In this document: positions 1 to 64,000 of the stretch, piece after piece
How positions within the stretch are numbered: position 1 is the first letter of the stretch
Layout: each line of letters begins with the position of its first letter
From: an uncultured delta proteobacterium
Lineage (GTDB): Bacteria > Desulfobacterota > WTBG01 > JAGOGO01
Direction of reading: 5' to 3'
DNA length: 64,000 nucleotides
NCBI GenBank assembly: GCA_963727835.1
Contig: CAVSIB010000055.1
Coordinates: forward strand, 439 to 64,438
Made by a program: the position numbers and the translations under genes
Notes under the pieces: model-generated
Databases searched by the model: none
The model's input: only the letters and a program-made list of their open reading frames with translations
What the model was told of the DNA's origin: nothing

Positions 1-296
1 ATGATCGGGTATCCTACTAACTGGCCCGGCCCATGAAAGGTAATATCTCCTCCCCGGTCGGTAACAAAAAGTTCTATCCCTTCTCCTTTAAGCACGTCAC
101 GCTCGACTAAAATGTTATCTTCTTTTCCTCTCCTTCCGAGGGTAATCGTGGGTGGGTGCTGCACCAGGATAAGGGTATCCCCTACCCTTTCTTCCAGCCT
201 GGCCTTTTTTAGTCCATTCTGCAAATACCAGGCATCCTCATAACCTAAAATCCCCGCGTTTATAACCCACAAGAATTGCTTTGAGCTTTTTCCCAT
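1..296 (-). CDS. lipB: Lipoyl(octanoyl) transferase, N-terminal part (runs off the window edge)
   Basis: Not in the ORF track. Manual translation from the ATG at 296 gives MGKSSKQFLWVINAGILGYEDAW...LVQHPPTITLGRRGKEDNI...TDRGGDITFHGPGQLVGYPI, carrying the LipB HPP and RGG.xTxHGPGQLVGYPI motifs. Lies directly downstream of lipA. Confidence 0.93.
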   Translation of the reverse strand, partial: MGKSSKQFLWVINAGILGYEDAWYLQNGLKKARLEERVGDTLILVQHPPTITLGRRGKEDNILVERDVLKGEGIELFVTDRGGDITFHGPGQLVGYPI

Positions 297-1195
297 TGGT
301 CGTGGGCGTGGAAAGAGCTCCGCACTAATGGCCCAGCTTCGATCCATTTAAAGCCCCTTTCTTTTCCTTCTCGAGTAAATTCCTCAAATTCCTGAGGATG
401 ATAATACCGTTTTATTGGAAAGCACTGTTTCGTGGGCGAAAGATACTGTCCGATAGTTAAAATGTCGCATCCCACTGCTCTCAGATCATCCATAGTCCTC
501 AAAATTTCTTCTTTTTCTTCACCCAAACCTACCATCAAACCTGATTTTGTTGTTATTAAGGAAGAGTCTTTGGCCATTTTGATGATCATCAGTGACTGAC
601 GATAGTTGGCCGTACTTCTTACCTGAGGATAAAGCCGGGGCACGGTTTCCACATTATGCCCCACAACATGGGGAGATGCACCAGATATAATGGCTAATGC
701 TTTTTTTGACCCCTTTAAATCAGGTATTAAAACTTCTACAATAGTATCCGGATTAATTTTTCTGATCTCATCAATTGTCCGCGCAAAATAACGTGCTCCT
801 CCATCAGGAAGATCGTCACGGGTAACGGACGTAACAACCACATGATACAGTCCAAGCTCCTTGACTGCCTGAGCAACTCGTTCTGGTTCCTGTGGATCAA
901 GAGGGCGGGGTGTTCCCTTTTTTACTCCACAAAATGCGCAGTTTCTGGTACAGATATCTCCGAGGATAAGAAAGGTAGCTGTTCGTTGGTTGTAACACTC
1001 ACTGATATTAGGACAGGCAGCCTGCCTGCAGACCGTATTAAGCGACCATTTTTTGAAAACATTGTCCACCCTGGCAAAGACATCCCCACAATGAATCCTT
1101 GTCTTCAGCCAAGGAGGACGCGATTGATTCGCTGATTGTGAAGGGTGAACACAAAATGATTTCATGTCATCGTTAGGTTTATGTGCCAATTCCAA
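260..1195 (-). CDS. lipA: Lipoyl synthase (radical SAM)
   Basis: CX4CX5C (CRQAACPNISEC), CX3CX2C (CTRNCAFC) and C-terminal RSSF motifs. The true start may be a downstream Met. Confidence 0.96.
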   Translation of the reverse strand: MELAHKPNDDMKSFCVHPSQSANQSRPPWLKTRIHCGDVFARVDNVFKKWSLNTVCRQAACPNISECYNQRTATFLILGDICTRNCAFCGVKKGTPRPLDPQEPERVAQAVKELGLYHVVVTSVTRDDLPDGGARYFARTIDEIRKINPDTIVEVLIPDLKGSKKALAIISGASPHVVGHNVETVPRLYPQVRSTANYRQSLMIIKMAKDSSLITTKSGLMVGLGEEKEEILRTMDDLRAVGCDILTIGQYLSPTKQCFPIKRYYHPQEFEEFTREGKERGFKWIEAGPLVRSSFHAHDQWEKAQSNSCGL

Positions 1196-2489
1196 CCGGG
1201 TTTTCTAAAAATTCTTTTAATCGTTGAAGAAATTTTGCGACCATCACGCCATCGAGAGCACGGTGGTCGGCTGACAGGGTGACTTTCATAATCTTGGCGG
1301 GCTGGATAATACCCTCTTTGATTATTGGTTTATTTTTAACAGCGGATACCGCGAGAATAGCGACCTGTGGAGGATTGATTATCGCTGAAAACTCCTCGAC
1401 TCCGAACATTCCCATATTCGAAATGGAAAAAGTTCCTCCGCTGAGGTCGTCCGGAGTAGATTCTCGTTTTAAAACTCGGTCACGCAATTCTTTTGCCTTG
1501 ACCGAGATTTCTTTTATCGTAAGCGTATCAGCATTCTTAATCACCGGAACGATAAGACCTTCCTGCAAAGCCACCACAAAACCAATATTGATCTCGTTTT
1601 TTACCAATAATCCTTTATCACTAAAATGAGCATTAATCTCCGAGAAATCTTTGAGAGCCAGGGCGGACGCCTTGATCACCAAATCATTATAGGTGATTTT
1701 CACGTCTCCTTTTCCGGTTTGGTTCAGGGAGTCTAAGAGATTTACTGCCTCACTCATATCAATTTCCTGGGTGACATAAAAGTGCGGAATAGTCTGTTTA
1801 CTCAGCAACATTCTACGAGCAATCGTTGCTCGCATCTTCGAGAGTTCGATCACCTTTTCTCCTGAAATTTCTTCTGGGACTTGTCCCGGTAAAATAGAAA
1901 TGATGCCTTTCTTTTTGCCACTTCTTTCATTTAAAAATCTTTCGATGTCTCCCTGCACGATTCTTCCTCCAGGCCCCGTTCCTTTAATTACAGGGGTGGT
2001 GATCCCTTTTTCTTCAAGTAAGCGTCGTGCCCGTGGCGAAATTTTTGATTTATCACCCTTTTTAGAAAGTAAAGGAATTTCCTTTTTCCCTTGTTCCTTT
2101 TCTTCTTCCCCTTCCTCCTCATCTTCCAAGGGAAGCGTGCAGCACGGTTCACTCGCACCGGTTTCGATCTTTTGTTCTGGGGATGGTGGAGATTCCGCAA
2201 CTTTCTTTTTCGGAAGGGTTGCGACGACTTTCTTCGGGACTTCTGCGGTCTCTTCTCCTCCTAATAAAGCAATCACCGTACCAACCGGAACAGTGTCGCC
2301 TTCTTTATAAAGGATTTTGTTCAAAATGCCGGAGGAAAAAACTTCCAAATCCATGTCTGCCTTATCGGTTTCCACTTCAGCAATGATATCACCTTTATTG
2401 ACAAAGTCGCCCTCCTTTTTAAGCCAACGAAGGATTCTCCCTTCTTCCATGGTGTCGCTTAATTTTGGCATTACAATTTCTATTGCCAT
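1179..2489 (-). CDS. pdhC: 2-oxoacid (pyruvate) dehydrogenase E2, dihydrolipoamide acyltransferase, one lipoyl domain
   Basis: Lipoyl motif VETDKADM, E3/E1-binding domain SPRARRL...GTGPGGRI, catalytic DHRALDG. Confidence 0.94.
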   Translation of the reverse strand: MAIEIVMPKLSDTMEEGRILRWLKKEGDFVNKGDIIAEVETDKADMDLEVFSSGILNKILYKEGDTVPVGTVIALLGGEETAEVPKKVVATLPKKKVAESPPSPEQKIETGASEPCCTLPLEDEEEGEEEKEQGKKEIPLLSKKGDKSKISPRARRLLEEKGITTPVIKGTGPGGRIVQGDIERFLNERSGKKKGIISILPGQVPEEISGEKVIELSKMRATIARRMLLSKQTIPHFYVTQEIDMSEAVNLLDSLNQTGKGDVKITYNDLVIKASALALKDFSEINAHFSDKGLLVKNEINIGFVVALQEGLIVPVIKNADTLTIKEISVKAKELRDRVLKRESTPDDLSGGTFSISNMGMFGVEEFSAIINPPQVAILAVSAVKNKPIIKEGIIQPAKIMKVTLSADHRALDGVMVAKFLQRLKEFLENPVGIGT

Positions 2490-2525
2490 AGAAAACCTCC
2501 TTAGTCTTTAACTCCAAAACCAACC

Positions 2526-3500
2526 TTATCTCAGTATATCCTTGGCTACAGTTATAATATCATCTAACTGAGGTATCGCTAACTTTTCCAAATTTTTCGC
2601 ATACGGCATTGGAACGTCCTTCCCCGATACCCTCCTTACGGGAGCATCCAGATAATCAAAAGCATTTTCCATAATAAGGCTGACGATCTCCCCTCCTACT
2701 CCTCCAGTTTTCCAACCTTCTTCCACCACGACCGCTCGTCCGGTCTTTTTGATCGAAGCAATAATCGTCTTGACGTCTAAAGGATTAAGGCTCCGTAAGT
2801 CAATTACTTCCGCTTCGATCTTTTCTTTTGTAAGTTCTTGTGCAGCCTTAAAACCCAGAACTGCCATCCGTGAAAAAGAAACGATAGTAATATCTTTTCC
2901 CTCTCTAATGATCTTTGCCTTTCCGATGGGTGTGTTATATTTCCCTTCGGGAACCTCACCTTTCGTTCCATAGAGCGCTTCATGTTCTAAAAACATCACC
3001 GGATCATCATCCCGAATCGCCTCTTTTAAAAGCCCTTTGGCTTCCGCAGGAAAAGCAGGACACACTACCTTCAACCCTGGGCAGTGGAGAAAATATGCTT
3101 CGAGTGATTGAGAGTGCTGGGCAGCTAATTGCTGTCCACCACCTCCGGGTGCTCTAATCACCATGGGAACTTTCGCTTTTCCTCCAAACATATACCGGAT
3201 TTTGGAAGCATGGTTGACAATCTGATCCATTGCCAAAAGCGCAAAATTAACCGTCATCAGTTCAACCACCGGCCTGAGACCCGCCATCGCCGCGCCCACT
3301 CCCATGCCGACGATAGAGCCTTCGGCAATCGGGGTATCAATAACCCGTTCACTGCCAAACTCAGCTAAAAGCCCGTCAGTTACCTTAAATGATCCGCCGT
3401 AAAGCCCAACATCCTCTCCCAAAAGAAACACGGTGGAGTCCCGTTCCATCTCTTCTCGTAAGGCTTGATTGAGCGCTTCCCGATACGTAATTTCCGGCAT
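2526..3500 (-). CDS. pdhB: Pyruvate dehydrogenase E1 beta subunit
   Basis: MPEITYREAL start after a GGAGG RBS; GEDVG, DTPIAE and AAQHSQ motifs. Confidence 0.95.
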   Translation of the reverse strand: MPEITYREALNQALREEMERDSTVFLLGEDVGLYGGSFKVTDGLLAEFGSERVIDTPIAEGSIVGMGVGAAMAGLRPVVELMTVNFALLAMDQIVNHASKIRYMFGGKAKVPMVIRAPGGGGQQLAAQHSQSLEAYFLHCPGLKVVCPAFPAEAKGLLKEAIRDDDPVMFLEHEALYGTKGEVPEGKYNTPIGKAKIIREGKDITIVSFSRMAVLGFKAAQELTKEKIEAEVIDLRSLNPLDVKTIIASIKKTGRAVVVEEGWKTGGVGGEIVSLIMENAFDYLDAPVRRVSGKDVPMPYAKNLEKLAIPQLDDIITVAKDILR

Positions 3501-3501
3501 A

Positions 3502-3924
3502 TCAACCTCCGACTTTATCAATGACCCGGTTTTCGCTTGTCAAAGTTCGATGAACCGGGCATCGTTTGGCGATTTCTAATAATATCTCTTTCTGTTCAAA
3601 ACTTATAGGCCCCTGGAGATAAATGGTGCGGGTAATTTGATCAAGCTTCCCTTCTTTAGTCATACATTCACTGCAATCCTGAGCGTAAATCTTTTCGTGC
3701 GTTAAACGTATCTGCACACCCTCCAAAGGAATTTCCTTACGCTTGGCATAGCTGATAATGGTCATCGCCGTGCATCCCCCCAAAGAAGCTAACAGGAGAT
3801 CATACGGATTAGGGCCTTTCCCATCACCGCCAAATTCCTGGGGCTCATCAATGATTAAGCGTTGTTCACCCATAATAGCTTCTTGCTGCAGATTTTTTAA
3901 ATATTTAACTAAAACTTCTCTCAT
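3502..3924 (-). CDS. OsmC/Ohr superfamily (YhfA-like) protein
   Basis: DEP...GG.G.GPNPYDLLLASLGGCTAMT and AKRCPVHRTL two-Cys motifs. Its start overlaps the pdhA stop (ATGA). Confidence 0.88.
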   Translation of the reverse strand: MREVLVKYLKNLQQEAIMGEQRLIIDEPQEFGGDGKGPNPYDLLLASLGGCTAMTIISYAKRKEIPLEGVQIRLTHEKIYAQDCSECMTKEGKLDQITRTIYLQGPISFEQKEILLEIAKRCPVHRTLTSENRVIDKVGG

Positions 3925-4916
3925 CGTTCTTCTCCTTCTTTTTCTGAATAAATGTCTTTCATAAGTTCAATGGCCTCAGGCCAGGGACTGTTGTCAGCAA
4001 ACCTGACTGCTTCTTCCACCTCTCTTTCCAGTTCCTCTTTTATCGATCGAAGACCATCAGCATCACTGATCCCCTCCGCAATTAATTTCCGGGCAAAGTT
4101 CGGAATCGGATCACGATCTTTCCAAATTTTTTCTTCCCGGGGTATCCGGTAATCAGCCGGATCCGACATGGAATGCCCCCGAAAACGGTAAGTCAAGGCT
4201 TCAACAAAATAAGGGCCCTTTCCTTCCCGCGCATACTTAGCCGCTTTTTTTATGGCCTCCCGCACTGCCATGACATCCATCCCATTCACCTTTTCGGTTG
4301 GTATCCCATGCGCCTCAGCTTTTTTAACAATATCGGTTGTGGCGGATGCCCAAGAAACCGCGGTACTGATTCCAAAAAAATTATTCTCACAAATAAAAAT
4401 GATCGGAAGTGACCATATCTTTGACATATTCAATGATTCATAAAAAGCGCCCGCATTAGTCGCCCCATCGCCAAAAAAACTAGCTACCACTTTGTCCTCT
4501 TTCCGGTATTTAATTGCATAGCCAACACCTAAGGTAATCGGCACCCCCCCCGCAACAATGGCATACCCCCCAAAAAAGTTTGTCGTTGGATCAAAAAGAT
4601 GCATTGACCCGCCTTTTCCTTTGCATGTTCCCGTGGCCCGACCGAAAAGTTCGGCCATAACCTCCTTTGGACTGGTACCCTTAATCAAACAATGTCCATG
4701 GTCACGATAAGAACTTATTACATAGTCATCAGGATGAAGAGCACTTATCGCTCCAACGGCAACAGCCTCTTCACCGATATAGAGATGACAAAACCCGGTA
4801 ATTTTTCCCCGGGTGTACATCTCGGCAGTCCGTTCTTCAAACTCACGAATAAGGACCATATCATGGTACATTTTGAGAAGTTCGCTTTCAGGCATTTGTG
4901 ATTTTAATTTGGGCAT
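3921..4916 (-). CDS. pdhA: Pyruvate dehydrogenase E1 alpha subunit
   Basis: TPP motif GDGATN...N and YRFRGHSMSDP. ATG at 4916 follows an AGGAGA RBS. Confidence 0.95.
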   Translation of the reverse strand: MPKLKSQMPESELLKMYHDMVLIREFEERTAEMYTRGKITGFCHLYIGEEAVAVGAISALHPDDYVISSYRDHGHCLIKGTSPKEVMAELFGRATGTCKGKGGSMHLFDPTTNFFGGYAIVAGGVPITLGVGYAIKYRKEDKVVASFFGDGATNAGAFYESLNMSKIWSLPIIFICENNFFGISTAVSWASATTDIVKKAEAHGIPTEKVNGMDVMAVREAIKKAAKYAREGKGPYFVEALTYRFRGHSMSDPADYRIPREEKIWKDRDPIPNFARKLIAEGISDADGLRSIKEELEREVEEAVRFADNSPWPEAIELMKDIYSEKEGEER

Positions 4917-4986
4917 GCATATTCTCCTGGTCACAAGAAATCAAATAATTTTTGATTAAGATGCTAACCTCCAATAATTATTTAAA

Positions 4987-5015
4987 AATTTACTATAAAA
5001 TTTTCTCTCTGTCAA
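4987..5015 (-). promoter_or_regulatory. Putative sigma70 promoter of the pdh operon
   Basis: Minus-strand TTGACA-N17-TAAATT about 70 bp upstream of the pdhA ATG. Confidence 0.5.
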
Positions 5016-5182
5016 GAAGGGAAAAAACTCTGTGGCCGGATTGTCATATTGACTTTCAGCTCGTTTTTAATATTATTTATTTGAGAATCAAATAGTTTAA
5101 AAAAATTAAAAAGATGCGAAGTGTGTTGCTTATACCGCGCGTAAAAAAAACTAGCGTGCGCGAATAAAGGAAATATGGTTTC

Positions 5183-5377
5183 ATGAAAGAAAAAATGGAA
5201 AAATTCACCATTGAGGTTAAAGACTCAGGGGTTATGATCCACAGTGGGGAGGGACAATCCTTATTTTTTACCCCGATTGAAGCTTTGATGCTGCTCGATA
5301 TTCTCAAAGCCGAAGAAGTGAAACTAAAAAAACTGGTTGAAGAAAGATCAGCGGTACCTTTTAAAATCAAGCTTTGA
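5183..5377 (+). CDS. Small hypothetical protein (64 aa)
   Basis: Intergenic ORF with an AAGGA RBS-like element upstream and protein-like composition; no recognised family. Confidence 0.55.
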   Translation: MKEKMEKFTIEVKDSGVMIHSGEGQSLFFTPIEALMLLDILKAEEVKLKKLVEERSAVPFKIKL

Positions 5378-5464
5378 TTTTTTGTCCGAAAACGAAAGGC
5401 AATAAGCCGGGAAGAAATATCCCAACCATTTATCGCTAGTTCTAACCTGAAGGTTTTCCATCTC

Positions 5465-6328
5465 ATGATAACAGTCATACTAAAAGAAAGATTCGGGAAT
5501 ATTCTTTTCCAATACGCGGTTGGAAGGCATTTGGCAATTAAAAACAATACCACTCTCCGCCTGAACGTGATCCATTACATGAAAAAACACGATCCCTTCG
5601 CGAAAAAAATTATCCGGCCACTTCAGGATTTCGGATTTACTGAAATACTCTATCGACCTCCAATCTATAAAAGAATCTTGTGGGGATATGGTCTCTATTT
5701 GCCTGCTGCTGATCAAAGATTTTATCACGAAAAAGGGTGGGGATTTGACCCGAAGGTATTAAAAATCAAAGATGGAGTTTATTTAGACGGTTTTTTCCAA
5801 AGCGAGAAATATTTCAAAAACATTGAATCAACCATAAAAAAAGATCTTCGTTTAATAGAACCTTCTTTCAACCACGAAGCACTTATCTACAAGGAAAAGA
5901 TTATAAACTCGAATTCCGTGGGTATTCATATTCGCAGAGGGGATTATCTCCACTCACAGGTCCACAATATCTGCGATCTAAATTACTATGCTAAAGCAAT
6001 TCAATACATCCAGGAACGATTAGCTAACCCCCGATTTTTTGTTTTTTCCGATGATATCGCATGGTGCCTTAAAAACATGAAGCTTGATAACGGTGATTTT
6101 ATAAGCCTGCCGGATTCAAAAGGGCATTTTATCAGCGATTTCTGGCTTCTGAGTTTGTGTAAACATACCATTATTCCCAATAGCACATTTTCCTGGTGGG
6201 CGGCTTGGCTCAATGCAAACCCTGACAAAATCGTGGTGGTTCCTCACCGCTGGTTTAATGATAAAGCTTTCAATATTCGTGCGATCGAAGACACGATTCC
6301 CCCAGAATGGATACGCCTCGCATGGTAA
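5465..6328 (+). CDS. Alpha-1,2-fucosyltransferase (GT11)
   Basis: GNxxFQYA, HIRRGDY and NSTFSWWAAWL motifs. Confidence 0.9.
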   Translation: MITVILKERFGNILFQYAVGRHLAIKNNTTLRLNVIHYMKKHDPFAKKIIRPLQDFGFTEILYRPPIYKRILWGYGLYLPAADQRFYHEKGWGFDPKVLKIKDGVYLDGFFQSEKYFKNIESTIKKDLRLIEPSFNHEALIYKEKIINSNSVGIHIRRGDYLHSQVHNICDLNYYAKAIQYIQERLANPRFFVFSDDIAWCLKNMKLDNGDFISLPDSKGHFISDFWLLSLCKHTIIPNSTFSWWAAWLNANPDKIVVVPHRWFNDKAFNIRAIEDTIPPEWIRLAW

Positions 6329-6413
6329 AATTATATGGTACTTGAAGCAGATAATCATATCAGGCACGTGGTCGCCTCCCCTGTCAACACAAGCCACCAT
6401 TCATAAGAACCTT

Positions 6414-7097
6414 TTATCCTTTGGAATATTCTTTCAGGTATTTTTTGATATACGCTTCCACTTTTTCAGGTGTTTGAAAAATTCCGAAGTGTCCTTCACA
6501 AAGGATATCGGCCTTGAGAGAGAGAAGTTTATTCATCGAGGTTTTCCATTGACCAACGTCAGATCCAAAGCTTTTCATGAATGGACCATGAATGTCCTGG
6601 CCAAAAAGTATTCTCTTGCCTGCTCGATCTAGGTAAGGAGCAATTGAACCGGGAGTATGTCCGGGAATGTGAAGGCAGTGAATTTCTTGTTTCCCAACCG
6701 TGAGTGTTACCTGATCACTTGTAAGAATAACATCTACTGCAGTAGGAGAGAAGCTTGTGCCGTAAAAAGAAGCAGCGGTCAAAGCGGGATCACCGGTTGC
6801 AATCGCCTCCGTATCACGCTCATGAGCCACCAGCTTACAATGAAAATGTTTCTTAAAGTACGGGGCCCCACCGATATGGTCAATATGACAATGCGTCAAA
6901 ATAAGGGTGGAAATTTTTTGGGGATCAAGCCCCAGTTCACGGATGTTTTTTTCCAGAATTTCAACCGACCGGCCAGCCCCTGAATCAATCATGACCAGTT
7001 CGTCGCCACAATCCACAACAAAAGTAGTAGCATCTTCAGACCGGGAAATATTCGGCCCGCCGATAAGGTAAAGTACCGTCAAAAATTATTCTTTCAT
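6414..7097 (-). CDS. MBL-fold metallo-hydrolase
   Basis: THCHIDHIGG, HIPGHTPGS, GQD and EGH motifs. The ATG at 7097 is followed by an in-frame TAA that would disappear with two compensating homopolymer indels; the ORF track starts at TTG 7082. Confidence 0.85.
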
Positions 7098-7147
7098 CAC
7101 CCATGCAGTTCTCCTGGTTTTTATTTTTAATTTATTTTCCAAAAAGC

Positions 7148-7867
7148 CTAACCCTTTCCCCCACGCAAATACTGCTGCCTCAACTTCTCTGGAAATTTCT
7201 CGATAGCATAGCGAAGCATAGTCCGTGGCATGGTTTTGTAGTGCACATGCAGAAATTCTTCTTCAGTAAGGCGATCACGTTTACCGATTTCACGAAGCAT
7301 CCAGCCAACAGCTTTATGGATGAGGTCCTCTGTATCGCTGAGCAACAGTTCTGCGATACGCAATGTCTCAGCAAGTTCTCCGCACTTTATGTAAAGGAAT
7401 GTTGCCACAATGGAGATACGCCGGTCCCAAAGCAGGTTAGATACCGCTAACGTATAGAGAGGAGATCTGCTGCGATATCTCAAATGAGAACCTACAATAT
7501 ATTCAGCCGAGGCGTCTACGAGGTCCCAGTTATTGATAAACCGGGTATTCTGAAGGTAGATATTAAAAATCTGCTCTTGAAGAGAATCATCTCCTTGTGT
7601 GTAGGCACGAACCAAAATGAAGAGCGCCAGCAGTCGTGCTTCATGGAGGGAGGATTGAAGCAACTGGCTTACCTCTTCAAAGGAGAGCGTCTGGTATTCT
7701 TTGGTCAATTTTCTTATCTCTGGAACACGGAGACCAACAAATAAATCACCTTCCCCATATTCCCCCTGGGCTGTCTTGAAGTATCTTTGCAGTGCCAGTG
7801 CTCTTTCTCTATCGCCAAGCATCTGCAATCTGTTGCATATATCTTGAGCGCTTAAACGGGTAATCAT
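7148..7867 (-). CDS. DNA alkylation repair protein (AlkD-like HEAT-repeat glycosylase)
   Basis: YFKT..GEYGEGD.F.G.RVP, NNWDLVD and HKAVGWMLRE.GKRD motifs. Confidence 0.88.
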   Translation of the reverse strand: MITRLSAQDICNRLQMLGDRERALALQRYFKTAQGEYGEGDLFVGLRVPEIRKLTKEYQTLSFEEVSQLLQSSLHEARLLALFILVRAYTQGDDSLQEQIFNIYLQNTRFINNWDLVDASAEYIVGSHLRYRSRSPLYTLAVSNLLWDRRISIVATFLYIKCGELAETLRIAELLLSDTEDLIHKAVGWMLREIGKRDRLTEEEFLHVHYKTMPRTMLRYAIEKFPEKLRQQYLRGGKG

Positions 7868-7958
7868 CCGCGAATCATCTGCGTCTTTAGCGTCATAGCA
7901 TTGTCAAAAGGAATCTTATAATTTTATGAGTGCTATAAGAAAGTTTGTATCTTGAAAA

Positions 7959-9480
7959 GGTTACCTCGACCATATATGTTCATAGGTATTTCCGAATAAC
8001 CAAGAACCTACAGGAGGAGGTAACCAACTATGAGTAAACCAAAAAAACAGATGATTGTCAATACGGAGAGCCTTATTATTGGAATGGATATTGGCAAATA
8101 TCACCATATGGTTGTAGCACTGAGGCCTGACGGTATTTTCAGAAAGCCTGTTAAAATAACCAATGATCTCAAAGGGTACCGGGAACTTTTGGGACTTATC
8201 GCCGCGTGGAATAATGAATGTAAAACTGAAAAGGTGATGGTGGGAATGGAATCCACAGGACACTACTGGGAAATACCGGCACGCTGGCTTATAGGACAAG
8301 GGATAACGGTTGTGCAGGTAAATAAACGCTGCGCATACGAAACGGGCCAAGGAGCTGGAGGACAATACTCCGGGGAAAACGGAGCAAAAGAATCCACGGA
8401 TCATTGCCGGACTTATACGTTATGGAAAATATTCTTCCTGCATGCTGCCTGAAGGAGTAAATGCAGAGCTCAGGGAACTGACAAAGATAAGGCAGTATCT
8501 TATCGGTGAGCTTACAGAGAAGCAAAATTATCTTCGGAGGCTTTTGGATACCGTCTTTCCCGAGATATTTATTCTATTCAAAAAGTCAGACAGCAAGACA
8601 CTGCTGCATCTTCACACCGAATACCCTTTACCGGATGATGTAATGAGCGCTGGGGCCCAGAAGATAAAAACCACGTTGCAGCAAAAATACAAAACCTTGT
8701 GACCAAGCGATTTGATACCCTCTGGTGTCTTACCAGGGATACGGTGGGAGTCAGTGTTGGCCACCTCACCTATCGCGTGGCCATACGCACTACAGTAGAA
8801 AGAATACTCGGTCTGAAGGATAGCCTAACCAAAATAGAAGGAGACCACCTGGCAAGCTTTGCTCTCCCGCATACTGGGCACCTTATATTCTAAGTTTGAA
8901 AGGGCTGGGAATTGTCAGTGCAGCCATTATCATCGGAGAAACGGGAGGATTGTCCCGCTATAAACATGCAGAAGAACATTTAAAACTTGCTGGGCTCAAT
9001 CTCTATGAGATCAGTTCCGGAACACACAATGGAAAGGTTCGGATCTCTAAAGGGAAGCGTCCTCTTTTGCGGCAGGGGTTGTTCCTTTTGGCTACCGTAA
9101 TGGTGAAAAAAGGGATGCCTTTCCACGAGGAATATGGCCGCCTTCGCAATCGAGGCATGGAAACGATCAAGGCCCTAACGGCAATCTCCCGTAAGATATG
9201 CGGGCTTGTGGTTCCTCTTGCCAGAGATAAACGATTTTTTAGTCAGGAGGCTCCCCACCATATGCAGAAACAAAAGGCAGCCAAAAGCAAAGTTGATCTG
9301 TGGGGAAGTCACCAGGACACCCATGAGCATCCAGGATCAGGATGGAGGGCTTCGTTTTAAGAGCAGTGACACTTAATGACCCCAATGAAGCACTGTAGAG
9401 AGGGATTAAAAAACAATGGCCTCGAAAGCACACCTGGGGTGGGTATTAAGCTAACAACACGTGGGAGATAACCCGCAGAT
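7959..9480 (+). mobile_element. IS110-family element with a frameshifted transposase (about 8030-9290) and non-coding ends; boundaries approximate
   Basis: N-terminal IGMDIGKYHH and GMESTGHYW (DEDD RuvC-like) fragment; C-terminal GLGIVSAAIIIGETG...AGLNLYEISSG...RISK.G...LRQ fragment. Pieces lie in several frames (8030-8452, 8442-8702, 8699-8893, 8896-9360). Confidence 0.88.
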
Positions 9481-9692
9481 CATATTTACCCAATAAGAAA
9501 AACAAAATATTTATTTTTATCAATGTTTAAAAGCCCCCCATCAAAGAGGCCCTTGCCCTGAATCGGGATTATTTTTATGTGGGTTTGTTATTTTTTATCC
9601 TTTTTAATCTTAACCAGGCAAAAAATCAACAAAATAAAAGTTCGGGGTTGTTTATTGAGCAGACAGCGAGGACACGGAATGCTTCCCTAAAA

Positions 9693-11141
9693 TCAGCCTA
9701 TCAGCCACTTAATCGAATCAAGGGCTCGTTCCAGATAAAAGGTTGGAGCAACTCCCATCTGGATGGTTCCGGCTAAGGTAATGATCAGCACGATCGTGAT
9801 CGGGAGGGAATATTCGAGAGCCACCTCTTTAATCGGCTCTTTCATATACATAATCACGGTAACCCGGAAGTAGTAAAAAACCGAAATCAGGCTGTTCATC
9901 ACTCCGATGATGGTAAGCCATATATAGCCGGATTTAATCGCCGCACTAAAAATATAAAACTTCCCCATAAAGCCAGCTAACGGGGGAATCCCGGCTAAAG
10001 AAAAAAGGAAGATCGCCATTGCTGCGCCTAAAAACGGGTATCTAAATCCAAGTCCAGCATAATCTGCAATCTCAACATTAGCTTCTTCCTTCTGTCCATA
10101 GAAAACCACAATGCCGAAAGCGCCCAGATTCATAAACGCGTAGGCCCCTAAATAGTAGAGCACGGCTGACCAGCCAACGCTCCCACCGGCAATGATGCCC
10201 ACGAGAATATACCCGGCATGCGCGATACTGGAGTAGGCAAGCATCCTTTTGATATTCGTCTGAGATAACGCCACGACATTCCCCACGGTCATAGTGATAA
10301 CCGCCAGCACCCACAGCACATCTTTCCACTGAAAGTCAAGAAGGGGTAATGCTCCTCCAAAAATTCTCAAAAACGCGGCAAAAGCCGCGGCTTTGACTCC
10401 CACAGCCATAAAAGCGGTAATCGCAGTCGGCGCTCCTTCGTACACATCCGGGGTCCAAGAGTGAAACGGTACTAACGCTAATTTAAAACCCAGACCAACC
10501 AGAAGAAGTCCAACCCCTAAAAGCAAAAGCGGATTTGTTCCTAAATTTTTAAGGGCAATATACTGGGCAATTCCCTCAATCCGCGTTGTCCCGGTTGCCC
10601 CGTAAACCAGAGCGATCCCATAGAGCAAGAAAGCCGCAGCAAACGCTCCCAGCAGGAAATACTTAAATGCCGCCTCCGCACTTTGTTCCACCCACTTTCG
10701 ATAACCCACTAAAACATAGATGGCTATTGAAAGGGTCTCCAAACCGAGAAAAATTATGATCAGATCAAGCCCCTTAACCATAAGCAGCATCCCTATGGTA
10801 GCAAGGAGCACCAAAGTATGGTATCCCCCCACGTCCATACTTCCCTCCCGAAGGGCCTGCATGGACATCAGGGTAACGATAAGGCCCACGCCTACTATAA
10901 GAACCGTTAAAAATCGAGTAAAACTATCATTGATAATCATCCCCCCAAAAGCTTTTTTCACACCCCCCTCATCCACCAGCACAAACACTAACGCAAATAC
11001 CATCCCGAGCACTGCAAGGTATCCGAGGCTGTCTTTCTTTTTTCCTTTAATCACGAGATCCAAAAAAATCACCATTACCGCGGTGCCGAAGAGTATTAGT
11101 TCTGGTCCGATTGAAGTCCAGTTTACATCTGGTATCGTCAT
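9693..11141 (-). CDS. nuoN: NADH-quinone oxidoreductase subunit N
   Basis: EAAFKYFLLG, FKLALVPFHSWTPDVYEGAP and KRMLAYSSIAHAGY motifs. ATG at 11141 follows a GGAG RBS. Confidence 0.96.
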   Translation of the reverse strand: MTIPDVNWTSIGPELILFGTAVMVIFLDLVIKGKKKDSLGYLAVLGMVFALVFVLVDEGGVKKAFGGMIINDSFTRFLTVLIVGVGLIVTLMSMQALREGSMDVGGYHTLVLLATIGMLLMVKGLDLIIIFLGLETLSIAIYVLVGYRKWVEQSAEAAFKYFLLGAFAAAFLLYGIALVYGATGTTRIEGIAQYIALKNLGTNPLLLLGVGLLLVGLGFKLALVPFHSWTPDVYEGAPTAITAFMAVGVKAAAFAAFLRIFGGALPLLDFQWKDVLWVLAVITMTVGNVVALSQTNIKRMLAYSSIAHAGYILVGIIAGGSVGWSAVLYYLGAYAFMNLGAFGIVVFYGQKEEANVEIADYAGLGFRYPFLGAAMAIFLFSLAGIPPLAGFMGKFYIFSAAIKSGYIWLTIIGVMNSLISVFYYFRVTVIMYMKEPIKEVALEYSLPITIVLIITLAGTIQMGVAPTFYLERALDSIKWLIG

Positions 11142-11142
11142 T

Positions 11143-12726
11143 CTATGCTCCTTGTTCTCCCCGGCTTTCAATCACCTTAAAAGCCTTGAAAGACACTTTT
11201 CCCTCCTGAACGGGGTTTTTCACGTTCACCCTTTGTTCTACCCTTTTTATCATTCCGTTAACAGTTGCTTCCATGGGTTTAAGAAATGGTTTGGGATAAA
11301 CGCCAATCCAGATAATAAAAATTACCAAAGGTATTAAAACTATAAGTTCCCGTTTAGTTAAATCAGGGAGATTTTTATTTTTCGGATTCGTCACCTCGCC
11401 AAACATAACGCGCTGAAACATCCACAACATGTAAACCGCAGCGAGGATGACGCCGGTTGCGGCAAACACCACGAATATCACGTTCGTAAACTGAGAACGG
11501 AACGCTCCCAAAAGAATCAAAAATTCACCCACAAAACCATTGAGACCAGGAAGCCCGATGGAAGAAAGGGTAACAATCATGAAAAGAGTAGCATATACGG
11601 GCATCGCCTTTGATAACCCTCCGAATTCCGCGATCAACCGGGTATGTCTGCGCTCGTAGAGCATCCCCACGATGAGAAACAAGGCTCCGGTCGAAAGTCC
11701 ATGGTTGATCATCTGCAGGATTCCGCCCTGAATCCCCTGGAGGTTCAAGGTAAAAAGACCGAGCATCACAAACCCCAAATGGCTTACGGAAGAAAAGGCA
11801 ACTAACCGCTTTAGGTCCGTTTGAACCATGGCCACCAAAGCCCCATAAATAATTCCCACCACTGCCAGGAACGATATCACCGGCACAAAACTCACGAAAG
11901 CTTCAGGAAAAAGCGGCAAATTATAGCGGAGGAAACCATAGGTTCCCATCTTCAAAAGAACCGCCGCAAGGAGCACGCTGCCAACAGTTGGCGCCTCTGT
12001 ATGCGCATCCGGTAGCCAAGTATGAAAAGGAAACATCGGAACCTTGATGGCAAAGGCAAGTCCAAAAGCCAGAAAAAGCCAGGTCTGCACCGAGTGGGGA
12101 ATCGCCAACGCATACCATTTTAAAAGATCAAAGGTGTATTCCCCGGTAACGTTCGCGTGATAAAAGTAAATATAGAGAATTGCCACAAGCATGAGCAAGC
12201 TTCCCACCATGGTGAAAAGCACAAACTTTATGGCCGCATAAATCCTGCGCGCGGGATTACCCCACACCCCGATAATAAAGTACATCGGCACCAACATTAA
12301 TTCCCAGAAAACATAAAAAAGAAAAACATCCAGGGATACAAAAACCCCCACCATCCCCGTCTCCATAAGGAGAATACAAACGAGGAACTCTTTGACATGC
12401 TGCTTAATATCTTCCCAGCAGGCTAACACGGCGATACAGGATAAAAAGGTAGTCAGCAGTACCAGCCAGAGGCTGAGTCCATCGAGTCCCACCCGATAAG
12501 CAATCCCCAAGCGCGGTATCCAGGAGAGATATTCGGTAAACTGCATCCCACCGTTTTCCACCTGAAACATAAAAAATAAGGGCAGTGAAAGAACAAACTC
12601 GACCAACGTGATAAAAAGGGCGAACCCTTTTAAAAGCTTTTCTTTCGTGTGGTCAAGGAAAAAAAGCCCAACCACACCGATCAAGGGTAAAAATATTAAA
12701 TAGCTGAGGATCGGATACTCCATCAA
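11143..12726 (-). CDS. nuoM: NADH-quinone oxidoreductase subunit M
   Basis: FYVFWELMLVP, AIKVPMFPFHTWLPDAHTEAPT and LKMGTYG motifs. Confidence 0.97.
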   Translation of the reverse strand: MMEYPILSYLIFLPLIGVVGLFFLDHTKEKLLKGFALFITLVEFVLSLPLFFMFQVENGGMQFTEYLSWIPRLGIAYRVGLDGLSLWLVLLTTFLSCIAVLACWEDIKQHVKEFLVCILLMETGMVGVFVSLDVFLFYVFWELMLVPMYFIIGVWGNPARRIYAAIKFVLFTMVGSLLMLVAILYIYFYHANVTGEYTFDLLKWYALAIPHSVQTWLFLAFGLAFAIKVPMFPFHTWLPDAHTEAPTVGSVLLAAVLLKMGTYGFLRYNLPLFPEAFVSFVPVISFLAVVGIIYGALVAMVQTDLKRLVAFSSVSHLGFVMLGLFTLNLQGIQGGILQMINHGLSTGALFLIVGMLYERRHTRLIAEFGGLSKAMPVYATLFMIVTLSSIGLPGLNGFVGEFLILLGAFRSQFTNVIFVVFAATGVILAAVYMLWMFQRVMFGEVTNPKNKNLPDLTKRELIVLIPLVIFIIWIGVYPKPFLKPMEATVNGMIKRVEQRVNVKNPVQEGKVSFKAFKVIESRGEQGA

Positions 12727-12732
12727 TTCTCC

Positions 12733-14703
12733 TTAGCGGAAAAGGTAGTATGCGATAAGCAGTACTGTTCCCACCAACATCCAAATTGCATAGTTTTGGA
12801 CATAACCCGTTTGAAGCCGCTTAAGAATGGCGCTTAAACCAGTACACAACCTGCCGGCTCCATTAGCGGTTCCATCAATAACGTTTTCGTCAACTGAGTG
12901 CCACAGCCATTCAGAGACACGGCGAATAGGCTGCACAAAAATTGCATTATAAATTTCGTCCATATAATATTTATTGAAAATGATTCGATAAGGGGTTTTA
13001 AACGTACCCGCAATTTTTCCCGGGGCCTCCGGATTTTTCAGGTAAAGATAATAAGCGAGGCTAATACCCACAATCGCCACTCCAAAGGAAACTCCCATAA
13101 GCGCCCATTCAAGCGAAAGTTCCTCTCCATGCGCAAAAGCTTCGGCCGCCTGAGCAAGACCGACCAAGCTCAACCCGCCGGCCTGATGATGAACAGCAAC
13201 CGGAACCGCGCTTTTAAACACCGGCGCTAAAAACTCTCGAAACCATTCTCCGCCTCCCAAGGAGGGAGGAATACCGATCCAACCCCCAACCAGTGATAGC
13301 ACGGCTAATACTGCCAGAGGTAAAATCATCACCGGGGGAGATTCATGCACGTGATTTGCCACATGCTCATCGAGCCTCGGCTTGCCGTAAAAAGCCATAA
13401 ATACCGCGCGAAACATATACAGAGCTGTGAGCAACGCGGTGATTGCGCCCACCAGCCATAACCAGGAATTCTTCTGGAATGCTCCCCACAGGATTGCATC
13501 CTTGCTGAAAAAACCGGCCAGCGGAGCTATACCGGCAATCGCGAGGGTTCCGATCAAAAAGGTTGAATGGGTCCAGGGAAGCTGTTTTCTCAATCCTCCC
13601 ATCTTTCGGATATCAAGCTCTCCGGACAAAGCATGCATCACGCTCCCGGCGCCAAGAAAAAGAAGGGCTTTAAAAAACGCATGGGTCATAAGGTGAAAAA
13701 TCCCTGCCGCAAATGCCCCCGCACCGCAGGCCAGAAACATATAACCGAGCTGGCTTATCGTTGAATACGCGAGCACCCGTTTAATGTCAAACTGGGTAAG
13801 TCCCATAGTAGCAGCATAGAGCGCTGTTCCCACTCCCACTATCGCCACTACCCACAGAGATAGGGGAGCCAAAACATAGAGAGCATTGCATCGCGCTACC
13901 ATATAAACGCCGGCAGTAACCATGGTGGCAGCATGAATCAGAGCGCTGACAGGGGTGGGGCCTTCCATGGCGTCGGGGAGCCATACGTAAAGCGGAAACT
14001 GAGCGGATTTTCCACACGCTCCTATAAAAAGAAGAAGGGTAATCATGGTAGCCGTAATTCCGCCATAGGGAAGATAGTGATGAGCAACCGGAAATACTTT
14101 TAAAAAGTCGAGGCTTCCGAAAGTTACAAAAATGAGCATCATGCCCAATAAAAATCCATAGTCCCCAACCCGGTTAACAACAAAAGCCTTTTTACCCGCG
14201 TCCGCAGGAGCCTGACGCTGGTACCAGAATCCGATCAGAAGATAAGAGCAGAGACCCACTCCTTCCCAACCCACAAACATCAGGAGGAAACTGTTGGCAG
14301 AAACCAGCATAAGCATAAAAAAGACAAAGAGGTTGAGATAAACAAAGTAACGTCTAAACCCTTCATCCTCATGCATATACCCGATCGAATAAACGTGAAT
14401 AAGGAAAGATACCCCGCTTACGGTAAGGAGCATCACCATAGAAAGCGGATCAACCAGGAATCCGAGGTTGACCACGAAATCTCCGCTCGGAATCCACTGA
14501 CACAGGATCACTTCTTTGACGCGTTCGGCGGCGGGAAGTTGAATAAGCTCATAAAAAACCCCGCAGGATACCAGAAAGGAACCACACACCGTAAGCGAGC
14601 CGATGGTTCCGGTGAGCCATTTGGGAAACCGTATTCCCACCAGTCCGTTAATCAAGACTCCGCACAAAGGCAAAAATGGAACTAACCAGATGAGGTCCAG
14701 CAT
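12733..14703 (-). CDS. nuoL: NADH-quinone oxidoreductase subunit L
   Basis: GWEGVGLCSYLLIGFW, GKSAQFPLYVWLPDAMEGPTPVSALIHAATMV and HAFFKALLFLGAG motifs. Confidence 0.97.
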   Translation of the reverse strand: MLDLIWLVPFLPLCGVLINGLVGIRFPKWLTGTIGSLTVCGSFLVSCGVFYELIQLPAAERVKEVILCQWIPSGDFVVNLGFLVDPLSMVMLLTVSGVSFLIHVYSIGYMHEDEGFRRYFVYLNLFVFFMLMLVSANSFLLMFVGWEGVGLCSYLLIGFWYQRQAPADAGKKAFVVNRVGDYGFLLGMMLIFVTFGSLDFLKVFPVAHHYLPYGGITATMITLLLFIGACGKSAQFPLYVWLPDAMEGPTPVSALIHAATMVTAGVYMVARCNALYVLAPLSLWVVAIVGVGTALYAATMGLTQFDIKRVLAYSTISQLGYMFLACGAGAFAAGIFHLMTHAFFKALLFLGAGSVMHALSGELDIRKMGGLRKQLPWTHSTFLIGTLAIAGIAPLAGFFSKDAILWGAFQKNSWLWLVGAITALLTALYMFRAVFMAFYGKPRLDEHVANHVHESPPVMILPLAVLAVLSLVGGWIGIPPSLGGGEWFREFLAPVFKSAVPVAVHHQAGGLSLVGLAQAAEAFAHGEELSLEWALMGVSFGVAIVGISLAYYLYLKNPEAPGKIAGTFKTPYRIIFNKYYMDEIYNAIFVQPIRRVSEWLWHSVDENVIDGTANGAGRLCTGLSAILKRLQTGYVQNYAIWMLVGTVLLIAYYLFR

Positions 14704-14717
14704 AATACCTTACTTTC

Positions 14718-15020
14718 TTACCATTTAAGTAAATTTATCTCATCAACATTGATGGTTCCCTTAGTCCGGAAGATGCTGATAATGATCGCAAGACCCACTG
14801 CTGCTTCTGCTGCCGCCACCGTCATCACCAAAAGGACAATTACCTGGCCATCCAAAGACGATAAACTCCGGGCTATGGCCACAAAACTTAAGTTTACGGC
14901 ATTAAGCATAAGCTCAATGCACATAAATATCACGATCGCATTTCGCCTTATCACAACCCCAAGCACTCCGAGCGTAAACAGGATCACACTCAAACCCAAA
15001 TAGTGGGATAAAGGAATCAT
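14718..15020 (-). CDS. nuoK: NADH-quinone oxidoreductase subunit K
   Basis: [10 protein letters not shown] and [11 protein letters not shown] motifs; 100 aa. Confidence 0.97.
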
Positions 15021-15023
15021 GGA

Positions 15024-15545
15024 TTATTTCTCCTCTTTCCGTTTGGCTAAGATAACTGCTCCAACAATCGCGGCCAGAAGAAGGACTGAGGTAACTTCAA
15101 AGGGGAGCAGATAATCAGTAAAAAGCTTTTCCGCCAATGCCTGGGTATTTCCCCCGGCCAGGGCATTCAATGTCTCGATGCTCTTCTCTCCGGCCTTCCC
15201 TGGCAACAGGTCAACCATGACGGTCACGCCAATTCCCACCAGCAGCGCAATCCCCAAAAGAACTCCCACCACTCTCTGGGTCCGATGTTTGGAGAGTAGC
15301 TCCTCCGCCCGATCAACCCTGAGAAGCATAATCACAAACAGGAAGAGGACCATAATCGCTCCGGCATAGACAATAACTTGAATCGCCGCGACAAATTCGG
15401 CTTGTAAAAGCACATAAAGGGCGCCAAAACAGAAAAAAACCAGCACTAACCACAGGGCACTGTGAATCGCGTTGCGTCCCATCACCACCCTCACGGCGGC
15501 AATGATCGTAACCAAGGCAATAATGTAAAAAATAATTCCTTCCAT
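15024..15545 (-). CDS. nuoJ: NADH-quinone oxidoreductase subunit J
   Basis: AEFVAAIQVIVYAGAIMVLFLFVIML and YLLPFEVTSVLLL motifs. Confidence 0.96.
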   Translation of the reverse strand: MEGIIFYIIALVTIIAAVRVVMGRNAIHSALWLVLVFFCFGALYVLLQAEFVAAIQVIVYAGAIMVLFLFVIMLLRVDRAEELLSKHRTQRVVGVLLGIALLVGIGVTVMVDLLPGKAGEKSIETLNALAGGNTQALAEKLFTDYLLPFEVTSVLLLAAIVGAVILAKRKEEK

Positions 15546-15554
15546 TTTCTTAAC

Positions 15555-15980
15555 TCATTTTCCGACTTTTATCAGCCGCTCCTTGTCATACGTTAAATCT
15601 TCCCGCCGGTATTCTGCCAGCTCATACGACCGGCTCATAATGATTGCCGCCTTGGGGCAGGCTTCCACACAATAACCGCAAAAAATACATTTTCCCATAT
15701 CAATTTCAAAAGTGATCGGATACTTTTCGTGCTCATTTCCTTCCCCGGCTTCGAGGGTAATCACCTGGGCCGGACAAACCGTCGCACACAGCGAGCAGGC
15801 AACGCACTTCTCCTTCCCTTTTTCATCCAGCCGTAAAATATGGGAACCCCGGTAGCGTAAATACGGCTCCCGCATTTCCTCCGGGTATTTCATCGTGACC
15901 GGACGGGTAAAGAAAAATTTAAAGGGAACGCTCAACCCTTTTATAAGTGCCCAAATTCCTTTTATCGTTGCTCCGATCAT
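15555..15980 (-). CDS. nuoI: NADH-quinone oxidoreductase subunit I
   Basis: Two 4Fe-4S motifs, CVACSLCATVCP and CIFCGYCVEACP. Confidence 0.96.
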   Translation of the reverse strand: MIGATIKGIWALIKGLSVPFKFFFTRPVTMKYPEEMREPYLRYRGSHILRLDEKGKEKCVACSLCATVCPAQVITLEAGEGNEHEKYPITFEIDMGKCIFCGYCVEACPKAAIIMSRSYELAEYRREDLTYDKERLIKVGK

Positions 15981-15989
15981 GCTTTTTCT

Positions 15990-16985
15990 CTATCTAATCA
16001 TCACGACTGCGGTTACCGCAATGTTGATAATGCTCAACGGGAAAAGAACCTTCCAACCAAATTGCATCAACTGGTCATACCGGAAACGGGGAAAGGTTGC
16101 CCGGAGCCAGATAAAAATAAAACTGAAAATAAAAACTTTAATGCCAAACCAGATGGGGCCGCACCATGCGGGACAGGAAATAAAACCTGGTCCCAGCCAG
16201 CCCCCAAAGAAAAGCGTTACGATCAAAGCGCTCATAAGAATAACGCTTGCGTATTCGGCCATAAAGAAAAGCGCAAATTTCATACTTGAATATTCAACGT
16301 GAAATCCCGCCACCAGCTCACCTTCCGCTTCCGGAAGATCAAAAGGAGTGCGGTTGCATTCAGCCACCGCACAGATAAAGAAAATTAAAAAACCGATAAA
16401 CTGAGGCAAGAAAAACCAGCCCTGGGTTCCCTGTGCCTGCACAATTTTAACTAAACTTAAGCTTTCCGACTGCATCAAAACCCCGATCGTCGCAAGACCC
16501 AACGGAAGCTCATAACTTACCATCTGCGCTGCTGAGCGCAAACCTCCCATTAAGGCATATTTGTTGTTCGACGACCACCCTGCCAGCACAATCCCATAAA
16601 CCCCCAAAGAAGACAAGGCAAAGATATAGAGAAGTCCGATATTGATATCAGCGATCCGTAATGGTATATCATGGCTAAAAATCTTAACTGAATCTCCAAA
16701 CGGAATGACGGCCACCGTTAAAAGCGCGGTTGAGATAATAATAAACGGGGCTAAGTGGTATACCACCTTGTCCGCAGCAGTAACAATCACATCTTCTTTG
16801 AAAAAGAGCTTTATTCCGTCAGCGATCGGCTGTAATAACCCGTTTATCCCTACCCGATGGGGACCGAGCCGGCTTTGCATATGTCCCAGCACCTTCCGTT
16901 CCAGCCAAGTCATGTACGCCACCGTTAAAAGCAGGGCGGCAAATACAATCACAATTTTTAGTAACATAAATAATAATTCAACCAT
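15990..16985 (-). CDS. nuoH: NADH-quinone oxidoreductase subunit H
   Basis: ERKVLGHMQSRLGP, QPIADGIKLFFKE and RTPFDLPEAEGELVAGFHVEYS motifs. Confidence 0.97.
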   Translation of the reverse strand: MVELLFMLLKIVIVFAALLLTVAYMTWLERKVLGHMQSRLGPHRVGINGLLQPIADGIKLFFKEDVIVTAADKVVYHLAPFIIISTALLTVAVIPFGDSVKIFSHDIPLRIADINIGLLYIFALSSLGVYGIVLAGWSSNNKYALMGGLRSAAQMVSYELPLGLATIGVLMQSESLSLVKIVQAQGTQGWFFLPQFIGFLIFFICAVAECNRTPFDLPEAEGELVAGFHVEYSSMKFALFFMAEYASVILMSALIVTLFFGGWLGPGFISCPAWCGPIWFGIKVFIFSFIFIWLRATFPRFRYDQLMQFGWKVLFPLSIINIAVTAVVMIR

Positions 16986-19566
16986 TTCCTAACCCCTTGG
17001 TGATCTCTACCGGGCAATAGTTCTGATTGGCGATCAACTGGTTCACTTTAGCGTCACGAAAATTATTAGGGACAAAAACTACTCCCCGAGGAACAGCGGA
17101 ACTCACTTTAACCGAAGCACTCACCGCTTTGCCTGACGAGGAAATCGTTACTTGATCTCCTTCGTTTACCCCCAGCGTTTCGACATCCTCATGATTTATT
17201 TCCACCCACGCTTTGCCTCCAAGAACAGTAAGTCCTGAATTGGTCGAGAGCGTACCGGAATGAAAGAACGCGGTCCCGGTTATTAAGGTAAAATTTCCTG
17301 GTTTGGGCTTTTCCACTTTGTTGAGAGAAAAAGAAACGAAGGAAGGAGTACCATCTGTGCTTGACCACTGTATCCCCTTCCTTCCCAAAAGTTCATAGGC
17401 AACCCCTTTATACTGCGGCACTAAAGAAGCAATCTCTCCCATGATCGCTCTCGGATGAGAATAATCCATAGGATAGCCAATTCCGTGAGAGAGTTTTTGG
17501 ATGATTACCCAATCCGGCAAGGCGCTCCGATACGGCAAAATCCCCGTAGAAAATTTTTGCACCCGCCGTTCACCGTTAGTAAACGTCCCTTCTTTTTCCG
17601 CAAAGGTTACTGCGGGAAAGACATAGTCAGCCTTGGACGCTACCTCAGAATAAAAAACATCTTGCACTGCCAGCCATTCCAGTTTACCCAACGCTTCTTC
17701 CCACTTGTCCGGAAAGGGAAAATCAATAAGTGGATCGCATCCCATGACATAAAGCGCTTTTATTTTTCCTTCAAGAATACCATGAAGAATTTCTTCTGCA
17801 TTTTTGCCCGGTTGTTTTGGTATCGGCCTGCCCCAAGCCTTTTCAAAGGATGCAGCTTTTTCCAGTCTCTGATAGCCAGGGAGGAGATCCGGCATCACGC
17901 CCATGTCGAGCATTCCCTGGACATTATTTTTGGCGATAATCGGAATGAGGCTCCGGTCTTTCTGGCTGATTGCGGCCGTCATAAGACCTAACGTGCCTAA
18001 GGAGGCGACCACCTCTTTGGCCTGCTGATGAGTAAAAACATCATACCCAAAAACGATACATCCGGTATCTTTCTTCCCTAAAATCGTGGCCACCTGATGA
18101 ATCTGTTCAATCGGAACACCAGTAAGATCAGCAAGTTCCTGAAGGGTTTTTGCTTCTAAAGATTTTTTAAGAATCGAAAACTGAGGAATCGTCTCGATCC
18201 GTTCTTTGTTTTCCAAACCTCGTTCCAAAACCGCTTTCATGATCCCCGCAACCAAAAGCAGTTCTGTTCCCGGATAATACCGCAGGTGCAGGTTGGCGAA
18301 TTTATCGAGCTTGGTTGTCCGAGGGTTCCCAACCACGAGCACGGCCCCGTGCAGACGCGCCATTCTCATGATCTTCAAGGCGGCGGGAGGACATTCCGCG
18401 CGCACATCAGCGCCGAGAACAAAAATGACTGGAGCTTTTTCCAGAGCATCAAATCCCTGAGGACTTGCAGGCAATCCTAGGGTTGCTCGCAACCCCCGCT
18501 CCAGGTTTCGGTAATTAAAATGAGCCGGGCTATCAATGTTGTTCGTGCCGATAGCGGCCCGGAAAAACTTCTGAAAAAGATAGTTATCCTCATTGGAAGC
18601 CCGAGGAGAGGCTAAGCCGGCAATGCTCTCCGGTCCTGAGGACTTAAGGATTTTCTTTAACTGCTCGGCAGCGCTCCCGAGAGCGTCTTCCCAGGTAACC
18701 GGTACCTGATCCTTGCGGCGCTTGATTAAAGGGGAATGGAGCCGGTTGTTGTTATTAATAAAACCAAAGCCAAAATTGCCCCGGCCGCAAAGGTTACCTT
18801 GGTTATGTGTGTCTTCGTAAGAAGAGGTGATCCGTAACACCTTGTTTTTGCGCACATTCAGCTCAATCGCGCACCCGCCGCCACAATACGGGCAGACCGA
18901 AGGAGTTTTCTCTAATTCCCAAACCCGGGCTTTGTATTTAAAGGGGCGGTTGAGCAACGCGCCGACAGGGCAGTGAGCAATACATTGGCCACAAAACTCG
19001 CAGTTGAGCGGATATCCTCCCCGAGGGAGAATCTCCGCGTCATACCCGTGGTTCACCCATTCAATCGCCATTTCTCCCTGGATCTCATTACAAACACTCA
19101 CACAACGACCGCACCGGACACACCGGTTATTATTCCTTTCCACCAAGGGTGACAGGTAGTCAATGGTAAGAGAATTTGCCTCTACCTTATAGACTTCCTG
19201 ATCGAGCCCAAACTCAAAAGCTAAATCCTGAAGTCGGCATTCCCCGCCTTTGTCGCAGATCGGACAATCGAGCGGATGATTAACCAACATAAACTGGATG
19301 GCTTCCTTCCGCAGTGCAAGAAGTTTTTCTGACTGGGTGGTTACCTTCATATAGGATACTACCGGAGTATTGCAGGAGGTAACCGGTTTCTCGTATCCCT
19401 CGATTTCCACGAGACAAAGCCGGCAGGAACCGATGGGCAATAGTTTGGGGTGATAACAAAGAGTAGGGATTTCTATCCCCAGGGCTCTGGCGGCCGCCAA
19501 GATTGTGGTCTCCTTGGGGACCGAAATTTCTTTTCCGTCAATGGTTATGGTTACGTTGTCGTTCAT
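16978..19566 (-). CDS. sfrA: NuoG/SfrA-like Fe-S protein with a molybdopterin-oxidoreductase fold (no catalytic Cys)
   Basis: IPTLC...GSCRLC (2Fe-2S), HPLDCPICDKGGECRLQ, CVRCGRCVSVC, CEFCGQCIAHCP and CPYCGGGC...NLCGRG motifs. Recalled similarity to Geobacter SfrA over the whole length. ATG at 19566 overlaps the upstream stop. Confidence 0.85.
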   Translation of the reverse strand: MNDNVTITIDGKEISVPKETTILAAARALGIEIPTLCYHPKLLPIGSCRLCLVEIEGYEKPVTSCNTPVVSYMKVTTQSEKLLALRKEAIQFMLVNHPLDCPICDKGGECRLQDLAFEFGLDQEVYKVEANSLTIDYLSPLVERNNNRCVRCGRCVSVCNEIQGEMAIEWVNHGYDAEILPRGGYPLNCEFCGQCIAHCPVGALLNRPFKYKARVWELEKTPSVCPYCGGGCAIELNVRKNKVLRITSSYEDTHNQGNLCGRGNFGFGFINNNNRLHSPLIKRRKDQVPVTWEDALGSAAEQLKKILKSSGPESIAGLASPRASNEDNYLFQKFFRAAIGTNNIDSPAHFNYRNLERGLRATLGLPASPQGFDALEKAPVIFVLGADVRAECPPAALKIMRMARLHGAVLVVGNPRTTKLDKFANLHLRYYPGTELLLVAGIMKAVLERGLENKERIETIPQFSILKKSLEAKTLQELADLTGVPIEQIHQVATILGKKDTGCIVFGYDVFTHQQAKEVVASLGTLGLMTAAISQKDRSLIPIIAKNNVQGMLDMGVMPDLLPGYQRLEKAASFEKAWGRPIPKQPGKNAEEILHGILEGKIKALYVMGCDPLIDFPFPDKWEEALGKLEWLAVQDVFYSEVASKADYVFPAVTFAEKEGTFTNGERRVQKFSTGILPYRSALPDWVIIQKLSHGIGYPMDYSHPRAIMGEIASLVPQYKGVAYELLGRKGIQWSSTDGTPSFVSFSLNKVEKPKPGNFTLITGTAFFHSGTLSTNSGLTVLGGKAWVEINHEDVETLGVNEGDQVTISSSGKAVSASVKVSSAVPRGVVFVPNNFRDAKVNQLIANQNYCPVEITKGLGNG

Positions 19567-21524
19567 TCTGTTTTCGTCGCGTAAAGAGCTACCCGATAGC
19601 ATCGAAGACACCGCTCTGCCTCCCGAATCGCCGTATCCGGGGGAAATCCTAATTCTACTTCATCAAAACTGTGGATTCGGGTCTGCGGTGAGAGGTGCCC
19701 CATCTTTGCTTTTGGAACTCCACCAACAATCCCCAGTTTCTCATTTTTATCATACACGCCAATTTCACTTACCATCTTTTCTTGCCGTCGGTAATCGGGG
19801 AGGATCATCTTCTGACCGGTGAGGTACTGATCAATGGCGATGGCAGCATCATAACCAGCGGCCAATGCTCCCACCAACACATCCGGACCGGTCACACAAT
19901 CACCCCCGGAAAAAATCCCCTCCTGTGAAGTCGCCATGCTGTCCGCATCAACCACAATCGTGCTCCACTTGGTTTTTGTAACACCACTCCCCTCAGGAAG
20001 TAATGAGAGATCAACATCCTGACCAATAGCCGGAATCAGCACATCGGTCTCGATAATAAATTCCGAGCCTTTAACTTCTACGGGTCTTCTCCTTCCGCTT
20101 TCATCCGGTTCGCCCAACTCCATCCGGATACATTCGACCGCGGTAACCCGGTGGTTCTCCGTAATGATCCGCTTCGGGAGAGTGAGAAAATGGAAGTTCA
20201 CTCCTTCTATTTCAGCGTCTTCAATTTCCACGGGGTCCGCCGGCATCTCAGCACGGGAGCGACGGTAAACGATGTTAGAATCAGTAAACCCTACCCGAAA
20301 GGCGGAGCGAACACAGTCAATTGCCACATTCCCTCCTCCTACCACGAGGAGCTTTTTTCCTTTATAAATTTCTTTGCCCAGGTTGATGTCCCGGAGAAAT
20401 TCAACGCCTTTGACAAAGCCTTGATAGCCGGCGTCTTCGCCGTCAACTCCCATTTTTTTACTCAAGTGGGCGCCGACGCCGATGAAGATAGCGCGAAAAC
20501 CCTGAGCTTTCATCTCGTCCAGGGTAATGTCTTTGCCCACACGGGTGTTGTACTGTATTTCCACTCCCCGTTTCTTTATCACCTCAATTTCGTACTGGAG
20601 AATGTTCCGGGGAAGCCGGTAGTCAGGGATACCCACGGCAGCCATGCCTCCGCCTTCCGGCAAGGCCTCGAAAATTTTCACCGGATACCCTTTTAAGCTT
20701 AAATAAAACGCACAGGCAAGACCAGCCGGTCCAGCGCCGACCACCCCAATCTTGTGCTCTTTCTTGGTTTCACTTTTCAGTTGAGGCTCGATCTGGTGCT
20801 CAATCTCATAGTCACCGACAAACCGCTTCAAGGTCTTAATTTGAATCGGCTCATCCAGATTCGCCCTCCGGCAATGGAACTCACAGGGCCGGATACACAC
20901 CCGACCGCACACTCCGGGAAGAGCATTCCGCTCCCGAATAAGGCTCAGGGAGTCTTCAAACCTGAGGTTTTTGATCAGTTCAACGTAGGACGGAACATCA
21001 AGATGCACCGGGCACGCATCCATGCAGGGTGCCGTAACCTGGAAGTGATAATTTCCTTTGGGTAATTCTTTCTTCTCGGCAACGTGTTTTTCAAACGCGG
21101 CTTTAAAGTGCGTGAGCGCGTGGAGTATGGGGACCGGGCCGGATTTACCAATTTCACATTTCGCACTCGTAAGAATTTCCTCCCCCAGTCTTTCCAGAGT
21201 TTCTAAATCTTCTTTTTTCCCTTTTCCCGAACAAATGCGGCTTAAGGTTTCCCGCATTATCCGCGTCCCAACCCGGCAGGGAATACATCGTCCGCACGAA
21301 GCGCCCTGAATGGCCTCGAGATACGCTCTCGCCATATCCACAATATTAACAACCATCTCATCCTTCAGCACAATCCCGTCCCACCCCATGAAGCCGACAA
21401 TTTTTTCATTTCCGGCATAGACATCCGGCAATTTTTTCGGCTCAGCTTCCTGGAATGCCTCCGGAGCCTTTCCCCGGTTATCAACTACTTTGTTCGCCCA
21501 GCTGCTGAATAATACTTTTCCCAT
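19563..21524 (-). CDS. sfrB: SfrB-like FAD/NADPH oxidoreductase (NuoF 4Fe-4S region fused to a GltD/NfnB-like domain)
   Basis: N-terminal VLFSSW...VDNR...GFMGWDGI as recalled for SfrB; CGRCIPCRVG; CMDACP...CGRVCIRPCE.HCRR; GAGPAG; GGGNVAIDC...YRRSRAEMPA; C-terminal EAERCLRCYR. ATG at 21524. Confidence 0.87.
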   Translation of the reverse strand: MGKVLFSSWANKVVDNRGKAPEAFQEAEPKKLPDVYAGNEKIVGFMGWDGIVLKDEMVVNIVDMARAYLEAIQGASCGRCIPCRVGTRIMRETLSRICSGKGKKEDLETLERLGEEILTSAKCEIGKSGPVPILHALTHFKAAFEKHVAEKKELPKGNYHFQVTAPCMDACPVHLDVPSYVELIKNLRFEDSLSLIRERNALPGVCGRVCIRPCEFHCRRANLDEPIQIKTLKRFVGDYEIEHQIEPQLKSETKKEHKIGVVGAGPAGLACAFYLSLKGYPVKIFEALPEGGGMAAVGIPDYRLPRNILQYEIEVIKKRGVEIQYNTRVGKDITLDEMKAQGFRAIFIGVGAHLSKKMGVDGEDAGYQGFVKGVEFLRDINLGKEIYKGKKLLVVGGGNVAIDCVRSAFRVGFTDSNIVYRRSRAEMPADPVEIEDAEIEGVNFHFLTLPKRIITENHRVTAVECIRMELGEPDESGRRRPVEVKGSEFIIETDVLIPAIGQDVDLSLLPEGSGVTKTKWSTIVVDADSMATSQEGIFSGGDCVTGPDVLVGALAAGYDAAIAIDQYLTGQKMILPDYRRQEKMVSEIGVYDKNEKLGIVGGVPKAKMGHLSPQTRIHSFDEVELGFPPDTAIREAERCLRCYRVALYATKTE

Positions 21525-21537
21525 AATCTTATTTACT

Positions 21538-22734
21538 TTACTTATCAATTTCGCCGAGAACAATATCCATACTGCCGATAATAGCCACAATATCAGCTAA
21601 CAATCGGCCCTTTGCTAAAGTCTCAAGCGCCATTAAATTCATAAACGAAGGGGTCTTGATTTTAACCCGATACGGTTTAGAACTCCCGTCGCTGACGATA
21701 TAAAATCCTAATTCACCCCGCGGGGTCTCAATTGCCTGGTATACCTCCCCTTCCGGCACTTTGAATCCTTCACTGATGATCTTGAAATGATGAATTAAGG
21801 CACCGATATCAGTCATCACCTTTTCTTTTATTGGGGGAATGACTTTTGCATCATCCGCGTAAATAGGCCCGGGTTTAAGTTTTTTCAATCCCTGTTTGAT
21901 TAAATCGATACTTTGTTTCATTTCTTCAATGCGAACCCGGTATCGGTCATACACATCCCCGTTTTTGCCCAGGATAAAGTCAAATTGATAATTTTCATAC
22001 CCACTGTAAGGATTCGTCTTCCTTAAATCCCATTTAAAGCCGCAAGACCGTAACGTCGGGCCGGTTGTTCCCAGGTTGATCGCTTCTTCCGCCGTTATTT
22101 TTCCTACTCCCTTGGTCCGGTTGATCCAAATCGGGTTATTGGTGAGCAAATCCTCATACTCTGTAATGTGCTTGGGAAATGTTTCTGTAAACTCCGCGAT
22201 CTTATCCCTGGCCGCGCTCATGACGTCTCCGTTAACTCCGCCGACCCGGATATAGCTCGGATTCATCCGCGCTCCTGCCACCATCTCAAAGATATCCAAG
22301 ATCTCTTCCCGCTCTCGGAAACAATACATGATCGGACTCATCGCCCCGATGTCAAGGACGTGGGTTCCCATCCAGACCAAGTGGCTCTGGATCCTGGTCA
22401 ATTCCACCATGATAACCCGAATAACTTGTGCACGCTCTGGCATCTGGATTCCCAAAAGCCTTTCCACTGCCAGTGCGTACCCGAAATTGTTCACCATGGG
22501 ACTGAGGTAATCTAATCGGTCGGTTAAGGGAATAACTTGATGGTAGGTTTTATTTTCGGCAAGTTTCTCAATTCCCCGATGAAGGTGTCCCAAATGGGGG
22601 ATTACCCTCAAAATCACTTCGCCGTCAAGCTCCAGGTCAACCCTCAACACCCCGTGAGTACTTGGGTGCTGGGGACCCATGTGCAGAATCATGGTTTCCG
22701 TGTGCAGGTGTGGGTTTAGTCGCGCTTCCGCCAC
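21538..22734 (-). CDS. nuoD: NADH-quinone oxidoreductase subunit D
   Basis: MGPQHPSTHGVLR, HRGIEK, DRLDY, ETPRGELG and DIVLGEIDK motifs. Confidence 0.97.
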   Translation of the reverse strand: MAEARLNPHLHTETMILHMGPQHPSTHGVLRVDLELDGEVILRVIPHLGHLHRGIEKLAENKTYHQVIPLTDRLDYLSPMVNNFGYALAVERLLGIQMPERAQVIRVIMVELTRIQSHLVWMGTHVLDIGAMSPIMYCFREREEILDIFEMVAGARMNPSYIRVGGVNGDVMSAARDKIAEFTETFPKHITEYEDLLTNNPIWINRTKGVGKITAEEAINLGTTGPTLRSCGFKWDLRKTNPYSGYENYQFDFILGKNGDVYDRYRVRIEEMKQSIDLIKQGLKKLKPGPIYADDAKVIPPIKEKVMTDIGALIHHFKIISEGFKVPEGEVYQAIETPRGELGFYIVSDGSSKPYRVKIKTPSFMNLMALETLAKGRLLADIVAIIGSMDIVLGEIDK

Positions 22735-23234
22735 TGCACTCCTCCTTCGTGTCCGGCGATTATCTCCGCCTTGCCCAGTAAAGGATAATCCTTCCGGAGC
22801 GGAAACCCATCAAATTCCTCAATCGTCAGAAGCCGCAGCAAATCAGGATGCCCATCGAATTCAATCCCAAACATTTCATGGCATTCCCGTTCCGGCCAGT
22901 CGGCAGCTTTCCAGATACCAGTCATCGTAGGAACACTTTCATTCTCACCCACTTCGGTTTTCACCCGAAGCCACTGGTGCGTTCGGGTGGAATAAAGCTG
23001 ATAGATTAACTCAAACCGTTTATCCTTTTTCCCTTGATAATCCACCCCACCGAAGTCGGAAAGAAGATCAAAGCTGAGTTCCTTATCTTCCTTGAGAAGG
23101 CAACAAACTCTTTTCACATCTTCCTTATCCACGAGGATCCCGGGATCCCCGAAAGCCGTTATAATTTTTTTAACCACTCCGGGGAAAGCTTGTTCGAGTT
23201 TTTTTATCGCAGGGTGTTCCTGGGTCATAGTCAT
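22716..23234 (-). CDS. nuoC: NADH-quinone oxidoreductase subunit C
   Basis: ADWPERECHEMFGIEFDGHPDL.R...FPLRKDYP motif. Confidence 0.96.
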   Translation of the reverse strand: MTMTQEHPAIKKLEQAFPGVVKKIITAFGDPGILVDKEDVKRVCCLLKEDKELSFDLLSDFGGVDYQGKKDKRFELIYQLYSTRTHQWLRVKTEVGENESVPTMTGIWKAADWPERECHEMFGIEFDGHPDLLRLLTIEEFDGFPLRKDYPLLGKAEIIAGHEGGVQWRKRD

Positions 23235-23241
23235 AATTCGA

Positions 23242-23721
23242 TTACTTCCGATCCGAAAACTTTTCGTTTTTAATCTTATTCTGAATCTGGATGATCGCGT
23301 GAATCAACCCTTCCGGTTTAGGAGGACAGCCGGGCACATAAACATCTACCGGGATAATCCGGTCAACGCCTTGCACTACAGCATAAGAATTAAATATTCC
23401 TCCGGTAGCCGCGCAAGCGCCCATAGCGATCACCCATTTAGGCTCAGCCATCTGTTCGTAAATCCTCCGCACGACCGAAGCCATCTTGTTGGTAACGGTT
23501 CCGGCGACAATCATCAAATCCGCTTGCCGGGGTGAGGCCCGAAACACCTCCGCGCCAAACCGGGCTAAGTCATACCGGGGCATACAAGAAGTCATCATCT
23601 CAATTGCGCAGCAGGCCAAGCCAAACGTGGCCGGCCATAAGGAAGACCTCCGTCCCCAGTTTACCAGCGACTCTAATGTCGTGGTGATGATATTTTCTCC
23701 CAAGTGGCTTTCTAATCCCAT
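23242..23721 (-). CDS. nuoB: NADH-quinone oxidoreductase subunit B
   Basis: [24 protein letters not shown] and PGCPP motifs. Confidence 0.97.
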
Positions 23722-24068
23722 TCAAAAGCCCCTTTCTTCCAAACATAGATAAACCCAACCAGCAGAACAAGAATAAAAAACCCCATCTCTACCAGTCCAA
23801 ATACGCCGAGCCTCCGATAAATCACTGCCCAGGGGTAAAGATATAATGCCTCAATATCAAAGAGAATAAAAATCATGGTGGTAATATAGAACTTAATCGA
23901 AAACCGTTGCCTGGCAGTACCAACCGGATCAATACCGCATTCGTACGGCATGAGCTTTGTGTCGCTCTTCTTTTTTTGTCCTAAAAGGGCGGAAAGAAGG
24001 AGGGTTACTCCAGCAAAACCAAAAACAATTACCATAAGAATTAATATTTGTAAGTATTCTTTAAGCAT
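23712..24068 (-). CDS. nuoA: NADH-quinone oxidoreductase subunit A
   Basis: PYECG and [15 protein letters not shown] motifs. 118 aa from the ATG at 24068. Confidence 0.96.
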
Positions 24069-24175
24069 GGGGTTTGCTACTGAAGTAAAAAAAGAGGAAG
24101 ATCGTGCTGTGTCCCTTAAAAAAATTTTTAAAAATATTACTGAATGAATGGTCATTCATCGGATAAAGTTTCCTT

Positions 24176-24205
24176 AAAATACTAAATTTAAATTTCCGCT
24201 GTCAA
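24176..24205 (-). promoter_or_regulatory. Putative sigma70 promoter of the nuo operon
   Basis: Minus-strand TTGACA-N18-TATTTT about 110 bp upstream of nuoA. Confidence 0.4.
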
Positions 24206-24404
24206 GGCAATTCTTCCGTATACTGCATTTTCTTTAAAACAATATAAAATCATTAATTTTTTCATAAAAAACAACGTTAAAAAATACCTTGATCGGGGTT
24301 ATGGATTGGCTGTGGTTGGTCAGGGAAAGAGAGAAAGAAACCTTTAATTCTCCCCTCTTTTTTATAGACTTTTTTCCCACTTGGGAGTAAAATATGAAAA
24401 TCCT

Positions 24405-24518
24405 CAAAATTCCTATCCCTGTAGCAAAAGCTACAGGGATAGGAATTTTGCCCCTTTGGGTACGGATTTTAACCCTAAAGGGCTGGTAATTGTTTTTACC
24501 CTGCAGCAAGCTGCAGGG
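24405..24518. repeat. Triple-hairpin palindromic element (possible IS200/IS605-type non-autonomous end pair)
   Basis: Perfect 21-bp stem 24405-24425/24430-24450 with an AAAA loop; imperfect GCCC..GGGC stem 24450-24483; CCCTGCAGC-AA-GCTGCAGGG at 24499-24518. Confidence 0.75.
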
Positions 24519-24976
24519 AATTAGCAAGTTAAAAAAATAGAAATTATTAACCCTCCCCCTTCCCTTAACCAATAATCACAGTAGAAAAAAATGGTGCCGC
24601 TGTGGAAGGATCTTCCATAAACGACGAAAACAAAAAATTAGGCCGAATGGCCCGGATACAGAGGCGACCGGTCTTTTTTAGTTTTGGGGTACGACTTAAT
24701 CAGTGCAATCTTAGATTTGGATAGGGCTATTTTACGGGTATGCGTATAACACGATGTCGATAAAATAAAATAAAGGGCGAAAACACCAACCCAGCGAACA
24801 ACCTAAAACAAACCCTTCAAATCCAATGCAAGAACCTCCGATAATGTGAGCTCCGCTTAAATCGAAGCATCCCATTCGTAACGAATAATCTCCATTGACT
24901 AATTTTTCTTTTTTATAATAATGTGATATTTATGAAAAAATAAAAAAATGTCTCTAAAAATGAACACTAACTACAG

Positions 24977-26395
24977 GTGATTGCTATGGTTCCGGCAAAT
25001 TTCCATCCTGATACTCCCGAAGATCTGATTCCAGAGTATCAAGCAGAAATGGTTTATGAATGCATTGGCTGCGGAAAAAGCTTTGACATCAACCAGTTTT
25101 TATACACCTGCCCTCAATGCAAAAGTCTCCTGAGAATAAAAAATGTAAGTTTCTCAAAGCTTAAGGAAAAACCAGGTGAGTACTGGCAGGAAGTTTTTGA
25201 TTATCGAAAAATGCTCAACATTGCCTCATTAAAAGGAATCTTCAGGTTTTACGAGTTTATTTTTCCGATTATCCCTCTCGAGGACATTATTTATCTCGGC
25301 GAAGGGGATACCCCGATCGTTAAATCAAATCCGGAATTGAGTGATTTTATCGGCAAGGAATTCTACGTTAAAAACGACGGGCTTAACCCTTCGGTAAGTT
25401 TTAAGGATCGGGGAATGGCAAGTGCCGTCAGTTTTATCAACTACATGATCAAGAAATTCAAGATCCAGGAACTTCTCGGTATCTGCGCCTCAACCGGTGA
25501 TACCTCGGCGTCTGCGGCTCTTTACCTGAGCTATTTAGATAAAAAAATCGTTCGCTCCGTAGTCCTGCTTCCGGAGGGAAAAGTCACCCCCGCTCAACTT
25601 TCCCAGCCCCTCGGAAGCGGAGCCACGGTGATTGAAATTCCCGGAGTCTTTGATGACTGCATGCAGATCGTGGAAGAGCTGGCGGAGAACTATCAAGTCT
25701 GCCTGCTTAACTCCAAAAATCCAATCCGCATCCAGGGACAAAAATCGTTTTCATTTGAGATCGCCCAGCAAATGGATTACAAGACCGACAATCTGGTGGT
25801 GGTTGTCCCCATTGGCAATGCGGGAAACGTAACCGCGATTATGGAGGGTTTTCTGGAATTTTTTCAGACCGGGGTTATCAAAACCCTTCCGTTGATTATC
25901 GGAGTCCAAAGCACCCATGCCAACCCGGTTGTGCAATGGAAGGAACGCGGCGTCTATACCCCGATGAGCGTTAAGCCGAGCGTTGCTCAGGCGGCCATGA
26001 TCGGAAACCCAGTTTCCTTTCCCAAGGTCTCACACTTGGTGGAAAATTATTTTAAGAAAAATTTCTTGGCGGTATCCGTAACCGAACAGGAGATCATCGA
26101 GGGGATGCTTCAGGCAAACCGGCATGGACATGTGGTTTGCACGCAAGGAGGAGAGTCTATCATGGGGCTTAAAGCCGCTCTCACAAAAGGAATCATCCCG
26201 GAGAACGCTGACGTGGTGGTGGATTCAACCTCGCACCAGTTAAAGTTCATGAACTTCCAGCAGATGTATTTCGAAGACTCCTATCCTCCTGAGTTTGAGA
26301 TTCATCCCCGGAAGGAACTGCAAAATAGTCCTTTTCAGCTCAAAGCGTCGGCTTCGGAAATCGCCTCATTTCTGAAATTGAAAAAGAAAGTTTAA
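24977..26395 (+). CDS. thrC: Threonine synthase (long form with N-terminal Cys motifs)
   Basis: LGEGDTP, NPSVSFKDRGM (PLP Lys), CASTGDTSASAA and PIGNAGN motifs. Confidence 0.93.
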   Translation: MIAMVPANFHPDTPEDLIPEYQAEMVYECIGCGKSFDINQFLYTCPQCKSLLRIKNVSFSKLKEKPGEYWQEVFDYRKMLNIASLKGIFRFYEFIFPIIPLEDIIYLGEGDTPIVKSNPELSDFIGKEFYVKNDGLNPSVSFKDRGMASAVSFINYMIKKFKIQELLGICASTGDTSASAALYLSYLDKKIVRSVVLLPEGKVTPAQLSQPLGSGATVIEIPGVFDDCMQIVEELAENYQVCLLNSKNPIRIQGQKSFSFEIAQQMDYKTDNLVVVVPIGNAGNVTAIMEGFLEFFQTGVIKTLPLIIGVQSTHANPVVQWKERGVYTPMSVKPSVAQAAMIGNPVSFPKVSHLVENYFKKNFLAVSVTEQEIIEGMLQANRHGHVVCTQGGESIMGLKAALTKGIIPENADVVVDSTSHQLKFMNFQQMYFEDSYPPEFEIHPRKELQNSPFQLKASASEIASFLKLKKKV

Positions 26396-26415
26396 TGAAC
26401 AGGAGAAAAAAATCC

Positions 26416-27462
26416 ATGGAAAAAATCCGTATTGGTGTGATCGGCTCCACCAGTCTCACGGCTCAAGTCTTACTTCAGCTCCTTGTCCGGCACAATCACG
26501 TTGAACTTAGGATCCTCACGTCAGAAAGCAGGCCCGGAGAAAAAGCGGCTCACTATTACAAGTTTCTCAAAGGAAAATTTTCCGGTGTCTTTAACGAATA
26601 TGATGAAAAAGAAATTTTGGAAGAAACAGATGTGGTTTTTCTTGCCAAACAGCACGGGGAGTTTTTAGCCCAGACCATCACGCTCTTTAATCAGGCCAAA
26701 AAGAAAAATAAGAATTTTAAAATAATTGACCTGAGCGCGGACTTCCGGCTTAAGAATCCCAAAGACTATGAAAAGTGGTACAGTTTTAAACATCCGGACG
26801 AAGCATTGCTTAAAAAATCGGTTTACGGACTTCCGGAGCTTTATCGAAAAAAAATCAAGCAGGCCAGCTTGATCGCTAACCCCGGGTGTTACCCGACCAC
26901 CGTGATTTTAGGCGTTGCGCCTTTTCTTTTCCATCGCACGGTTGACCCAAGCTCCATTATTGTTGATGCCTATTCCGGAACCTCGGGAGCCGGAGTGCGG
27001 CCCAATGAACGGAACATGGCCATCTCCACCATGGAAAATATTCTGCCTTACAAGATAGGGACTCATCAGCATACTCCGGAGATGGAGCAGGAACTCAGCG
27101 CTGTGGGAAAAAGCCGGGTAACCATAACCTTTGTCCCCCATGTTGTTCCCTTCCGCTTTGGCATGCTTTCCAATATCTATCTTAAACCCTTTAAATCTCT
27201 GCCGACAGAAAAGGGGGTTGCGCTGCTTAAAAATTTTTACCGGAATGAACCCTTTGTCCGGGTTCTCGATCCGGGTGAATACCCGGAGATAAGGAACGTC
27301 GTGGGAACCAACTGGTGCGAACTGGGCTATACCTATGATCCGCGCACCAATACCAGCATTGTATTAAGCGCGATCGATAATGCGGTCAAGGGAGCTTCCG
27401 GCCAGGCCATCCAGAATATGAACATCCTTTTCGGCTGGGAGGAAACAAACGGGCTTAGGTGA
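26416..27462 (+). CDS. argC: N-acetyl-gamma-glutamyl-phosphate reductase
   Basis: IDLSADFRL, YGLPEL, ANPGCYPT, SGTSGAG, HQHTPEM and IDNAVKGASGQAIQNMN motifs. ATG at 26416 follows AGGAGA. Confidence 0.93.
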   Translation: MEKIRIGVIGSTSLTAQVLLQLLVRHNHVELRILTSESRPGEKAAHYYKFLKGKFSGVFNEYDEKEILEETDVVFLAKQHGEFLAQTITLFNQAKKKNKNFKIIDLSADFRLKNPKDYEKWYSFKHPDEALLKKSVYGLPELYRKKIKQASLIANPGCYPTTVILGVAPFLFHRTVDPSSIIVDAYSGTSGAGVRPNERNMAISTMENILPYKIGTHQHTPEMEQELSAVGKSRVTITFVPHVVPFRFGMLSNIYLKPFKSLPTEKGVALLKNFYRNEPFVRVLDPGEYPEIRNVVGTNWCELGYTYDPRTNTSIVLSAIDNAVKGASGQAIQNMNILFGWEETNGLR

Positions 27463-27492
27463 TAGTCTACTTACTTTCAGCCTCATTGTGGT

Positions 27493-28698
27493 TTAACGCA
27501 TCACAAGATCCTTGGGTCTTCTCCTTCCCACGAGGCTGCGGAAAATTAGAAGCAATACGATAACACCCAGGATCACTCCTCCTATCTTCAGATACCGCTG
27601 CCACCCTCGGGGAACATCATTTTTAGCCAGCACATTTACCTGTCGGATCTGTTTTCCGCCCTCCTCTACGCTCACCTGCCCAACAACCGCTCCTTTTTTG
27701 ATCGGCGCGGCGATTTGCGCAGGAATGCTTTCCGTTGTTTTTACACTTTCTTTCTCCCGCACGGGAACAGTTATGACCACGCTATCCTGGGCGATTAACT
27801 CGACCGTATCAAACTTGCCTCCCTTGACAGGAATAGTCTTTACGGTACCCCCCTTTTTTAAAACTTCCTTTAAAATAAAATTGCGAAAACCATAGTTAAG
27901 TAAATTAAGGGCTTCGGCTTCTCTTATCTTGGGTTTTTCTGCTCCCAGGACAACGGCAATCAGCCGCCTCCCCTCCCTCTGCGCGGTGGCCAGGAGATGA
28001 TACCCGGATGACTTAATATAGCCGGTTTTAAGTCCATCCACCCCCACATTCATTTTTAAAAGTCCATTGCGGTTTCGCTGCGTGATGTTGTTATACGTAA
28101 ACTCTTGCATGGAGTGGAGGTTAAGCCCCTGGGGATAATCTTTGATATAATGATAGGCCAAAATCGCCATATCGCGGGCAGTGGTAGATTGACCGTCACC
28201 AGGCAATCCATGAACATTCACAAAGTGAGTATTCGTAAGCCCTAACTCTCGGGCCTTCCGATTCATTTCATCGACAAACACTTCTACTTTTCCCGACATA
28301 TGCTCAGCGACCGCAACACAGCCATCATTTGCCGAAACCACCGCAATGCCTTTCAAAAGGACCTCCAAAGGCTCTTGGGTTCCCGCCTTAAGAAACATCT
28401 GTGACCCCCCCATCGACTGGGCGTATTCACTGACGGTCACCATGTCTTTGAGGGTAATGGCGCCACTTTTGAGTCCATCCTCCACTAAATAAAGTGTCAT
28501 CACTTTAGTCAAGCTGGCTGGTTCGATCTTTTCATCGGCATTCTTTTCCAAAAGAAATTGACCAGAATTAAAGTCCAGAAGAGCAGCGGCTTTGGCATTT
28601 ACAGGAAAATTTTCCTGGCATACGCCGGTCATTCCGTCAGCAGTCAACACAACAAAAAAAACCACCATAATGAACAGCACCTGTATTCGCATCCTCAT
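27493..28698 (-). CDS. dacA: D-alanyl-D-alanine carboxypeptidase (S11, PBP5/6-like)
   Basis: PASLTK (SxxK), SAND (SxN) and KTG motifs; signal peptide and C-terminal membrane anchor. Confidence 0.92.
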   Translation of the reverse strand: MRMRIQVLFIMVVFFVVLTADGMTGVCQENFPVNAKAAALLDFNSGQFLLEKNADEKIEPASLTKVMTLYLVEDGLKSGAITLKDMVTVSEYAQSMGGSQMFLKAGTQEPLEVLLKGIAVVSANDGCVAVAEHMSGKVEVFVDEMNRKARELGLTNTHFVNVHGLPGDGQSTTARDMAILAYHYIKDYPQGLNLHSMQEFTYNNITQRNRNGLLKMNVGVDGLKTGYIKSSGYHLLATAQREGRRLIAVVLGAEKPKIREAEALNLLNYGFRNFILKEVLKKGGTVKTIPVKGGKFDTVELIAQDSVVITVPVREKESVKTTESIPAQIAAPIKKGAVVGQVSVEEGGKQIRQVNVLAKNDVPRGWQRYLKIGGVILGVIVLLLIFRSLVGRRRPKDLVMR

Positions 28699-28895
28699 AG
28701 TTCAATCCCTTTCTTTTACGATAAAAATTATTGTGTTCTTAACCTTCTCTGCTTCACGCCCCATGATCTAAAGAAAACTTCTCATAATTCTCACCCTCTC
28801 ACTCCCTCAGCAACAGGACAGGAAGGAAACTTTTCAGGGCCAGACATAATGATAAAATGAATTGTTATACTGGACGTGATCAGGGAATCCAGGCC

Positions 28896-29538
28896 TTAAA
28901 AATCCTCACCTTTTACAAAAGGATTATTCCTTTTTTCATCCCCAATGGTTGACGTGGGCCGATACCCATAATTATGCCCGGGAAAAACTACGGTCTCGTC
29001 AGGAAGAGAAAAAAGTTTTTTGGTAATCGAATCTAAAAGCCTTGGCAAGGAACCGCCGGGTAAATCAGTTCTCCCTACCCCTTCGACAAAAAGCGTATCC
29101 CCCGTAAAAATATAACCCTTGGCATAAAGACACATACTGCCCTGAGAATGTCCGGGGGTATGGATAACCCGGAGTGCTTCTTCACCGAAACTAATCGTAT
29201 CGCCATCTTTTACGAGAATATCAGGAGAAGGCGAAGGCTGGGCATCAAACATCATCAGCTTATAGGAAGAATGCGCGGTCATAAAGTGAGCGTCAGCTTC
29301 ATGAATGATAATTGCCGCATTCGTCTTTTTCTTAAGATCCGGCATTACCCATGATATGGTCAATGTGTCCATGGGTGTTGACTATCTTTGTAATCCGAAA
29401 ATTATGCTTTGCCGCGTCATCTAAAATTATTTCCACATCGCCGGATGGATCAATAACCAAAGCCTCTTTAGTTTTTTGACAACCAACTAAATAAGAAAAT
29501 ACCACGAACTGACTCATCTGATATTGTCTGATATACAT
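28896..29538 (-). CDS. MBL-fold hydrolase (glyoxalase II-like), split by one frameshift near 29340
   Basis: THGHIDH in 29332-29538 and HTPGHS..GDTLF..GRTD..PGH in 28896-29372. Removing one C at 29339-29340 gives a continuous GNADLKKKT. Confidence 0.88.
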
Positions 29539-29564
29539 CCCTTTTCCTCTTCAATAGACATTCT

Positions 29565-30427
29565 TTAAAGCACCGTAATAAAAATTACTCCCATGATCAT
29601 CACTAGACCTCCCACCAATCGTTCACCGATATTTTTTTCGTGAAAAATCAAGCCCCCGAAAAGCACGCTGAACACGAGGATCATCCTTTTGATGGAAATC
29701 ATGTAGACCACTTCAACCCGCGCGATAGCTTGGTAATAAGCTATTGTCATTAACGCATAAAAAAATCCGATTAGCAAGAAAGTTTTTAGCTGTGGCTTGA
29801 AATTAAAAGGGATTTTCACCATCCTAAAAAAAACAACCGGGGTGAGTGCCATAGTTAATACCAGAGTGTAGAACATTCCAAAAAAAGGGGGCTCGAATGG
29901 AGCGTAGGGATTTTTCCTAAATTTGAGGTAATGCTATAAATAAATGCCACGCCGATCATCATCAGTGACCCCTTTTCTTTTACGATGCTTCGCAGCGGAG
30001 CTAAAATTCCTTTTTGCCCGTAGGGGAGGTTGAGAAGATACGCGCTCCAGGCGATTAAAAAAATTCCGATCAACCCAGATCGATCCGGTAATTCCCCTAA
30101 AATCAGAAATGACGTGACAATCAAAAATACCGGGGTCAACGATAAAAAAGGAATCGTAAGGGAAAAGGGAGAAACTTTGATTGCCTTGATGTAGAGAAAA
30201 ATTGCCGTTACCTCCAACTGGCAAAAGCATACCCAAGGTTTTCCAAACAGTCCGATCTAAAAGAGGAATTTCCCCCGGAAGCATAAAGAGGAAAAAAACG
30301 GCAGGGCAAACCCGAATCTCACCCAGGCAACAACAAGTTCATCAGTTTCTTTTAAGGCTTTTTTACATAAGGCATCAGTGGTTGAGAGGCAAAAAACAGC
30401 AAGCAAGGCATAGAGAAACCAACCCAT
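29565..30427 (-). CDS. EamA/DMT-family transporter, frameshifted (about three breaks)
   Basis: ATG at 30427 (MGWFLYALLAVF...) followed by hydrophobic fragments: YIKAIKVSPFSLTIPFLSLTP, and YQAIARVEVVYMISIKR...EKNIGERLVG. Confidence 0.8.
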
Positions 30428-30432
30428 AGTGG

Positions 30433-31446
30433 TTACCTCTCTCGATTATCCTCGCTTGCATCATCAGGGCTTGTTTCCTCCGGAGATTCAATTGAGGTGT
30501 ACGTCTTTTTAAAAAGAAAGCGTTCAAAAAACTTGTGAAACTCGCTCCAGTTGGATTGATTATCACCGGTTTTGCCCATAACCTGCTGGAAGCCGTTAAC
30601 CTTAGCATCCAAATCATCAAGGTAATAGAGCATTAGCGCTTCGATAGTCTTCGGGCGCTTGGGAGATCCGTAATTATAATCACCATGGTGACTTAAAATC
30701 ATATGTTTGAGGAGCATCCGTAATTCTGAAGGAAAGCCAGAGATAGCATTGATCTTTTTTTCGATCATTTCCACCCCGATCGTGATGTGGCCGATAAGAC
30801 GCCCTTCATCAGTATAATCAAAAGTTTTTTGAAAAGAAAGTTCATAAACCTTACCAAGATCATGGAGGATCGCGCCGGTCAATAAAAGATCCCGATTAAC
30901 ATTGTCATAGTTATCAGAAGCCATCCGCGCTAAGCGCGCCATCGAGAGAGAATGCTCCATTAAGCCGCCCAGATAAACATGGTGAAGCGCCTTGGCCGCT
31001 GGAGCGGTCGTAAAAAGCTTTACAAATTCTTCTTCCGCAAAAAACAACCGGAGCAATTTTTTTAAATACTTATCTTTAATATCCTCCATAATTAATTGCA
31101 ATTCTTTGAACATCTCCTCGCGGGGAAAAGGCGCAGCCGGCAGGAAATCTTGCAAATCAACATCTCCCTCAGGACATTTTTTGAGATCAGCAATGGCGAT
31201 CTGCATCCCCCCTTGATAGACAGATGAGCGGCCGGAAACGTTGATAAAATCATTTTTGCCAAAAATCTGGTCATAATGGACCGCCTCTTCCCAAACCCGA
31301 GCGTTGATCTCTCCGGTCCGGTCCATCAATTTAAGGCTTAAATAAGGAATCCCCCCTTTAGTAATCCCCATATGTTTTTCTTTTACTAAAAAGATTCCCT
31401 CGACGTGGCTGTTTTTATTAATCGCGCTGACAAATATGCCTTTCAC
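30433..31446 (-). CDS. yhaM: OB-fold/HD-domain 3'-5' exoribonuclease (YhaM/Cbf1 family)
   Basis: YLSLKLMDRTGEINARVW (OB fold), HHVYLGGLMEHS, LHDLGK and SHHG..YGSPKRP motifs. Confidence 0.88.
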   Translation of the reverse strand: MKGIFVSAINKNSHVEGIFLVKEKHMGITKGGIPYLSLKLMDRTGEINARVWEEAVHYDQIFGKNDFINVSGRSSVYQGGMQIAIADLKKCPEGDVDLQDFLPAAPFPREEMFKELQLIMEDIKDKYLKKLLRLFFAEEEFVKLFTTAPAAKALHHVYLGGLMEHSLSMARLARMASDNYDNVNRDLLLTGAILHDLGKVYELSFQKTFDYTDEGRLIGHITIGVEMIEKKINAISGFPSELRMLLKHMILSHHGDYNYGSPKRPKTIEALMLYYLDDLDAKVNGFQQVMGKTGDNQSNWSEFHKFFERFLFKKTYTSIESPEETSPDDASEDNRER

Positions 31447-31546
31447 CTTTACCCCCAGTAAGGTATAAAATTAACTTTAGGTTAATATTCTGCTAACATA
31501 ATTACCACGAGAATACAACCCTAAATCCAAATTTTTTGGTTGAGTT

Positions 31547-33910
31547 ATGAGACTCAACCAAGGGCGGAGCATTTTGAATCCGGTAAGGTTTTTAAAACTA
31601 AACCCGTTTTTTGTCGCCTTTTTTCTCTTGGGTGCCTATTCTATCGCAACCCAAGTACTTTTAATCCGGGAATTTCTCGTTATATTTTTCGGTAATGAAC
31701 TTTGTATGGGGATCATCTTTGCCGCTTGGTTCCTCTCAATTTTTTTAGGTGCAATTTTAGCCGGCCGAATCGTTTCCCATACTCAGAGAACCCTCGTGTT
31801 CTTTATCATTATCCAGTTCATCCTGCTTGTACTCCCGGCAATTCAAATAATCCTCACCCGCAATCTTCGTCTTTTTCTCCACATCCCTTCAGGGGAATAT
31901 ATACCATTTTTACCGATGATGAGCTCCATTTTTCCCCTGCTTTTTCCTTTTAGTTTTTTTATCGGGTTTATCTTTCCCTTTGCCATCAGCATCTATACCA
32001 ATCACACAAAAACCATTGCCCAGCGAATTGGCGCGGTTTATGTTTATGAATCTCTCGGAAGCATGATCAGTGGGGCGGTCTTAACCTTCTACCTCATTCT
32101 CCATTACTCCCCCTTTCTGATTATTGCTTTTTTTACTGCTGGAATTCTTCTCAACACTCTTTTTCTCACTCAGAAAATCCAAGAAAAGTTTTTTCAATTC
32201 CTTGTATTGGTTCTCTGGGGAATCTCCTTTTTAGCTTTTTCAGGATTGAGTTATTTCCATTTCTGGGACCAGATAGAAAACCATACTGTCCTTAAACGTT
32301 GGCAGAGTATTAGCCCTCAGATTGATCTCTTGCACTCCACCAATTCCCCGTACCAAAACATAGTGATAGCCAAACGGCTCGATCAATACAGCGTTTATGG
32401 AAATGGCCAAATTTTAACCTCCTTCCCTGACCCCTACCAATCAGCACTCAAGGCCCATTTTATCCTTTGCGAGCATCCACATCCCGAGAAAGTTCTCCTC
32501 ATTGGCGGAGGAATCTCCGGTATCATTAAGGAGATTTTAAAACATCCGGTAAAAACGCTCCATTACGTAGAACTGGACGCAACCTTGGTGGAGATTGGGA
32601 AAAAATATTTACCCTCGGAAGATAAAATGGCTTTTCAAGATCCCCGGGTCAAAATCTTTTTAAGCGATGGCCGGTACTATGTAAAAAAATGCCAGGAAAA
32701 ATATGACGAGATTATCCTCAACCTCCCCGATCCCTCGACCGCTCTGCTGAACCGATTCTATACGCTCAATTTTTTCAAGGAGATAACGCGAATTTTGAAA
32801 CCAGATGGTCTCCTGGTTACCGGAGTCAGGTCTTCCGAAAATTTCATTGGTCAGGATATCGGACGCTATACTGCCTCTATTTACCATTCCTTATCCATGG
32901 TCTTTCCCTATGTTCTCGTTACTCCCGGAGAATATAACTATTTTTTTGCCAGCCGTTTTCCTCATGTTGCCACTGCGGACACCACAATTCTTGCCCACCG
33001 TTATTTGGATCGGAAAATCAAAACCCCGTATTTCTCGCCGTACCACTTCACGCTTTTCCTCCTTCCCGAGCGGGTTAAGTTCATTAATGAAGCAATAAAA
33101 AAAATTTCCACTCCGTATCTCAATACTGATGAGCGTCCGATAAGTTATTTTTACACCTTGATCCTCTGGGATACCTTTTCAGGAGGAACGGGGAAAGGGT
33201 TTTTCCAGAAACTGGAACGACTTTCATGGAAATCGATTTTTCTCCCCTTAGGTTTAATCCTGGTTTTGCGGTTCATGTATTTAGCCATCGTAAAAAAGGA
33301 ACCTCCTTCCCGAAAAATAATTTTTAACAGTCTCTACGCAATCTTCTCTACGGGCTTTGCGTCGATGGGGCTTGAAATCATCCTGCTTTTCGCTTACCAG
33401 AATCACTATGGTTGTCTCTATCAAAAGATTGGAATCATTGTGGCTCTCTTTATGGCCGGCCTAGCGGTGGGCGCGCACATAATGAACCAAGCGATGACAA
33501 GGCGGACCCGTAATGGGCAGAAAGTTTTACTGGCATGGGAAATGTCGATTACCGTATTTTCCCTCTCCCTTCCCTTTTTCTTGGATCTGGTCTTTCAGGA
33601 GAAAGAAAGTTTTGCTTTAAGTGAAGTGATGTTTATGGTGTTAGTTTTTGGAACCGGACTCTTGACCGGGGCAGAGTTTCCCCTAGTGAATAAAATCGTG
33701 ATCAAAGAAGGCCTTGCGGCTGGCAGTTCTGCGGGCAAGGTAGATGGTTATGATCATTTAGGGGCTTCTCTGGGAGGAGCATTCACCGGCACTCTATTCG
33801 TGCCCCTGCTGGGTACTATTCAGTCATGTTTATTCATCGCTGGCCTCAATTTTATTTCCTGCCTTTTCCTGGTTTATTCCCTATCCAAAGAGCGACGCCT
33901 CATCCTATAA
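31547..33910 (+). CDS. Multi-pass membrane protein fused to a spermidine-synthase (PABS)-fold domain
   Basis: N- and C-terminal TM blocks; HSTNSPYQNI, VLLIGGGISG, YVELD, DGRYY and YDEIILNLPDPS...FYT motifs. Confidence 0.85.
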   Translation: MRLNQGRSILNPVRFLKLNPFFVAFFLLGAYSIATQVLLIREFLVIFFGNELCMGIIFAAWFLSIFLGAILAGRIVSHTQRTLVFFIIIQFILLVLPAIQIILTRNLRLFLHIPSGEYIPFLPMMSSIFPLLFPFSFFIGFIFPFAISIYTNHTKTIAQRIGAVYVYESLGSMISGAVLTFYLILHYSPFLIIAFFTAGILLNTLFLTQKIQEKFFQFLVLVLWGISFLAFSGLSYFHFWDQIENHTVLKRWQSISPQIDLLHSTNSPYQNIVIAKRLDQYSVYGNGQILTSFPDPYQSALKAHFILCEHPHPEKVLLIGGGISGIIKEILKHPVKTLHYVELDATLVEIGKKYLPSEDKMAFQDPRVKIFLSDGRYYVKKCQEKYDEIILNLPDPSTALLNRFYTLNFFKEITRILKPDGLLVTGVRSSENFIGQDIGRYTASIYHSLSMVFPYVLVTPGEYNYFFASRFPHVATADTTILAHRYLDRKIKTPYFSPYHFTLFLLPERVKFINEAIKKISTPYLNTDERPISYFYTLILWDTFSGGTGKGFFQKLERLSWKSIFLPLGLILVLRFMYLAIVKKEPPSRKIIFNSLYAIFSTGFASMGLEIILLFAYQNHYGCLYQKIGIIVALFMAGLAVGAHIMNQAMTRRTRNGQKVLLAWEMSITVFSLSLPFFLDLVFQEKESFALSEVMFMVLVFGTGLLTGAEFPLVNKIVIKEGLAAGSSAGKVDGYDHLGASLGGAFTGTLFVPLLGTIQSCLFIAGLNFISCLFLVYSLSKERRLIL

Positions 33911-35074
33911 ATTTATCTGTTCCTTGCTCCAAACGCCCGGGATCGGCTGATGACAAAACTTACAGGAACCTTTCTCAATGGAATTTTCCAAAATCGCAAA
34001 CCCCATTCTCTGGATCAGAACCTTTTTGCAGGAGGGACAATACGTATTTTCACCCTCATGGCCAGGAACATTGCCGATATAAGGGAAATGAAGGCCCGCC
34101 GTAAACGCTGTTTCTCGTGCCATCTCCAAAGTCTTTACTGGCGTGGGGGGAAGGTTTTGGATCTGATACATGGGATGAAAGCGGGAGAAGTGAATAGGAA
34201 CATCAGGACCTAAATTCGCTTTAATCCAGGTGCACATCCTTTGTAACTCCTCAGGATTATCATTCAAGGTGGGTATTATCAGCACAATGATTTCAAACCA
34301 GATCCCTATTTCTTTCAATCTTTGTAAGGTAGCTAAAACTGGCGCAAGCTCTCCGGAACAAATATTCCGGTAAAACGTATCGTTAAACGACTTGAGGTCT
34401 ATTCTCACGGCGGTTAACTGTTTACACAGTTCCCGAAGAGGAATTTCATTCATAAAACCATTGGAAATCATTACGCTTCCAATGCCTGCCGTGCGAGCTG
34501 TTTTTGCCATGTTGTACATTGAGGTATAAAATACCGTGGGTTCAGAATAGGTATAGGCAATGGTAGGGATGGATTGGTTGTGACAGATTTCTATAGCACG
34601 GTCAGGGGTTAATGAATCGTGGGGTATCTCTTCCGGCCGGGCCTGAGAAATCTCCCAATTTTGACAAAATTTACAGCAAATATTGCATCCTGCAGCTGCA
34701 ATTGAAAAAGCAACTGTGCCCGGTAGGTAATGAAAAAAAGGTTTTTTCTCAATCGGGTCGATATGCGCCGCGCAGACTTTGTTATAGACTAAAGAATAAT
34801 ATTTTCCGCCCTGGTTCTCCTTGTTTCCGCAATATCCCCTTTTTCCCTCACCAACCTGACATCTTCTCGGACACGTTTCACATTCAATCCTCAGAGAATC
34901 CAGTTTTCGGTAGAACATTTCCTCCTTTACATGCCCTTCGTCAGCCCTTGCCCCCCCAGCATTCCATAAATTCAACCCAGACAAAGAATCTGGCCAATCA
35001 AGAAAAGAGCAGGAACAAACACAAGCGCTGGCAACCGCCCATCTAATAAATTCCCGTCGAGAAAATTTTTCCAT
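33905..35074 (-). CDS. amrS: AmmeMemoRadiSam-system radical SAM enzyme with a twin-arginine-like leader
   Basis: HIDPIEKKPFFH, CNICCKFCQNW (CX3CX2C), AYTYSEP, DLKSF, PIHFSRFHP.Y and YIGNVPG motifs. N-terminus MEKFSRREFI. Confidence 0.88.
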   Translation of the reverse strand: MEKFSRREFIRWAVASACVCSCSFLDWPDSLSGLNLWNAGGARADEGHVKEEMFYRKLDSLRIECETCPRRCQVGEGKRGYCGNKENQGGKYYSLVYNKVCAAHIDPIEKKPFFHYLPGTVAFSIAAAGCNICCKFCQNWEISQARPEEIPHDSLTPDRAIEICHNQSIPTIAYTYSEPTVFYTSMYNMAKTARTAGIGSVMISNGFMNEIPLRELCKQLTAVRIDLKSFNDTFYRNICSGELAPVLATLQRLKEIGIWFEIIVLIIPTLNDNPEELQRMCTWIKANLGPDVPIHFSRFHPMYQIQNLPPTPVKTLEMARETAFTAGLHFPYIGNVPGHEGENTYCPSCKKVLIQRMGFAILENSIEKGSCKFCHQPIPGVWSKEQINL

Positions 35075-35282
35075 CTTTTCTCCTTTTCGCTTCCCCCCCG
35101 TTCTTCCCCACTCATTGGTTCTCATCGCCTTCTTTCAAACAAGAAAGGAAAGACACACCAATAATCGAAGGATGTTAATAAGAAAAATAATATTTTTTAA
35201 AAATATCTGGATTTTCTTTTGAAATATATTATATCATGTGACAAAGGAATTATCCAATAAACTCACACAGCCTTTTTTCTTT

Positions 35283-35657
35283 ATGGAACAAGCTTTAAAA
35301 AAAATATTAATCGTTGATGACGAAGAATCGATCCGAATCCTTTACAAACAAGAATTAGAGGACGAAGGATACGAAGTGCTCTTGGCTGCTAATGCTTACG
35401 AGGCCCTAGAAATCGTGGATAAGGAATCTTTAGACATTATGGTCTTAGACATTAAAATGCCGGGGATGGACGGCATTGAGGTCATGCAAAAAATTGTGGG
35501 TAAAAAAAATAATATCCCCATTATCATCAATTCTGCGTATCCACATTTTAAGGATAGTTTTATGACCTGGGTGGCAGAAGAATATGTGGTAAAATCATCA
35601 AATCTCCAGGAACTTAAAGACAAGATCAAAGAACTGCTCAACAAACCTCCGGAATAA
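35283..35657 (+). CDS. Single-domain response regulator (receiver)
   Basis: ILIVDDE and LDIKMPGMDG (phospho-Asp) motifs. Confidence 0.9.
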   Translation: MEQALKKILIVDDEESIRILYKQELEDEGYEVLLAANAYEALEIVDKESLDIMVLDIKMPGMDGIEVMQKIVGKKNNIPIIINSAYPHFKDSFMTWVAEEYVVKSSNLQELKDKIKELLNKPPE

Positions 35658-35682
35658 CCTTTTCTATTTTTCAGCTTAATTT

Positions 35683-36899
35683 ATGGAAAAAACCCTCACG
35701 ATGATCATGGCTGGCGGCAGGGGAGAAAGACTCTACCCCTTAACCAAAGAAAATGCCAAACCCGCTGTCACGTTCGGGGGAATTTACAAGATAATTGACT
35801 TTACCCTTTCCAATTGTTTAAATTCCGGTATCCGCCGAATCTATCTTCTTACCCAATACAGCAATGCCACTCTCGATAAACATATGCATTTAGCGTGGGA
35901 CATTTTTAACCGCGAACTGGATGAGTTCATTGACAACATCCCCCCTCAAAAGGTGAATGTTGATTGGTGGTATCGAGGAACTGCGGATTCTATTTATCAG
36001 AATATTAATATCCTGGAGCGAGAGCGTCCCCAAAACGTGCTTATTCTTTCCGGAGACCATATTTATAAAATGGATTACCGGAAAATGCTGTATTTCCACC
36101 AAGCAAAACAATGTGACCTCAGCGTGGCCTGTGTAGAAATCAATAAAGAAAAAGCTCACAACATGGGAGTTTTTGAAGTTGATGATGCGTTTCGGATCAT
36201 CGGTTTTCAAGAAAAACCAGCTCGTCCGAAGCCTGTTCCCTGGGATCGCTCCAAGTCGTTGGTTTCCATGGGGGTGTATGTTTTTAAAACCGAACGTTTG
36301 GTAAGAGAAATTATTGATGACGCAAAACGAGAGTCGGAACATGATTTCGGAAGAAATATTATCCCGCGGATGATCAAAAAGCGAAGCGTTTTTGTTTATA
36401 ATTTTAAAGATGAAAAAAAGGAGGAGTTGCGTACTGGCGCGACGTCGGAAGCCTCGATTCTTATCATGAAGCCAACATGGAGCTCCTTAAAGAAAATCCG
36501 GTATTTGATCTTTACGATACCGACTGGCCCATTCGGACTTATCAGGAACAGGCACCTCCGGCAAAAGTTGTGCTGTCCGGAGATGGAGAGGGTTTAAGCA
36601 GAGGCGTTACCATTAACTCCCTTATCTCAAATGGATGCCTCATTATCGGGGGAAAGATCAATCGTTCAATCCTTTCACCGTTTGTGCAGATTCACAGCCA
36701 TTGCCGGGTCGAAAACGCAATCCTGATGAAGGGGGTGACCGTGGGACAGCATGCCCGGATCAGGAAGGCGATCATTGACGAGGGAGTAACCATCCCCCCC
36801 CATTATACGATCGGATATAACCTCGAAGAAGATCGCAAAAAATTTACGGTTACTGAATCAGGTATTGTTGTGGTGCCCCAAGGATTTATTGTGGATTAA
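35683..36899 (+). CDS. glgC: Glucose-1-phosphate adenylyltransferase, one frameshift at the A7 run 36413-36419
   Basis: MAGGRGERLYPLT..AKPAV.FGG, YRGTAD, ILSGDHIYKMDY and SMGVYVF motifs. Adding one A restores YWRDVGSLDSY and joins the C-terminal beta-helix. Confidence 0.92.
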
Positions 36900-36984
36900 A
36901 TCAGCGAAACTCTCCTCTCATTTTTTCTCAATCCCCGTTTTTTTTGCGTGAACAAAACAAAGCATTCCTTTTATGCGAAGCCGG

Positions 36985-38187
36985 TTATTCTTCTTTAATT
37001 AATAAATAAAACAATTTTCCCTTCTCCTTAATGCTTCCGGCAATATCTCCAGCCTCTTTTCCGGTTCCCCAGAAAATATCTACTCTCCCGGGACCCTTAA
37101 TCGCTGCTCCTGCATCCTGATCAACCATAAAACGGATCATCGGTTCCCATTTCATTACTTCCCCCTGAGCATTAAGTACCGGCTTCCTGCACAGGATAAA
37201 TGCTAAACCTCCCCCTGGGAAAAGAGTTTTGTCAGTAGCGATTGATCTTCCCGCAGTAAGGTCAACTCCTTCCGAACCTCTTACATTGCCCGTATACTCC
37301 TCAAAAAAGATGTAGCGCCGATTCTGGGATAAATACTCTTTTACTTCCTCGGGGTTTTTGTTAAAATACTCTCGAATTTCTTTTAGCGAGGCTTTATCGG
37401 GCCTTAATTTCTTTTTATCAACCAGAAGTTCCCTGAGCGAAGTATACGGAAAACAGTTGCTTGCTGCATACCGAACCTTGATTTCTTTCCCATTTTCTAT
37501 CTTCATCACCCCTGAGCCTTGAACCTGGAGCATATAGCGATCCAGAAAATCTTTGAGATAAACCAATTCCAATCCCTTTCCTTGGAGCACCCACTCCTTA
37601 TCAATCGCTTGCCGATCAAAATAGGGCTTAATTTTCCCTTCATCGACCCGAAGCCCAATCTTTTCTCCGGCATATTTAGGATTTAGTTCTCCTAAATCAA
37701 TCACCTGGAGGTCCCAAGGGGTTCGATAAAGGGGGTATTGATATTCTCCTTCTGCTTTCGCACGAGCATCCAATACGGGTTGATAATACCCCGTAAAAAG
37801 CACATCCCCCTTCTGATTAACACCCGTAGCCTGCAATACGATAAATTTTTTCGGAATCTCCTTATGAAGTGAGGCAGTGTCGTTTTTCTCTAACAACGTG
37901 TAAAAGCATTCTAATGTTTTAAGGATTCTTTTCCGCGTTATCACGATCTCCCCCAACTTTACTGGTTGGTCTAAATCTCCTCTTTTTAATTTTTCGATCT
38001 GTAAGCTTATCGCTTCCTTGAGCCCGCTTCCCTCAAGGTCATCCGTAAAAACCGGCAAGCTTTTTTCTGAAACCTGAACCAAAGAAACCTGTTCTTTTTC
38101 TGGCTTTTTAAAAATAAACCTGCATCCATTCCCCAGGAAAAAAAATAAAACAATTGCCCAACTAAGGGGTATTAAAATTCTTTTCAT
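36985..38187 (-). CDS. mltA: Membrane-bound lytic murein transglycosylase A (lipoprotein)
   Basis: Lipobox-like LGNGC; FTGYYQP, LQVQGSG, RSIATD and DQDAGAAIKGPGRVDIFWG motifs. Confidence 0.9.
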   Translation of the reverse strand: MKRILIPLSWAIVLFFFLGNGCRFIFKKPEKEQVSLVQVSEKSLPVFTDDLEGSGLKEAISLQIEKLKRGDLDQPVKLGEIVITRKRILKTLECFYTLLEKNDTASLHKEIPKKFIVLQATGVNQKGDVLFTGYYQPVLDARAKAEGEYQYPLYRTPWDLQVIDLGELNPKYAGEKIGLRVDEGKIKPYFDRQAIDKEWVLQGKGLELVYLKDFLDRYMLQVQGSGVMKIENGKEIKVRYAASNCFPYTSLRELLVDKKKLRPDKASLKEIREYFNKNPEEVKEYLSQNRRYIFFEEYTGNVRGSEGVDLTAGRSIATDKTLFPGGGLAFILCRKPVLNAQGEVMKWEPMIRFMVDQDAGAAIKGPGRVDIFWGTGKEAGDIAGSIKEKGKLFYLLIKEE

Positions 38188-38373
38188 TTTTTACCTCACT
38201 TTTCGCATTCCCTAATAATTTTGTCCCTTTTTTCGCCTCATGGTATTATTCGTACAAAAAATTTGACTTTGGATTATTTATGGTTACCTTCAATAGAAAA
38301 CATTTTAAAATTTGGAATAATTTCAATTCCGCATAAACAATAAAAATTATTATCTTATAGGGTAAGCTAACAC

Positions 38374-40135
38374 ATGGAAACAACAGACGAAAAATTTCCC
38401 AGTGCAAAAGAACTGGAAAAAGAAATCAATGATTATTTGAACAAAAAATATGGTAAGCATCTCAAATTTGGAATGACTCCCTCTTTTTCCCTGAACCGGA
38501 TCCTGCTAAAATGAGAGAAGATCCCGAGAAAGAAACCAAATCCGGGGTCTCCAAAATTAACTTTGATATAAAGCCAGAGGAATTAGAAGCTTTTCTTGAC
38601 GAATATATCATCAAACAACAGAAAGCCAAGGAAGTTTTAGCGACAAAAATTTGCACCCATTTCCATCGAATCAGGTTTGCAGAAAACACCAAACGGCTGT
38701 CCGAAGACACCCAGGTGGGAAGTATCAAAAATAACATTATTATGATCGGTCCTACCGGCGTGGGAAAAACTTACCTTATCAAACTGATTGCCAAAAAAAT
38801 TGGTGTTCCTTTTGTAAAAGGAGACGCCACCAAATTCAGCGAAACCGGCTATGTGGGCGGTGACGTCGAAGATCTGGTACGGGATTTAGTCACAGAAGCC
38901 AATGGAGACATCGAGCTTGCCCAATATGGGATAATTTATTTAGATGAAGTTGACAAAATTGCGTCCAGCAATAATTTGGTTGGTCCGGATGTTTCGCGCA
39001 CTGGAGTCCAAAGAGCACTCTTAAAACCCATGGAAGAAACCGAGGTCGAACTTAAAGTTCCCCATGACATTGTCTCCCAAATGGAGGCTCTGGAACACTA
39101 TCGAAAGACCGGTGAAAAAAACAAACAGAAAGTAAACACCAAAAATATTCTTTTTATCATGAGCGGAGCGTTCAATGGTCTAGAGGAAATCATTATAAAA
39201 ACGGTTAAACCGTCAGGGGATTGGCTTTGGGGCGGAAATTAGATCAAAAAATGATGAAGAAGTCTTACTTCCTTTCGTAAAAGCCGAAGATTTAATCAAC
39301 TATGGTTTTGAGTCCGAGTTTATCGGCCGGCTTCCAGTGGCCGTGGTGTTCGAAAAACTCGATGTTTCTGACCTTTATGAGATTTTGAGGAATATTAATA
39401 ACCCGATTATTTTGGGAAAGAAAAAAGATTTTAAGGCCTATGAGATTGATATAAAATTTGAAGATGAGGCTTTGTACAAAATTTCCCAAGATGCCTACCA
39501 AGAAAAGACTGGAGCGCGGGGGCTAGTAAGTGCTCTTGAACGGGTGCTCCTCACGTTTGAGAAAAAACTCCCTTCCACCACCATTAAACATTTGGTTGTT
39601 AACCTTGAGTTGGTGAATTCACCCCCTGCTGAACTCAAAAAGATTTTACATGACCCGGAAAATAAAGAACGGGAAGAAAAATTTCAAAAACTTGCTCACG
39701 AAGAAGCACAAAAACTCAAAGAGTCGATTGTAGCGAGAAAAAAGGAGTTCTTAAACCGTTACGGAGTCCTATTAGACGAAGAGATCATTGACCTTATAAC
39801 ACATTGGGTAATGGAACACGGGATATCCGTGGGCGTTGCTTATCAAGAGGCAATCAGGATCCAGCAACAGGTTAAAAGCTTTGAAATAAATTTTTTGGCA
39901 ACTCATGCAATTAGAAATCATTTTTGCAGATGATGCTCTCAACGGGATAATCCAAAAATCAATAAAAGAAAATAAAGATCCCTGGGAAATCTGTCAAAGT
40001 ACTTGCAAAAATTACGAGTACGGACTAAAATTAGTCAAAGAAAAGACCGGAACAAAAAGCTTTGTTATTCATAAAGAGGCTCTCCAAGACCCCGAGGAAT
40101 ACCTGAACTCACTTGTCCGGAAATCTTATGAGTAA
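38374..40135 (+). CDS. clpX: ClpX-like AAA+ ATPase without a zinc-binding domain and with a C-terminal extension; three frameshifts (about 38485, 39198, 39910)
   Basis: NIIMIGPTGVGKT, DATKFSETGYVG, IYLDEVDKIA, GVQRALLK, GRLPV and TGARGL motifs. ATG at 38374. Confidence 0.75.
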
Positions 40136-40161
40136 TAAATTAACTAAAGGCATAGAGCGCT

Positions 40162-41130
40162 ATGGCTGGTAAAAAAGACTATTATGAAGTCTTAGGCGTT
40201 AAAAAAACCGCTACCGAAGAGGAAATGAAGAAGGCCTACCGGAAACTCGCCCTCCAATTCCATCCTGATCGGAATAAAAGTAAGGACGCTGAAGAAAAAT
40301 TCAAGATGATCAGCGAAGCTTATGCGGTCTTGAGTGATAAAAATAAACGCGCCCAGTATGACCAATTCGGTGCGGATGGGTTCCATCAACGCTACTCCCA
40401 GGAAGATATTTTCAGAGGGTTTGACCTCGGAGACCTCTTTAAAGACATCGAATTTGGAAGTGGTGATTTTTTCACCACTATTTTTGGTGGCGGCAATAAA
40501 CAATACCAAACCCGAACCAGAGGCGGCTACTCACAAAAACCAGGAGGGGGCAATTTTGAAACCATTTTTGGCGGCCAACAGGGGTTTCGTTCGCCTCAAT
40601 CTGGTCCAACGCCTAACAATGATATGGTTGTGCCTTTGCAACTCACTTTAAGAGAGGCTGCTTTTGGAAGTAAAAAGAAAGTTACCTACCAGATTCATGG
40701 TGCAGTTAAAGAATTAACGGTTAAAACTCCTCCCGGTATAGGCACCGGTAAAAAACTCCGTTTAGCCGGAAAGGGTTCACCGAATTCTTTTGGCGGTCCT
40801 CCGGGTGATCTCTATTTAAATATTAAGGTACTGGATGATCCGGTCTTTCAAAGAGATGGCGATGATCTCTCTGTGGAAAAGAAAATAAAGTTCACCGAAG
40901 CGGTTTTGGGAACTACGATTGAAGTTCCAACGTTAGACGGCAATAAAACCGTAAAGGTCCCCCCCGGAACCCAGGGCAACACCAAGATCCGGCTCAAAGG
41001 TTTTGGGATGCCAAACATGGAAAAGCGTGAAAAGGGAGACCTTTATGTAAAAATAGTGCTTGGAGCGCCAAAGAACCTTACCAAGAAACAACGCGACCTT
41101 ATCGAAAATCTGGCGGCGGAAGGATTGTAA
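40162..41130 (+). CDS. DnaJ-class (type II, CbpA-like) co-chaperone
   Basis: J-domain with HPD, G/F-rich region, C-terminal GDLY repeats; no CxxCxGxG zinc fingers. Confidence 0.92.
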
Positions 41131-41310
41131 ACTACATCTTTGATTTTCTTGATTCAACTCCTTGGCTCTCTAAGGGCTCCGTACCCCTAAATCTATTCCC
41201 TCACCTCGAAAACCCCGCGCTTAACCCCTGATCGCGATTGCCTTTCCTCTTCTTTTTTCTCCGCACTCATTATGGTGACCCAAGAATTCTTTTATAAGCA
41301 GTGTTTTTTA

Positions 41311-41319
41311 TGATATAAT
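41311..41319 (+). promoter_or_regulatory. Extended -10 element upstream of glnS
   Basis: TG-A-TATAAT about 90 bp upstream of the glnS start. Confidence 0.4.
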
Positions 41320-41407
41320 AAAAATTATTTTTAGGTATGATAAGATCTCTTATTTTCTGATAAGCACGGGTTAAAAAATAAACCAATAAACAAAAAAGAA
41401 AAAACCA

Positions 41408-43120
41408 ATGAAAACTCCCCCCACGACCAAGACTGATTCCGGTTCTTCATCTAATTTTATCAAAAATATAATTGACGAAGATTTAAAAAACAACAAAAAC
41501 GAAGGACGGGTTCATACCCGTTTTCCTCCGGAACCGAATGGCTATCTGCATATTGGCCACGCGAAATCCATCTGCCTTAACTTCGGCATTGCCGCTGAAT
41601 ACCAAGGGCTTTGCAATCTGCGGTTTGACGATACCAATCCAAGTAAAGAGGAAGAAGAATACGTAAATTCGATTATGGAGGACGTGCGCTGGCTTGGGTT
41701 TGACTGGGGTGACCGGCTTTACTATGCTTCTGGGTACTTTGAGCAGCTTTACCAATGGGCAGTTCAGTTAATCAAAGAAGGCAAGGCTTACGTTGACAGC
41801 TTAAGCGCAGAGGAAATCAGAGATCATCGGGGAACACTGACCCAGCCCGGCAAGGCAAGCCCCTTTCGAAATCGTTCTTGTGAAGAAAATTTAAACCTGT
41901 TTGAGGGGATGCGGGCAGGCGAATTCGACGATGGCACCCATGTGCTGCGGGCAAAAATTGATATGACCTCTCCCAATGTCAATATGCGCGACCCGGTCAT
42001 GTACCGCATTCTTCATGCACCGCATCACCGGACAGGAGATAAATGGTGCATTTATCCTATGTATGATTTTACCCACGGACAATCAGATTCTCTCGAAGGC
42101 ATAACCCATTCTATTTGCACCCTCGAATTTGAAGATCATCGGCCTTTGTATGACTGGTATATCGAAGCGCTAAAAATCCATCACCCCCGACAGATTGAGT
42201 TTGCCCGCCTTAATCTTACTTACACGGTGATGAGCAAACGCAAACTTCTGCAATTAGTTCAGGAAAAATACGTTTCGGGATGGGATGATCCACGGATGCC
42301 CACCATAGCGGGTCTGCGCCGGCGGGGCTACACTCCGGAAGCGATCAAAGCCTTTTGTGAGCGCATTGGGGTTGCCAAGAGCAATAGCATTGTAGACATT
42401 GCTCTTTTAGAATACTGCCTCCGGGATGATCTGAATCTGCGTTCCCCGCGGGTGATGGCGGTATTGAGACCTCTCCGGGTGATCATCACGAACTATCCCG
42501 AGGGCCAAGTGGAACAAATGGAGGCGATCAATAACCCTGAAGACCTGAGTAGGGGATCGCGTAGAGTTCCTTTTTCCCGAGTTCTCTATATTGAGCAGGA
42601 TGATTTTCGTGAGGATCCCCCCAAAAAATTTTTTCGTTTGTCTCCGGGACAGGAGGTTCGCCTGCGGTACGCATACATTATCAAGTGTGAGAACGTGATC
42701 AAAGATGATAAGACGGGTGAAATAATCGAGATCCACTGCACCTATGATCCGGAGACGAAAAGCGGCTCGCCACAATCCAACCGAATGGTCAAGGGAACCA
42801 TCCATTGGGTATCTGCTGTTCATGCGAAAGAAGCGGAAGTGCGTCTCTATGACCGGCTCTTTGTAAAACCAAATCCGGATGATACGAAAGATGGTTCTGA
42901 CTTTAGAGATTATTTAAACCCCAACTCTTTAGAAACCCTGTCGTCATGCCGAGTTGAACCAAGTCTCGCTGGTGCCGTTCCCAGGAGCCGATACCAGTTT
43001 GAACGACTCGGTTATTTTTGTGTTGATTCCGTGGATTCAACCCCGGGGAAATTGGTCTTTAACCGCACGGTTCCATTGCGGGATACCTGGGCCAAAATCG
43101 AGAAAGCCCAAGGAAAATAA
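41408..43120 (+). CDS. glnS: Glutaminyl-tRNA synthetase
   Basis: [32 protein letters not shown] and VMSKRKL motifs. Confidence 0.96.
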
Positions 43121-43177
43121 AAAATGTTTTTAAAGACTCAATACATATATCTAACAAGTTGAAAATTTTGCGAAGCC

Positions 43178-43273
43178 GCCACTCCCGCAAAGCTTGTCCT
43201 CGACCTGAGCGGAAGGGGGGATCATAAGGCACTAAAAGCATGAGATTCCTCCGAATCACGTTCGGGGAATGAC
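43178..43273. repeat. Degenerate REP-like palindromic element between glnS and gltX
   Basis: Ends GCCACTCCCGC... and ...GGGGAATGAC form an imperfect inverted pair resembling GTCATTCCCGC/GCGGGAATGAC repeats, with an internal CTTGTCCTCGAC.TGA.CGG sub-motif. Confidence 0.5.
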
Positions 43274-43329
43274 TTAATCAGACTTAGGGTAACTTTTTCA
43301 ACCGCCTGATAAACACACTTAAGGTAACA

Positions 43330-44805
43330 ATGAATTCAAAAAAAGTACGAACTCGCTTTGCTCCCAGCCCGACTGGTTTTATGCACGTGGGGAATCTGAG
43401 AACCGCTCTGTTTTCTTATTTGCTGGCAAAAAAGGGGGGGGGTGTTTTCATTCTGAGGATCGAAGATACCGACCAGACCCGCTACGTAAAAGGAGCGGTT
43501 GAGATGATCTGCCATATCCTCAAGGAAACCGGCCTGCAGTATGACGAAGGTCCGGATGTCGGAGGAGATTACGGTCCTTATGTTCAAAGCCAGCGACAGG
43601 AGATATACTGGGAATATGCTCACAAGCTGATCACAACCGGTGATGCCTACTATTGTTTTTGCGATAAAGAACGGCTCGATAAATTACGGGAAGAATGCCG
43701 AATAGCCAAAATTGATCCTAAATATGACGGGCATTGCCGGAACTTACTTCCCGAGGAAATTCAAAAAAAGTTGGAAACCAAAAAGCCTTTTGTCATCCGG
43801 CAAAAAATGCCCGTTTCCGGGGATACGATATTCGATGATAGGGTCTTTGGAACCATAAAAGTTGACTTTGCGCAGCTCGACGATCAGGTGCTCATGAAGG
43901 CCGACGGACTTCCCACCTATAATTTCGCCAATGTCATTGATGACCATTTGATGGAGATTACTCATATCGTACGCGGAAGTGAGTTTCTCATTTCAACCCC
44001 AAAGTACAACCAGTTATATAAAGCGTTTGGCTGGGAGATACCAACGCTCGTACATGTTCCGCCGGTTATGAAGGCTGCAGGTCAAAAGATGAGTAAACGG
44101 TTAGGCGATGCTTCGTATGACGATTTTATTAAGAAGGGCTATTTAAAAGACGCCATCATTAACTATATTGCCTTGCTGGGATGGAGCCCGGGGGATAACC
44201 GGGAGATATTTACTTTGCCAGAGCTGGCAGATGCTTTTGACATAAACAATATAAACAAAGCCCCGGCTATTTTTGACGAGGTTAAGCTGAGCTGGCTGAG
44301 TGGTGAGTATATCAGAAAGCTTTCCTTGGAAAAATTTCACCAGATAGCCTTGCCCTACATCAAGCAGACAGTAAGCCGTACGCCGTCAGATTTCCGTAAG
44401 ATAAGCCAGTTACTCCAGCCCCGGGTGGAAAAATTAATTGATATTCCCGTCCAGATAGATTTTATCGCTTCTGTTCCCGACTATAGCCTTGACTTCTATG
44501 GTCACCAGAAAATGAAAAGCACTCCGGCGAGCGCGCTCCAATTTCTGAAATCTGCGTTACCGGTTTTAAACACCATTGACAACTGGACCGAAGAACACAT
44601 CCATGCCGCTATTTTTGAACTAATCAATCAATCACAAATTAAGACTGGCCAACTGCTCTGGCCGTTAAGGATTGCCCTTTCCGGAAAAAAATCCACACCG
44701 GGAGGCTTTATCGAGATCGCTTACCTTCTGGGCAAGGAGGAGACCATCAAACGCGTTGAGAATGCGATAAGGAGGTTAGAGACAGAAAAGGTGTCCGGGG
44801 CATAA
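43330..44805 (+). CDS. gltX: Glutamyl-tRNA synthetase
   Basis: RFAPSPTG..HVGN, RIEDTD and KMSKR motifs. Confidence 0.96.
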   Translation: MNSKKVRTRFAPSPTGFMHVGNLRTALFSYLLAKKGGGVFILRIEDTDQTRYVKGAVEMICHILKETGLQYDEGPDVGGDYGPYVQSQRQEIYWEYAHKLITTGDAYYCFCDKERLDKLREECRIAKIDPKYDGHCRNLLPEEIQKKLETKKPFVIRQKMPVSGDTIFDDRVFGTIKVDFAQLDDQVLMKADGLPTYNFANVIDDHLMEITHIVRGSEFLISTPKYNQLYKAFGWEIPTLVHVPPVMKAAGQKMSKRLGDASYDDFIKKGYLKDAIINYIALLGWSPGDNREIFTLPELADAFDINNINKAPAIFDEVKLSWLSGEYIRKLSLEKFHQIALPYIKQTVSRTPSDFRKISQLLQPRVEKLIDIPVQIDFIASVPDYSLDFYGHQKMKSTPASALQFLKSALPVLNTIDNWTEEHIHAAIFELINQSQIKTGQLLWPLRIALSGKKSTPGGFIEIAYLLGKEETIKRVENAIRRLETEKVSGA

Positions 44806-44817
44806 CAAAGAAAAGTT

Positions 44818-46140
44818 TTACTGAGAACCTGCCAACATCATTGCTTTTATCTTATTTACCAGCTCTTGTCGAGAAATCGTTATTTGGGTTTTTTGCTCCA
44901 TGTCCTTTACGACCACTTCTCCCCGTCCCTTTTCATCCGGCCCGATAATGAGAACCAGAGGAATCTTTTTTTTGTTGGCATAGTCAAGCTGTTTTTTTAA
45001 TTTATCGTCATTTAGGTAGACTTCAGTGCATATCCCGGCGGAGCGAAGCTCGGAAGCAACCGTGAGCGACTCGCCGAATAAACAGCGGGCAAACATGGTA
45101 ACAAGCACTTGGGATACGGTTGGAGTCATCGGAACCATGGCAAGCTCTTCCATCACCGTAATGATCCGTTCCAACCCTAAGGACGTGCCGGTAGCAGGCA
45201 CATCCTTGCCGCTGAACATCCCGATCAGCGAATCAAATCTTCCTCCACCGCTGATACTTCCGATCCGGGGCTTTTCAATGATGGTCTCAAAGATCGGGCC
45301 GGTGTAGTAATCTAACCCGCGGGCTAAGGACCCGTCAAACAAAACATTGTGCTGTTCAACTCCGAGGTTGACTAAGCATCGTTGGATTTCTTCGAGTTCA
45401 GCGATGCCTTCCTGAGCGCTTGGTATTCCGGCAAGCGTGGTTTTAAGTCTGCTGAGTGCGGTGGCTCCTTGAGTATCGTCGACCATCAGGGCGATTGTTT
45501 TGTCAATCGTTTCTTCGGAAAAATTTTTACTCGCCAGCTCCTTCTTTACGTCATCCCAGCCTGCTTTCTCCGCTTTGTCAATGATCCGAAAGAAACCCGA
45601 CATCTCTTTATCCGTAACTCCCCCATAGAGAGCCATGCCATTGAGAAGCTTTCGGTTATTGATCCGGATGGTAAACTCTTTAAACCCTAGGTTTTTAAGA
45701 GCACAGTAGGTCACCGCGAGCACCTCGGCGTCTGCACATAGTTCCCTGCTTCCCACGATATCCGCGTCGCATTGCCAGAACTCCCGAAACCGGCCTTTCT
45801 GAGGCTTATCCGCCCGCCAGACCGGGGCAATCTGATACCGACGAAACGGTTTTTCCACCTGATACATAGCCATTGTCCGCGCCAAGGGAACGGTAAGATC
45901 ATAGCGAAGAGCAACTTTTCTGCCCCCCCGGTCTTCAAACTTATAAATCAGGCGGTCGCCTTCTTCTCCGTATTTGCCTTCAAGAGTTTCCGCGTACTCC
46001 ATGGCCGGCGTTTCCATCGGCTCAAACCCGAACCGCTCAAAAGTCCCCGCAATAATCTCAATGACCTTTTTTCGAAGAATAAATTGAGCAGGAAGAAAAT
46101 CTCTCGTACCTTTTAAAATTTGCAGTGTAATTTTACCCAT
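44818..46140 (-). CDS. hisS: Histidyl-tRNA synthetase
   Basis: KGTRDF, LRYDLTVP, WRADKPQKGRFREFWQCD and RGLDYYTG motifs. Confidence 0.96.
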   Translation of the reverse strand: MGKITLQILKGTRDFLPAQFILRKKVIEIIAGTFERFGFEPMETPAMEYAETLEGKYGEEGDRLIYKFEDRGGRKVALRYDLTVPLARTMAMYQVEKPFRRYQIAPVWRADKPQKGRFREFWQCDADIVGSRELCADAEVLAVTYCALKNLGFKEFTIRINNRKLLNGMALYGGVTDKEMSGFFRIIDKAEKAGWDDVKKELASKNFSEETIDKTIALMVDDTQGATALSRLKTTLAGIPSAQEGIAELEEIQRCLVNLGVEQHNVLFDGSLARGLDYYTGPIFETIIEKPRIGSISGGGRFDSLIGMFSGKDVPATGTSLGLERIITVMEELAMVPMTPTVSQVLVTMFARCLFGESLTVASELRSAGICTEVYLNDDKLKKQLDYANKKKIPLVLIIGPDEKGRGEVVVKDMEQKTQITISRQELVNKIKAMMLAGSQ

Positions 46141-46283
46141 AATATGCCTTATTGTTTCTGCATTTTTTTATCATATCCATTCCCAGCCGTCAAGACAAGA
46201 ACCATTCCAAAAAAAGCGTTTTCCTTATGAATGTTCATACGGAAAGCGCTTCAAAAAATTTTTATCCTTATATCAAACTAAGA

Positions 46284-46745
46284 TTAGAAAGAGAAATTCA
46301 AACTCACACGGCTACCCTGATAAAGCACAGGCTGGGTACCTATATTGCCGGTGTAACTTACAACATTACCAACATTATTTACATATAAAAGCTCATTTCC
46401 GAGAGTCAGTGCGATATTTTTTTGGTGAAGGCATAATTAAGATTGAGGCCCAGCTCGCTAAAAAACGAAGTCTTGTTCATATTACAACTCATGGAGTCAT
46501 TATAACCGCCATTACTCCAAGGGAGATTCCACGCTTACTCCTCTGATCCCTCGTTATCCATCTTGTTTCCGAAGACACCTGCTTTGACTGTACCGTCAAG
46601 GCTGAAACCCTGGTCGCGTTTACCAAACAACAGGCCCTCCACTCCTAGCTGACATACCCTTTATAGTAAAATCATGGGGGCGCAGGAAAAACAATCTTTC
46701 TAAAATAAAAATATAATCCTATTGTTTGCCGTCCCATGTAATTTC
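46284..46745 (-). pseudogene. Decayed outer-membrane beta-barrel gene (BBP7-like C-terminal part)
   Basis: Not in the ORF track. Manual translation of 46651 down to 46284: QLGVEGLLFG..GFSLDGTVKAGVFGN...*...KTSFFSELGLNLNYAFT/KNIALTLGNELLYVNNV...GSRVSLNFSF*. One TAA (46535-46537) and one frameshift (T7 at 46417-46423). Alternating amphipathic strands and a terminal Phe. Confidence 0.55.
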
Positions 46746-46863
46746 ATCTCCTTTCTTTATTTCATGAATAATCCTCACTTTCAATTGGTTAACTAGCAAT
46801 TTTAATGTAAAACATTAAATTATATGCATGAAAATGTCAAGTTTTTTTGTTATATTTTTTATA

Positions 46864-47601
46864 GGGTCATGACTAGAACAGAGAATGTTTTTTGAGAATT
46901 TTTAGCATCAAACGATATAGATTTTGTCCTCTGTGATTAAATCTAAACCCGCAGTCTTTTAAATGCAAATGGAAGGTCATTTTACTCAACCCTCGAAATT
47001 TGGAAAGCCTGGTCTTGGAATAGCCCCAGAAGCTTTCGATTCCATTGATATGACTTTTTACCCTGAACAAATTCGTTTTGCCCGTGGTTGACTCTGAAGT
47101 GTTTTTTATAACCAAGGTCAACGAGGCCATTGTACCCTCGCCAGCCATCAGAATGAATGATGCTTGCGAGATCTACACGACCTCGAATAACCGCTTGCAA
47201 CGTGGCTCTCCGGCAATCAGAAATAATTTCGGTGAAGACTTTCCCGTTGCGTTTAAAGATACCAAAAACAATTGTTTTGCCGAAAGCCCCACGCCCACGT
47301 TTTCCCTTAATGCGTCTGGCGCCAAAGTAGCTTTCATCAATTTCAACCTCTCCAGAAAAAGGAGATTTCCTCTCACAATATTCGGCAATTCACCTCCGAA
47401 TTGCAGTGAGGTATCGGTTAATAGTATTTCGATTCAGGTTGGAGATTTTTGTAATCTGAGAGGCATCCAAATCCACTAAAAACATCTTCACAATTTGGCG
47501 GATTTTCCTCTCAGAAATTTTGGAACGATTTGCATACTTGTTTTTTGTTGTCATAACTGGATATTAGCACATGTTTTATTGTGCTGTTCTAGTCATGACC
47601 C
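46864..47601 (-). mobile_element. IS1595-family insertion sequence (738 bp); transposase 46873-47554 inactivated
   Basis: 18-bp perfect terminal inverted repeats GGGTCATGACTAGAACAG; 8-bp target duplication TTTTTATA (46856-46863 and 47602-47609); VEIDESYFG, HSDG and HINGIESFW motifs; one internal TGA and one frameshift. Confidence 0.95.
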
Positions 47602-47885
47602 TTTTTATAATACTGGAAGTACCAAGGAATTAAAAAATTGATTTATTAATGAGTTAACTGCTACAAATTCATTTGGATTCCAATGGTTCGCAATCTTTGT
47701 AATTAAAGAACGTGCTGCTCGTAAAATTGACTCAACCAATTCAGATTGACTTAACCGGATATTGCATAACTCCTAACATGTTTTGAGATAATGGGACTCT
47801 GGTTAGAAATAATTTTTTGACCGGCTGATGAGAGAAGCAGAATATATGAAAAAATTGATGAGTCCCATTAAATAAATAAAATATC

Positions 47886-47914
47886 TTGCTTTAGAGGATA
47901 ATTTCTGTTTTAAT
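47886..47914 (+). promoter_or_regulatory. Putative sigma70 promoter of aspS
   Basis: TTGCTT-N17-TTTAAT about 80 bp upstream of the ATG. Confidence 0.45.
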
Positions 47915-47995
47915 TTTTTTCCCGGATCAATCCTCGACATCTAAACAACTACTATGAAAAGCTTATAAATTTTAAAGACTTTATTAGATTTTACC

Positions 47996-49789
47996 ATGGA
48001 TTTTTTAGGAACTCTTAAAAGAACTCATTATTGCGGTGAGATCAAGGTTTCGGACTTTGATCAGGACGTTGTGGTTATGGGCTGGGTGAACCGAAGGCGG
48101 GATCACGGCGGTCTGATTTTTATTGACCTTCGTGACCTTAAAGGGGTCGTACAAGTGGTCATCAACCAGGAAACGAACCCTGAACCCTTTTCCAAAGCCG
48201 AAAAAATCAGAAATGAATTTGTGGTGGCTGTTCGGGGTGTAGTGAGTAAGCGACCAGAAGGAACCATTAACCCGGAACTCGCAACCGGACAAGTTGAAAT
48301 TTTAGCTCACGAGCTTCGGGTCTTGAATACCTCGGAAACACCTCCGTTTGATCTGACTGCTTCTTTTATGGAAATAGGCGAAAATGTCCGTTTGCGCTAC
48401 CGTTACCTGGACCTGAGACGCCCAAACCTCCAGCAAAATCTTATGCTCCGTAATCAGGTGGCCAAGGTTATCCGGGATTATCTTCATGCTCTCGGGTTTA
48501 ATGAAATCGAAACCCCTTTTTTAACCAAAAGTACCCCTGAAGGAGCGCGGGACTATATTGTTCCGAGTCGTGTAAACCAAGGGTGGTTCTACGCATTACC
48601 CCAATCACCCCAGTTGTTTAAACAACTCTTGATGATATCAGGTTATGACCGCTATTATCAGATTGTCAGGTGCTTTCGGGATGAAGATTTGCGGGCTGAC
48701 CGGCAGCCAGAGTTTACCCAAATTGATCTGGAGATGTCCTTTATCCATGAAGAAGATGTTTTTCACATTATCGAAGGGATGATTGCCCGGGTATTTTCGG
48801 AGATTTTAGGAATAACGCTCACCCTTCCCTTCCCCCGTCTAACTTATGAAGAGGCAATAGGAAAATACGGAGTTGATAAACCCGATATCCGTTTTGGCAT
48901 GACGTGTCGTGATGTTACCGAAATAGTAAAAGATTCTCATTTTCAGGTCTTCTCCAAGATGATTGCCAGTGGAGGCAAGGTAAGTGGTTTCAACGCGTCC
49001 CAGTGCGGAAATTTTTCGCGTAAACAACTTGATGATCTGGCCGAGGTCGTCAAGGTTTACGGAGCACAAGGGCTTGCGTGGGTAAAAATTACTCACGAAG
49101 GCTGGGATTCACCGATCGCAAAGTTTTTCACTGACAACGAGCGGGCAAAAATCATGGAAGTCTTCAAAACCCAGCCTGGAGATCTCCTCTGTTTTGTAGC
49201 GGATAATCAGAAAATTATTGGACCAGCATTGGGACATCTCCGTTTGCATTTAGGAGAGCAGCTTAATCTGATTGATAAATCCAAATATGCTTTTCTTTGG
49301 ATTACCTCATTTCCTCTCTTAGAATATAATGAGGAAGAAAAGCGGTTTGAGGCTCTTCACCACCCCTTCACCTCACCCGTGGAGGAGGATATTGACAAAA
49401 TAAAAACTAACCCGAGCTCAGTTCGTGCCCGTGCCTACGACCTCGTGTTGAACGGAATTGAAATTGGCGGCGGAAGCATCCGAATCCACCGCCGAGATGT
49501 CCAAGCCCAGATGTTTGACGCATTGGGGATCAGTCCGGAAGATGCAGAAAAAAAATTCGGATTTCTTCTGGAAGCCCTTACCTATGGCGCACCACCGCAT
49601 GGGGGTATCGCTTTAGGACTTGATCGTCTGGTTATGCTGTTAGTCGGAGCAGAGTCAATTCGGGATGTGATTGCTTTTCCCAAGACTCAGAAGGCAACCT
49701 GTCTTGTAACCGGTGCGCCTTCGGAGGTAAACAAAGCCCAACTCCAGGAGTTGGGACTTAAATTAGAGATCAAGAAAAAAACTATTTGA
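47996..49789 (+). CDS. aspS: Aspartyl-tRNA synthetase (probably non-discriminating Asp/Asn type)
   Basis: [40 protein letters not shown] and PPHGG.ALGLDR motifs; GAD insert. Confidence 0.96.
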
Positions 49790-49800
49790 GGAGAGACACC

Positions 49801-51594
49801 ATGTCCGCAAAGAAATATCAGAAGTATCCTTTAGTGGATGTTGCCGAACCTAACCTTTACGAAGAGATTTTCCCTCATGACGAAGTCTGCCGGACCGAGT
49901 TTGATAACAAGATCATTCCCATCCAGCCGGCTAAAAAGATGTATATCACGGATACCACCTTTCGCGATGGTCAGCAGGCACGACCTCCTTTTCAGGTAAA
50001 ACATATCGTCAACCTTTTCGAGTTCCTCCACCGATTAGGAGGTCCAAATGGGATAATCCGGCAAACAGAGTTTTTTCTTTACAGCGACCGCGATAAAGAG
50101 GCAGTCCGCAAGTGTTTGGAAAAAGGTGTTGCGTATCCGGAAATCACCGGATGGATCCGGTCTAATATTGAAGACCTTAAATTAGTCAAGGAAATGGGCT
50201 TGAAAGAGACCGGCATACTCACATCAGTTTCCGATTACCACATCTTTTTAAAATTGAAACTCTCCCGAAAACAGGCCATGGGAAAATACCTGGAAATTGC
50301 CGCCGCCGCTTTAGATCAGGGCATCATTCCCCGGTGCCACTTTGAAGATGTGACGCGAGCAGATATCTATGGCTTTGTGGTTCCCTTTGCCGTTGAATTG
50401 ATGAAGCTGAGCGAAAAAAGCAAACTCCCGGTTAAGATTCGCCTCTGTGATACTCTCGGGTATGGTCTTACTTATCCAGAGGCGGCCTTGCCCCGCAGTG
50501 TTCCCAAACTCGTGCGTGCTTTGATCGATGATGCGGAAGTGCCCGGTAAATATCTTGAATGGCACGGACATAATGATTTTCACAAGGTGCTTATCAATGC
50601 TACCACCGCCTGGCTTTATGGATGTTACTACGCAAATGGGACGATCATTGGCTTTGGCGAGCGAACCGGAAATCCGCCGATCGAGGGTCTCGTCATGGAG
50701 TATATTTCCCTTCGCGGGGATAACGAGGGGATCAACACCCGCATTATCAGCGAGATCGCTACGTACGTGGAAAAGGAGCTGGAGATACACATACCTCCCA
50801 ATTATCCTTTTGTGGGTTCTGAGTTTAATTCCACCAGTGCGGGTATCCATGCTGACGGACACCTAAAAGATGTAAAGATCTATAATATCTTCAATACCGA
50901 AAAAATCTTAAACCGCCCTCCCCTGGTACAAATCACCGATAAATCCGGTCTGGCTGGTATCATCTTTTGGGTTAATGCCGAGCTACGGATGCGCGGTTTA
51001 GATCAACAAGTAGATAAGCTACATCCTGGAGTCGCAAAAATCCATAAATGGGTTATGCACCAATATGAAAAAGGAAGAATCACGTCCATATCCCGAAAAG
51101 AAATGGATGAGGCAGCCCGCAAATATCTTCCCGAACTTTTTATCTCTGAATATGAAAAACTTAAAACCCGGGCCTATGATATGGCGGCCCACCTTATTGA
51201 GCACCTCATTGGATCACCCCAGATCAGGTCAATGGATCCCACGAAGCAAGAGCCGGCGTTGGAAGAGTTGGTAGCTGAGAATCCCTTTATCCAGTTTGCC
51301 TATATCACCAATATCGAGGGCAAGAAAATCACGAAAAACATCACCCAGATTGTAGATCGCGCTAAGTATGCTCAGTTTGGCCTTCATGAGGATTTTTCCA
51401 ACCGCGATTGGTTTATCGGGCCGCTCCAGGACGGAAAAACCCACGTTACGGATATCCGTTCCTCAATGATCACCGGAAAGCTGATTATTACGGTTTCCGC
51501 CCCCATCCGTGACACGCAAGAAAATATCGCGGGTATCCTTGGGGTAGACATCCGCTTTGAAGACTTGGCAAAACTGGAGGAAGAAGAAGAGTAA
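49801..51594 (+). CDS. Re-citrate-synthase-like DRE-TIM metalloenzyme with a C-terminal PDC/Cache-like domain
   Basis: ITDTTFRDGQQAR, RQTEFFLY, RCHFEDVTRAD, EWHGHNDF, GERTGN and AGIHADG motifs; N-terminal VAEPNLYEEIFP as recalled for Re-citrate synthases. Tail FSNRDWF...SMITGKLIITVSAPI...GILGVDI. Confidence 0.78.
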   Translation: MSAKKYQKYPLVDVAEPNLYEEIFPHDEVCRTEFDNKIIPIQPAKKMYITDTTFRDGQQARPPFQVKHIVNLFEFLHRLGGPNGIIRQTEFFLYSDRDKEAVRKCLEKGVAYPEITGWIRSNIEDLKLVKEMGLKETGILTSVSDYHIFLKLKLSRKQAMGKYLEIAAAALDQGIIPRCHFEDVTRADIYGFVVPFAVELMKLSEKSKLPVKIRLCDTLGYGLTYPEAALPRSVPKLVRALIDDAEVPGKYLEWHGHNDFHKVLINATTAWLYGCYYANGTIIGFGERTGNPPIEGLVMEYISLRGDNEGINTRIISEIATYVEKELEIHIPPNYPFVGSEFNSTSAGIHADGHLKDVKIYNIFNTEKILNRPPLVQITDKSGLAGIIFWVNAELRMRGLDQQVDKLHPGVAKIHKWVMHQYEKGRITSISRKEMDEAARKYLPELFISEYEKLKTRAYDMAAHLIEHLIGSPQIRSMDPTKQEPALEELVAENPFIQFAYITNIEGKKITKNITQIVDRAKYAQFGLHEDFSNRDWFIGPLQDGKTHVTDIRSSMITGKLIITVSAPIRDTQENIAGILGVDIRFEDLAKLEEEEE

Positions 51595-52853
51595 TGGCCG
51601 GCAAAACTTTGGTAGAAAAGATTTTCGAAGCACATGTCGGAAAACCAGTCACACCCGGTGAAATCGTGGTGGTTAATGTTGACCTCTGTCTTATGCAGGA
51701 TGGAACTGGTCCTTTAACCGTCCGGCAGTTGATGAAATTAGACAATGCGCACGTGGTCAATCCCAAACAGACCGTAATCTTTCTCGATCATGCCGCCCCC
51801 AGCCCTCGTCGGGAACTTTCCAATGATCATATGTTCTTAAGAGATTTTGCTTCTCAGACGGGTATTCTGATCGCCGAAGTTGGTGAAGGGATCTGCCACC
51901 AAATTATCAACGAGGGCTTCACCCGGCCAGGAGACATCTTGGTAGGGGCTGATTCGCATACCTGTACCGGAGGAGCGTTAGGCGCCTTTGCCACCGGCAT
52001 GGGGTCAACGGATGTTGCCATGGCGATCGGCACCGGCAAAACCTGGTTTCGAGTACCCGAAGTCTATAAGGTTATTCTGAGCGGCAATCTTCCCCAAGGA
52101 GTTTTTGCCAAAGACATTATTCTCTTTCTTATTGGCCAGATCGGGGCCGAAGGAGCCAACTATAAAGCTTTGGAGTTTTCCGGGGAAACGGTCTCCCTTT
52201 TGGGTGTAGAGGAGCGCCTGACCATCGCCAATATGGCGGTAGAAGCAGGCGCCAAATGCGGCATCTTTCCCTCTGACAATCGCACGGAAGAGTTTTTAGT
52301 AAAACAAGGCAGAAAAGAGGATTTCCGCAAAATGGAAGCGGATGGAGATGCGCACTACGAAAAAACTATTTCTCTTGACGTCGCTAACTTAGAACCAATG
52401 GTCGCTTCACCTCATGCGGTAGATAATGCTCATCCGGTTTCTCAGGTGGTAGGCGAAAAAATACATCAAGTCCTCATCGGAACCTGTACCAACGGCAACC
52501 TCTCCGACATAGCAATTGCGGCGAAAATTCTCCGAGGGAAAAAATGTCACTCGAAAGTTAGACTCATTTTTTCCCCTGCATCGCGGCAAGTCTATCTTAA
52601 GGCACTCAACGCAGGGTACCTTAAGACTATTGTTGAATCCGGGGGGGTGGTCATGAACCCCGGGTGCGGACCTTGTGTGGGAGTCCATTTAGGAGTACTG
52701 GGAGATGGTGAGGCGTGTCTTTCCACCCAAAACCGAAATTTTAAAGGGCGAATGGGAAATCCTGATGGGTTAATTTTTCTTTCCTCTCCTGCGACCGCAG
52801 CCGCAACTGCCCTGAGGGGTGAAATCTCTGATCCCCGCGAATACTTTGTCTGA
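51594..52853 (+). CDS. leuC: 3-isopropylmalate dehydratase/homoaconitase-family large subunit
   Basis: GICHQ, GADSHT, GTCTNG and PGCGPC.G (three 4Fe-4S Cys) and STQNRNFKGRMG motifs. TAATG overlap with the upstream gene. Confidence 0.85.
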   Translation: MAGKTLVEKIFEAHVGKPVTPGEIVVVNVDLCLMQDGTGPLTVRQLMKLDNAHVVNPKQTVIFLDHAAPSPRRELSNDHMFLRDFASQTGILIAEVGEGICHQIINEGFTRPGDILVGADSHTCTGGALGAFATGMGSTDVAMAIGTGKTWFRVPEVYKVILSGNLPQGVFAKDIILFLIGQIGAEGANYKALEFSGETVSLLGVEERLTIANMAVEAGAKCGIFPSDNRTEEFLVKQGRKEDFRKMEADGDAHYEKTISLDVANLEPMVASPHAVDNAHPVSQVVGEKIHQVLIGTCTNGNLSDIAIAAKILRGKKCHSKVRLIFSPASRQVYLKALNAGYLKTIVESGGVVMNPGCGPCVGVHLGVLGDGEACLSTQNRNFKGRMGNPDGLIFLSSPATAAATALRGEISDPREYFV

Positions 52854-53047
52854 TCAGGAAATTACATATTGGCTAAAAAAACAAAGAACGCAACCGAAAG
52901 TGTGTCTTTTTTACAACACTACATCGCATTTTTACCATACTTTTCTTTTATAAAGATCTTTATCCCATCAGCCAAACCGACTTTTCTTTTTTAATAAATT
53001 ATATAATATTTAATAGTTATTTATTAATTTGCTCAGTTTCCTGATAT

Positions 53048-53063
53048 AGGCACATTAATTGCT
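53048..53063 (+). promoter_or_regulatory. sigma54 (-24/-12) promoter upstream of lpxC
   Basis: AGGCACATTAATTGCT: GG(53049-50)-N10-GC(53061-62), matching GGCAC and TTGCT, 37 bp before the ATG. Confidence 0.65.
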
Positions 53064-53099
53064 TAGTTTCCTGTAAAGTAAAGGAGAAACAGGAGGATT

Positions 53100-54023
53100 A
53101 TGCCATACCAACGGACTATAAAACATGAAATAACTTTAAGCGGTATTGGTCTCCATATCGGGAAAAAGGTAAACCTTACCCTTAAACCAGCTCCGCCTAA
53201 TACGGGTATTATTTTTCGCCGCATCGATGTTCCTTATGCCGAACCTACTCGGGCAATTATTGCTAATGTTACGGATGGCAAATTAGCCACAACCGTAGGT
53301 AATAACGGAACCGGGGTTAACACGGTCGAGCACCTTTTGGCTGCTTTGGCGGGCCTTGGTATTGACAATGTGCTCATCGAACTTGACGCTCCAGAAATCC
53401 CCATTTTGGATGGAAGCGCCGGTCCTTTTGTAAATCTTCTCCGCACTGCCCGGCTTAAGTATCAAAATGTGCCCAAAAAGTTTGTCGTTATTAAAGAGCC
53501 GATCATGATACAGTGCGAAGATAAATATATTGAGGCCTATCCTGCTGACCGCCTTATCCTCGATTGCACCATCGATTTTGACCATCCCGTGATCGAAAAA
53601 CAATCGTTAGAATGGGAATTTGGTTATAGAAGTTTTGTAAAGGAAATCTGTACGGCCCGGACTTTTTGTTTTCGACAAGATATCGAGGCTCTTTTGGCAA
53701 ATGGTTTTGCGAAAGGGGGATCCTTAGATAATGCCGTGGTCGTGGATAAAGACGGGGTCATGAACAAAGGAGGACTTAGGTTTCCTAATGAGTTTGTTCG
53801 CCATAAAGTTCTTGATCTTTTAGGCGACCTTTCTTTGCTGGGTCACCCTATTATCGGTCATATTAAAGCCTATAAAGCCGGTCACCTTCTCAACCATCAG
53901 TTTCTCCGCAAACTTTTGAGCCATCATGAAAAATGGGAGTTAACTAAAATCATTCCCATCAATAACACCTTTATTTTTCAAAAGGCTTATTCCTCTCCCT
54001 TTATTCCTAACTATCCTGCCTAA
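53100..54023 (+). CDS. lpxC: UDP-3-O-acyl-N-acetylglucosamine deacetylase
   Basis: QRTIK...GIGLH.G, TVEHLLAAL, E.PILDGSA, ARTF and HKVLDLLGDL motifs. Confidence 0.96.
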   Translation: MPYQRTIKHEITLSGIGLHIGKKVNLTLKPAPPNTGIIFRRIDVPYAEPTRAIIANVTDGKLATTVGNNGTGVNTVEHLLAALAGLGIDNVLIELDAPEIPILDGSAGPFVNLLRTARLKYQNVPKKFVVIKEPIMIQCEDKYIEAYPADRLILDCTIDFDHPVIEKQSLEWEFGYRSFVKEICTARTFCFRQDIEALLANGFAKGGSLDNAVVVDKDGVMNKGGLRFPNEFVRHKVLDLLGDLSLLGHPIIGHIKAYKAGHLLNHQFLRKLLSHHEKWELTKIIPINNTFIFQKAYSSPFIPNYPA

Positions 54024-54100
54024 TTGCTTCAGGGTTACCATTCCTTTATAATACCCACAGGGTTCCAAAAGTTCGACGTGCATCCCCCCAACCAAAATAT

Positions 54101-54129
54101 CTTGCCCTTTTATTAAAATTTCGATATTT
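54101..54129 (+). promoter_or_regulatory. Putative sigma70 promoter of DUF4390-ntrYX
   Basis: TTGCCC-N17-TATTTT. Confidence 0.4.
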
Positions 54130-54186
54130 TATAAAAGATATGCCACGGTTGGCAAATTCATATGTATTGGTTTGGACTATTGCCTT

Positions 54187-54756
54187 ATGAAATTATGTAT
54201 AATTTTCTGGATAGTTTTTATTTCTCTTCTCTTTTCCTCTGCCTCAAAGGCTGAAAGCCCAACCATACAAAATATCCGGATTTCAAATTCTCCTACTCAC
54301 CTTAATCTCCGATTTCACTTAGCCAACAGCTTTAGTCCAAAAATAGAAGAAGCAATAAATAACGGAATCCCCACAACCTTCACCTATTCCGTAATGCTCT
54401 ATCAAGAACGCTCCTTCTGGCATGATAAATTTCTCGCGGCAAGCACCCTCGTAAAAACAATCAAATTTGATAATCTAAAAAATGAATACACCATTGTTAC
54501 CGCTATAAAAGAGAATGAAAATAGCTCATCAAGTTTAGTTGTCCCAACTCTTGAAGAAGCAAAAAAAAATATGAGTAAGGTAGAAATCCTTTCTGTTTAT
54601 CCCATCTGGAAATTAGAAAGAAATAATACCTATTACTTTGAAATAAAAGCTGCGTCCGAAGGAGTAAAGCCACCTCCCTATATCCATTACTTCCTCTTTT
54701 TCCTTGATTGGAACTATTTTGATACCGATTGGGCAATAGAAAATTTCAGATATTAA
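54187..54756 (+). CDS. DUF4390-like exported protein
   Basis: Signal peptide; EEAINNGIPTTFTY..LY..R.FW.D motif; position directly upstream of ntrY, the usual context for this family. Confidence 0.75.
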   Translation: MKLCIIFWIVFISLLFSSASKAESPTIQNIRISNSPTHLNLRFHLANSFSPKIEEAINNGIPTTFTYSVMLYQERSFWHDKFLAASTLVKTIKFDNLKNEYTIVTAIKENENSSSSLVVPTLEEAKKNMSKVEILSVYPIWKLERNNTYYFEIKAASEGVKPPPYIHYFLFFLDWNYFDTDWAIENFRY

Positions 54757-54787
54757 ATTTTTTTTAGGAGTACTCTATTTTTTAGAG

Positions 54788-57088
54788 GTGATTTTGGGCT
54801 TCAAAACAAAAATAAAAAAAATGGTTGAGTTTTTTAAAATTCTAAAAACCGATAGCGGAAAGACCAACATTGACCAGCAAGAAAGGCTTCGGCGCCGTCG
54901 GGAACGGCTCATTATTCTTATCACTGCCGTTCTTATAGCCGGTCTTACGATTCTTGAATCTTATTTTTCCCGAACGTCAGGCAAACTTCCACTTTCCAGC
55001 AACATCCTTGTATATTTTATCCTTAATCTTAATATTATTCTTCTTGTCCTTTTGATCTTTTTAGTTATCCGTAATGTGGTAAAGCTCATTTTTGAACGGC
55101 GCCATGGAATCCTGGGGTCGAAAATTAGAACCAAATTAGTAGCTTCCTTTATCGGGCTCACCATTGTTCCCACCTTACTTCTTTTCTGGACGTCCGCTGG
55201 TTTCATTACCACTACCCTTGATAACATGATTAGTTTCCAGGTAGATCAATCGTTGGTGGAATCTTTAGAGGTTGCGCAGAAGTATTATCAAAATTTAAAA
55301 GACAGTTCTCTTTTTTCGCTCACCAGCTCAGTACTACTATAAGTGAACAGGGTCTTTTATCCCCCAGCGAAAAAGCTCAACTGCAAAAATTTATCGAAAA
55401 AAAATCACAAGAATATAATGTGGGGGCAATTGAAATCTTATCTCCATCGCGGCCTTTTCAAAAAAGTTTAGCTCTTGCCTCTAATCTCGTCCATAGAAGA
55501 TAAAGTTAATTATAAAATTAATCGTGAATTAATTAAGGAAGGCATTCTCACCAAGGATATTGCTAAAATCCAATCTCTTCATAAGGGAGAATTGATCCGA
55601 GGAATTTCCCCGATTTTCTCAAACAACGTACCCGCACAGATAGATGGTTTTATAGTAGTAAGCTACTATATCCCAAACAGTTTGGTGAAAAAGATGACCA
55701 AAATTTCTGACCGTTTTACTGATTATAAACGGCTCAAATCCACGCAACCTCCGATAAAACCAACGTATATTATCCTTTTATCCAGCATCACGTTGCTGTT
55801 GTTTTTTTCCGCCATTATGTTTGGATTCCACTTGGCAAAAACCATAACCGGACCCATTAAAGACTTGGCAGAAGGGACAATGGAAGTCGCTAAAGGAAAT
55901 TTAGATGTCCGGATCGCGATCAATAAAGCTGACGATGAAATTGGCTCGCTAGTGGAGTCGTTTAACAAGATGACCCAGGACTTAAAGACCGGCAAATCCC
56001 AATTAGAACTGGCTAATAAGGATTTGCAGGAAACAAACATCGAATTTGACAAGCGGCGCGCGTATATGGAGATTGTCCTAAAAAATGTCGCCGCCGGAGT
56101 TATTTCGGTCGACCAGGACGGCTTCATAACCACCATTAATAAGTCGGTGGGAAAAATTCTGGGCCTGGAAGTTGAGCCATACTTAAACAAAAATTATCAT
56201 GAAATCCTTCCTCCTCACTATCTCCGGCAGGTTGATGACCTCATTCAAGAGGTTGACCGGTCCAGCAGTTTGACGTTTGAAAAAGAAATTAAACTCACCC
56301 TCCCCACAAAGGTTATTGACCTTTCAACGTTTATCACGCCGCTCAAAGATGAAAGGGGCAATTACCTTGGCTTAGTAATCGTCATAGAAGATGTCACGGA
56401 ACTCCAAAAGGGACAACGCATCGCTGCGTGGAGAGAGGTGGCACGGAGGATTGCCCATGAAATAAAAAATCCTTTAACCCCCATTCAACTTTCAGCCCAG
56501 CGGTTACGCCGCCGGTATAAGGATAAATTTTTGGAGGACGGACAAATTTTTGACGAATGCACTCATACGATTATCGGTCAGGTTGAACTTTTGAAAAATA
56601 TGGTTAACGAATTTTCTCATTTTGCCCGCATGCCGGCAACCAACCCATCCCCCAATTACCTACCGCAAATCATTAATGAGACGTTACCTATTTTTCGTGA
56701 AGCGCACAAAAACATTACCTTTACTTTTGACGAGTCGGAAGCGCCTCCACTGATGAATTTTGACTCCAGCCAAATCAAACGGGCGCTTATCAACATCCTG
56801 GAAAATGCTGTTGAGGCAATTGAAAAAGAAGGTGAAGTAACCCTTAAAACGTTCCATGACAAAAAATTAAAAATTGCGGGCGTAGAAATTGCTGATAATG
56901 GATGCGGTATTCCTCCGGAAGAAAAGTCTCGGCTTTTTGAACCCTATTTTTCAACCAAAAAATTAGGAACCGGTCTCGGGCTTGCTATCGTTGATTCTAT
57001 TATCTCTGACCACCAGGGACATATTCGGGTAAAAGATAATTATCCTAACGGCACGATATTCCGGATCGCATTGCCAACAAAAATTTAA
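54788..57088 (+). CDS. ntrY: NtrY-like HAMP/PAS sensor histidine kinase, two frameshifts (about 55316 and 55470)
   Basis: GSKIRTKLV.SF, HAMP (DEIGSLVESFNKM), PAS, AWREVARRIAHEIKNPLTPIQLSA, DNGCGI and GTGLGL motifs. Confidence 0.88.
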
Positions 57089-57110
57089 CGCTAGGGGAAG
57101 GTGGTTTTCG

Positions 57111-58472
57111 GTGAAAAAAAATATCCTCGTCGTTGATGATGAATCAAGTATCCGGGAATCATTAAGTGGTATTTTACGGGATGAAGGATACGAGGTCTCG
57201 GTTGCCACTGATGGCGTTACGGCCCTCAAAAGGGTGGAGGAAGACCCTCCTGACCTTATTTTTCTCGATATCGTCATGCCGGGAATTGACGGGTTAGAAA
57301 CGTTGCAGAAATTAAAAGAAAGGTTTCCTGAGATCTATGTCATTATTATCTCAGCCTATGGAACAATCGAGACTGCGGTTAAAGCACTCAAATACGGTGC
57401 TTTTGACTTTATTGAAAAACCTCTTTCATTGGATAAGGTTGTCCTAACGGTAAAACATGCCTTCGACTTTCTCAAACTTAATCAAGAAAACTGGCTTCTT
57501 CGAGAAAAAATCTTCCCCACCTTTCGCATCGATGGTATAAGCCCTTCCATTACAAAATTAAAAGAGGATATTGAACGCGCTGCGCCAACGAACGCTTCCA
57601 TCTTAATCACCGGGGAAAACGGAAGCGGAAAGGAACTGGCTGCCCGGCTCATTCATCAAAAAAGCCGTCGTTCCACTAAGTCGTTGGTGGAGGTTAATTG
57701 CGCAGCAATCCCGGAAGAACTCATTGAAAGCGAGCTGTTCGGTTATGAAAAGGGAGCCTTTACGGGCGCTTCTTCTCGGAAGCTCGGAAAATTTGATCTT
57801 GCCCATGACGGTACTCTGTTTCTGGATGAAATCGGAGATATGAGCTTAAAAACTCAGGCAAAGATTTTACGAATCCTGGAGGAACAGAAGTTTGAGCGGG
57901 TCGGAGGTTCAAAAACAATTGAGGTTGATGTGCGACTTATTGCGGCAACCAACAAAGACCTCCTGGAAGAAATTAAAAAAGGGAACTTCCGAGAAGACCT
58001 CTATTTCCGCATCAATGTCATCCCGTTAAACGTTCCCCCGCTTCGGGATCGCAAAGAAGATATCTCCGTGCTGGCCAATGCGTTTCTCAATCGCTTTGCC
58101 AAGGAACAAAACATAGAAGAAAAAAGGATTGGTCCTGAAGCGATGGATATTTTAATAAACTATACTTGGCCGGGAAATGTTCGAGAACTAAAAAACATTA
58201 TTGAACGCCTGGTAATAATGACCAAGGAAGTAGTTATCAAACCTGACGATATTATTCAGAGTCTCAAGGGGGTTTCCTCGTCGAACGATTTTACTAATCT
58301 CTTTAATCTCGACTTGAAAGAAGCCAAGGATGCCTTTGAACAGCACTATATCGCCTACAAGCTTTCCCAATGCGGAGATAACATCTCTAAAACTGCCGAG
58401 ACAATTGGCATTGAGCGGAGTCATCTCCACCGAAAAATTAAGAGTCTCAAGATAAAGTTTAAAAAAGACTAA
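57111..58472 (+). CDS. ntrX: NtrX-like sigma54-dependent response regulator
   Basis: Receiver domain; [23 protein letters not shown] (intact GAFTGA) and WPGNVREL motifs; Fis-type HTH. Confidence 0.92.
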
Positions 58473-58663
58473 AAAAAATTAGCGCTCCTTTCCCAAAAGG
58501 AAATGTAATGCTTTTCTTATTTTTTGACATTGAAACCTAATCGACAAGATATCTATGACACATTACCGAAATAATTGCCCTGCACCTATCACAATTGTTT
58601 TCCGGTCCCAGCTAATTTTTGCCTTTAACGTTTTTTGCTTTTTTTGTTCTATCTTTTTTAGAT

Positions 58664-59377
58664 ATGGCTTTTAATTTTTTCACGCCCGAAACTTTATTCG
58701 ACAATCATTATCGTCCTATCCTTGATCTGGTAGCGGGACATTCCCCTTTCCCTCGCGCCCAAAGCGATCTTTTCTCGAAAGCTTCCAAGACAAGGGCAGC
58801 ACGCATTCATCTCGAAGAAACCGTTTTTTTTGGCCAAGTTGTTTTTAACGATTTGGAACCCAAAAAAACAGTTGAAGTTTGTGCAGGTTTCGGCATCCCC
58901 AGCATAACCCTTAAAAAACTTTTTGGAGTTACGAGTAGTTGTGTTGATAAAGATTCCGGCAAAATGGCGGTTGGGGCACTCATCAGTCAAAAACTCGGTA
59001 TCGATTTAATCTGGGAACATCGAGACCTTTTCGTATATTTAAGACACCATGCTCAAGAACTCAAGGGTGCTACCTTGTTAGCCACTGCCGCTTATTGCCA
59101 GGATAAAAAAAAGGGAAGACCAAAAGGATCTGGGGAAAAAGATCTTGTTCTTTTCGCTCAAAAAAACCAGATGGATATTGCCCTCCTGCCTTACCGTACC
59201 GGGGATATTATTTCTACCGGCTTTTCAAGTGAAAAAAAACGAGTTGAAGAGTACGAGAAAATTTTAACTAATGCGGGATATAAAGTAAAAAAACATTCTA
59301 CCGAACTACTTTTTCGGGGTCAAGGCGCGCCGGATTGGTTTTTTATCGATATGCTTACCGCTAAATTTATCTCTTAA
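58664..59377 (+). CDS. Hypothetical protein with a possible class I SAM-methyltransferase fold
   Basis: VEVCAGFGIPSITL resembles motif I, followed by CVDKD (acidic motif II). Confidence 0.5.
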   Translation: MAFNFFTPETLFDNHYRPILDLVAGHSPFPRAQSDLFSKASKTRAARIHLEETVFFGQVVFNDLEPKKTVEVCAGFGIPSITLKKLFGVTSSCVDKDSGKMAVGALISQKLGIDLIWEHRDLFVYLRHHAQELKGATLLATAAYCQDKKKGRPKGSGEKDLVLFAQKNQMDIALLPYRTGDIISTGFSSEKKRVEEYEKILTNAGYKVKKHSTELLFRGQGAPDWFFIDMLTAKFIS

Positions 59378-59443
59378 AAAAAGATTATCTTTTTTTGAAA
59401 CAACCAGGTTAAAAAAATATCAGAATTCATCTCAAGATGAAGA

Positions 59444-60309
59444 GTGAATTCCTTAGCTGGTGAAGTGCAGAAAGTCTTGGAGATTGCAAGGCTTCATCCG
59501 GAGCTATCCCCGAGGCTGCTGGCGGTGAAGATCACGGACGAGGAAGATTTCTCGGTATCGGAATCCACGGTATATCGTATCCTGAAAGGCAACGGCCTTA
59601 TCTATCCGAGGCCTCTTATGGAGATGCCGGCCCAGAAGCAATGGAGGCATAAGACCACGAGACCTGATGAACTGTGGCAGTGTGATGCAACGAACCTCTT
59701 TGTTGTTGGCTGGGGCTACTACAAGCTTATTGCCGTGGAAGACGACTTCTCCCGGAAGATTATCGCCCACGATGTGAGGCCTGACGAGAGCGCCTTTTCC
59801 TTATCCGATATCCTGGAGATGGGGCTGGAGAATGCCCGAAAGGAAGGACATTTAACCGAAAATGATTCTATGCCGAAGCTCTACTCGGATAACGGCTCCG
59901 GCTTCACTTCGAGATTTCTCGCAGAGTATCTGTGCCAGCACGGTATAAAACACATTTTTGGCACACCCTACCATCCTCAGGGAAGGGGTAAGATTGAGCG
60001 GTTTAACAGGAGGATCAAGGAGAAGCTGTGCCTGGTCGTCTATTGTTCTCCCGATGAGCTGAAAAAAGCCGTGGATCAGGCCATTGCCACGTACAACAGC
60101 ACCCCCACGAGTCGCTCGATAATGTATCCCCCAAAGATGTGTATGCGGGGAGAAAGGAGGCAATCTTACAACAAAGAAAAGAGAAAAAACAATTGACCTT
60201 GGAACGCAGAAAGAAATACAATCTTAACACGAAAAACGAAGACCCGGACCACCATGAAGTCGCAAACTCAGATTAGAAAAATTTGTCCAATTGAGGCTGA
60301 AGACATACA
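59444..60309 (+). mobile_element. IS481-family remnant (5'-truncated integrase-core transposase plus right end)
   Basis: PELSPR.LA...SESTVYRILK, WQCDAT, DDFSRKI, SDNGSGF and YHPQGRGKIERFN motifs; frameshift near 60105; right end ...TGTCCAATTGAGGCTGAAGACATACA ending in ACA at 60309. Confidence 0.88.
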
Positions 60310-60365
60310 AAATCCCTATTTTTTTTATCCTATTGTTTTTGTTAAAAAATTTTAAAAATTATTTT

Positions 60366-60381
60366 TGGTATGGTAATTGAT
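60366..60381 (+). promoter_or_regulatory. sigma54-like promoter upstream of pilA (-12 GA variant)
   Basis: TGGTATGGTAATTGAT: GG-N10-GA, 35 bp before the ATG. Confidence 0.45.
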
Positions 60382-60415
60382 TAATTTAATTTTCTCGATA
60401 AAGGGGGTGAGAAAA

Positions 60416-60830
60416 ATGCTGTTAAAACTTCAAAAGAAAACTAAAGGTTTTACACTGATTGAGCTTATGATCGTTGTGGCCATTATTGGTATCTTGGCTG
60501 CGATCGCTATCCCCAATTTTTTGCGTTATCAGCAAAAGGCCCGGCAGGCAGAGGCTAAAGCAAATTTGGGCGCTATTTTTACTGCCGAGGCGAGTTATCA
60601 TGCCGAGAACAAAAACATACGCTACCAGAAAGGATGCCGCCGGCAATGTATTGCTAAATTGGGCTCCTACAGGCATTACCCGTTACACTTATTCAATATC
60701 AGGTGTTTCCAGCACTGCGTTTCTTGCCACAGCAACAGGGAGGATCAGTTCTTCTGCAGGTGCCCCGGTGGATACCTGGACAATTGATCAGACTCGGACT
60801 TTGACTAATACCATCAATGGTATCCAGTAG
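60416..60830 (+). CDS. pilA: Type IVa major pilin, one frameshift at the A5 run 60611-60615
   Basis: Leader [11 protein letters not shown]|[24 protein letters not shown] after an AAGGGGGTG RBS. Removing one A joins [11 protein letters not shown]...TINGIQ*, giving about 126 aa mature. Confidence 0.93.
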
Positions 60831-60865
60831 TTAAATTAAACACCATTTCTCGTTGGTATCACATA

Positions 60866-60905
60866 ATACAGAAGGCTGACTTTATGTCTGCCTTCTGTAT
60901 TTATA
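60866..60905 (+). terminator. Intrinsic terminator-like hairpin after pilA
   Basis: 11-bp stem ATACAGAAGGC / GCCTTCTGTAT followed by a T-rich tract. Confidence 0.65.
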
Positions 60906-60960
60906 TTGCTAAATAGCAAGAAATGGTAAGAAATTTTTATCTAATGAAATTTGATTAACT

Positions 60961-63079
60961 TTGTTAAGAATTTTTGCAGATAAGCCACGCATACTTTCCT
61001 TTATTATTTTTCTCATCTCTTTAATCCTTTATCTTTCCACTCTTTGTCCAGACCTTTACTGGAGGGATTCTGGTGAGTTTCCCGTAGTGGCCTATCAATT
61101 AGGAATAGCTCACCCTGCGGGCTCTCCCTTCTATGCCTTAATCACCAAAATCTTTACCTTTCTTCCCTTCGGCAATATCGCTTTTAAAGTAAACCTTGCC
61201 TCCGCTTTCTTCGGCGCTGTCCTTATCAGCCTTATTTTCCTTTTGATCAATGAATGTCTTAAACTTATCTTCCCTTCCCAAAATGATAAACATTGGCGTG
61301 CCTTGAGCGGAGCCCTTGCTGCTTCTCTATACGCAGTTTCTGCCATCTGGGAAAACTCGGTTGTGGCCGAAGTGTATACCCTCCAAAATTGTTTTATCGT
61401 TTTAATCGCACTTTTACTCGTTCGGGGAATCAAGCAAACCGAAAAAAAATCTTGCCTTTACCTGGCTGCTTTTCTTTTCGGCCTTAGCAGCGGAGCCCAT
61501 ATCATCATGATCCTCTATATACCGACTCTCCTCCTTTTTCTCTGGTTATTCTACCGAAACTCTATTCGCTTATCTCATCTGGGAATCATAATTACGTTCG
61601 TCATCTTAGGCGCTTCTATCTATCTCTACCTCCCTGTAAGAGCATCAGTTAATCCCTATTATGACTGGGGTAATCCGAAGAATGTTAAAAATTTTATTGT
61701 CCATGTGACGGATCAAAAAGATGCCTCATGCCACTTTTCCTTTAATCCACAAGGCGTTATGCACACTCTCAAAAAATATGGCCACTTTTACTTTGAAGAT
61801 TTTAATGTTATGGGAATTTTCTTGGGTTTGGCAGGACTGGGAATCTTTTGTCGAAAAAATCCCCGCCTTTTCCTTGGCCTTGGAGCATTTTTCTTTAGCC
61901 AGTGGTTTTTCTTTATCCGTTATTGGCCATGGTCTTCAGCCTATATTGGTACGTTTATCTTTTTTTGCTTGGGAATTGGAGTCGCTTTTTTTGTTATTAT
62001 CGTAAAATTTAACAAAATGAATTTAAATAAAACCATTCGTTGGTATCAGCGCTATTTGGTTTTCGGTGTTGCAGGTTCCCTGTGCATAATCTATTTTTTC
62101 TTTTTTATAAAATCAAACTGGGTTGAGAATAACAAATCAATCTATTGGAATGCATATAATTTTAACCGATATTTCTTAAATCAAATGGAATATAAAGGCT
62201 GTCTGATATCTTCGATTACTTACTTCGGCACATCCTACATGCAGCAATGTGAAAATTACCGCCTGGATATTACAAACTTTTTAGTTTCTGAGTTTTTTGC
62301 CCCTGAATTTTTTAATCAAGTTACCCAAAATCGTTTTCCCCTTGTAATGATTCCTCCTATCAATAATCCTTCCATAGGTGAAGCTATTATTAACATGAAC
62401 ATAAAAAATAATCTTTTTTACTGGGAACCAGATCGCAAATTCAATAAAAGAGTTGAAGCGAACCTTCAACCAGATGGGTTGCTACTTCTACATTACCCCC
62501 TCTCCCCAACCCATTAGTCAAGAGTCAATAAAAATCCATTTAAATAAAATAAGAGATTTTTTTAATAACAAAATATTAGGTTTCTCGCAACCCACGGATA
62601 TGGAAGAAAAAAACATGTACAGTGTATTGCTGGAAAGCTCTTCCGCTATTTTTTTTAATAAAGGGGAGTACCCTTTGGCTATCCAACACCTTCAAGCGGC
62701 TGATATACTTACTCCTGATGATGTGGCAGTCCTGAATGATTTGGCAGCGGTTTATGCTGAGATGGGCCTTTTTGATAAAGCTGAAATCAGTTTAAAAAAA
62801 GCTTTGGATATTTTTCCCTCTGATATCTTTACCCTTCAAAATTTAGGTCAACTATATCTTTATACCCAACACTATGATATGGCACTGCCCGTTTACAAAA
62901 AAATCCTTAAAGAAGATCCAAAAAACTTAAAAGCAAATTTTGACCTTGGCCTTTGTTATGAAAAAATCGGAAACATTGGCAAGGCCAATGATTCATTTCA
63001 AAGGGTAATCACCCTGAGTCCAAAAGATCCACTGGCCACCGAAGCACGGGAAAAGTTATCCACCATCACTATGCATTGA
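60961..63079 (+). CDS. DUF2723 (TMEM260-like) membrane glycosyltransferase with C-terminal TPRs; frameshift near 62480
   Basis: TLCPDLYWRDSGEF...LGIAHPAGSPFY..ITKIF.FLPFGNIAFKVN..SA, AEVYTL and YLYLPVRA...DWGNP motifs; about 11 TM segments. 62453-63079 encodes TPRs (AVLNDLAAVYAEMGLFDKAE...). Confidence 0.85.
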
Positions 63080-63143
63080 TTATTTCTTACCCTTATGATA
63101 ATTAAAAAAATTAAACTCTTCGCTTTCTGAAAAAGGGGTGTCA

Positions 63144-64000
63144 ATGTATAAAAATAAAACTATCGGGGTAGTAGTACCAGCATATAATGAAGAAACTCTG
63201 ATCGTCCGCGTCATTGATACCATGCCTGATTTTGTTGATAAAATCATTGCTGTCAATGACGCCAGCACTGATAATACCGCTTGGGTTTTAGAAAATGAAA
63301 AAAACATCACTCTAACCTCGAAATAATCACTCATACGAAAAATCAGGGAGTCGGAGGAGCTATTATTACGGGATATAAGCGCGCCAAAGAGATAAAAATC
63401 GATGTGGCTGTGGTTATGGCCGGTGATGCACAAATGGACCCCACCGACCTTCCAGCCATTATTGCCCCAGTGGTAAATAATCAGGTTGACTATAGTAAAG
63501 GGAACCGACTGTTTCGGGGAGAATCTTGGAGCATGATACCCCATTATAGATATTTGGGAAACTCCTTCCTCTCCTTCCTTACCAAGATTGCCTCTGGTTA
63601 TTGGCATATTGCTGATTCTCAATGTGGATACACCGCTATTTCCCTCAATGCCCTTAATCTCCTTGATTTAGACGATATCTATAAAAAATATGGTGTACCG
63701 AATGACATCCTTATTAAACTTAATATTGAAAATCTGCGGGTCGCGATGAAGTATACGGCCAATTTACAACATCGGTGAAAAATCGGGGATCCGTCTTTGG
63801 AAAGCAATTCCTACTATAAGTAGACTACTTTTTCGGGGATTTTTTCTGCGCCTTTTCATTAAGTATGTGATCAAGGATTTTCATCCTCTTGTTCTGTTCT
63901 ATTGCATGGCTTTTACAACTATCCCTCTAGCCTTTATATTCCTTTGTAGAGTTTTTTATATTTATTATAATACCGGCCTTGTTCCACCCACATCGCACTT
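63144..64000 (+). CDS. GT2 glycosyltransferase (polyprenyl-phosphate sugar synthase/DPM1-like), frameshifted, runs off the window
   Basis: VVVPAYNEE, VNDASTD, NQGVGGAI.TGY, MAGDAQMDP, GNR and DSQCGY motifs; C-terminal hydrophobic segments. Breaks near 63310 and 63745. Confidence 0.85.

Follow-up and report, generated by a model that had tools for sequence, protein, structure and literature searches.

A complex I operon of an uncultured deltaproteobacterium with an FdhB/SfrB-type flavoprotein and a NuoG-like protein in the nuoEFG position

Canonical complex I has 14 subunits (NuoA–N), among them the N-module NuoEFG. In a 64,000-nucleotide stretch of DNA from an uncultured delta proteobacterium (contig CAVSIB010000055.1; hereafter the window), genes for two other proteins stand where nuoEFG would be expected. 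Do these proteins form the electron input module of a complex I, and if so, which donor would this enzyme use?

Results and Discussion

The operon runs from position 24068 to 9693 on the minus strand, to which all coordinates below refer. The listing of open reading frames and searches against Pfam and NCBIfam gave the order nuoABCD, a 653-aa flavoprotein, an 862-aa NuoG-like protein and nuoHIJKLMN, as the original prediction had proposed. Neither the NuoE domain (PF01257) nor the FMN/NADH domain of NuoF (PF01512) was matched in Pfam by any protein of the operon. The tight coupling claimed for the inserted genes can be read directly from the sequence: 13 nt separate the TAA stop of nuoD from the ATG of the flavoprotein gene, the junction of the inserted genes (GAATGAAC) is an ATGA stop/start overlap, and the stop of the NuoG-like gene overlaps the start of nuoH by 8 nt (ATGGTTGA). 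Inspection upstream of the flavoprotein ATG revealed no strong ribosome-binding site. Three independently sampled metagenome homologues (56–61% identity) share this gene order, and among 400 other genomes sampled from the phylum, 62 carry a nuo-linked head, which places the layout well beyond chance. The linkage spans 17 families and 38 genera and takes three arrangements. The best promoter candidate 5' of nuoA is a sigma-70-like site at 24176..24205 (TTGACA-18-TATTTT, 10 of 12 matches). It agrees with a nuoA start at the internal ATG at 24068, but is weakened by the finding that promoter-like sites are no commoner in this region than in shuffled sequences.

All eleven subunits of the Q- and P-modules are encoded in canonical order. 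The nuoA gene (23712..24068; PF00507, E 1.2e-38) codes for 118 aa from 'MLKEY'; a longer open reading frame extends to 24155, and its extra N-terminus is non-homologous. The product of nuoB (23242..23721; NF005012, 261.7 bits, above cut-off) carries the N2 cluster ligands (CC...C...C-P), with VPGCPP readable among these motifs. It is followed by nuoC (22716..23234; TIGR01961, 133.6 bits, above cut-off) and nuoD (21538..22734; TIGR01962, 577.8 bits, above cut-off). NuoD aligns to mouse NDUFS2 with 464 bits, contains the quinone-site His (GPQHPSTHGVLR) and Tyr (DRLDY), and has no NiFe Cys motifs. Beyond the inserted genes lie nuoH (15990..16985; PF00146, E 3.3e-131) and nuoI (15555..15980; TIGR01971, 144.5 bits, above cut-off), with the two CxxCxxCxxxCP motifs for N6a and N6b. 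The remaining membrane subunits are encoded by nuoJ (15024..15545; PF00499), nuoK (14718..15020; PF00420), nuoL (12733..14703; PF00662 and PF00361, with a weak PF01010 match), nuoM (11143..12726; PF00361) and nuoN (9693..11171; PF00361), the last possibly starting at an ATG at 11141. As in canonical complex I, the N2 ligands, the N6a/b motifs and the quinone-site His and Tyr are kept, and by these motifs the quinone site and the N2 ligands are predicted to be intact.

The source organism resembles a benzene degrader, and the near relative ORM2a has a closed genome. No further nuoA-D or nuoH-N genes were found in the metagenome-assembled genome (MAG) of the window, and the separate nuoEF that might have supplied a conventional head turned up in canonical form neither there nor in the closed ORM2a genome; the same holds for a second complex I. 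Since the MAG is 84% complete, these absences depend mainly on ORM2a, which encodes one complex-I NuoD and one of the Ech type, and in which all NuoF paralogues are HydB-type proteins of 600–1057 aa that score below the NuoF cut-off. The NuoE/NuoF-like genes of the MAG belong to soluble systems, one being an NfnABC/Stn-type transhydrogenase and the other a cluster adjoining 2-oxoacid:ferredoxin oxidoreductase genes. Respiratory complex I is encoded in this organism by the present operon alone. Genes of menaquinone synthesis (MqnA/D) were found as well.

The 653-aa Fe-S flavoprotein of the FdhB/SfrB type (19563..21524) takes the position of nuoE and nuoF and matches PF10589, PF14691 and PF07992, but neither PF01512 nor PF01257. 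Residues 63–147 (21084..21338) cover PF10589 completely (positions 1–85 of 85, E 4.6e-24), which is the C-terminal [4Fe-4S] (N3) domain of NuoF, and include the CGRCIPC...C motif (CGRCIPCRVG at aa 77; 21267..21296). A Fer4_20 domain for two [4Fe-4S] clusters follows at aa 164–244 (20793..21035). The FAD and NADPH Rossmann folds (19854..20753; PF07992, E 4e-28) contain GAGPAG at aa 263 and GGGNVA at aa 396. Four residues past the end of the second Rossmann strand lies the 2'-phosphate triad Y420-R421-R422 (20259..20267), which aligns column by column with Y310-R311-R312 of Thermotoga maritima NfnB (4ylf_B), and also with StnC (8oh5_C), 9bov_A and 9n5u_A. These three Stn/NfnABC-type large subunits are the best structural matches (353–404 bits, compared with 328 for NfnB). 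All 148 family members examined carry the triad, a Moorella-type FdhB homologue among them. At the C-terminus, 'ERCLRC' (about aa 636–642) provides a segment that is N-terminal in NfnB; aa 605–642 align to NfnB residues 5–42. The protein is thus predicted to combine an N3 cluster domain of the NuoF type with an FAD module of the GltD/NfnB type, and it likely prefers NADPH to NADH, to judge from the Y-R-R signature. Both the fused CGRCIPCRVG motif and the YRR signature had been named in the original prediction, and both were confirmed.

In the nuoG position, the 862-aa NuoG/FdhA-like protein (16978..19566) appears to be an Fe-S scaffold. Its motifs predict a [2Fe-2S] cluster N1b (aa 37–65), an N5-type H-x3-C-x2-C-x5-C site (aa 97–110), two CxxCxxCxxxC [4Fe-4S] clusters (aa 149–159 and 189–199) and an N7-type cluster (aa 225–260). 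The best PDB match is FdsA of Rhodobacter capsulatus (446 bits), whereas true NuoG proteins reach at most 303 bits; the NuoG profile TIGR01973 scores 453.4, slightly below its cut-off of 470.05. Alignment to FdsA shows Asn351-Tyr352 (18511..18516) in place of Sec/Cys-His ('ARVCHSP' in FdsA, 'AHFNYRN' here) and Ile544 (17935..17937) in place of the catalytic Arg587 ('PLRGQNNVQG' and 'PIIAKNNVQG'). The same decay occurs in ORM2a and across the window's clade. With its formate dehydrogenase (FDH) site destroyed in this way, the head appears to be ruled out as a formate-oxidizing module, even though public annotations name the pair formate dehydrogenase alpha and beta.

SfrAB is reportedly an NADPH oxidoreductase of Geobacter sulfurreducens, and the head had been predicted to be of this type. 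This assignment stands in part. The window does carry an SfrB/SfrA-like pair in the nuoEFG slot, with the two-subunit architecture, the Y-R-R triad and an alpha subunit without Cys/Sec-His that are also found in SfrAB; identities to the Geobacteraceae homologues are 44–49% over the full length of the flavoprotein (beta) and 37–41% for alpha. On the tree, however, the flavoprotein falls outside the Geobacteraceae SfrB clade, and FdhB partners of live selenocysteine FDHs are interleaved with decayed forms in its own clade. Among the 62 nuo-linked genomes, 23 encode an alpha subunit with a live Sec or Cys FDH site, as in the cultured Deferrisoma camini, and nuo-linked relatives retain a 'CARL-U-HS' selenocysteine site. 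The window's clade is therefore a decayed form of an FDH-bearing head that is SfrAB-like through parallel decay of an NADP-FDH-type module. The head is probably not an SfrAB orthologue, the FDH site having probably been lost separately in the two lineages. Geobacter SfrAB also differs in being soluble and in having its genes away from nuo genes; its subunits go by the name 'NADPH oxidoreductase alpha/beta' in PMC7894505.

We assign a probability of roughly 0.6 to the reading that the operon encodes a 13-subunit complex I with a two-protein N-module derived from an NADP-dependent FDH, acting as a reversible, proton-coupled NADPH:menaquinone oxidoreductase. NADPH would bind to the beta-type subunit at the GltD/NfnB-type FAD site, and electrons would pass in single file through the two [4Fe-4S] clusters and the N3 cluster domain of this protein to the alpha-type subunit ([2Fe-2S] and four [4Fe-4S]). 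Because its molybdopterin site is dead, the alpha-type subunit would serve only as wire and scaffold. From there electrons could reach NuoI (N6a/b), NuoB (N2) and menaquinone in the NuoD/H pocket, and this flow would be coupled to proton translocation by NuoH/A/J/K/L/M/N. In the forward direction the enzyme may feed sulfate respiration as an NADPH:menaquinone proton pump; in reverse, proton motive force (pmf) would drive NADP+ reduction from menaquinol, which may be useful in syntrophic growth. Every part of a continuous wire is encoded (nucleotide folds and FAD, N3-type, N1b, N5, N7-type, N6a/b, N2, the NuoD His/Tyr, and two further [4Fe-4S] clusters in each head protein), and the two head genes fill precisely the place of nuoEFG, translationally coupled to nuoH. 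Docking of the pair onto NuoBCDI, its preference for NADPH, the coupling to protons and the direction in which the enzyme runs in the cell are inferred.

Gene order and coupling would also fit a co-expressed soluble enzyme. The pair might be an undocked SfrAB-like oxidoreductase of NADPH and ferredoxin (or another acceptor), linked by diffusible ferredoxin to a headless 11-subunit ferredoxin:menaquinone complex. Free-standing homologous pairs are abundant (35 of 79 loci, and also in Geobacteraceae). The pair lies upstream of nuoA in Nitrospinales and after nuoN in three genomes, and the alpha subunit is not in every case encoded in place: in six related genomes the order is nuoD-flavoprotein-nuoH, and no NuoG-like gene intervenes. 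Nuo complexes that consist of 11 subunits and lack NuoEFG are reported to be widespread among anaerobes, with other donors presumed (PMC11238625, PMC5736913). We nevertheless regard this arrangement as unlikely. Without coupling, the reduction of ferredoxin by NADPH is uphill; alpha is a homologue of NuoG, the canonical bridge from NuoF to NuoI/CD, and the flavoprotein retains the sole part of NuoF that contacts NuoG. Placement in the EFG slot with overlap into nuoH also speaks for docking, and on the flavoprotein tree of 148 rows the label nuo-linked or free is strongly bound to clades (six changes, about 50 expected), which suggests a stable structural commitment.

It is less probable still that the head bifurcates, its FAD sending one electron of NADPH by way of complex I to menaquinone and the other to low-potential ferredoxin, or in reverse using menaquinol and pmf to reduce NADP+ and ferredoxin. 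Such a role was proposed for Suden_1824 of Sulfurimonas (bioRxiv 10.1101/717884); bifurcating NfnB is a homologue of the flavoprotein, which retains the Arg of 'GIPDYRLPR' and has an additional cluster domain that could form a second exit. Yet StnC, closer among the solved structures, has the same Arg and a module that oxidises NADPH experimentally without bifurcation, in a linear chain from FAD over two [4Fe-4S] and a NuoG-like chain to an N3-type cluster (PMC10482914). The operon encodes no NfnA-like or HydBC-like partner, nor can a domain for ferredoxin docking be recognised.

That the head uses NADH or both nucleotides, so that only the dehydrogenase module would set the enzyme apart from an ordinary NADH:quinone oxidoreductase, seems slightly more doubtful again. 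Nucleotide preference is imperfectly predicted by sequence signatures, and the ORM2a paper depicts the complex as an NADH dehydrogenase. The triad is, however, identical to that of NADPH-binding NfnB and StnC, and the family is annotated as NADP(H)-dependent, as characterised in Moorella and Geobacter. The NfnABC/Stn-type transhydrogenase of the genome could supply or consume NADPH. A formate:quinone oxidoreductase with a working alpha subunit, which the database names, the Wood-Ljungdahl placement of the pair in the ORM2a paper and the 23 related heads with Sec/Cys-His might suggest, is scarcely credible given the Asn-Tyr and Ile replacements throughout the clade.

How does this putative NADPH-oxidizing complex I compare with known systems? 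Like the canonical enzyme, it would carry its head between nuoD and nuoH, with N1b, N4, N5 and N7-type motifs in alpha and the NuoF N3 domain in the flavoprotein. Unlike it, the operon lacks both NuoE (N1a) and the FMN/NADH domain of NuoF; hydride is predicted to be taken up by FAD, bound in a GltD-type fold that bears an NADPH signature. Three [4Fe-4S] clusters are extra (two in the flavoprotein, one in alpha), and alpha scores nearer to FDH alpha than to NuoG. Moorella-type NADP-dependent FdhAB (KEGG K05299/K15022) shares both the beta and the alpha family, but the window's alpha lacks Sec/Cys-His and Arg and is embedded in a complex I operon. StnABC/NfnABC (PDB 8OH5, 9BOV), the closest solved NADPH-FAD module, also contains a catalytically dead FdhF-like domain. 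It fuses the GltD and NuoG-like parts in one chain and feeds a NuoEF-like bifurcating FMN module; the operon has no such FMN module, and its chain would end in NuoI, NuoB and quinone.

The suspicion that such gene orders had been noticed before proved correct. In Sulfurimonas/Sulfurovum, Suden_1824 was said to 'substitute for NuoF' with the same Y-R-R argument (bioRxiv 10.1101/717884), and a similar head was described for NUO-2 of Nitrospina gracilis and for Kuenenia (PMC3578206). There too, a GltD/NfnB-like Y-R-R flavoprotein with an N3 cluster replaces NuoF in or beside the nuo operon and NuoG bears an extra cluster, all predicted from genomes alone. We found the linkage also at loci L043 (Campylobacteraceae) and L016/L019/L023 (Nitrospinales). 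These systems belong to other phyla, and on the flavoprotein tree they form clades of their own or long branches. NuoG is present twice in Campylobacterota, and Nitrospinales have the upstream pair, neither as in the window; in print, ferredoxin reduction or bifurcation in autotrophs has been the preferred hypothesis. The kind of head is therefore not new, but the Desulfobacterota variant is: this form and its live-FDH relatives are absent from the papers found, and in line with the original prediction we found no biochemical characterisation of a complex I with such a head in the literature. The NADPH-type head is common in the phylum and only partly noticed in print. The ORM2a orthologues of the pair, WAC07037.1 and WAC07038.1, have been seen by proteomics with 32 and 59 spectra.

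Operon Layout and Complex I Core

The operon comprises 13 genes, all on the minus strand (24068 to 9693 of the window). Pfam and NCBIfam models recognize the eleven core genes among them (nuoA-D and nuoH-N), and the curated NCBIfam cut-offs are exceeded by NuoB, NuoC, NuoD and NuoI. Between nuoD and nuoH lie a 653-aa flavoprotein gene (19563–21524, minus strand) and, after it, an 862-aa NuoG-like gene (16978–19566, minus strand). Reading of the sequence gave the same three junctions as the original prediction: nuoD and the flavoprotein gene are joined by TAA, 13 nt and ATG, the two head genes share an ATGA stop/start overlap, and the NuoG-like gene runs into nuoH through the overlap ATGGTTGA. 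Neither the FMN/NADH domain of NuoF (PF01512) nor NuoE (PF01257) was found by Pfam among the operon proteins. The quinone module is that of a complex I by motif, with the Cys ligands of cluster N2 kept in NuoB and no NiFe ligands, and alignment to NDUFS2 shows that NuoD retains the quinone-pocket His and Tyr. Homologues of MqnA and MqnD of the futalosine pathway indicate that menaquinone is available.

The longest nuoA reading frame has 29 additional codons ahead of the conserved start (24069–24155). They encode an N-terminus of low complexity and without homology, and nuoA probably begins at the ATG at 24068. A scan returned a promoter candidate that does not rise above background (TTGACA-18-TATTTT, 24205–24176, minus strand). 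Site counts in the promoter and terminator scans did not exceed those in shuffled sequences, and these scans define the operon ends weakly.

The Two Head Proteins

In the flavoprotein, the C-terminal [4Fe-4S] domain of NuoF is matched in full (PF10589, aa 63–147, E = 4.6e-24), followed in Pfam by a Fer4_20 di-cluster domain (aa 164–244) and a two-Rossmann pyridine-nucleotide oxidoreductase domain (aa 258–557). The GltD-type NADPH-FAD module with its two [4Fe-4S] clusters matches the solved structures of NfnB (4ylf_B), StnC (8oh5_C) and 9bov_A with 328–404 bits. The segment IVYRRSRAEMPA (Y420–R422) occupies the same alignment columns as IVYRRTEREMPA of T. maritima NfnB and as the equivalent segments of StnC, 9bov_A and 9n5u_A. 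Residues Y310, R311 and R312 of NfnB bind the phosphate of NADP(H), according to work cited in bioRxiv 10.1101/717884, and the Y-R-R triad occurs in 148/148 collected relatives, including a Moorella FdhB homologue. Domain architecture and triad together assign the protein to the K15022 type of beta subunit and give it an NADP(H) site; JGI names the cluster "formate dehydrogenase beta subunit". The "ERCLRC" segment at its C-terminus has its aligned counterpart at the N-terminus of NfnB, so that the flavoprotein and NfnB are circular permutations of each other. Assignment as GltD, the small subunit of glutamate synthase, was rejected (TIGR01317: 205.3 against a cut-off of 447.7; the neighbors are nuo genes, not gltB).

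The 862-aa protein starts with the N-terminal Fe-S domains of NuoG and continues into a molybdopterin-oxidoreductase domain (Pfam). Its best solved match, over the full length, is FdsA, the alpha subunit of an NAD-dependent formate dehydrogenase (446 bits), compared to 303 bits for the best true NuoG structure. The family models leave it below both cut-offs, with 453.4 bits for NuoG (TIGR01973, cut-off 470.05) and 476.4 for Fdh-alpha (TIGR01591, cut-off 666.25). All Fe-S motifs are complete (N1b, N5-type, two CxxCxxCxxxC, N7-type). The molybdenum-ligand pair Cys386-His387 of FdsA ("ARVCHSP") aligns with Asn351-Tyr352 ("AHFNYRN"), and Arg587 ("PLRGQNNVQG") aligns with Ile544 ("PIIAKNNVQG"). With ligand pair and Arg replaced, the formate site is therefore gone. 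NADP-dependent FdhAB shares its beta type with the flavoprotein, whereas the Sec/Cys-His pair and the Arg of its alpha subunit are missing here.

Search for a Second Head

The window belongs to a 2.15-Mb metagenome-assembled genome (MAG) of 84% completeness, in which tblastn detected no second nuoA-D or nuoH-N. This MAG holds three NuoF-like genes (589–619 aa), all of HydB type, below the NuoF cut-off (TIGR01959), each with a NuoE-like neighbor and located in clusters for soluble enzymes. We considered these as a detached NuoEF(G) head and rejected them: two are near-identical copies, on contigs C40 and C59, of one NfnABC/Stn-type transhydrogenase cluster whose large subunit scores 660 bits to 9bov_A, and the third comes after 2-oxoacid:ferredoxin oxidoreductase genes. 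The closest reference genome, that of the benzene-degrading near relative ORM2a (closed; 91% identity), carries an identical operon. It encodes one complex I NuoD, within this operon, one Ech-type homologue, a single full-length flavoprotein orthologue and eight HydB-type NuoF paralogues (600–1057 aa), all below the cut-off. The canonical nuoEF that might have supplied the head from elsewhere is thus absent from both the MAG and the closed ORM2a genome, where only HydB-type NuoF-like genes were found.

The two transhydrogenase copies lie at contig ends (C40:14112–20241 and C59:92070–97451) and consist of a NuoE-like gene, a HydB-type NuoF-like gene and a 2Fe2S-GltD-NuoG-like fusion. Different frameshifts break the large-subunit gene in each copy, probably as a result of strain variation or assembly error.

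Distribution of the Nuo-Linked Head

All three metagenomic homologues at 56–61% identity (3/3) are arranged as nuoABCD-X-Y-nuoHIJKLM. We then sampled the phylum evenly, taking the genome of the window and 400 others (401 in all), and examined the flanks of the best 108 hits. Among these hits the head is nuo-linked in 62 genomes, which span 38 genera in 17 families and correspond to about 15% of the sampled genomes. In 59 of the 62, nuoD stands directly upstream of the flavoprotein gene; in three the pair stands after nuoN. Six of the 59, from two families, have no alpha gene between flavoprotein and nuoH and read nuoD-flavoprotein-nuoH-nuoI (loci L074, L077, L078, L098, L107 and L111; genomes G091, G012, G328, G086, G054 and G157). 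The third arrangement, in which an FdhB-like/Sec-FdhA-like pair directly follows nuoM-nuoN and is not placed between nuoD and nuoH, is that of loci L114, L117 and L127. Outside the phylum, Nitrospinales MAGs have the pair immediately upstream of nuoABCDH, and in one Campylobacteraceae MAG it separates nuoD from nuoH. The pairs of Geobacteraceae and Desulfuromonadales are free-standing, and the Geobacteraceae loci have no nuo neighbors.

Within the immediate clade of the window, L064 (G036 C21:56502–58448) is the sole member without nuoD within 1.3 kb upstream; here the pair may have become free secondarily, or the operon may have been rearranged. An apparent NuoD::flavoprotein fusion of ~1,070 aa at L128 and L131 was discarded; the upstream 415–422 aa do not match NuoD and come from a stretch that, in a GC-rich genome, stays open across nuoD in another frame.

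Ancestry of the Head

On a tree of 148 rows, the label nuo-linked or free requires 6 changes, compared to about 50 expected by chance. In a separate phylogeny, the window flavoprotein groups with nuo-linked Desulfobacterota (support 97/93), outside the SfrB clade of Geobacteraceae. A larger FastTree phylogeny agrees with this placement; its deep nodes, and with them the deep order, have no resolution. The head shares with SfrAB the two-subunit architecture and an alpha subunit without the Sec/Cys-His site, but it is probably not an SfrAB orthologue and is no free-standing unit.

We call an alpha subunit live if it has the Sec or Cys-His formate dehydrogenase (FDH) site, and dead if it does not. 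At the molybdenum-ligand position, 21 nuo-linked alpha genes read "CARL-TGA-His-Ser", that is, selenocysteine, and 2 others have Cys-His; in the clade of the window, 7 of 7 members are dead. Because dead forms are scattered among live ones on the tree, the FDH site was lost several times, and this repeated loss among live relatives means that the module is best described as FdhAB-derived. "SfrAB-like" is then best taken to describe a decayed state of the head, not its ancestry. A cultured carrier with a closed 4.24-Mb genome is Deferrisoma camini (L119, G022 C1:2880585–2886137; WP_025323393.1), in which the order nuoC-nuoD-FdhB-like-FdhA-like is combined with a TGA codon, in frame, where alpha has the FDH active site ("NVDHCARLUHSATVAG"). 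By its sequence, D. camini seems to have a complex I whose head is a live selenocysteine formate dehydrogenase/NADP(H) unit, and such a cultured organism makes the idea of an NADPH head directly testable. Live and dead heads on one scaffold also offer a natural series for the acquisition and remodeling of complex I input modules.

A broader scenario is, in our judgment, possible rather than probable. These operons may form a large unrecognized complex I family with an input module from an NADP-dependent selenocysteine formate dehydrogenase, all stages being extant as free FdhAB pairs, nuo-linked live Sec-FDH heads (D. camini) and repeatedly decayed heads (the window). The family would take in the Nitrospinota and Campylobacterota cases and would replay the origin of NuoG itself from formate dehydrogenase. 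In the ORM2 lineage, respiratory electrons would enter solely through the decayed form, which, as a reversible NADPH:menaquinone oxidoreductase with proton coupling, would provide the reverse flow of electrons (menaquinol to NADPH) that syntrophic benzene oxidation requires.

The split alpha gene of L014 is a frameshift rather than a selenocysteine read-through, as several stops follow, and the FDH motifs called at L056 and L058 reside in separate neighboring FDH genes, the inserted alpha subunits being dead. Adjoining the nuo-linked operon of L056/L057, a gene divergent from nuoA (1237–4353, minus strand) and accompanied by NuoE-like and FDH-like genes encodes a 1038-aa fusion of a full NuoF (2Fe-2S thioredoxin-like, FMN/NADH, SLBB, N3) to a GltD-type module, possibly an ancestor-like state of the N3::GltD flavoprotein. 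ORM2a has a similar 1057-aa reading frame at 2.737 Mb.

Proposed Electron Path and Alternatives

Among solved structures, StnC is the nearest relative of the NADPH module. In this protein, NADPH reduces a non-bifurcating FAD, and electrons pass linearly via two [4Fe-4S] clusters into a NuoG-like chain that ends at an N3-type cluster; the dead FdhF-like domain of the complex is a scaffold only (PMC10482914). The head proteins of the window correspond to the parts of StnC cut differently; no FMN module is among them, and NuoH/I come next. By this comparison, electrons would flow from NADPH through FAD and two [4Fe-4S] clusters to the N3-type cluster of the flavoprotein, then through N1b/N4/N5 of alpha, N6a/b and N2 to menaquinone, in a reversible process coupled to proton pumping. 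We consider this linear, reversible, proton-pumping NADPH:menaquinone path the simplest reading and give it a probability of about 0.6, with docking, nucleotide preference, proton coupling and direction all predicted from sequence. If the head docks in this way, complex I would have NADPH as a further direct fuel or product besides NADH, F420H2 and ferredoxin. Such a path would also account for the electron supply of many "headless" complex I operons in anaerobes, and would give syntrophs and hydrocarbon degraders a means of reverse electron transport.

The pair could instead be a soluble, co-expressed NADPH:ferredoxin enzyme that feeds an 11-subunit Nuo, which we regard as unlikely. SfrAB of Geobacter has the same make-up (beta with N3 domain, two [4Fe-4S] and FAD/NADPH; alpha NuoG/FdhA-like without Sec/Cys-His) and is a free-standing soluble two-gene unit, whereas the pair of the window is embedded between nuoD and nuoH. 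A bifurcating head is improbable: the "bifurcation" Arg is present, yet StnC has the same residue and is non-bifurcating, and the second-nucleotide-site partner contained in the NfnAB and StnABC units (NfnA or the NuoEF-like StnAB) has no counterpart in the window operon. Slightly less credible still is use of NADH by a head with the Y-R-R triad, and use of formate can practically be dismissed given the dead FDH site of alpha.

Precedents

Related layouts are in print, as the original prediction had allowed for genome surveys. Suden_1824, an NfnB homologue with Y-R-R, substitutes for NuoF in a layout conserved in Sulfurimonas and Sulfurovum (bioRxiv 10.1101/717884), the first noting of which this preprint credits to Weerakoon and Olson 2008. 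Lücker et al. 2013 (PMC3578206) described a Nitrospina NuoF2 that has N3, extra [4Fe-4S] clusters and a nucleotide domain and no FMN site, together with a NuoG2 that has gained one cluster. They also described a version in Kuenenia that occupies a single operon and bears the annotation formate:quinone oxidoreductase. Mention of a GltD-like protein in Degli Esposti 2015 is confined to mbx-like operons, where it replaces NuoI. The head of the window is thus anticipated in print and not categorically new. In the literature found, neither the forms in Desulfobacterota nor a cultured carrier of the Desulfobacterota type is mentioned, nor is the series of live and dead sites. Our search returned no biochemical characterization of the Sulfurimonas, Nitrospina or Kuenenia-type heads and no purified or measured proton-pumping complex I running on NADPH, in line with the original prediction, which knew of no biochemically characterized complex I with such a head.

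Expression and Annotation in ORM2a

Entries in the supplement of the ORM2a paper (PMC13101534) assign WAC07037.1 (K15022, 32 spectra) and WAC07038.1 (K05299, 59 spectra) to the Wood-Ljungdahl module. Exact-sequence look-up identified these accessions as the nuo-inserted pair. Going by these entries, both head proteins are therefore made in culture and were misfiled as formate dehydrogenase. The section of the same paper on the nuo operon reports it as "missing nuoG"; this statement and the Wood-Ljungdahl assignment look like annotation artifacts of the head swap. Public names for the pair are formate dehydrogenase alpha/beta, or FAD-dependent and molybdopterin-dependent oxidoreductase, and metabolic reconstructions of organisms with a head labeled as formate dehydrogenase are likely wrong at that point.

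Follow-up and report, generated by a model that had tools for sequence, protein, structure and literature searches.

Human TMEM260 (CAZy GT117; PDB 9rql, 9rqm and 9rqn) is an ER protein O-mannosyltransferase of IPT domains, and its loss leads to a congenital heart and kidney syndrome. The D52A variant of this enzyme is inactive (PMC10214176; bioRxiv 10.64898/2026.03.17.711096). In bacteria, pilin is glycosylated in the periplasm by TfpO/PilO and PglL, which use preassembled undecaprenyl-PP-linked oligosaccharides and contain a Wzy_C domain, and by TfpW, the pilin arabinofuranosyltransferase of Pseudomonas aeruginosa group IV. The genes of TfpO and TfpW are both located directly 3' of pilA in P. 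aeruginosa; TfpW polymerises D-Araf, its donor genes are found elsewhere in the genome and, to our knowledge, it has no TPR domain. TfpW is described as using a polyprenyl-P-sugar donor and O-glycosylating Ser/Thr residues of pilin in the periplasm (bioRxiv 10.1101/2020.04.19.049825). Another group is formed by the three-component systems (GtrA/GtrB/GtrC, ArnC/ArnEF/ArnT, CsbB/GtcA/YfhO and the actinobacterial Ppm1/Pmt), where a GT2 polyprenyl-P-sugar synthase is combined with a GT-C transferase at the outer membrane face (PMC11127046). In our literature search, no publication ascribed a substrate to a bacterial member of the DUF2723/TMEM260 family, in agreement with the original prediction, which held that no such substrate was known.

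The window (the whole stretch of 64,000 nucleotides that was analysed) comes from a benzene-degrader-like bacterium, and the complete genome available from the same genus is ORM2a. The last part of the window contains a pilin gene (pilA) followed by genes for a TMEM260-like GT-C glycosyltransferase and a GT2 protein, an order shared by relatives from three phyla, and the three genes probably constitute a cassette dedicated to the O-glycosylation of the pilin. All the elements that the original prediction had named at 60416-64000 (pilin, hairpin, DUF2723 with DSGE, TPRs and GT2) were identified there. The features of the region are:

59444-60196, + strand, remnant of an rve-type transposase (rve E 2e-15), in the place where relatives carry pilS
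60366-60380, + strand, weak sigma-54-type promoter-like motif, TGGTATGGTAATTGA, 36 nt 5' of the pilA start codon
60416-60830, + strand, pilA, short type IVa-like major pilin (Pfam N_methyl E 2e-10, GFTLIE motif)
60606-60616, + strand, frameshift in pilA (A5 run near 60610)
60865-60901, + strand, stem-loop 3' of pilA, terminator- or attenuator-like (-24.8 kcal/mol, z -6.7)
60961-63079, + strand, TMEM260-like (PF11028, GT117-type) GT-C glycosyltransferase with C-terminal Rossmann-like and TPR domains
61066-61077, + strand, DSGE motif, aligned with D52-S-G-E55 of human TMEM260 (donor-site Asp)
61702-61722, + strand, motif of the donor-loading loop, HVTDQKD (TDRKD in relatives, L-R264-E-E-Y267 in human)
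62485-62500, + strand, frameshift in the DUF2723 gene (C-run near 62490)
63144-64000, continuing to about 64088 outside the window, + strand, GT2 polyprenyl-phosphate-sugar synthase-like protein of the DPM1/ArnC/GtrB type (PF00535 E 1.5e-18)
about 63300-63325 and about 63740-63765, + strand, two frameshifts in the GT2 gene

The pilin precursor has about 137 aa and its ORM2a orthologue is intact with 129 aa. The precursor has the class III signal peptide (G-1/F+1/E+5), the hydrophobic alpha1-N and the short globular domain of a type IVa major pilin. Identity with pilins of the same genus and the same family is 54-58%. The best NCBIfam match of the ORM2a orthologue was NF041775 PilA_Myxo (E 1e-33, in the N-terminal half), TIGR02532 being matched as well. 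The globular region is rich in Ser and Thr (21 of 74 residues, 28%), as originally predicted; among the linked pilins this content goes from 11 to 43% and argues weakly for glycosylation. A conserved Ser/Thr acceptor column was sought in 36 linked pilins and none was identified at 80% outside the N-terminal helix; the lack of a single conserved column is a counterpoint to the cassette reading.

The sigma-54-type motif of the window is a poor match to the canonical TGGCAY-N5-YTGC. Of 35 related loci, 14 carry canonical motifs upstream of their pilin gene; the frequency of such motifs in random 220-nt windows is 9%. Relatives contain a 6TM_PilS kinase and/or a sigma-54 regulator immediately 5' of pilA; a search of this assembly for a PilS orthologue found none. 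The kinase/regulator pair at 55475-58472 was considered as PilSR and rejected in favour of an NtrYX-like pair, because its orthologues (95-97% identical) in G002, a MAG of the same genus, lie several kb away from another gene, adjacent to pilA, that encodes a 6TM PilS. Downstream of pilA, a simple terminator scan of the region called no terminator, since the stem of the hairpin holds a mismatch; the hairpin was revealed by folding, with none of 200 shuffles folding equally well, and is followed by UAUUUAUAUU.

The second gene is divided by its frameshift. The DUF2723 segment (60961-62517) matched PF11028 with E 2e-35 and 122.6 bits, against a curated cut-off of 24.2 (126.5 bits in the genome search), whereas the TPR segment (62453-63079) belongs to this protein but is read in another frame, and matched Pfam TPR families; the ORM2a counterpart is one ORF of 705 aa. 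The family profile was aligned with the human TMEM260 chain 9rql in one stretch covering residues 31-655 (E 4.7e-93). In the AF2 model of the intact ORM2a orthologue (pLDDT 95, pTM 0.94) the TM helices extend as far as residue 392 or so, residues 399-545 form an alpha/beta domain and residues 548-704 the TPR helices. Judged from these alignments and predictions, the protein is a full-length homologue of human TMEM260 with the same domain order. Foldseek searches of the PDB with the model recovered the GT-C enzymes PglB and STT3 (TM about 0.42), 9rql not being among the matches. The membrane topology would be that of a GT-C enzyme, as suggested by homology and by the odd count of predicted TM helices.

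Both D52 and H67 are essential in human TMEM260. Their equivalents and that of E55 are kept in the window protein (WRDSGEF...GIAHPAG), and the D, E and H of the donor site are present in 65 of 66 aligned bacterial homologues. The equivalents of E454, R457 and D459 are also kept, in an E..RPD motif that is nearly invariant. In the R355 column (TMH10) the multiple alignment contains S or T; by eye, an FIR(Y/F)W motif that is invariant in the bacterial proteins fits human E-R355-F-W one helix turn off.

The donor-loading loop is T-D-R-K-D or T-D-R-R-H in the pilin-linked clade and T-D-Q-K-D in the window. The clade has its Arg aligned to position 265, one off R264, and D or H instead of Y267, while R264 and Y267 are retained in the non-pilin DUF2723 clades. 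The Gln of the window is common to both copies in G002 and is therefore a lineage trait rather than a read error; the second cassette copy of this genome, on contig C54, has Arg. At the D441 position, most non-pilin clades have D, whereas the pilin-linked clade has S (window and ORM2a) or S, T, G, E, M or Y elsewhere, with a two-residue deletion. The alignment suggests that this clade is devoid of an equivalent of the catalytic base D441, a structural equivalent elsewhere in the protein being possible, and with D441 and Y267 both unmatched the chemistry may differ from that of the human enzyme. The two missing equivalents, the displaced loop Arg and, in the window copy, the Gln in its place are further counterpoints to the cassette reading.

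The GT2 protein has two hydrophobic (TM) helices at its C-terminus and is 83% identical to the intact ORM2a protein of 326 aa. Its best PDB match was the Pyrococcus dolichol-P-mannose synthase 5mlz (E 1.8e-12), followed by ArnC 9hwj; the TMEM260 homology, the DSGE motif and the DPM1-like GT2 that had been predicted from the sequence were all confirmed. The best NCBIfam matches (AglJ, PpgS, PgfS and ArnC) are polyprenyl-P-sugar synthases, all with equivalog scores far under the cut-offs (52.7 against 325 bits, for example). Since none of them attains its equivalog cut-off, we rejected any assignment of the sugar on the strength of the GT2 sequence. Past the window, the contig contains a hexapeptide acetyltransferase and a membrane protein with one frameshift each. 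Neither the window nor the ORM2a cassette encodes a recognisable GtrA-, SMR- or Wzx-type flippase, also a counterpoint to the cassette reading; possible transporters nearby are ABC-2 in Thermodesulfobacteriota and MurJ-like in Nitrospira, neither of them universal.

In a tree of 74 DUF2723 homologues, the window protein belongs to a clade of 37 rows from Thermodesulfobacteriota, Nitrospirota and Nitrospinota. A same-strand pilin was identified directly upstream in the 32 assessable rows of this clade, the other five being not assessable and none lacking it, and a GT2 orthologue (46-100% identical) downstream in 31 of 31 assessable loci, against 0 of 37 loci outside the clade. Linkage of DUF2723 to pilins in other genomes was the preset test of the original prediction, which passed it with very strong linkage and is supported; besides these rows, it was found in a phylum survey of 401 genomes, where a pilin match lay within 1 kb upstream of about 28 of 77 PF11028 matches and chance would give about 0.04. 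A second DUF2723 clade is organised as pilS-pilR, GT2, two or three DUF2723 genes and then pilins downstream, so the pilin link is preserved despite a different gene order.

The neighbourhood of the pair varies among genomes. ORM2a and other Thermodesulfobacteriota have it within the pilus locus and share the arrangement pilS(-pilR)-pilA-[GT-C-GT2]-membrane protein-ABC ATPase-ABC-2 permease. In Nitrospina, pilA, DUF2723, GT2 and a YfhO-like GT-C form an island amid unrelated housekeeping genes, with no other pilus or polysaccharide gene nearby. In Nitrospira and some Thermodesulfobacteriota (G043), GT4s, AsnB, methyltransferases and a MurJ-like flippase are located 3' of the pair, which could accordingly be part of a larger glycan pathway, a counterpoint to a self-standing cassette. 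Some genomes present extra GT-C genes (PMT_2-like and YfhO-like) after the pair, and some present two or three tandem GT-C paralogues with divergent acceptor domains.

As we picture the mechanism, the GT2 would place one sugar from a nucleotide sugar onto polyprenyl phosphate on the cytoplasmic face, and a flippase would move the lipid-sugar to the periplasmic face. There, the membrane domain of the TMEM260-like GT-C would bind the lipid-sugar through the Asp, Glu and His of the DSGE...HP motif, while the periplasmic lobe, Rossmann-like and TPR, would hold the globular part of the membrane-anchored prepilin or pilin. The sugar would then be passed to one or more Ser/Thr of the pilin, the presumed acceptor, before the latter joins the fibre.

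The GT-C/GT2 pair might instead act on a target like lipid A/LPS, an exopolysaccharide or an envelope protein other than pilin, with the adjacency to pilA due to a shared PilR/sigma-54 regulon or to a common surface function. Pairs like ArnC/ArnT and CsbB/YfhO do act on lipids and teichoic acids (PMC11127046), and both the glycan genes 3' of the pair in Nitrospira and G043 and the extra PMT_2-like and YfhO-like genes would suit such a role. We find it improbable, however, because the adjacency to the pilin is immediate in every assessable row of three phyla and survives the reordering of the second clade, and because in the isolated island of Nitrospina the pilin still adjoins the pair. Moreover, the one family member that has been characterised O-glycosylates protein and binds its acceptor by a TPR domain (PMC10214176; bioRxiv 10.64898/2026.03.17.711096), and this domain is kept here.

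The tie to pilin, absolute within the window clade, also weighs against a general periplasmic protein O-glycosylation pathway in which pilin, as for Neisseria PglL, would be no more than the commonest client, since the genes of general O-oligosaccharyltransferases show no such tie and the substrate specificity of human TMEM260 is narrow (PMC10214176); such a pathway seems quite improbable, even if TPR domains are able to bind many extended peptides and the tandem paralogues make several substrates possible. A protein of the window clade that had lost catalysis and become a pilin-binding assembly or chaperone factor would explain the missing D441 and Y267 equivalents and the shifted loop Arg. 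This is very hard to reconcile with the near invariance of the donor-site D, E and H and of the E..RPD motif, and with the co-inheritance in all 31 loci of a donor-making GT2 that would be senseless for a non-enzyme. Dedicated glycosylation of the pilin is the reading that we favour.

The state of the locus in this MAG is a separate matter. The three cassette genes, intact in ORM2a, have one or two frameshifts each in the window; these, the replacement of pilS by an IS remnant and the reduction of the gene for the PilB-like ATPase are counterpoints in this genome. Whatever the role of the cassette elsewhere, the locus could be here a decaying and non-functional remnant, which we consider rather unlikely but deserving of weight. 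At least six frameshifts crowd the terminal 5 kb of the contig, against an open 8 kb just before it (two-component system and orf252); besides the transposase fragment that supplanted pilS, the PilB-like gene, which encodes 605 aa in ORM2a, has shrunk between conserved neighbours to 90 codons, a true deletion; and the assembly has 2.15 Mb against 3.3 Mb in ORM2a. The change of the donor-loop Arg to Gln might be added, but as a trait shared with G002 it speaks against decay. Further points against decay are that ordinary genes on contig C12 and the second cassette copy on C54 are also often frameshifted, G002 (with long-read-style contig names) is equally broken at other positions, several of the frameshifts fall in homopolymer runs, and PilT, PilC and a secretin were found in this genome. 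The terminal 4.6 kb is hardly richer in homopolymer runs than the remaining window, so that uniform homopolymer error alone does not explain the local excess of frameshifts; an estimate of frameshift density over the genome by a frame-junction heuristic gave no information, as it overlooked most of the shifts already known here. Assembly errors are a more likely origin of the frameshifts than decay.

A broader proposal, which we advance tentatively and at somewhat less than even confidence, is that bacterial GT117 enzymes make up a widespread class of enzymes dedicated to pilin O-glycosylation, the third of its kind, in which the clade of the window protein would travel as a self-contained cassette and work with a rewired active site. 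The cassette may have moved between Nitrospinota, Nitrospirota and Thermodesulfobacteriota, which fits the GT2 identity of 55-63% across phyla and a GT-C tree that is not congruent with the phyla. With no D441-type base and an acidic T-D-R-K-D loop, as the alignments suggest, acceptor activation would be unlike that of the human enzyme, and tandem paralogues, alike in their donor modules but divergent in their acceptor lobes, would diversify the glycosylation sites. If the cassette reading is true, it would give a first function to any bacterial member of TMEM260/DUF2723, a large and uncharacterised family; glycosylated type IV pili would have a third enzymatic origin, the Wzy_C-type TfpO/PglL and TfpW being the other two, and the operon, which unites substrate, donor synthase and transferase, could serve as a simple bacterial model for the human disease-linked enzyme. 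The altered active-site signature of the pilin-linked clade poses a concrete question on GT-C mechanism. Carriers include the nitrite-oxidising Nitrospina and Nitrospira, the manganese-oxidising Manganitrophus and the benzene-fermenting ORM2 lineage, all environmentally important and hard to grow, where the surface chemistry of the pilus may bear on aggregation, syntrophy and phage resistance.

Compared with human TMEM260, the cassette enzyme shares the GT-C membrane core followed by a Rossmann-like domain and TPRs, and the polyprenyl-P-monosaccharide donor that TMEM260 receives from a DPM1-type GT2 has its parallel in the adjoining GT2 gene. It differs in being bacterial, in being encoded beside its presumed substrate and donor synthase, and in that the presumed acceptor is a pilin instead of an IPT domain. 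As in the pilA-tfpW arrangement, a GT-C gene comes immediately after pilA; TfpW is set apart by its published description as a different GT-C family, and the likeness is positional and mechanistic. The gene of TfpO likewise follows pilA, but a Wzy_C domain (Pfam), sought in all proteins of the window and ORM2a loci, was absent from both. Unlike the three-component systems, the cassette has no recognisable GtrA- or SMR-type flippase and its target would be one specific protein. Finally, the loci of the relatives resemble pilS-pilR-pilA-pilG-pilH-pilI of Myxococcus xanthus in having pilA after pilS/pilR and before a membrane protein, an ABC ATPase and an ABC-2 permease, which, from their position, may be the counterparts of pilGHI. 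In contrast to M. xanthus, the GT-C and GT2 genes sit between pilA and these transporter genes.

The locus is located at the end of the window, on a contig (C55, of which the window takes up 439-64438) that extends 1,038 nt further, and belongs to a 2.15-Mb MAG of 62 contigs which is 84% complete. Genes were called by three-frame translation and Pfam, and the features identified are as follows.

Features of the pilin locus (window positions)
55475-57088: NtrY-like kinase
57111-58472: NtrX-like sigma-54 regulator
58619-59377: orf252, no family assigned, 95% identical in G002, a MAG of the same genus
59444-60196: rve transposase fragment
60416-60830: pilin gene (N_methyl, E 2e-10)
60865-60901: stable hairpin (-24.8 kcal/mol, z -6.7)
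60961-62517: PF11028 (DUF2723) TMEM260-like membrane protein (E 2e-35)
61066-61077: DSGE motif of the membrane protein
62453-63079: TPRs
63144 to about 88 nt past the window: GT2

The PF11028 and TPR parts are a single gene across two frames (GT-C), GT2 carries two hydrophobic helices at its C-terminus, and Ser and Thr make up 21 of the 74 residues in the globular part of the pilin. Every element of the original prediction is therefore present: the pilin and its Ser/Thr richness, DUF2723 with DSGE, the TPRs and GT2. The hairpin 3' of pilA would terminate the abundant pilin message, with part of transcription reading through. Between GT2 and a membrane protein that reaches the contig end there is a hexapeptide-repeat acetyltransferase (window ~64175-64700, beyond its end; C55 ~64610-65140), identified in the cassette of the source genome and G002 only, which could acetylate the sugar.

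The NtrYX-like pair was considered as PilSR and rejected, since its orthologues in G002 (95-97% identical) stand several kb apart from a separate PilS adjoining pilA. The slot of the 6TM_PilS kinase gene in relatives is filled in the window by the rve transposase fragment, and the source assembly yielded no PilS orthologue.

The locus is free of any frameshift in a complete genome of the same genus, 'Thermodesulfobacteriota bacterium ORM2a' (CP113000.1), where the order is the following.

Gene order in ORM2a
1: pilS (6TM_PilS domain)
2: two genes on the opposite strand (GT4 and membrane protein)
3: pilA (129 aa)
4: GT-C with TPRs, one ORF (705 aa)
5: PMT_2-like GT-C (657 aa)
6: GT2 with TM helices (326 aa), 83% identical to the window GT2
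7: membrane protein (255 aa)
8: ABC ATPase
9: ABC-2 permease
10: small TPR protein

The order pilS and/or pilR, pilA, GT-C, GT2 was also identified in other genomes of the family and in two distant families of the phylum (G043 and G053).

For the linkage search, the GT-C protein alignment was run against one genome per species of the GTDB collection, yielding 78 loci with flanks of up to 10 kb per side; in these, pilin signal motifs and homologues of the neighbour genes were sought, and a tree was built of 74 GT-C proteins. The clade of the window GT-C comprises 37 rows (SH-aLRT 86) from Thermodesulfobacteriota, Nitrospirota (Nitrospira, Manganitrophus) and Nitrospinota. A same-strand pilin gene (110-145 aa) lies immediately 5' of GT-C in 32 of them, with the cleavage motif 400-630 nt 5' of the GT-C match; the other five were not assessable (contig ends), and none of the 32 assessable rows lacks the pilin. 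The number of changes that the pilin label requires on the tree is far below that of every one of 500 shuffles. The GT2 orthologue follows GT-C in 31/31 assessable loci of this clade (46-100% identical, 55-63% between phyla) and in none of the 37 loci outside it. One Nitrospina locus contains pilA, GT-C, GT2 and a YfhO-like GT-C, isolated among NadD-like, LapB-like, aspartate-oxidase and FtsK genes; here no larger cluster of pilus or polysaccharide genes can account for the pilin link. In one Nitrospira locus, three pilins precede the GT-C/GT2 pair, with GT4s, AsnB, methyltransferases and a MurJ-like protein 3' of it. Gene identity, homology and synteny of the cassette are all matters of observation.

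A second pilin-linked GT-C clade (100% support), with members among Abyssobacteria, Poribacteria and unnamed MAGs, has the order pilS-pilR, a different GT2, two to three GT-C genes and two pilins (160-169 aa), and therefore the association of pilin and GT-C outlasts rearrangement. No pilin lies within 10 kb of the other GT-C homologues, which come from Hydrogenedentota, Elusimicrobiota, Armatimonadota, Planctomycetota, CPR and archaea. In a survey of the window's phylum, PF11028 was matched in 54 of 401 genomes; a same-strand pilin match was identified less than 1 kb 5' of ~28 of the ~77 PF11028 matches, with three more within 2.5 kb, and the pilin-adjacent matches belonged to at least 9 GTDB families. 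Chance would account for about 0.04 such cases at ~4 pilin-like matches per 3.6-Mb genome. The linkage of DUF2723 genes to pilins, on which the original prediction had staked itself, is thus clearly present.

The linked pilins have in common a compact fold signature, G(F/W), R-Y-(S/T)-Y-(S/T), F-(T/S)-A-x-A and D-x-W-x-I in that order, and have numerous Ser/Thr in strands; no single conserved Ser/Thr column was found in their alignment. Of 35 loci, 14 have a sigma-54-type promoter 5' of the pilin, compared with a frequency of 9% in random windows.

Several loci presented further GT-C genes or other arrangements. Additional GT-C genes 3' of the cassette are YfhO-like in Nitrospina (L085:13121-15451) and PMT_2/LIC_10190-like in ORM2a (L032:6396-8369), G002 and G007; the window copy has none. 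Just past pilS, ORM2a also contains a GT-C-like membrane protein with C-terminal TPRs (L032:15623-18037; 545 aa, TMTC-like by eye) beside a TM-less GT2 (250 aa, AglJ/PpgS-like), and the two may be a second lipid-sugar/transferase pair of the same pilus locus. A tandem GT-C pair in G005, of the same family (L034:9659-14089), is 100% identical over the first ~355 residues (DNA ~99%) and ~30% identical over the last TM helices, the Rossmann-like domain and the TPR, from which a common donor module and a different acceptor lobe would follow; the pattern could be due to gene conversion or to an assembly artefact. In L136 (G276:C272:18000-24873) the order is pilA, pilA, membrane protein, ABC-2 permease, GT-C and ABC ATPase, GT-C being embedded in the transporter set found 3' of pilA in other genomes. 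In L139 (G141:C1:2668000-2683000) and L140 a TPR-less PF11028 protein (621 aa) is encoded 3' of an LPG_synthase_TM (MprF-flippase-like) gene. These genomes have short Geobacter-type pilins, and only aroE separates the PF11028 gene from pilB-pilT-pilC-pilS-pilR-pilA. PF11028 is tied to the pilus locus less closely here, and the LPG_synthase_TM protein is a possible flippase partner.

By homology, GT-C is a firm member of the TMEM260 family: a profile of 66 homologues matched the human TMEM260 chain (9rql) at E 4.7e-93 over residues 31-655 in one stretch. In the AF2 model of the ORM2a protein, which is of very high confidence (pLDDT 95, pTM 0.94), the membrane helices are accompanied by an alpha/beta domain and seven helices of TPR type; a Foldseek search of the PDB library gave matches to the GT-C enzymes PglB and STT3, and 9rql did not appear among those listed. 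In the human enzyme D52 and H67 form the sugar-recognition motif, R264 and Y267 the donor-loading loop, R355 is also among the defined residues, D441 of the luminal Rossmann-like domain is the catalytic base, and a TPR asparagine ladder recruits the extended acceptor peptide (PMC10214176; bioRxiv 10.64898/2026.03.17.711096). Equivalents of D52, E55, H67, E454, R457 and D459 were identified in essentially all aligned homologues, and those of R264, Y267 and D441 also in the non-pilin clades. The pilin-linked clade differs in having T-D-R-K-D or T-D-R-R-H at the loop, with Arg one position later and Asp/His for Tyr, and in lacking the Asp at D441, after a 2-residue deletion. Judged from the alignment, two catalytic features of human TMEM260 are not matched in this clade. 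The loop of the window GT-C reads T-D-Q-K-D, and its Gln is taken as real because both G002 copies have it; the second copy in the source genome (on contig C54) has Arg.

The best solved relative of GT2 is the Pyrococcus dolichol-P-mannose synthase (E 1.8e-12), followed by ArnC, and its best NCBIfam matches are the polyprenyl-P-sugar synthases AglJ, PpgS, PgfS and ArnC, all far below cut-offs. These matches support the polyprenyl-P-sugar synthase assignment at class level, without naming the sugar.

The copy in the source genome contains frameshifts in pilA (1), GT-C (1), GT2 (2), the acetyltransferase (1) and the last gene (1), several of them in runs of A or of C. Assembly errors would explain these, and frameshifts are also common in ordinary genes of another contig (C12), in the partial copy on C54 and, at different positions, in G002. 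Decay to a non-functional cassette is less likely, though homopolymer content alone does not account for the local excess, an IS fragment stands in place of pilS, and of the gene for the 605-aa PilB-like ATPase of ORM2a (L129:8328-10145) only the final ~90 codons, interrupted by stops, are left (C12:19923-20190, L130). The neighbours of this remnant are well conserved (87% and 80% identical); the missing part was genuinely deleted, a hint that the pilus system is eroding. The source genome encodes PilT, PilC and a secretin.

The partial copy on C54 (3765-9553 of a 9.5-kb contig) is frameshifted. Its GT-C, from residue 168, is 50% identical to that of ORM2a and has the T-D-R-K-D loop; the other genes are GT2 (73%), membrane protein, ABC ATPase, ABC-2 permease (87%) and TPR protein (87%). 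It may lie directly 3' of the C55 end, in which case GT-C, GT2 and membrane protein would be duplicated in tandem.

Synteny and TMEM260 homology uphold the original interpretation, a pilin glycosylation cassette, as a well-founded hypothesis, with details corrected. We infer its acceptor, sugar, topology and sites. GT2 would make a polyprenyl-P-monosaccharide on the cytoplasmic face, a flippase would turn it over, and the membrane core of GT-C would take up the lipid-linked sugar. The periplasmic Rossmann-like and TPR lobe would hold the globular domain of the membrane-anchored pilin, and the sugar would be moved to its Ser/Thr ahead of assembly.

In Pseudomonas, tfpO and tfpW sit 3' of pilA, the same position as that of GT-C here. 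The literature search returned nothing linking TMEM260 with pilin; 'GT117' was confined to work on the human enzyme, apart from an unrelated use, and 'DUF2723' hardly occurred. In the TMEM260 paper, bacterial relatives appear only as 'distant homologs in bacteria' (PMC10214176). The cassette would thus represent a known process, in which a GT-C glycosylates pilin from a lipid-linked donor, but in the hands of a family without assigned bacterial function, and the proposed mechanism follows the same logic as TfpW and the three-component systems (PMC11127046).
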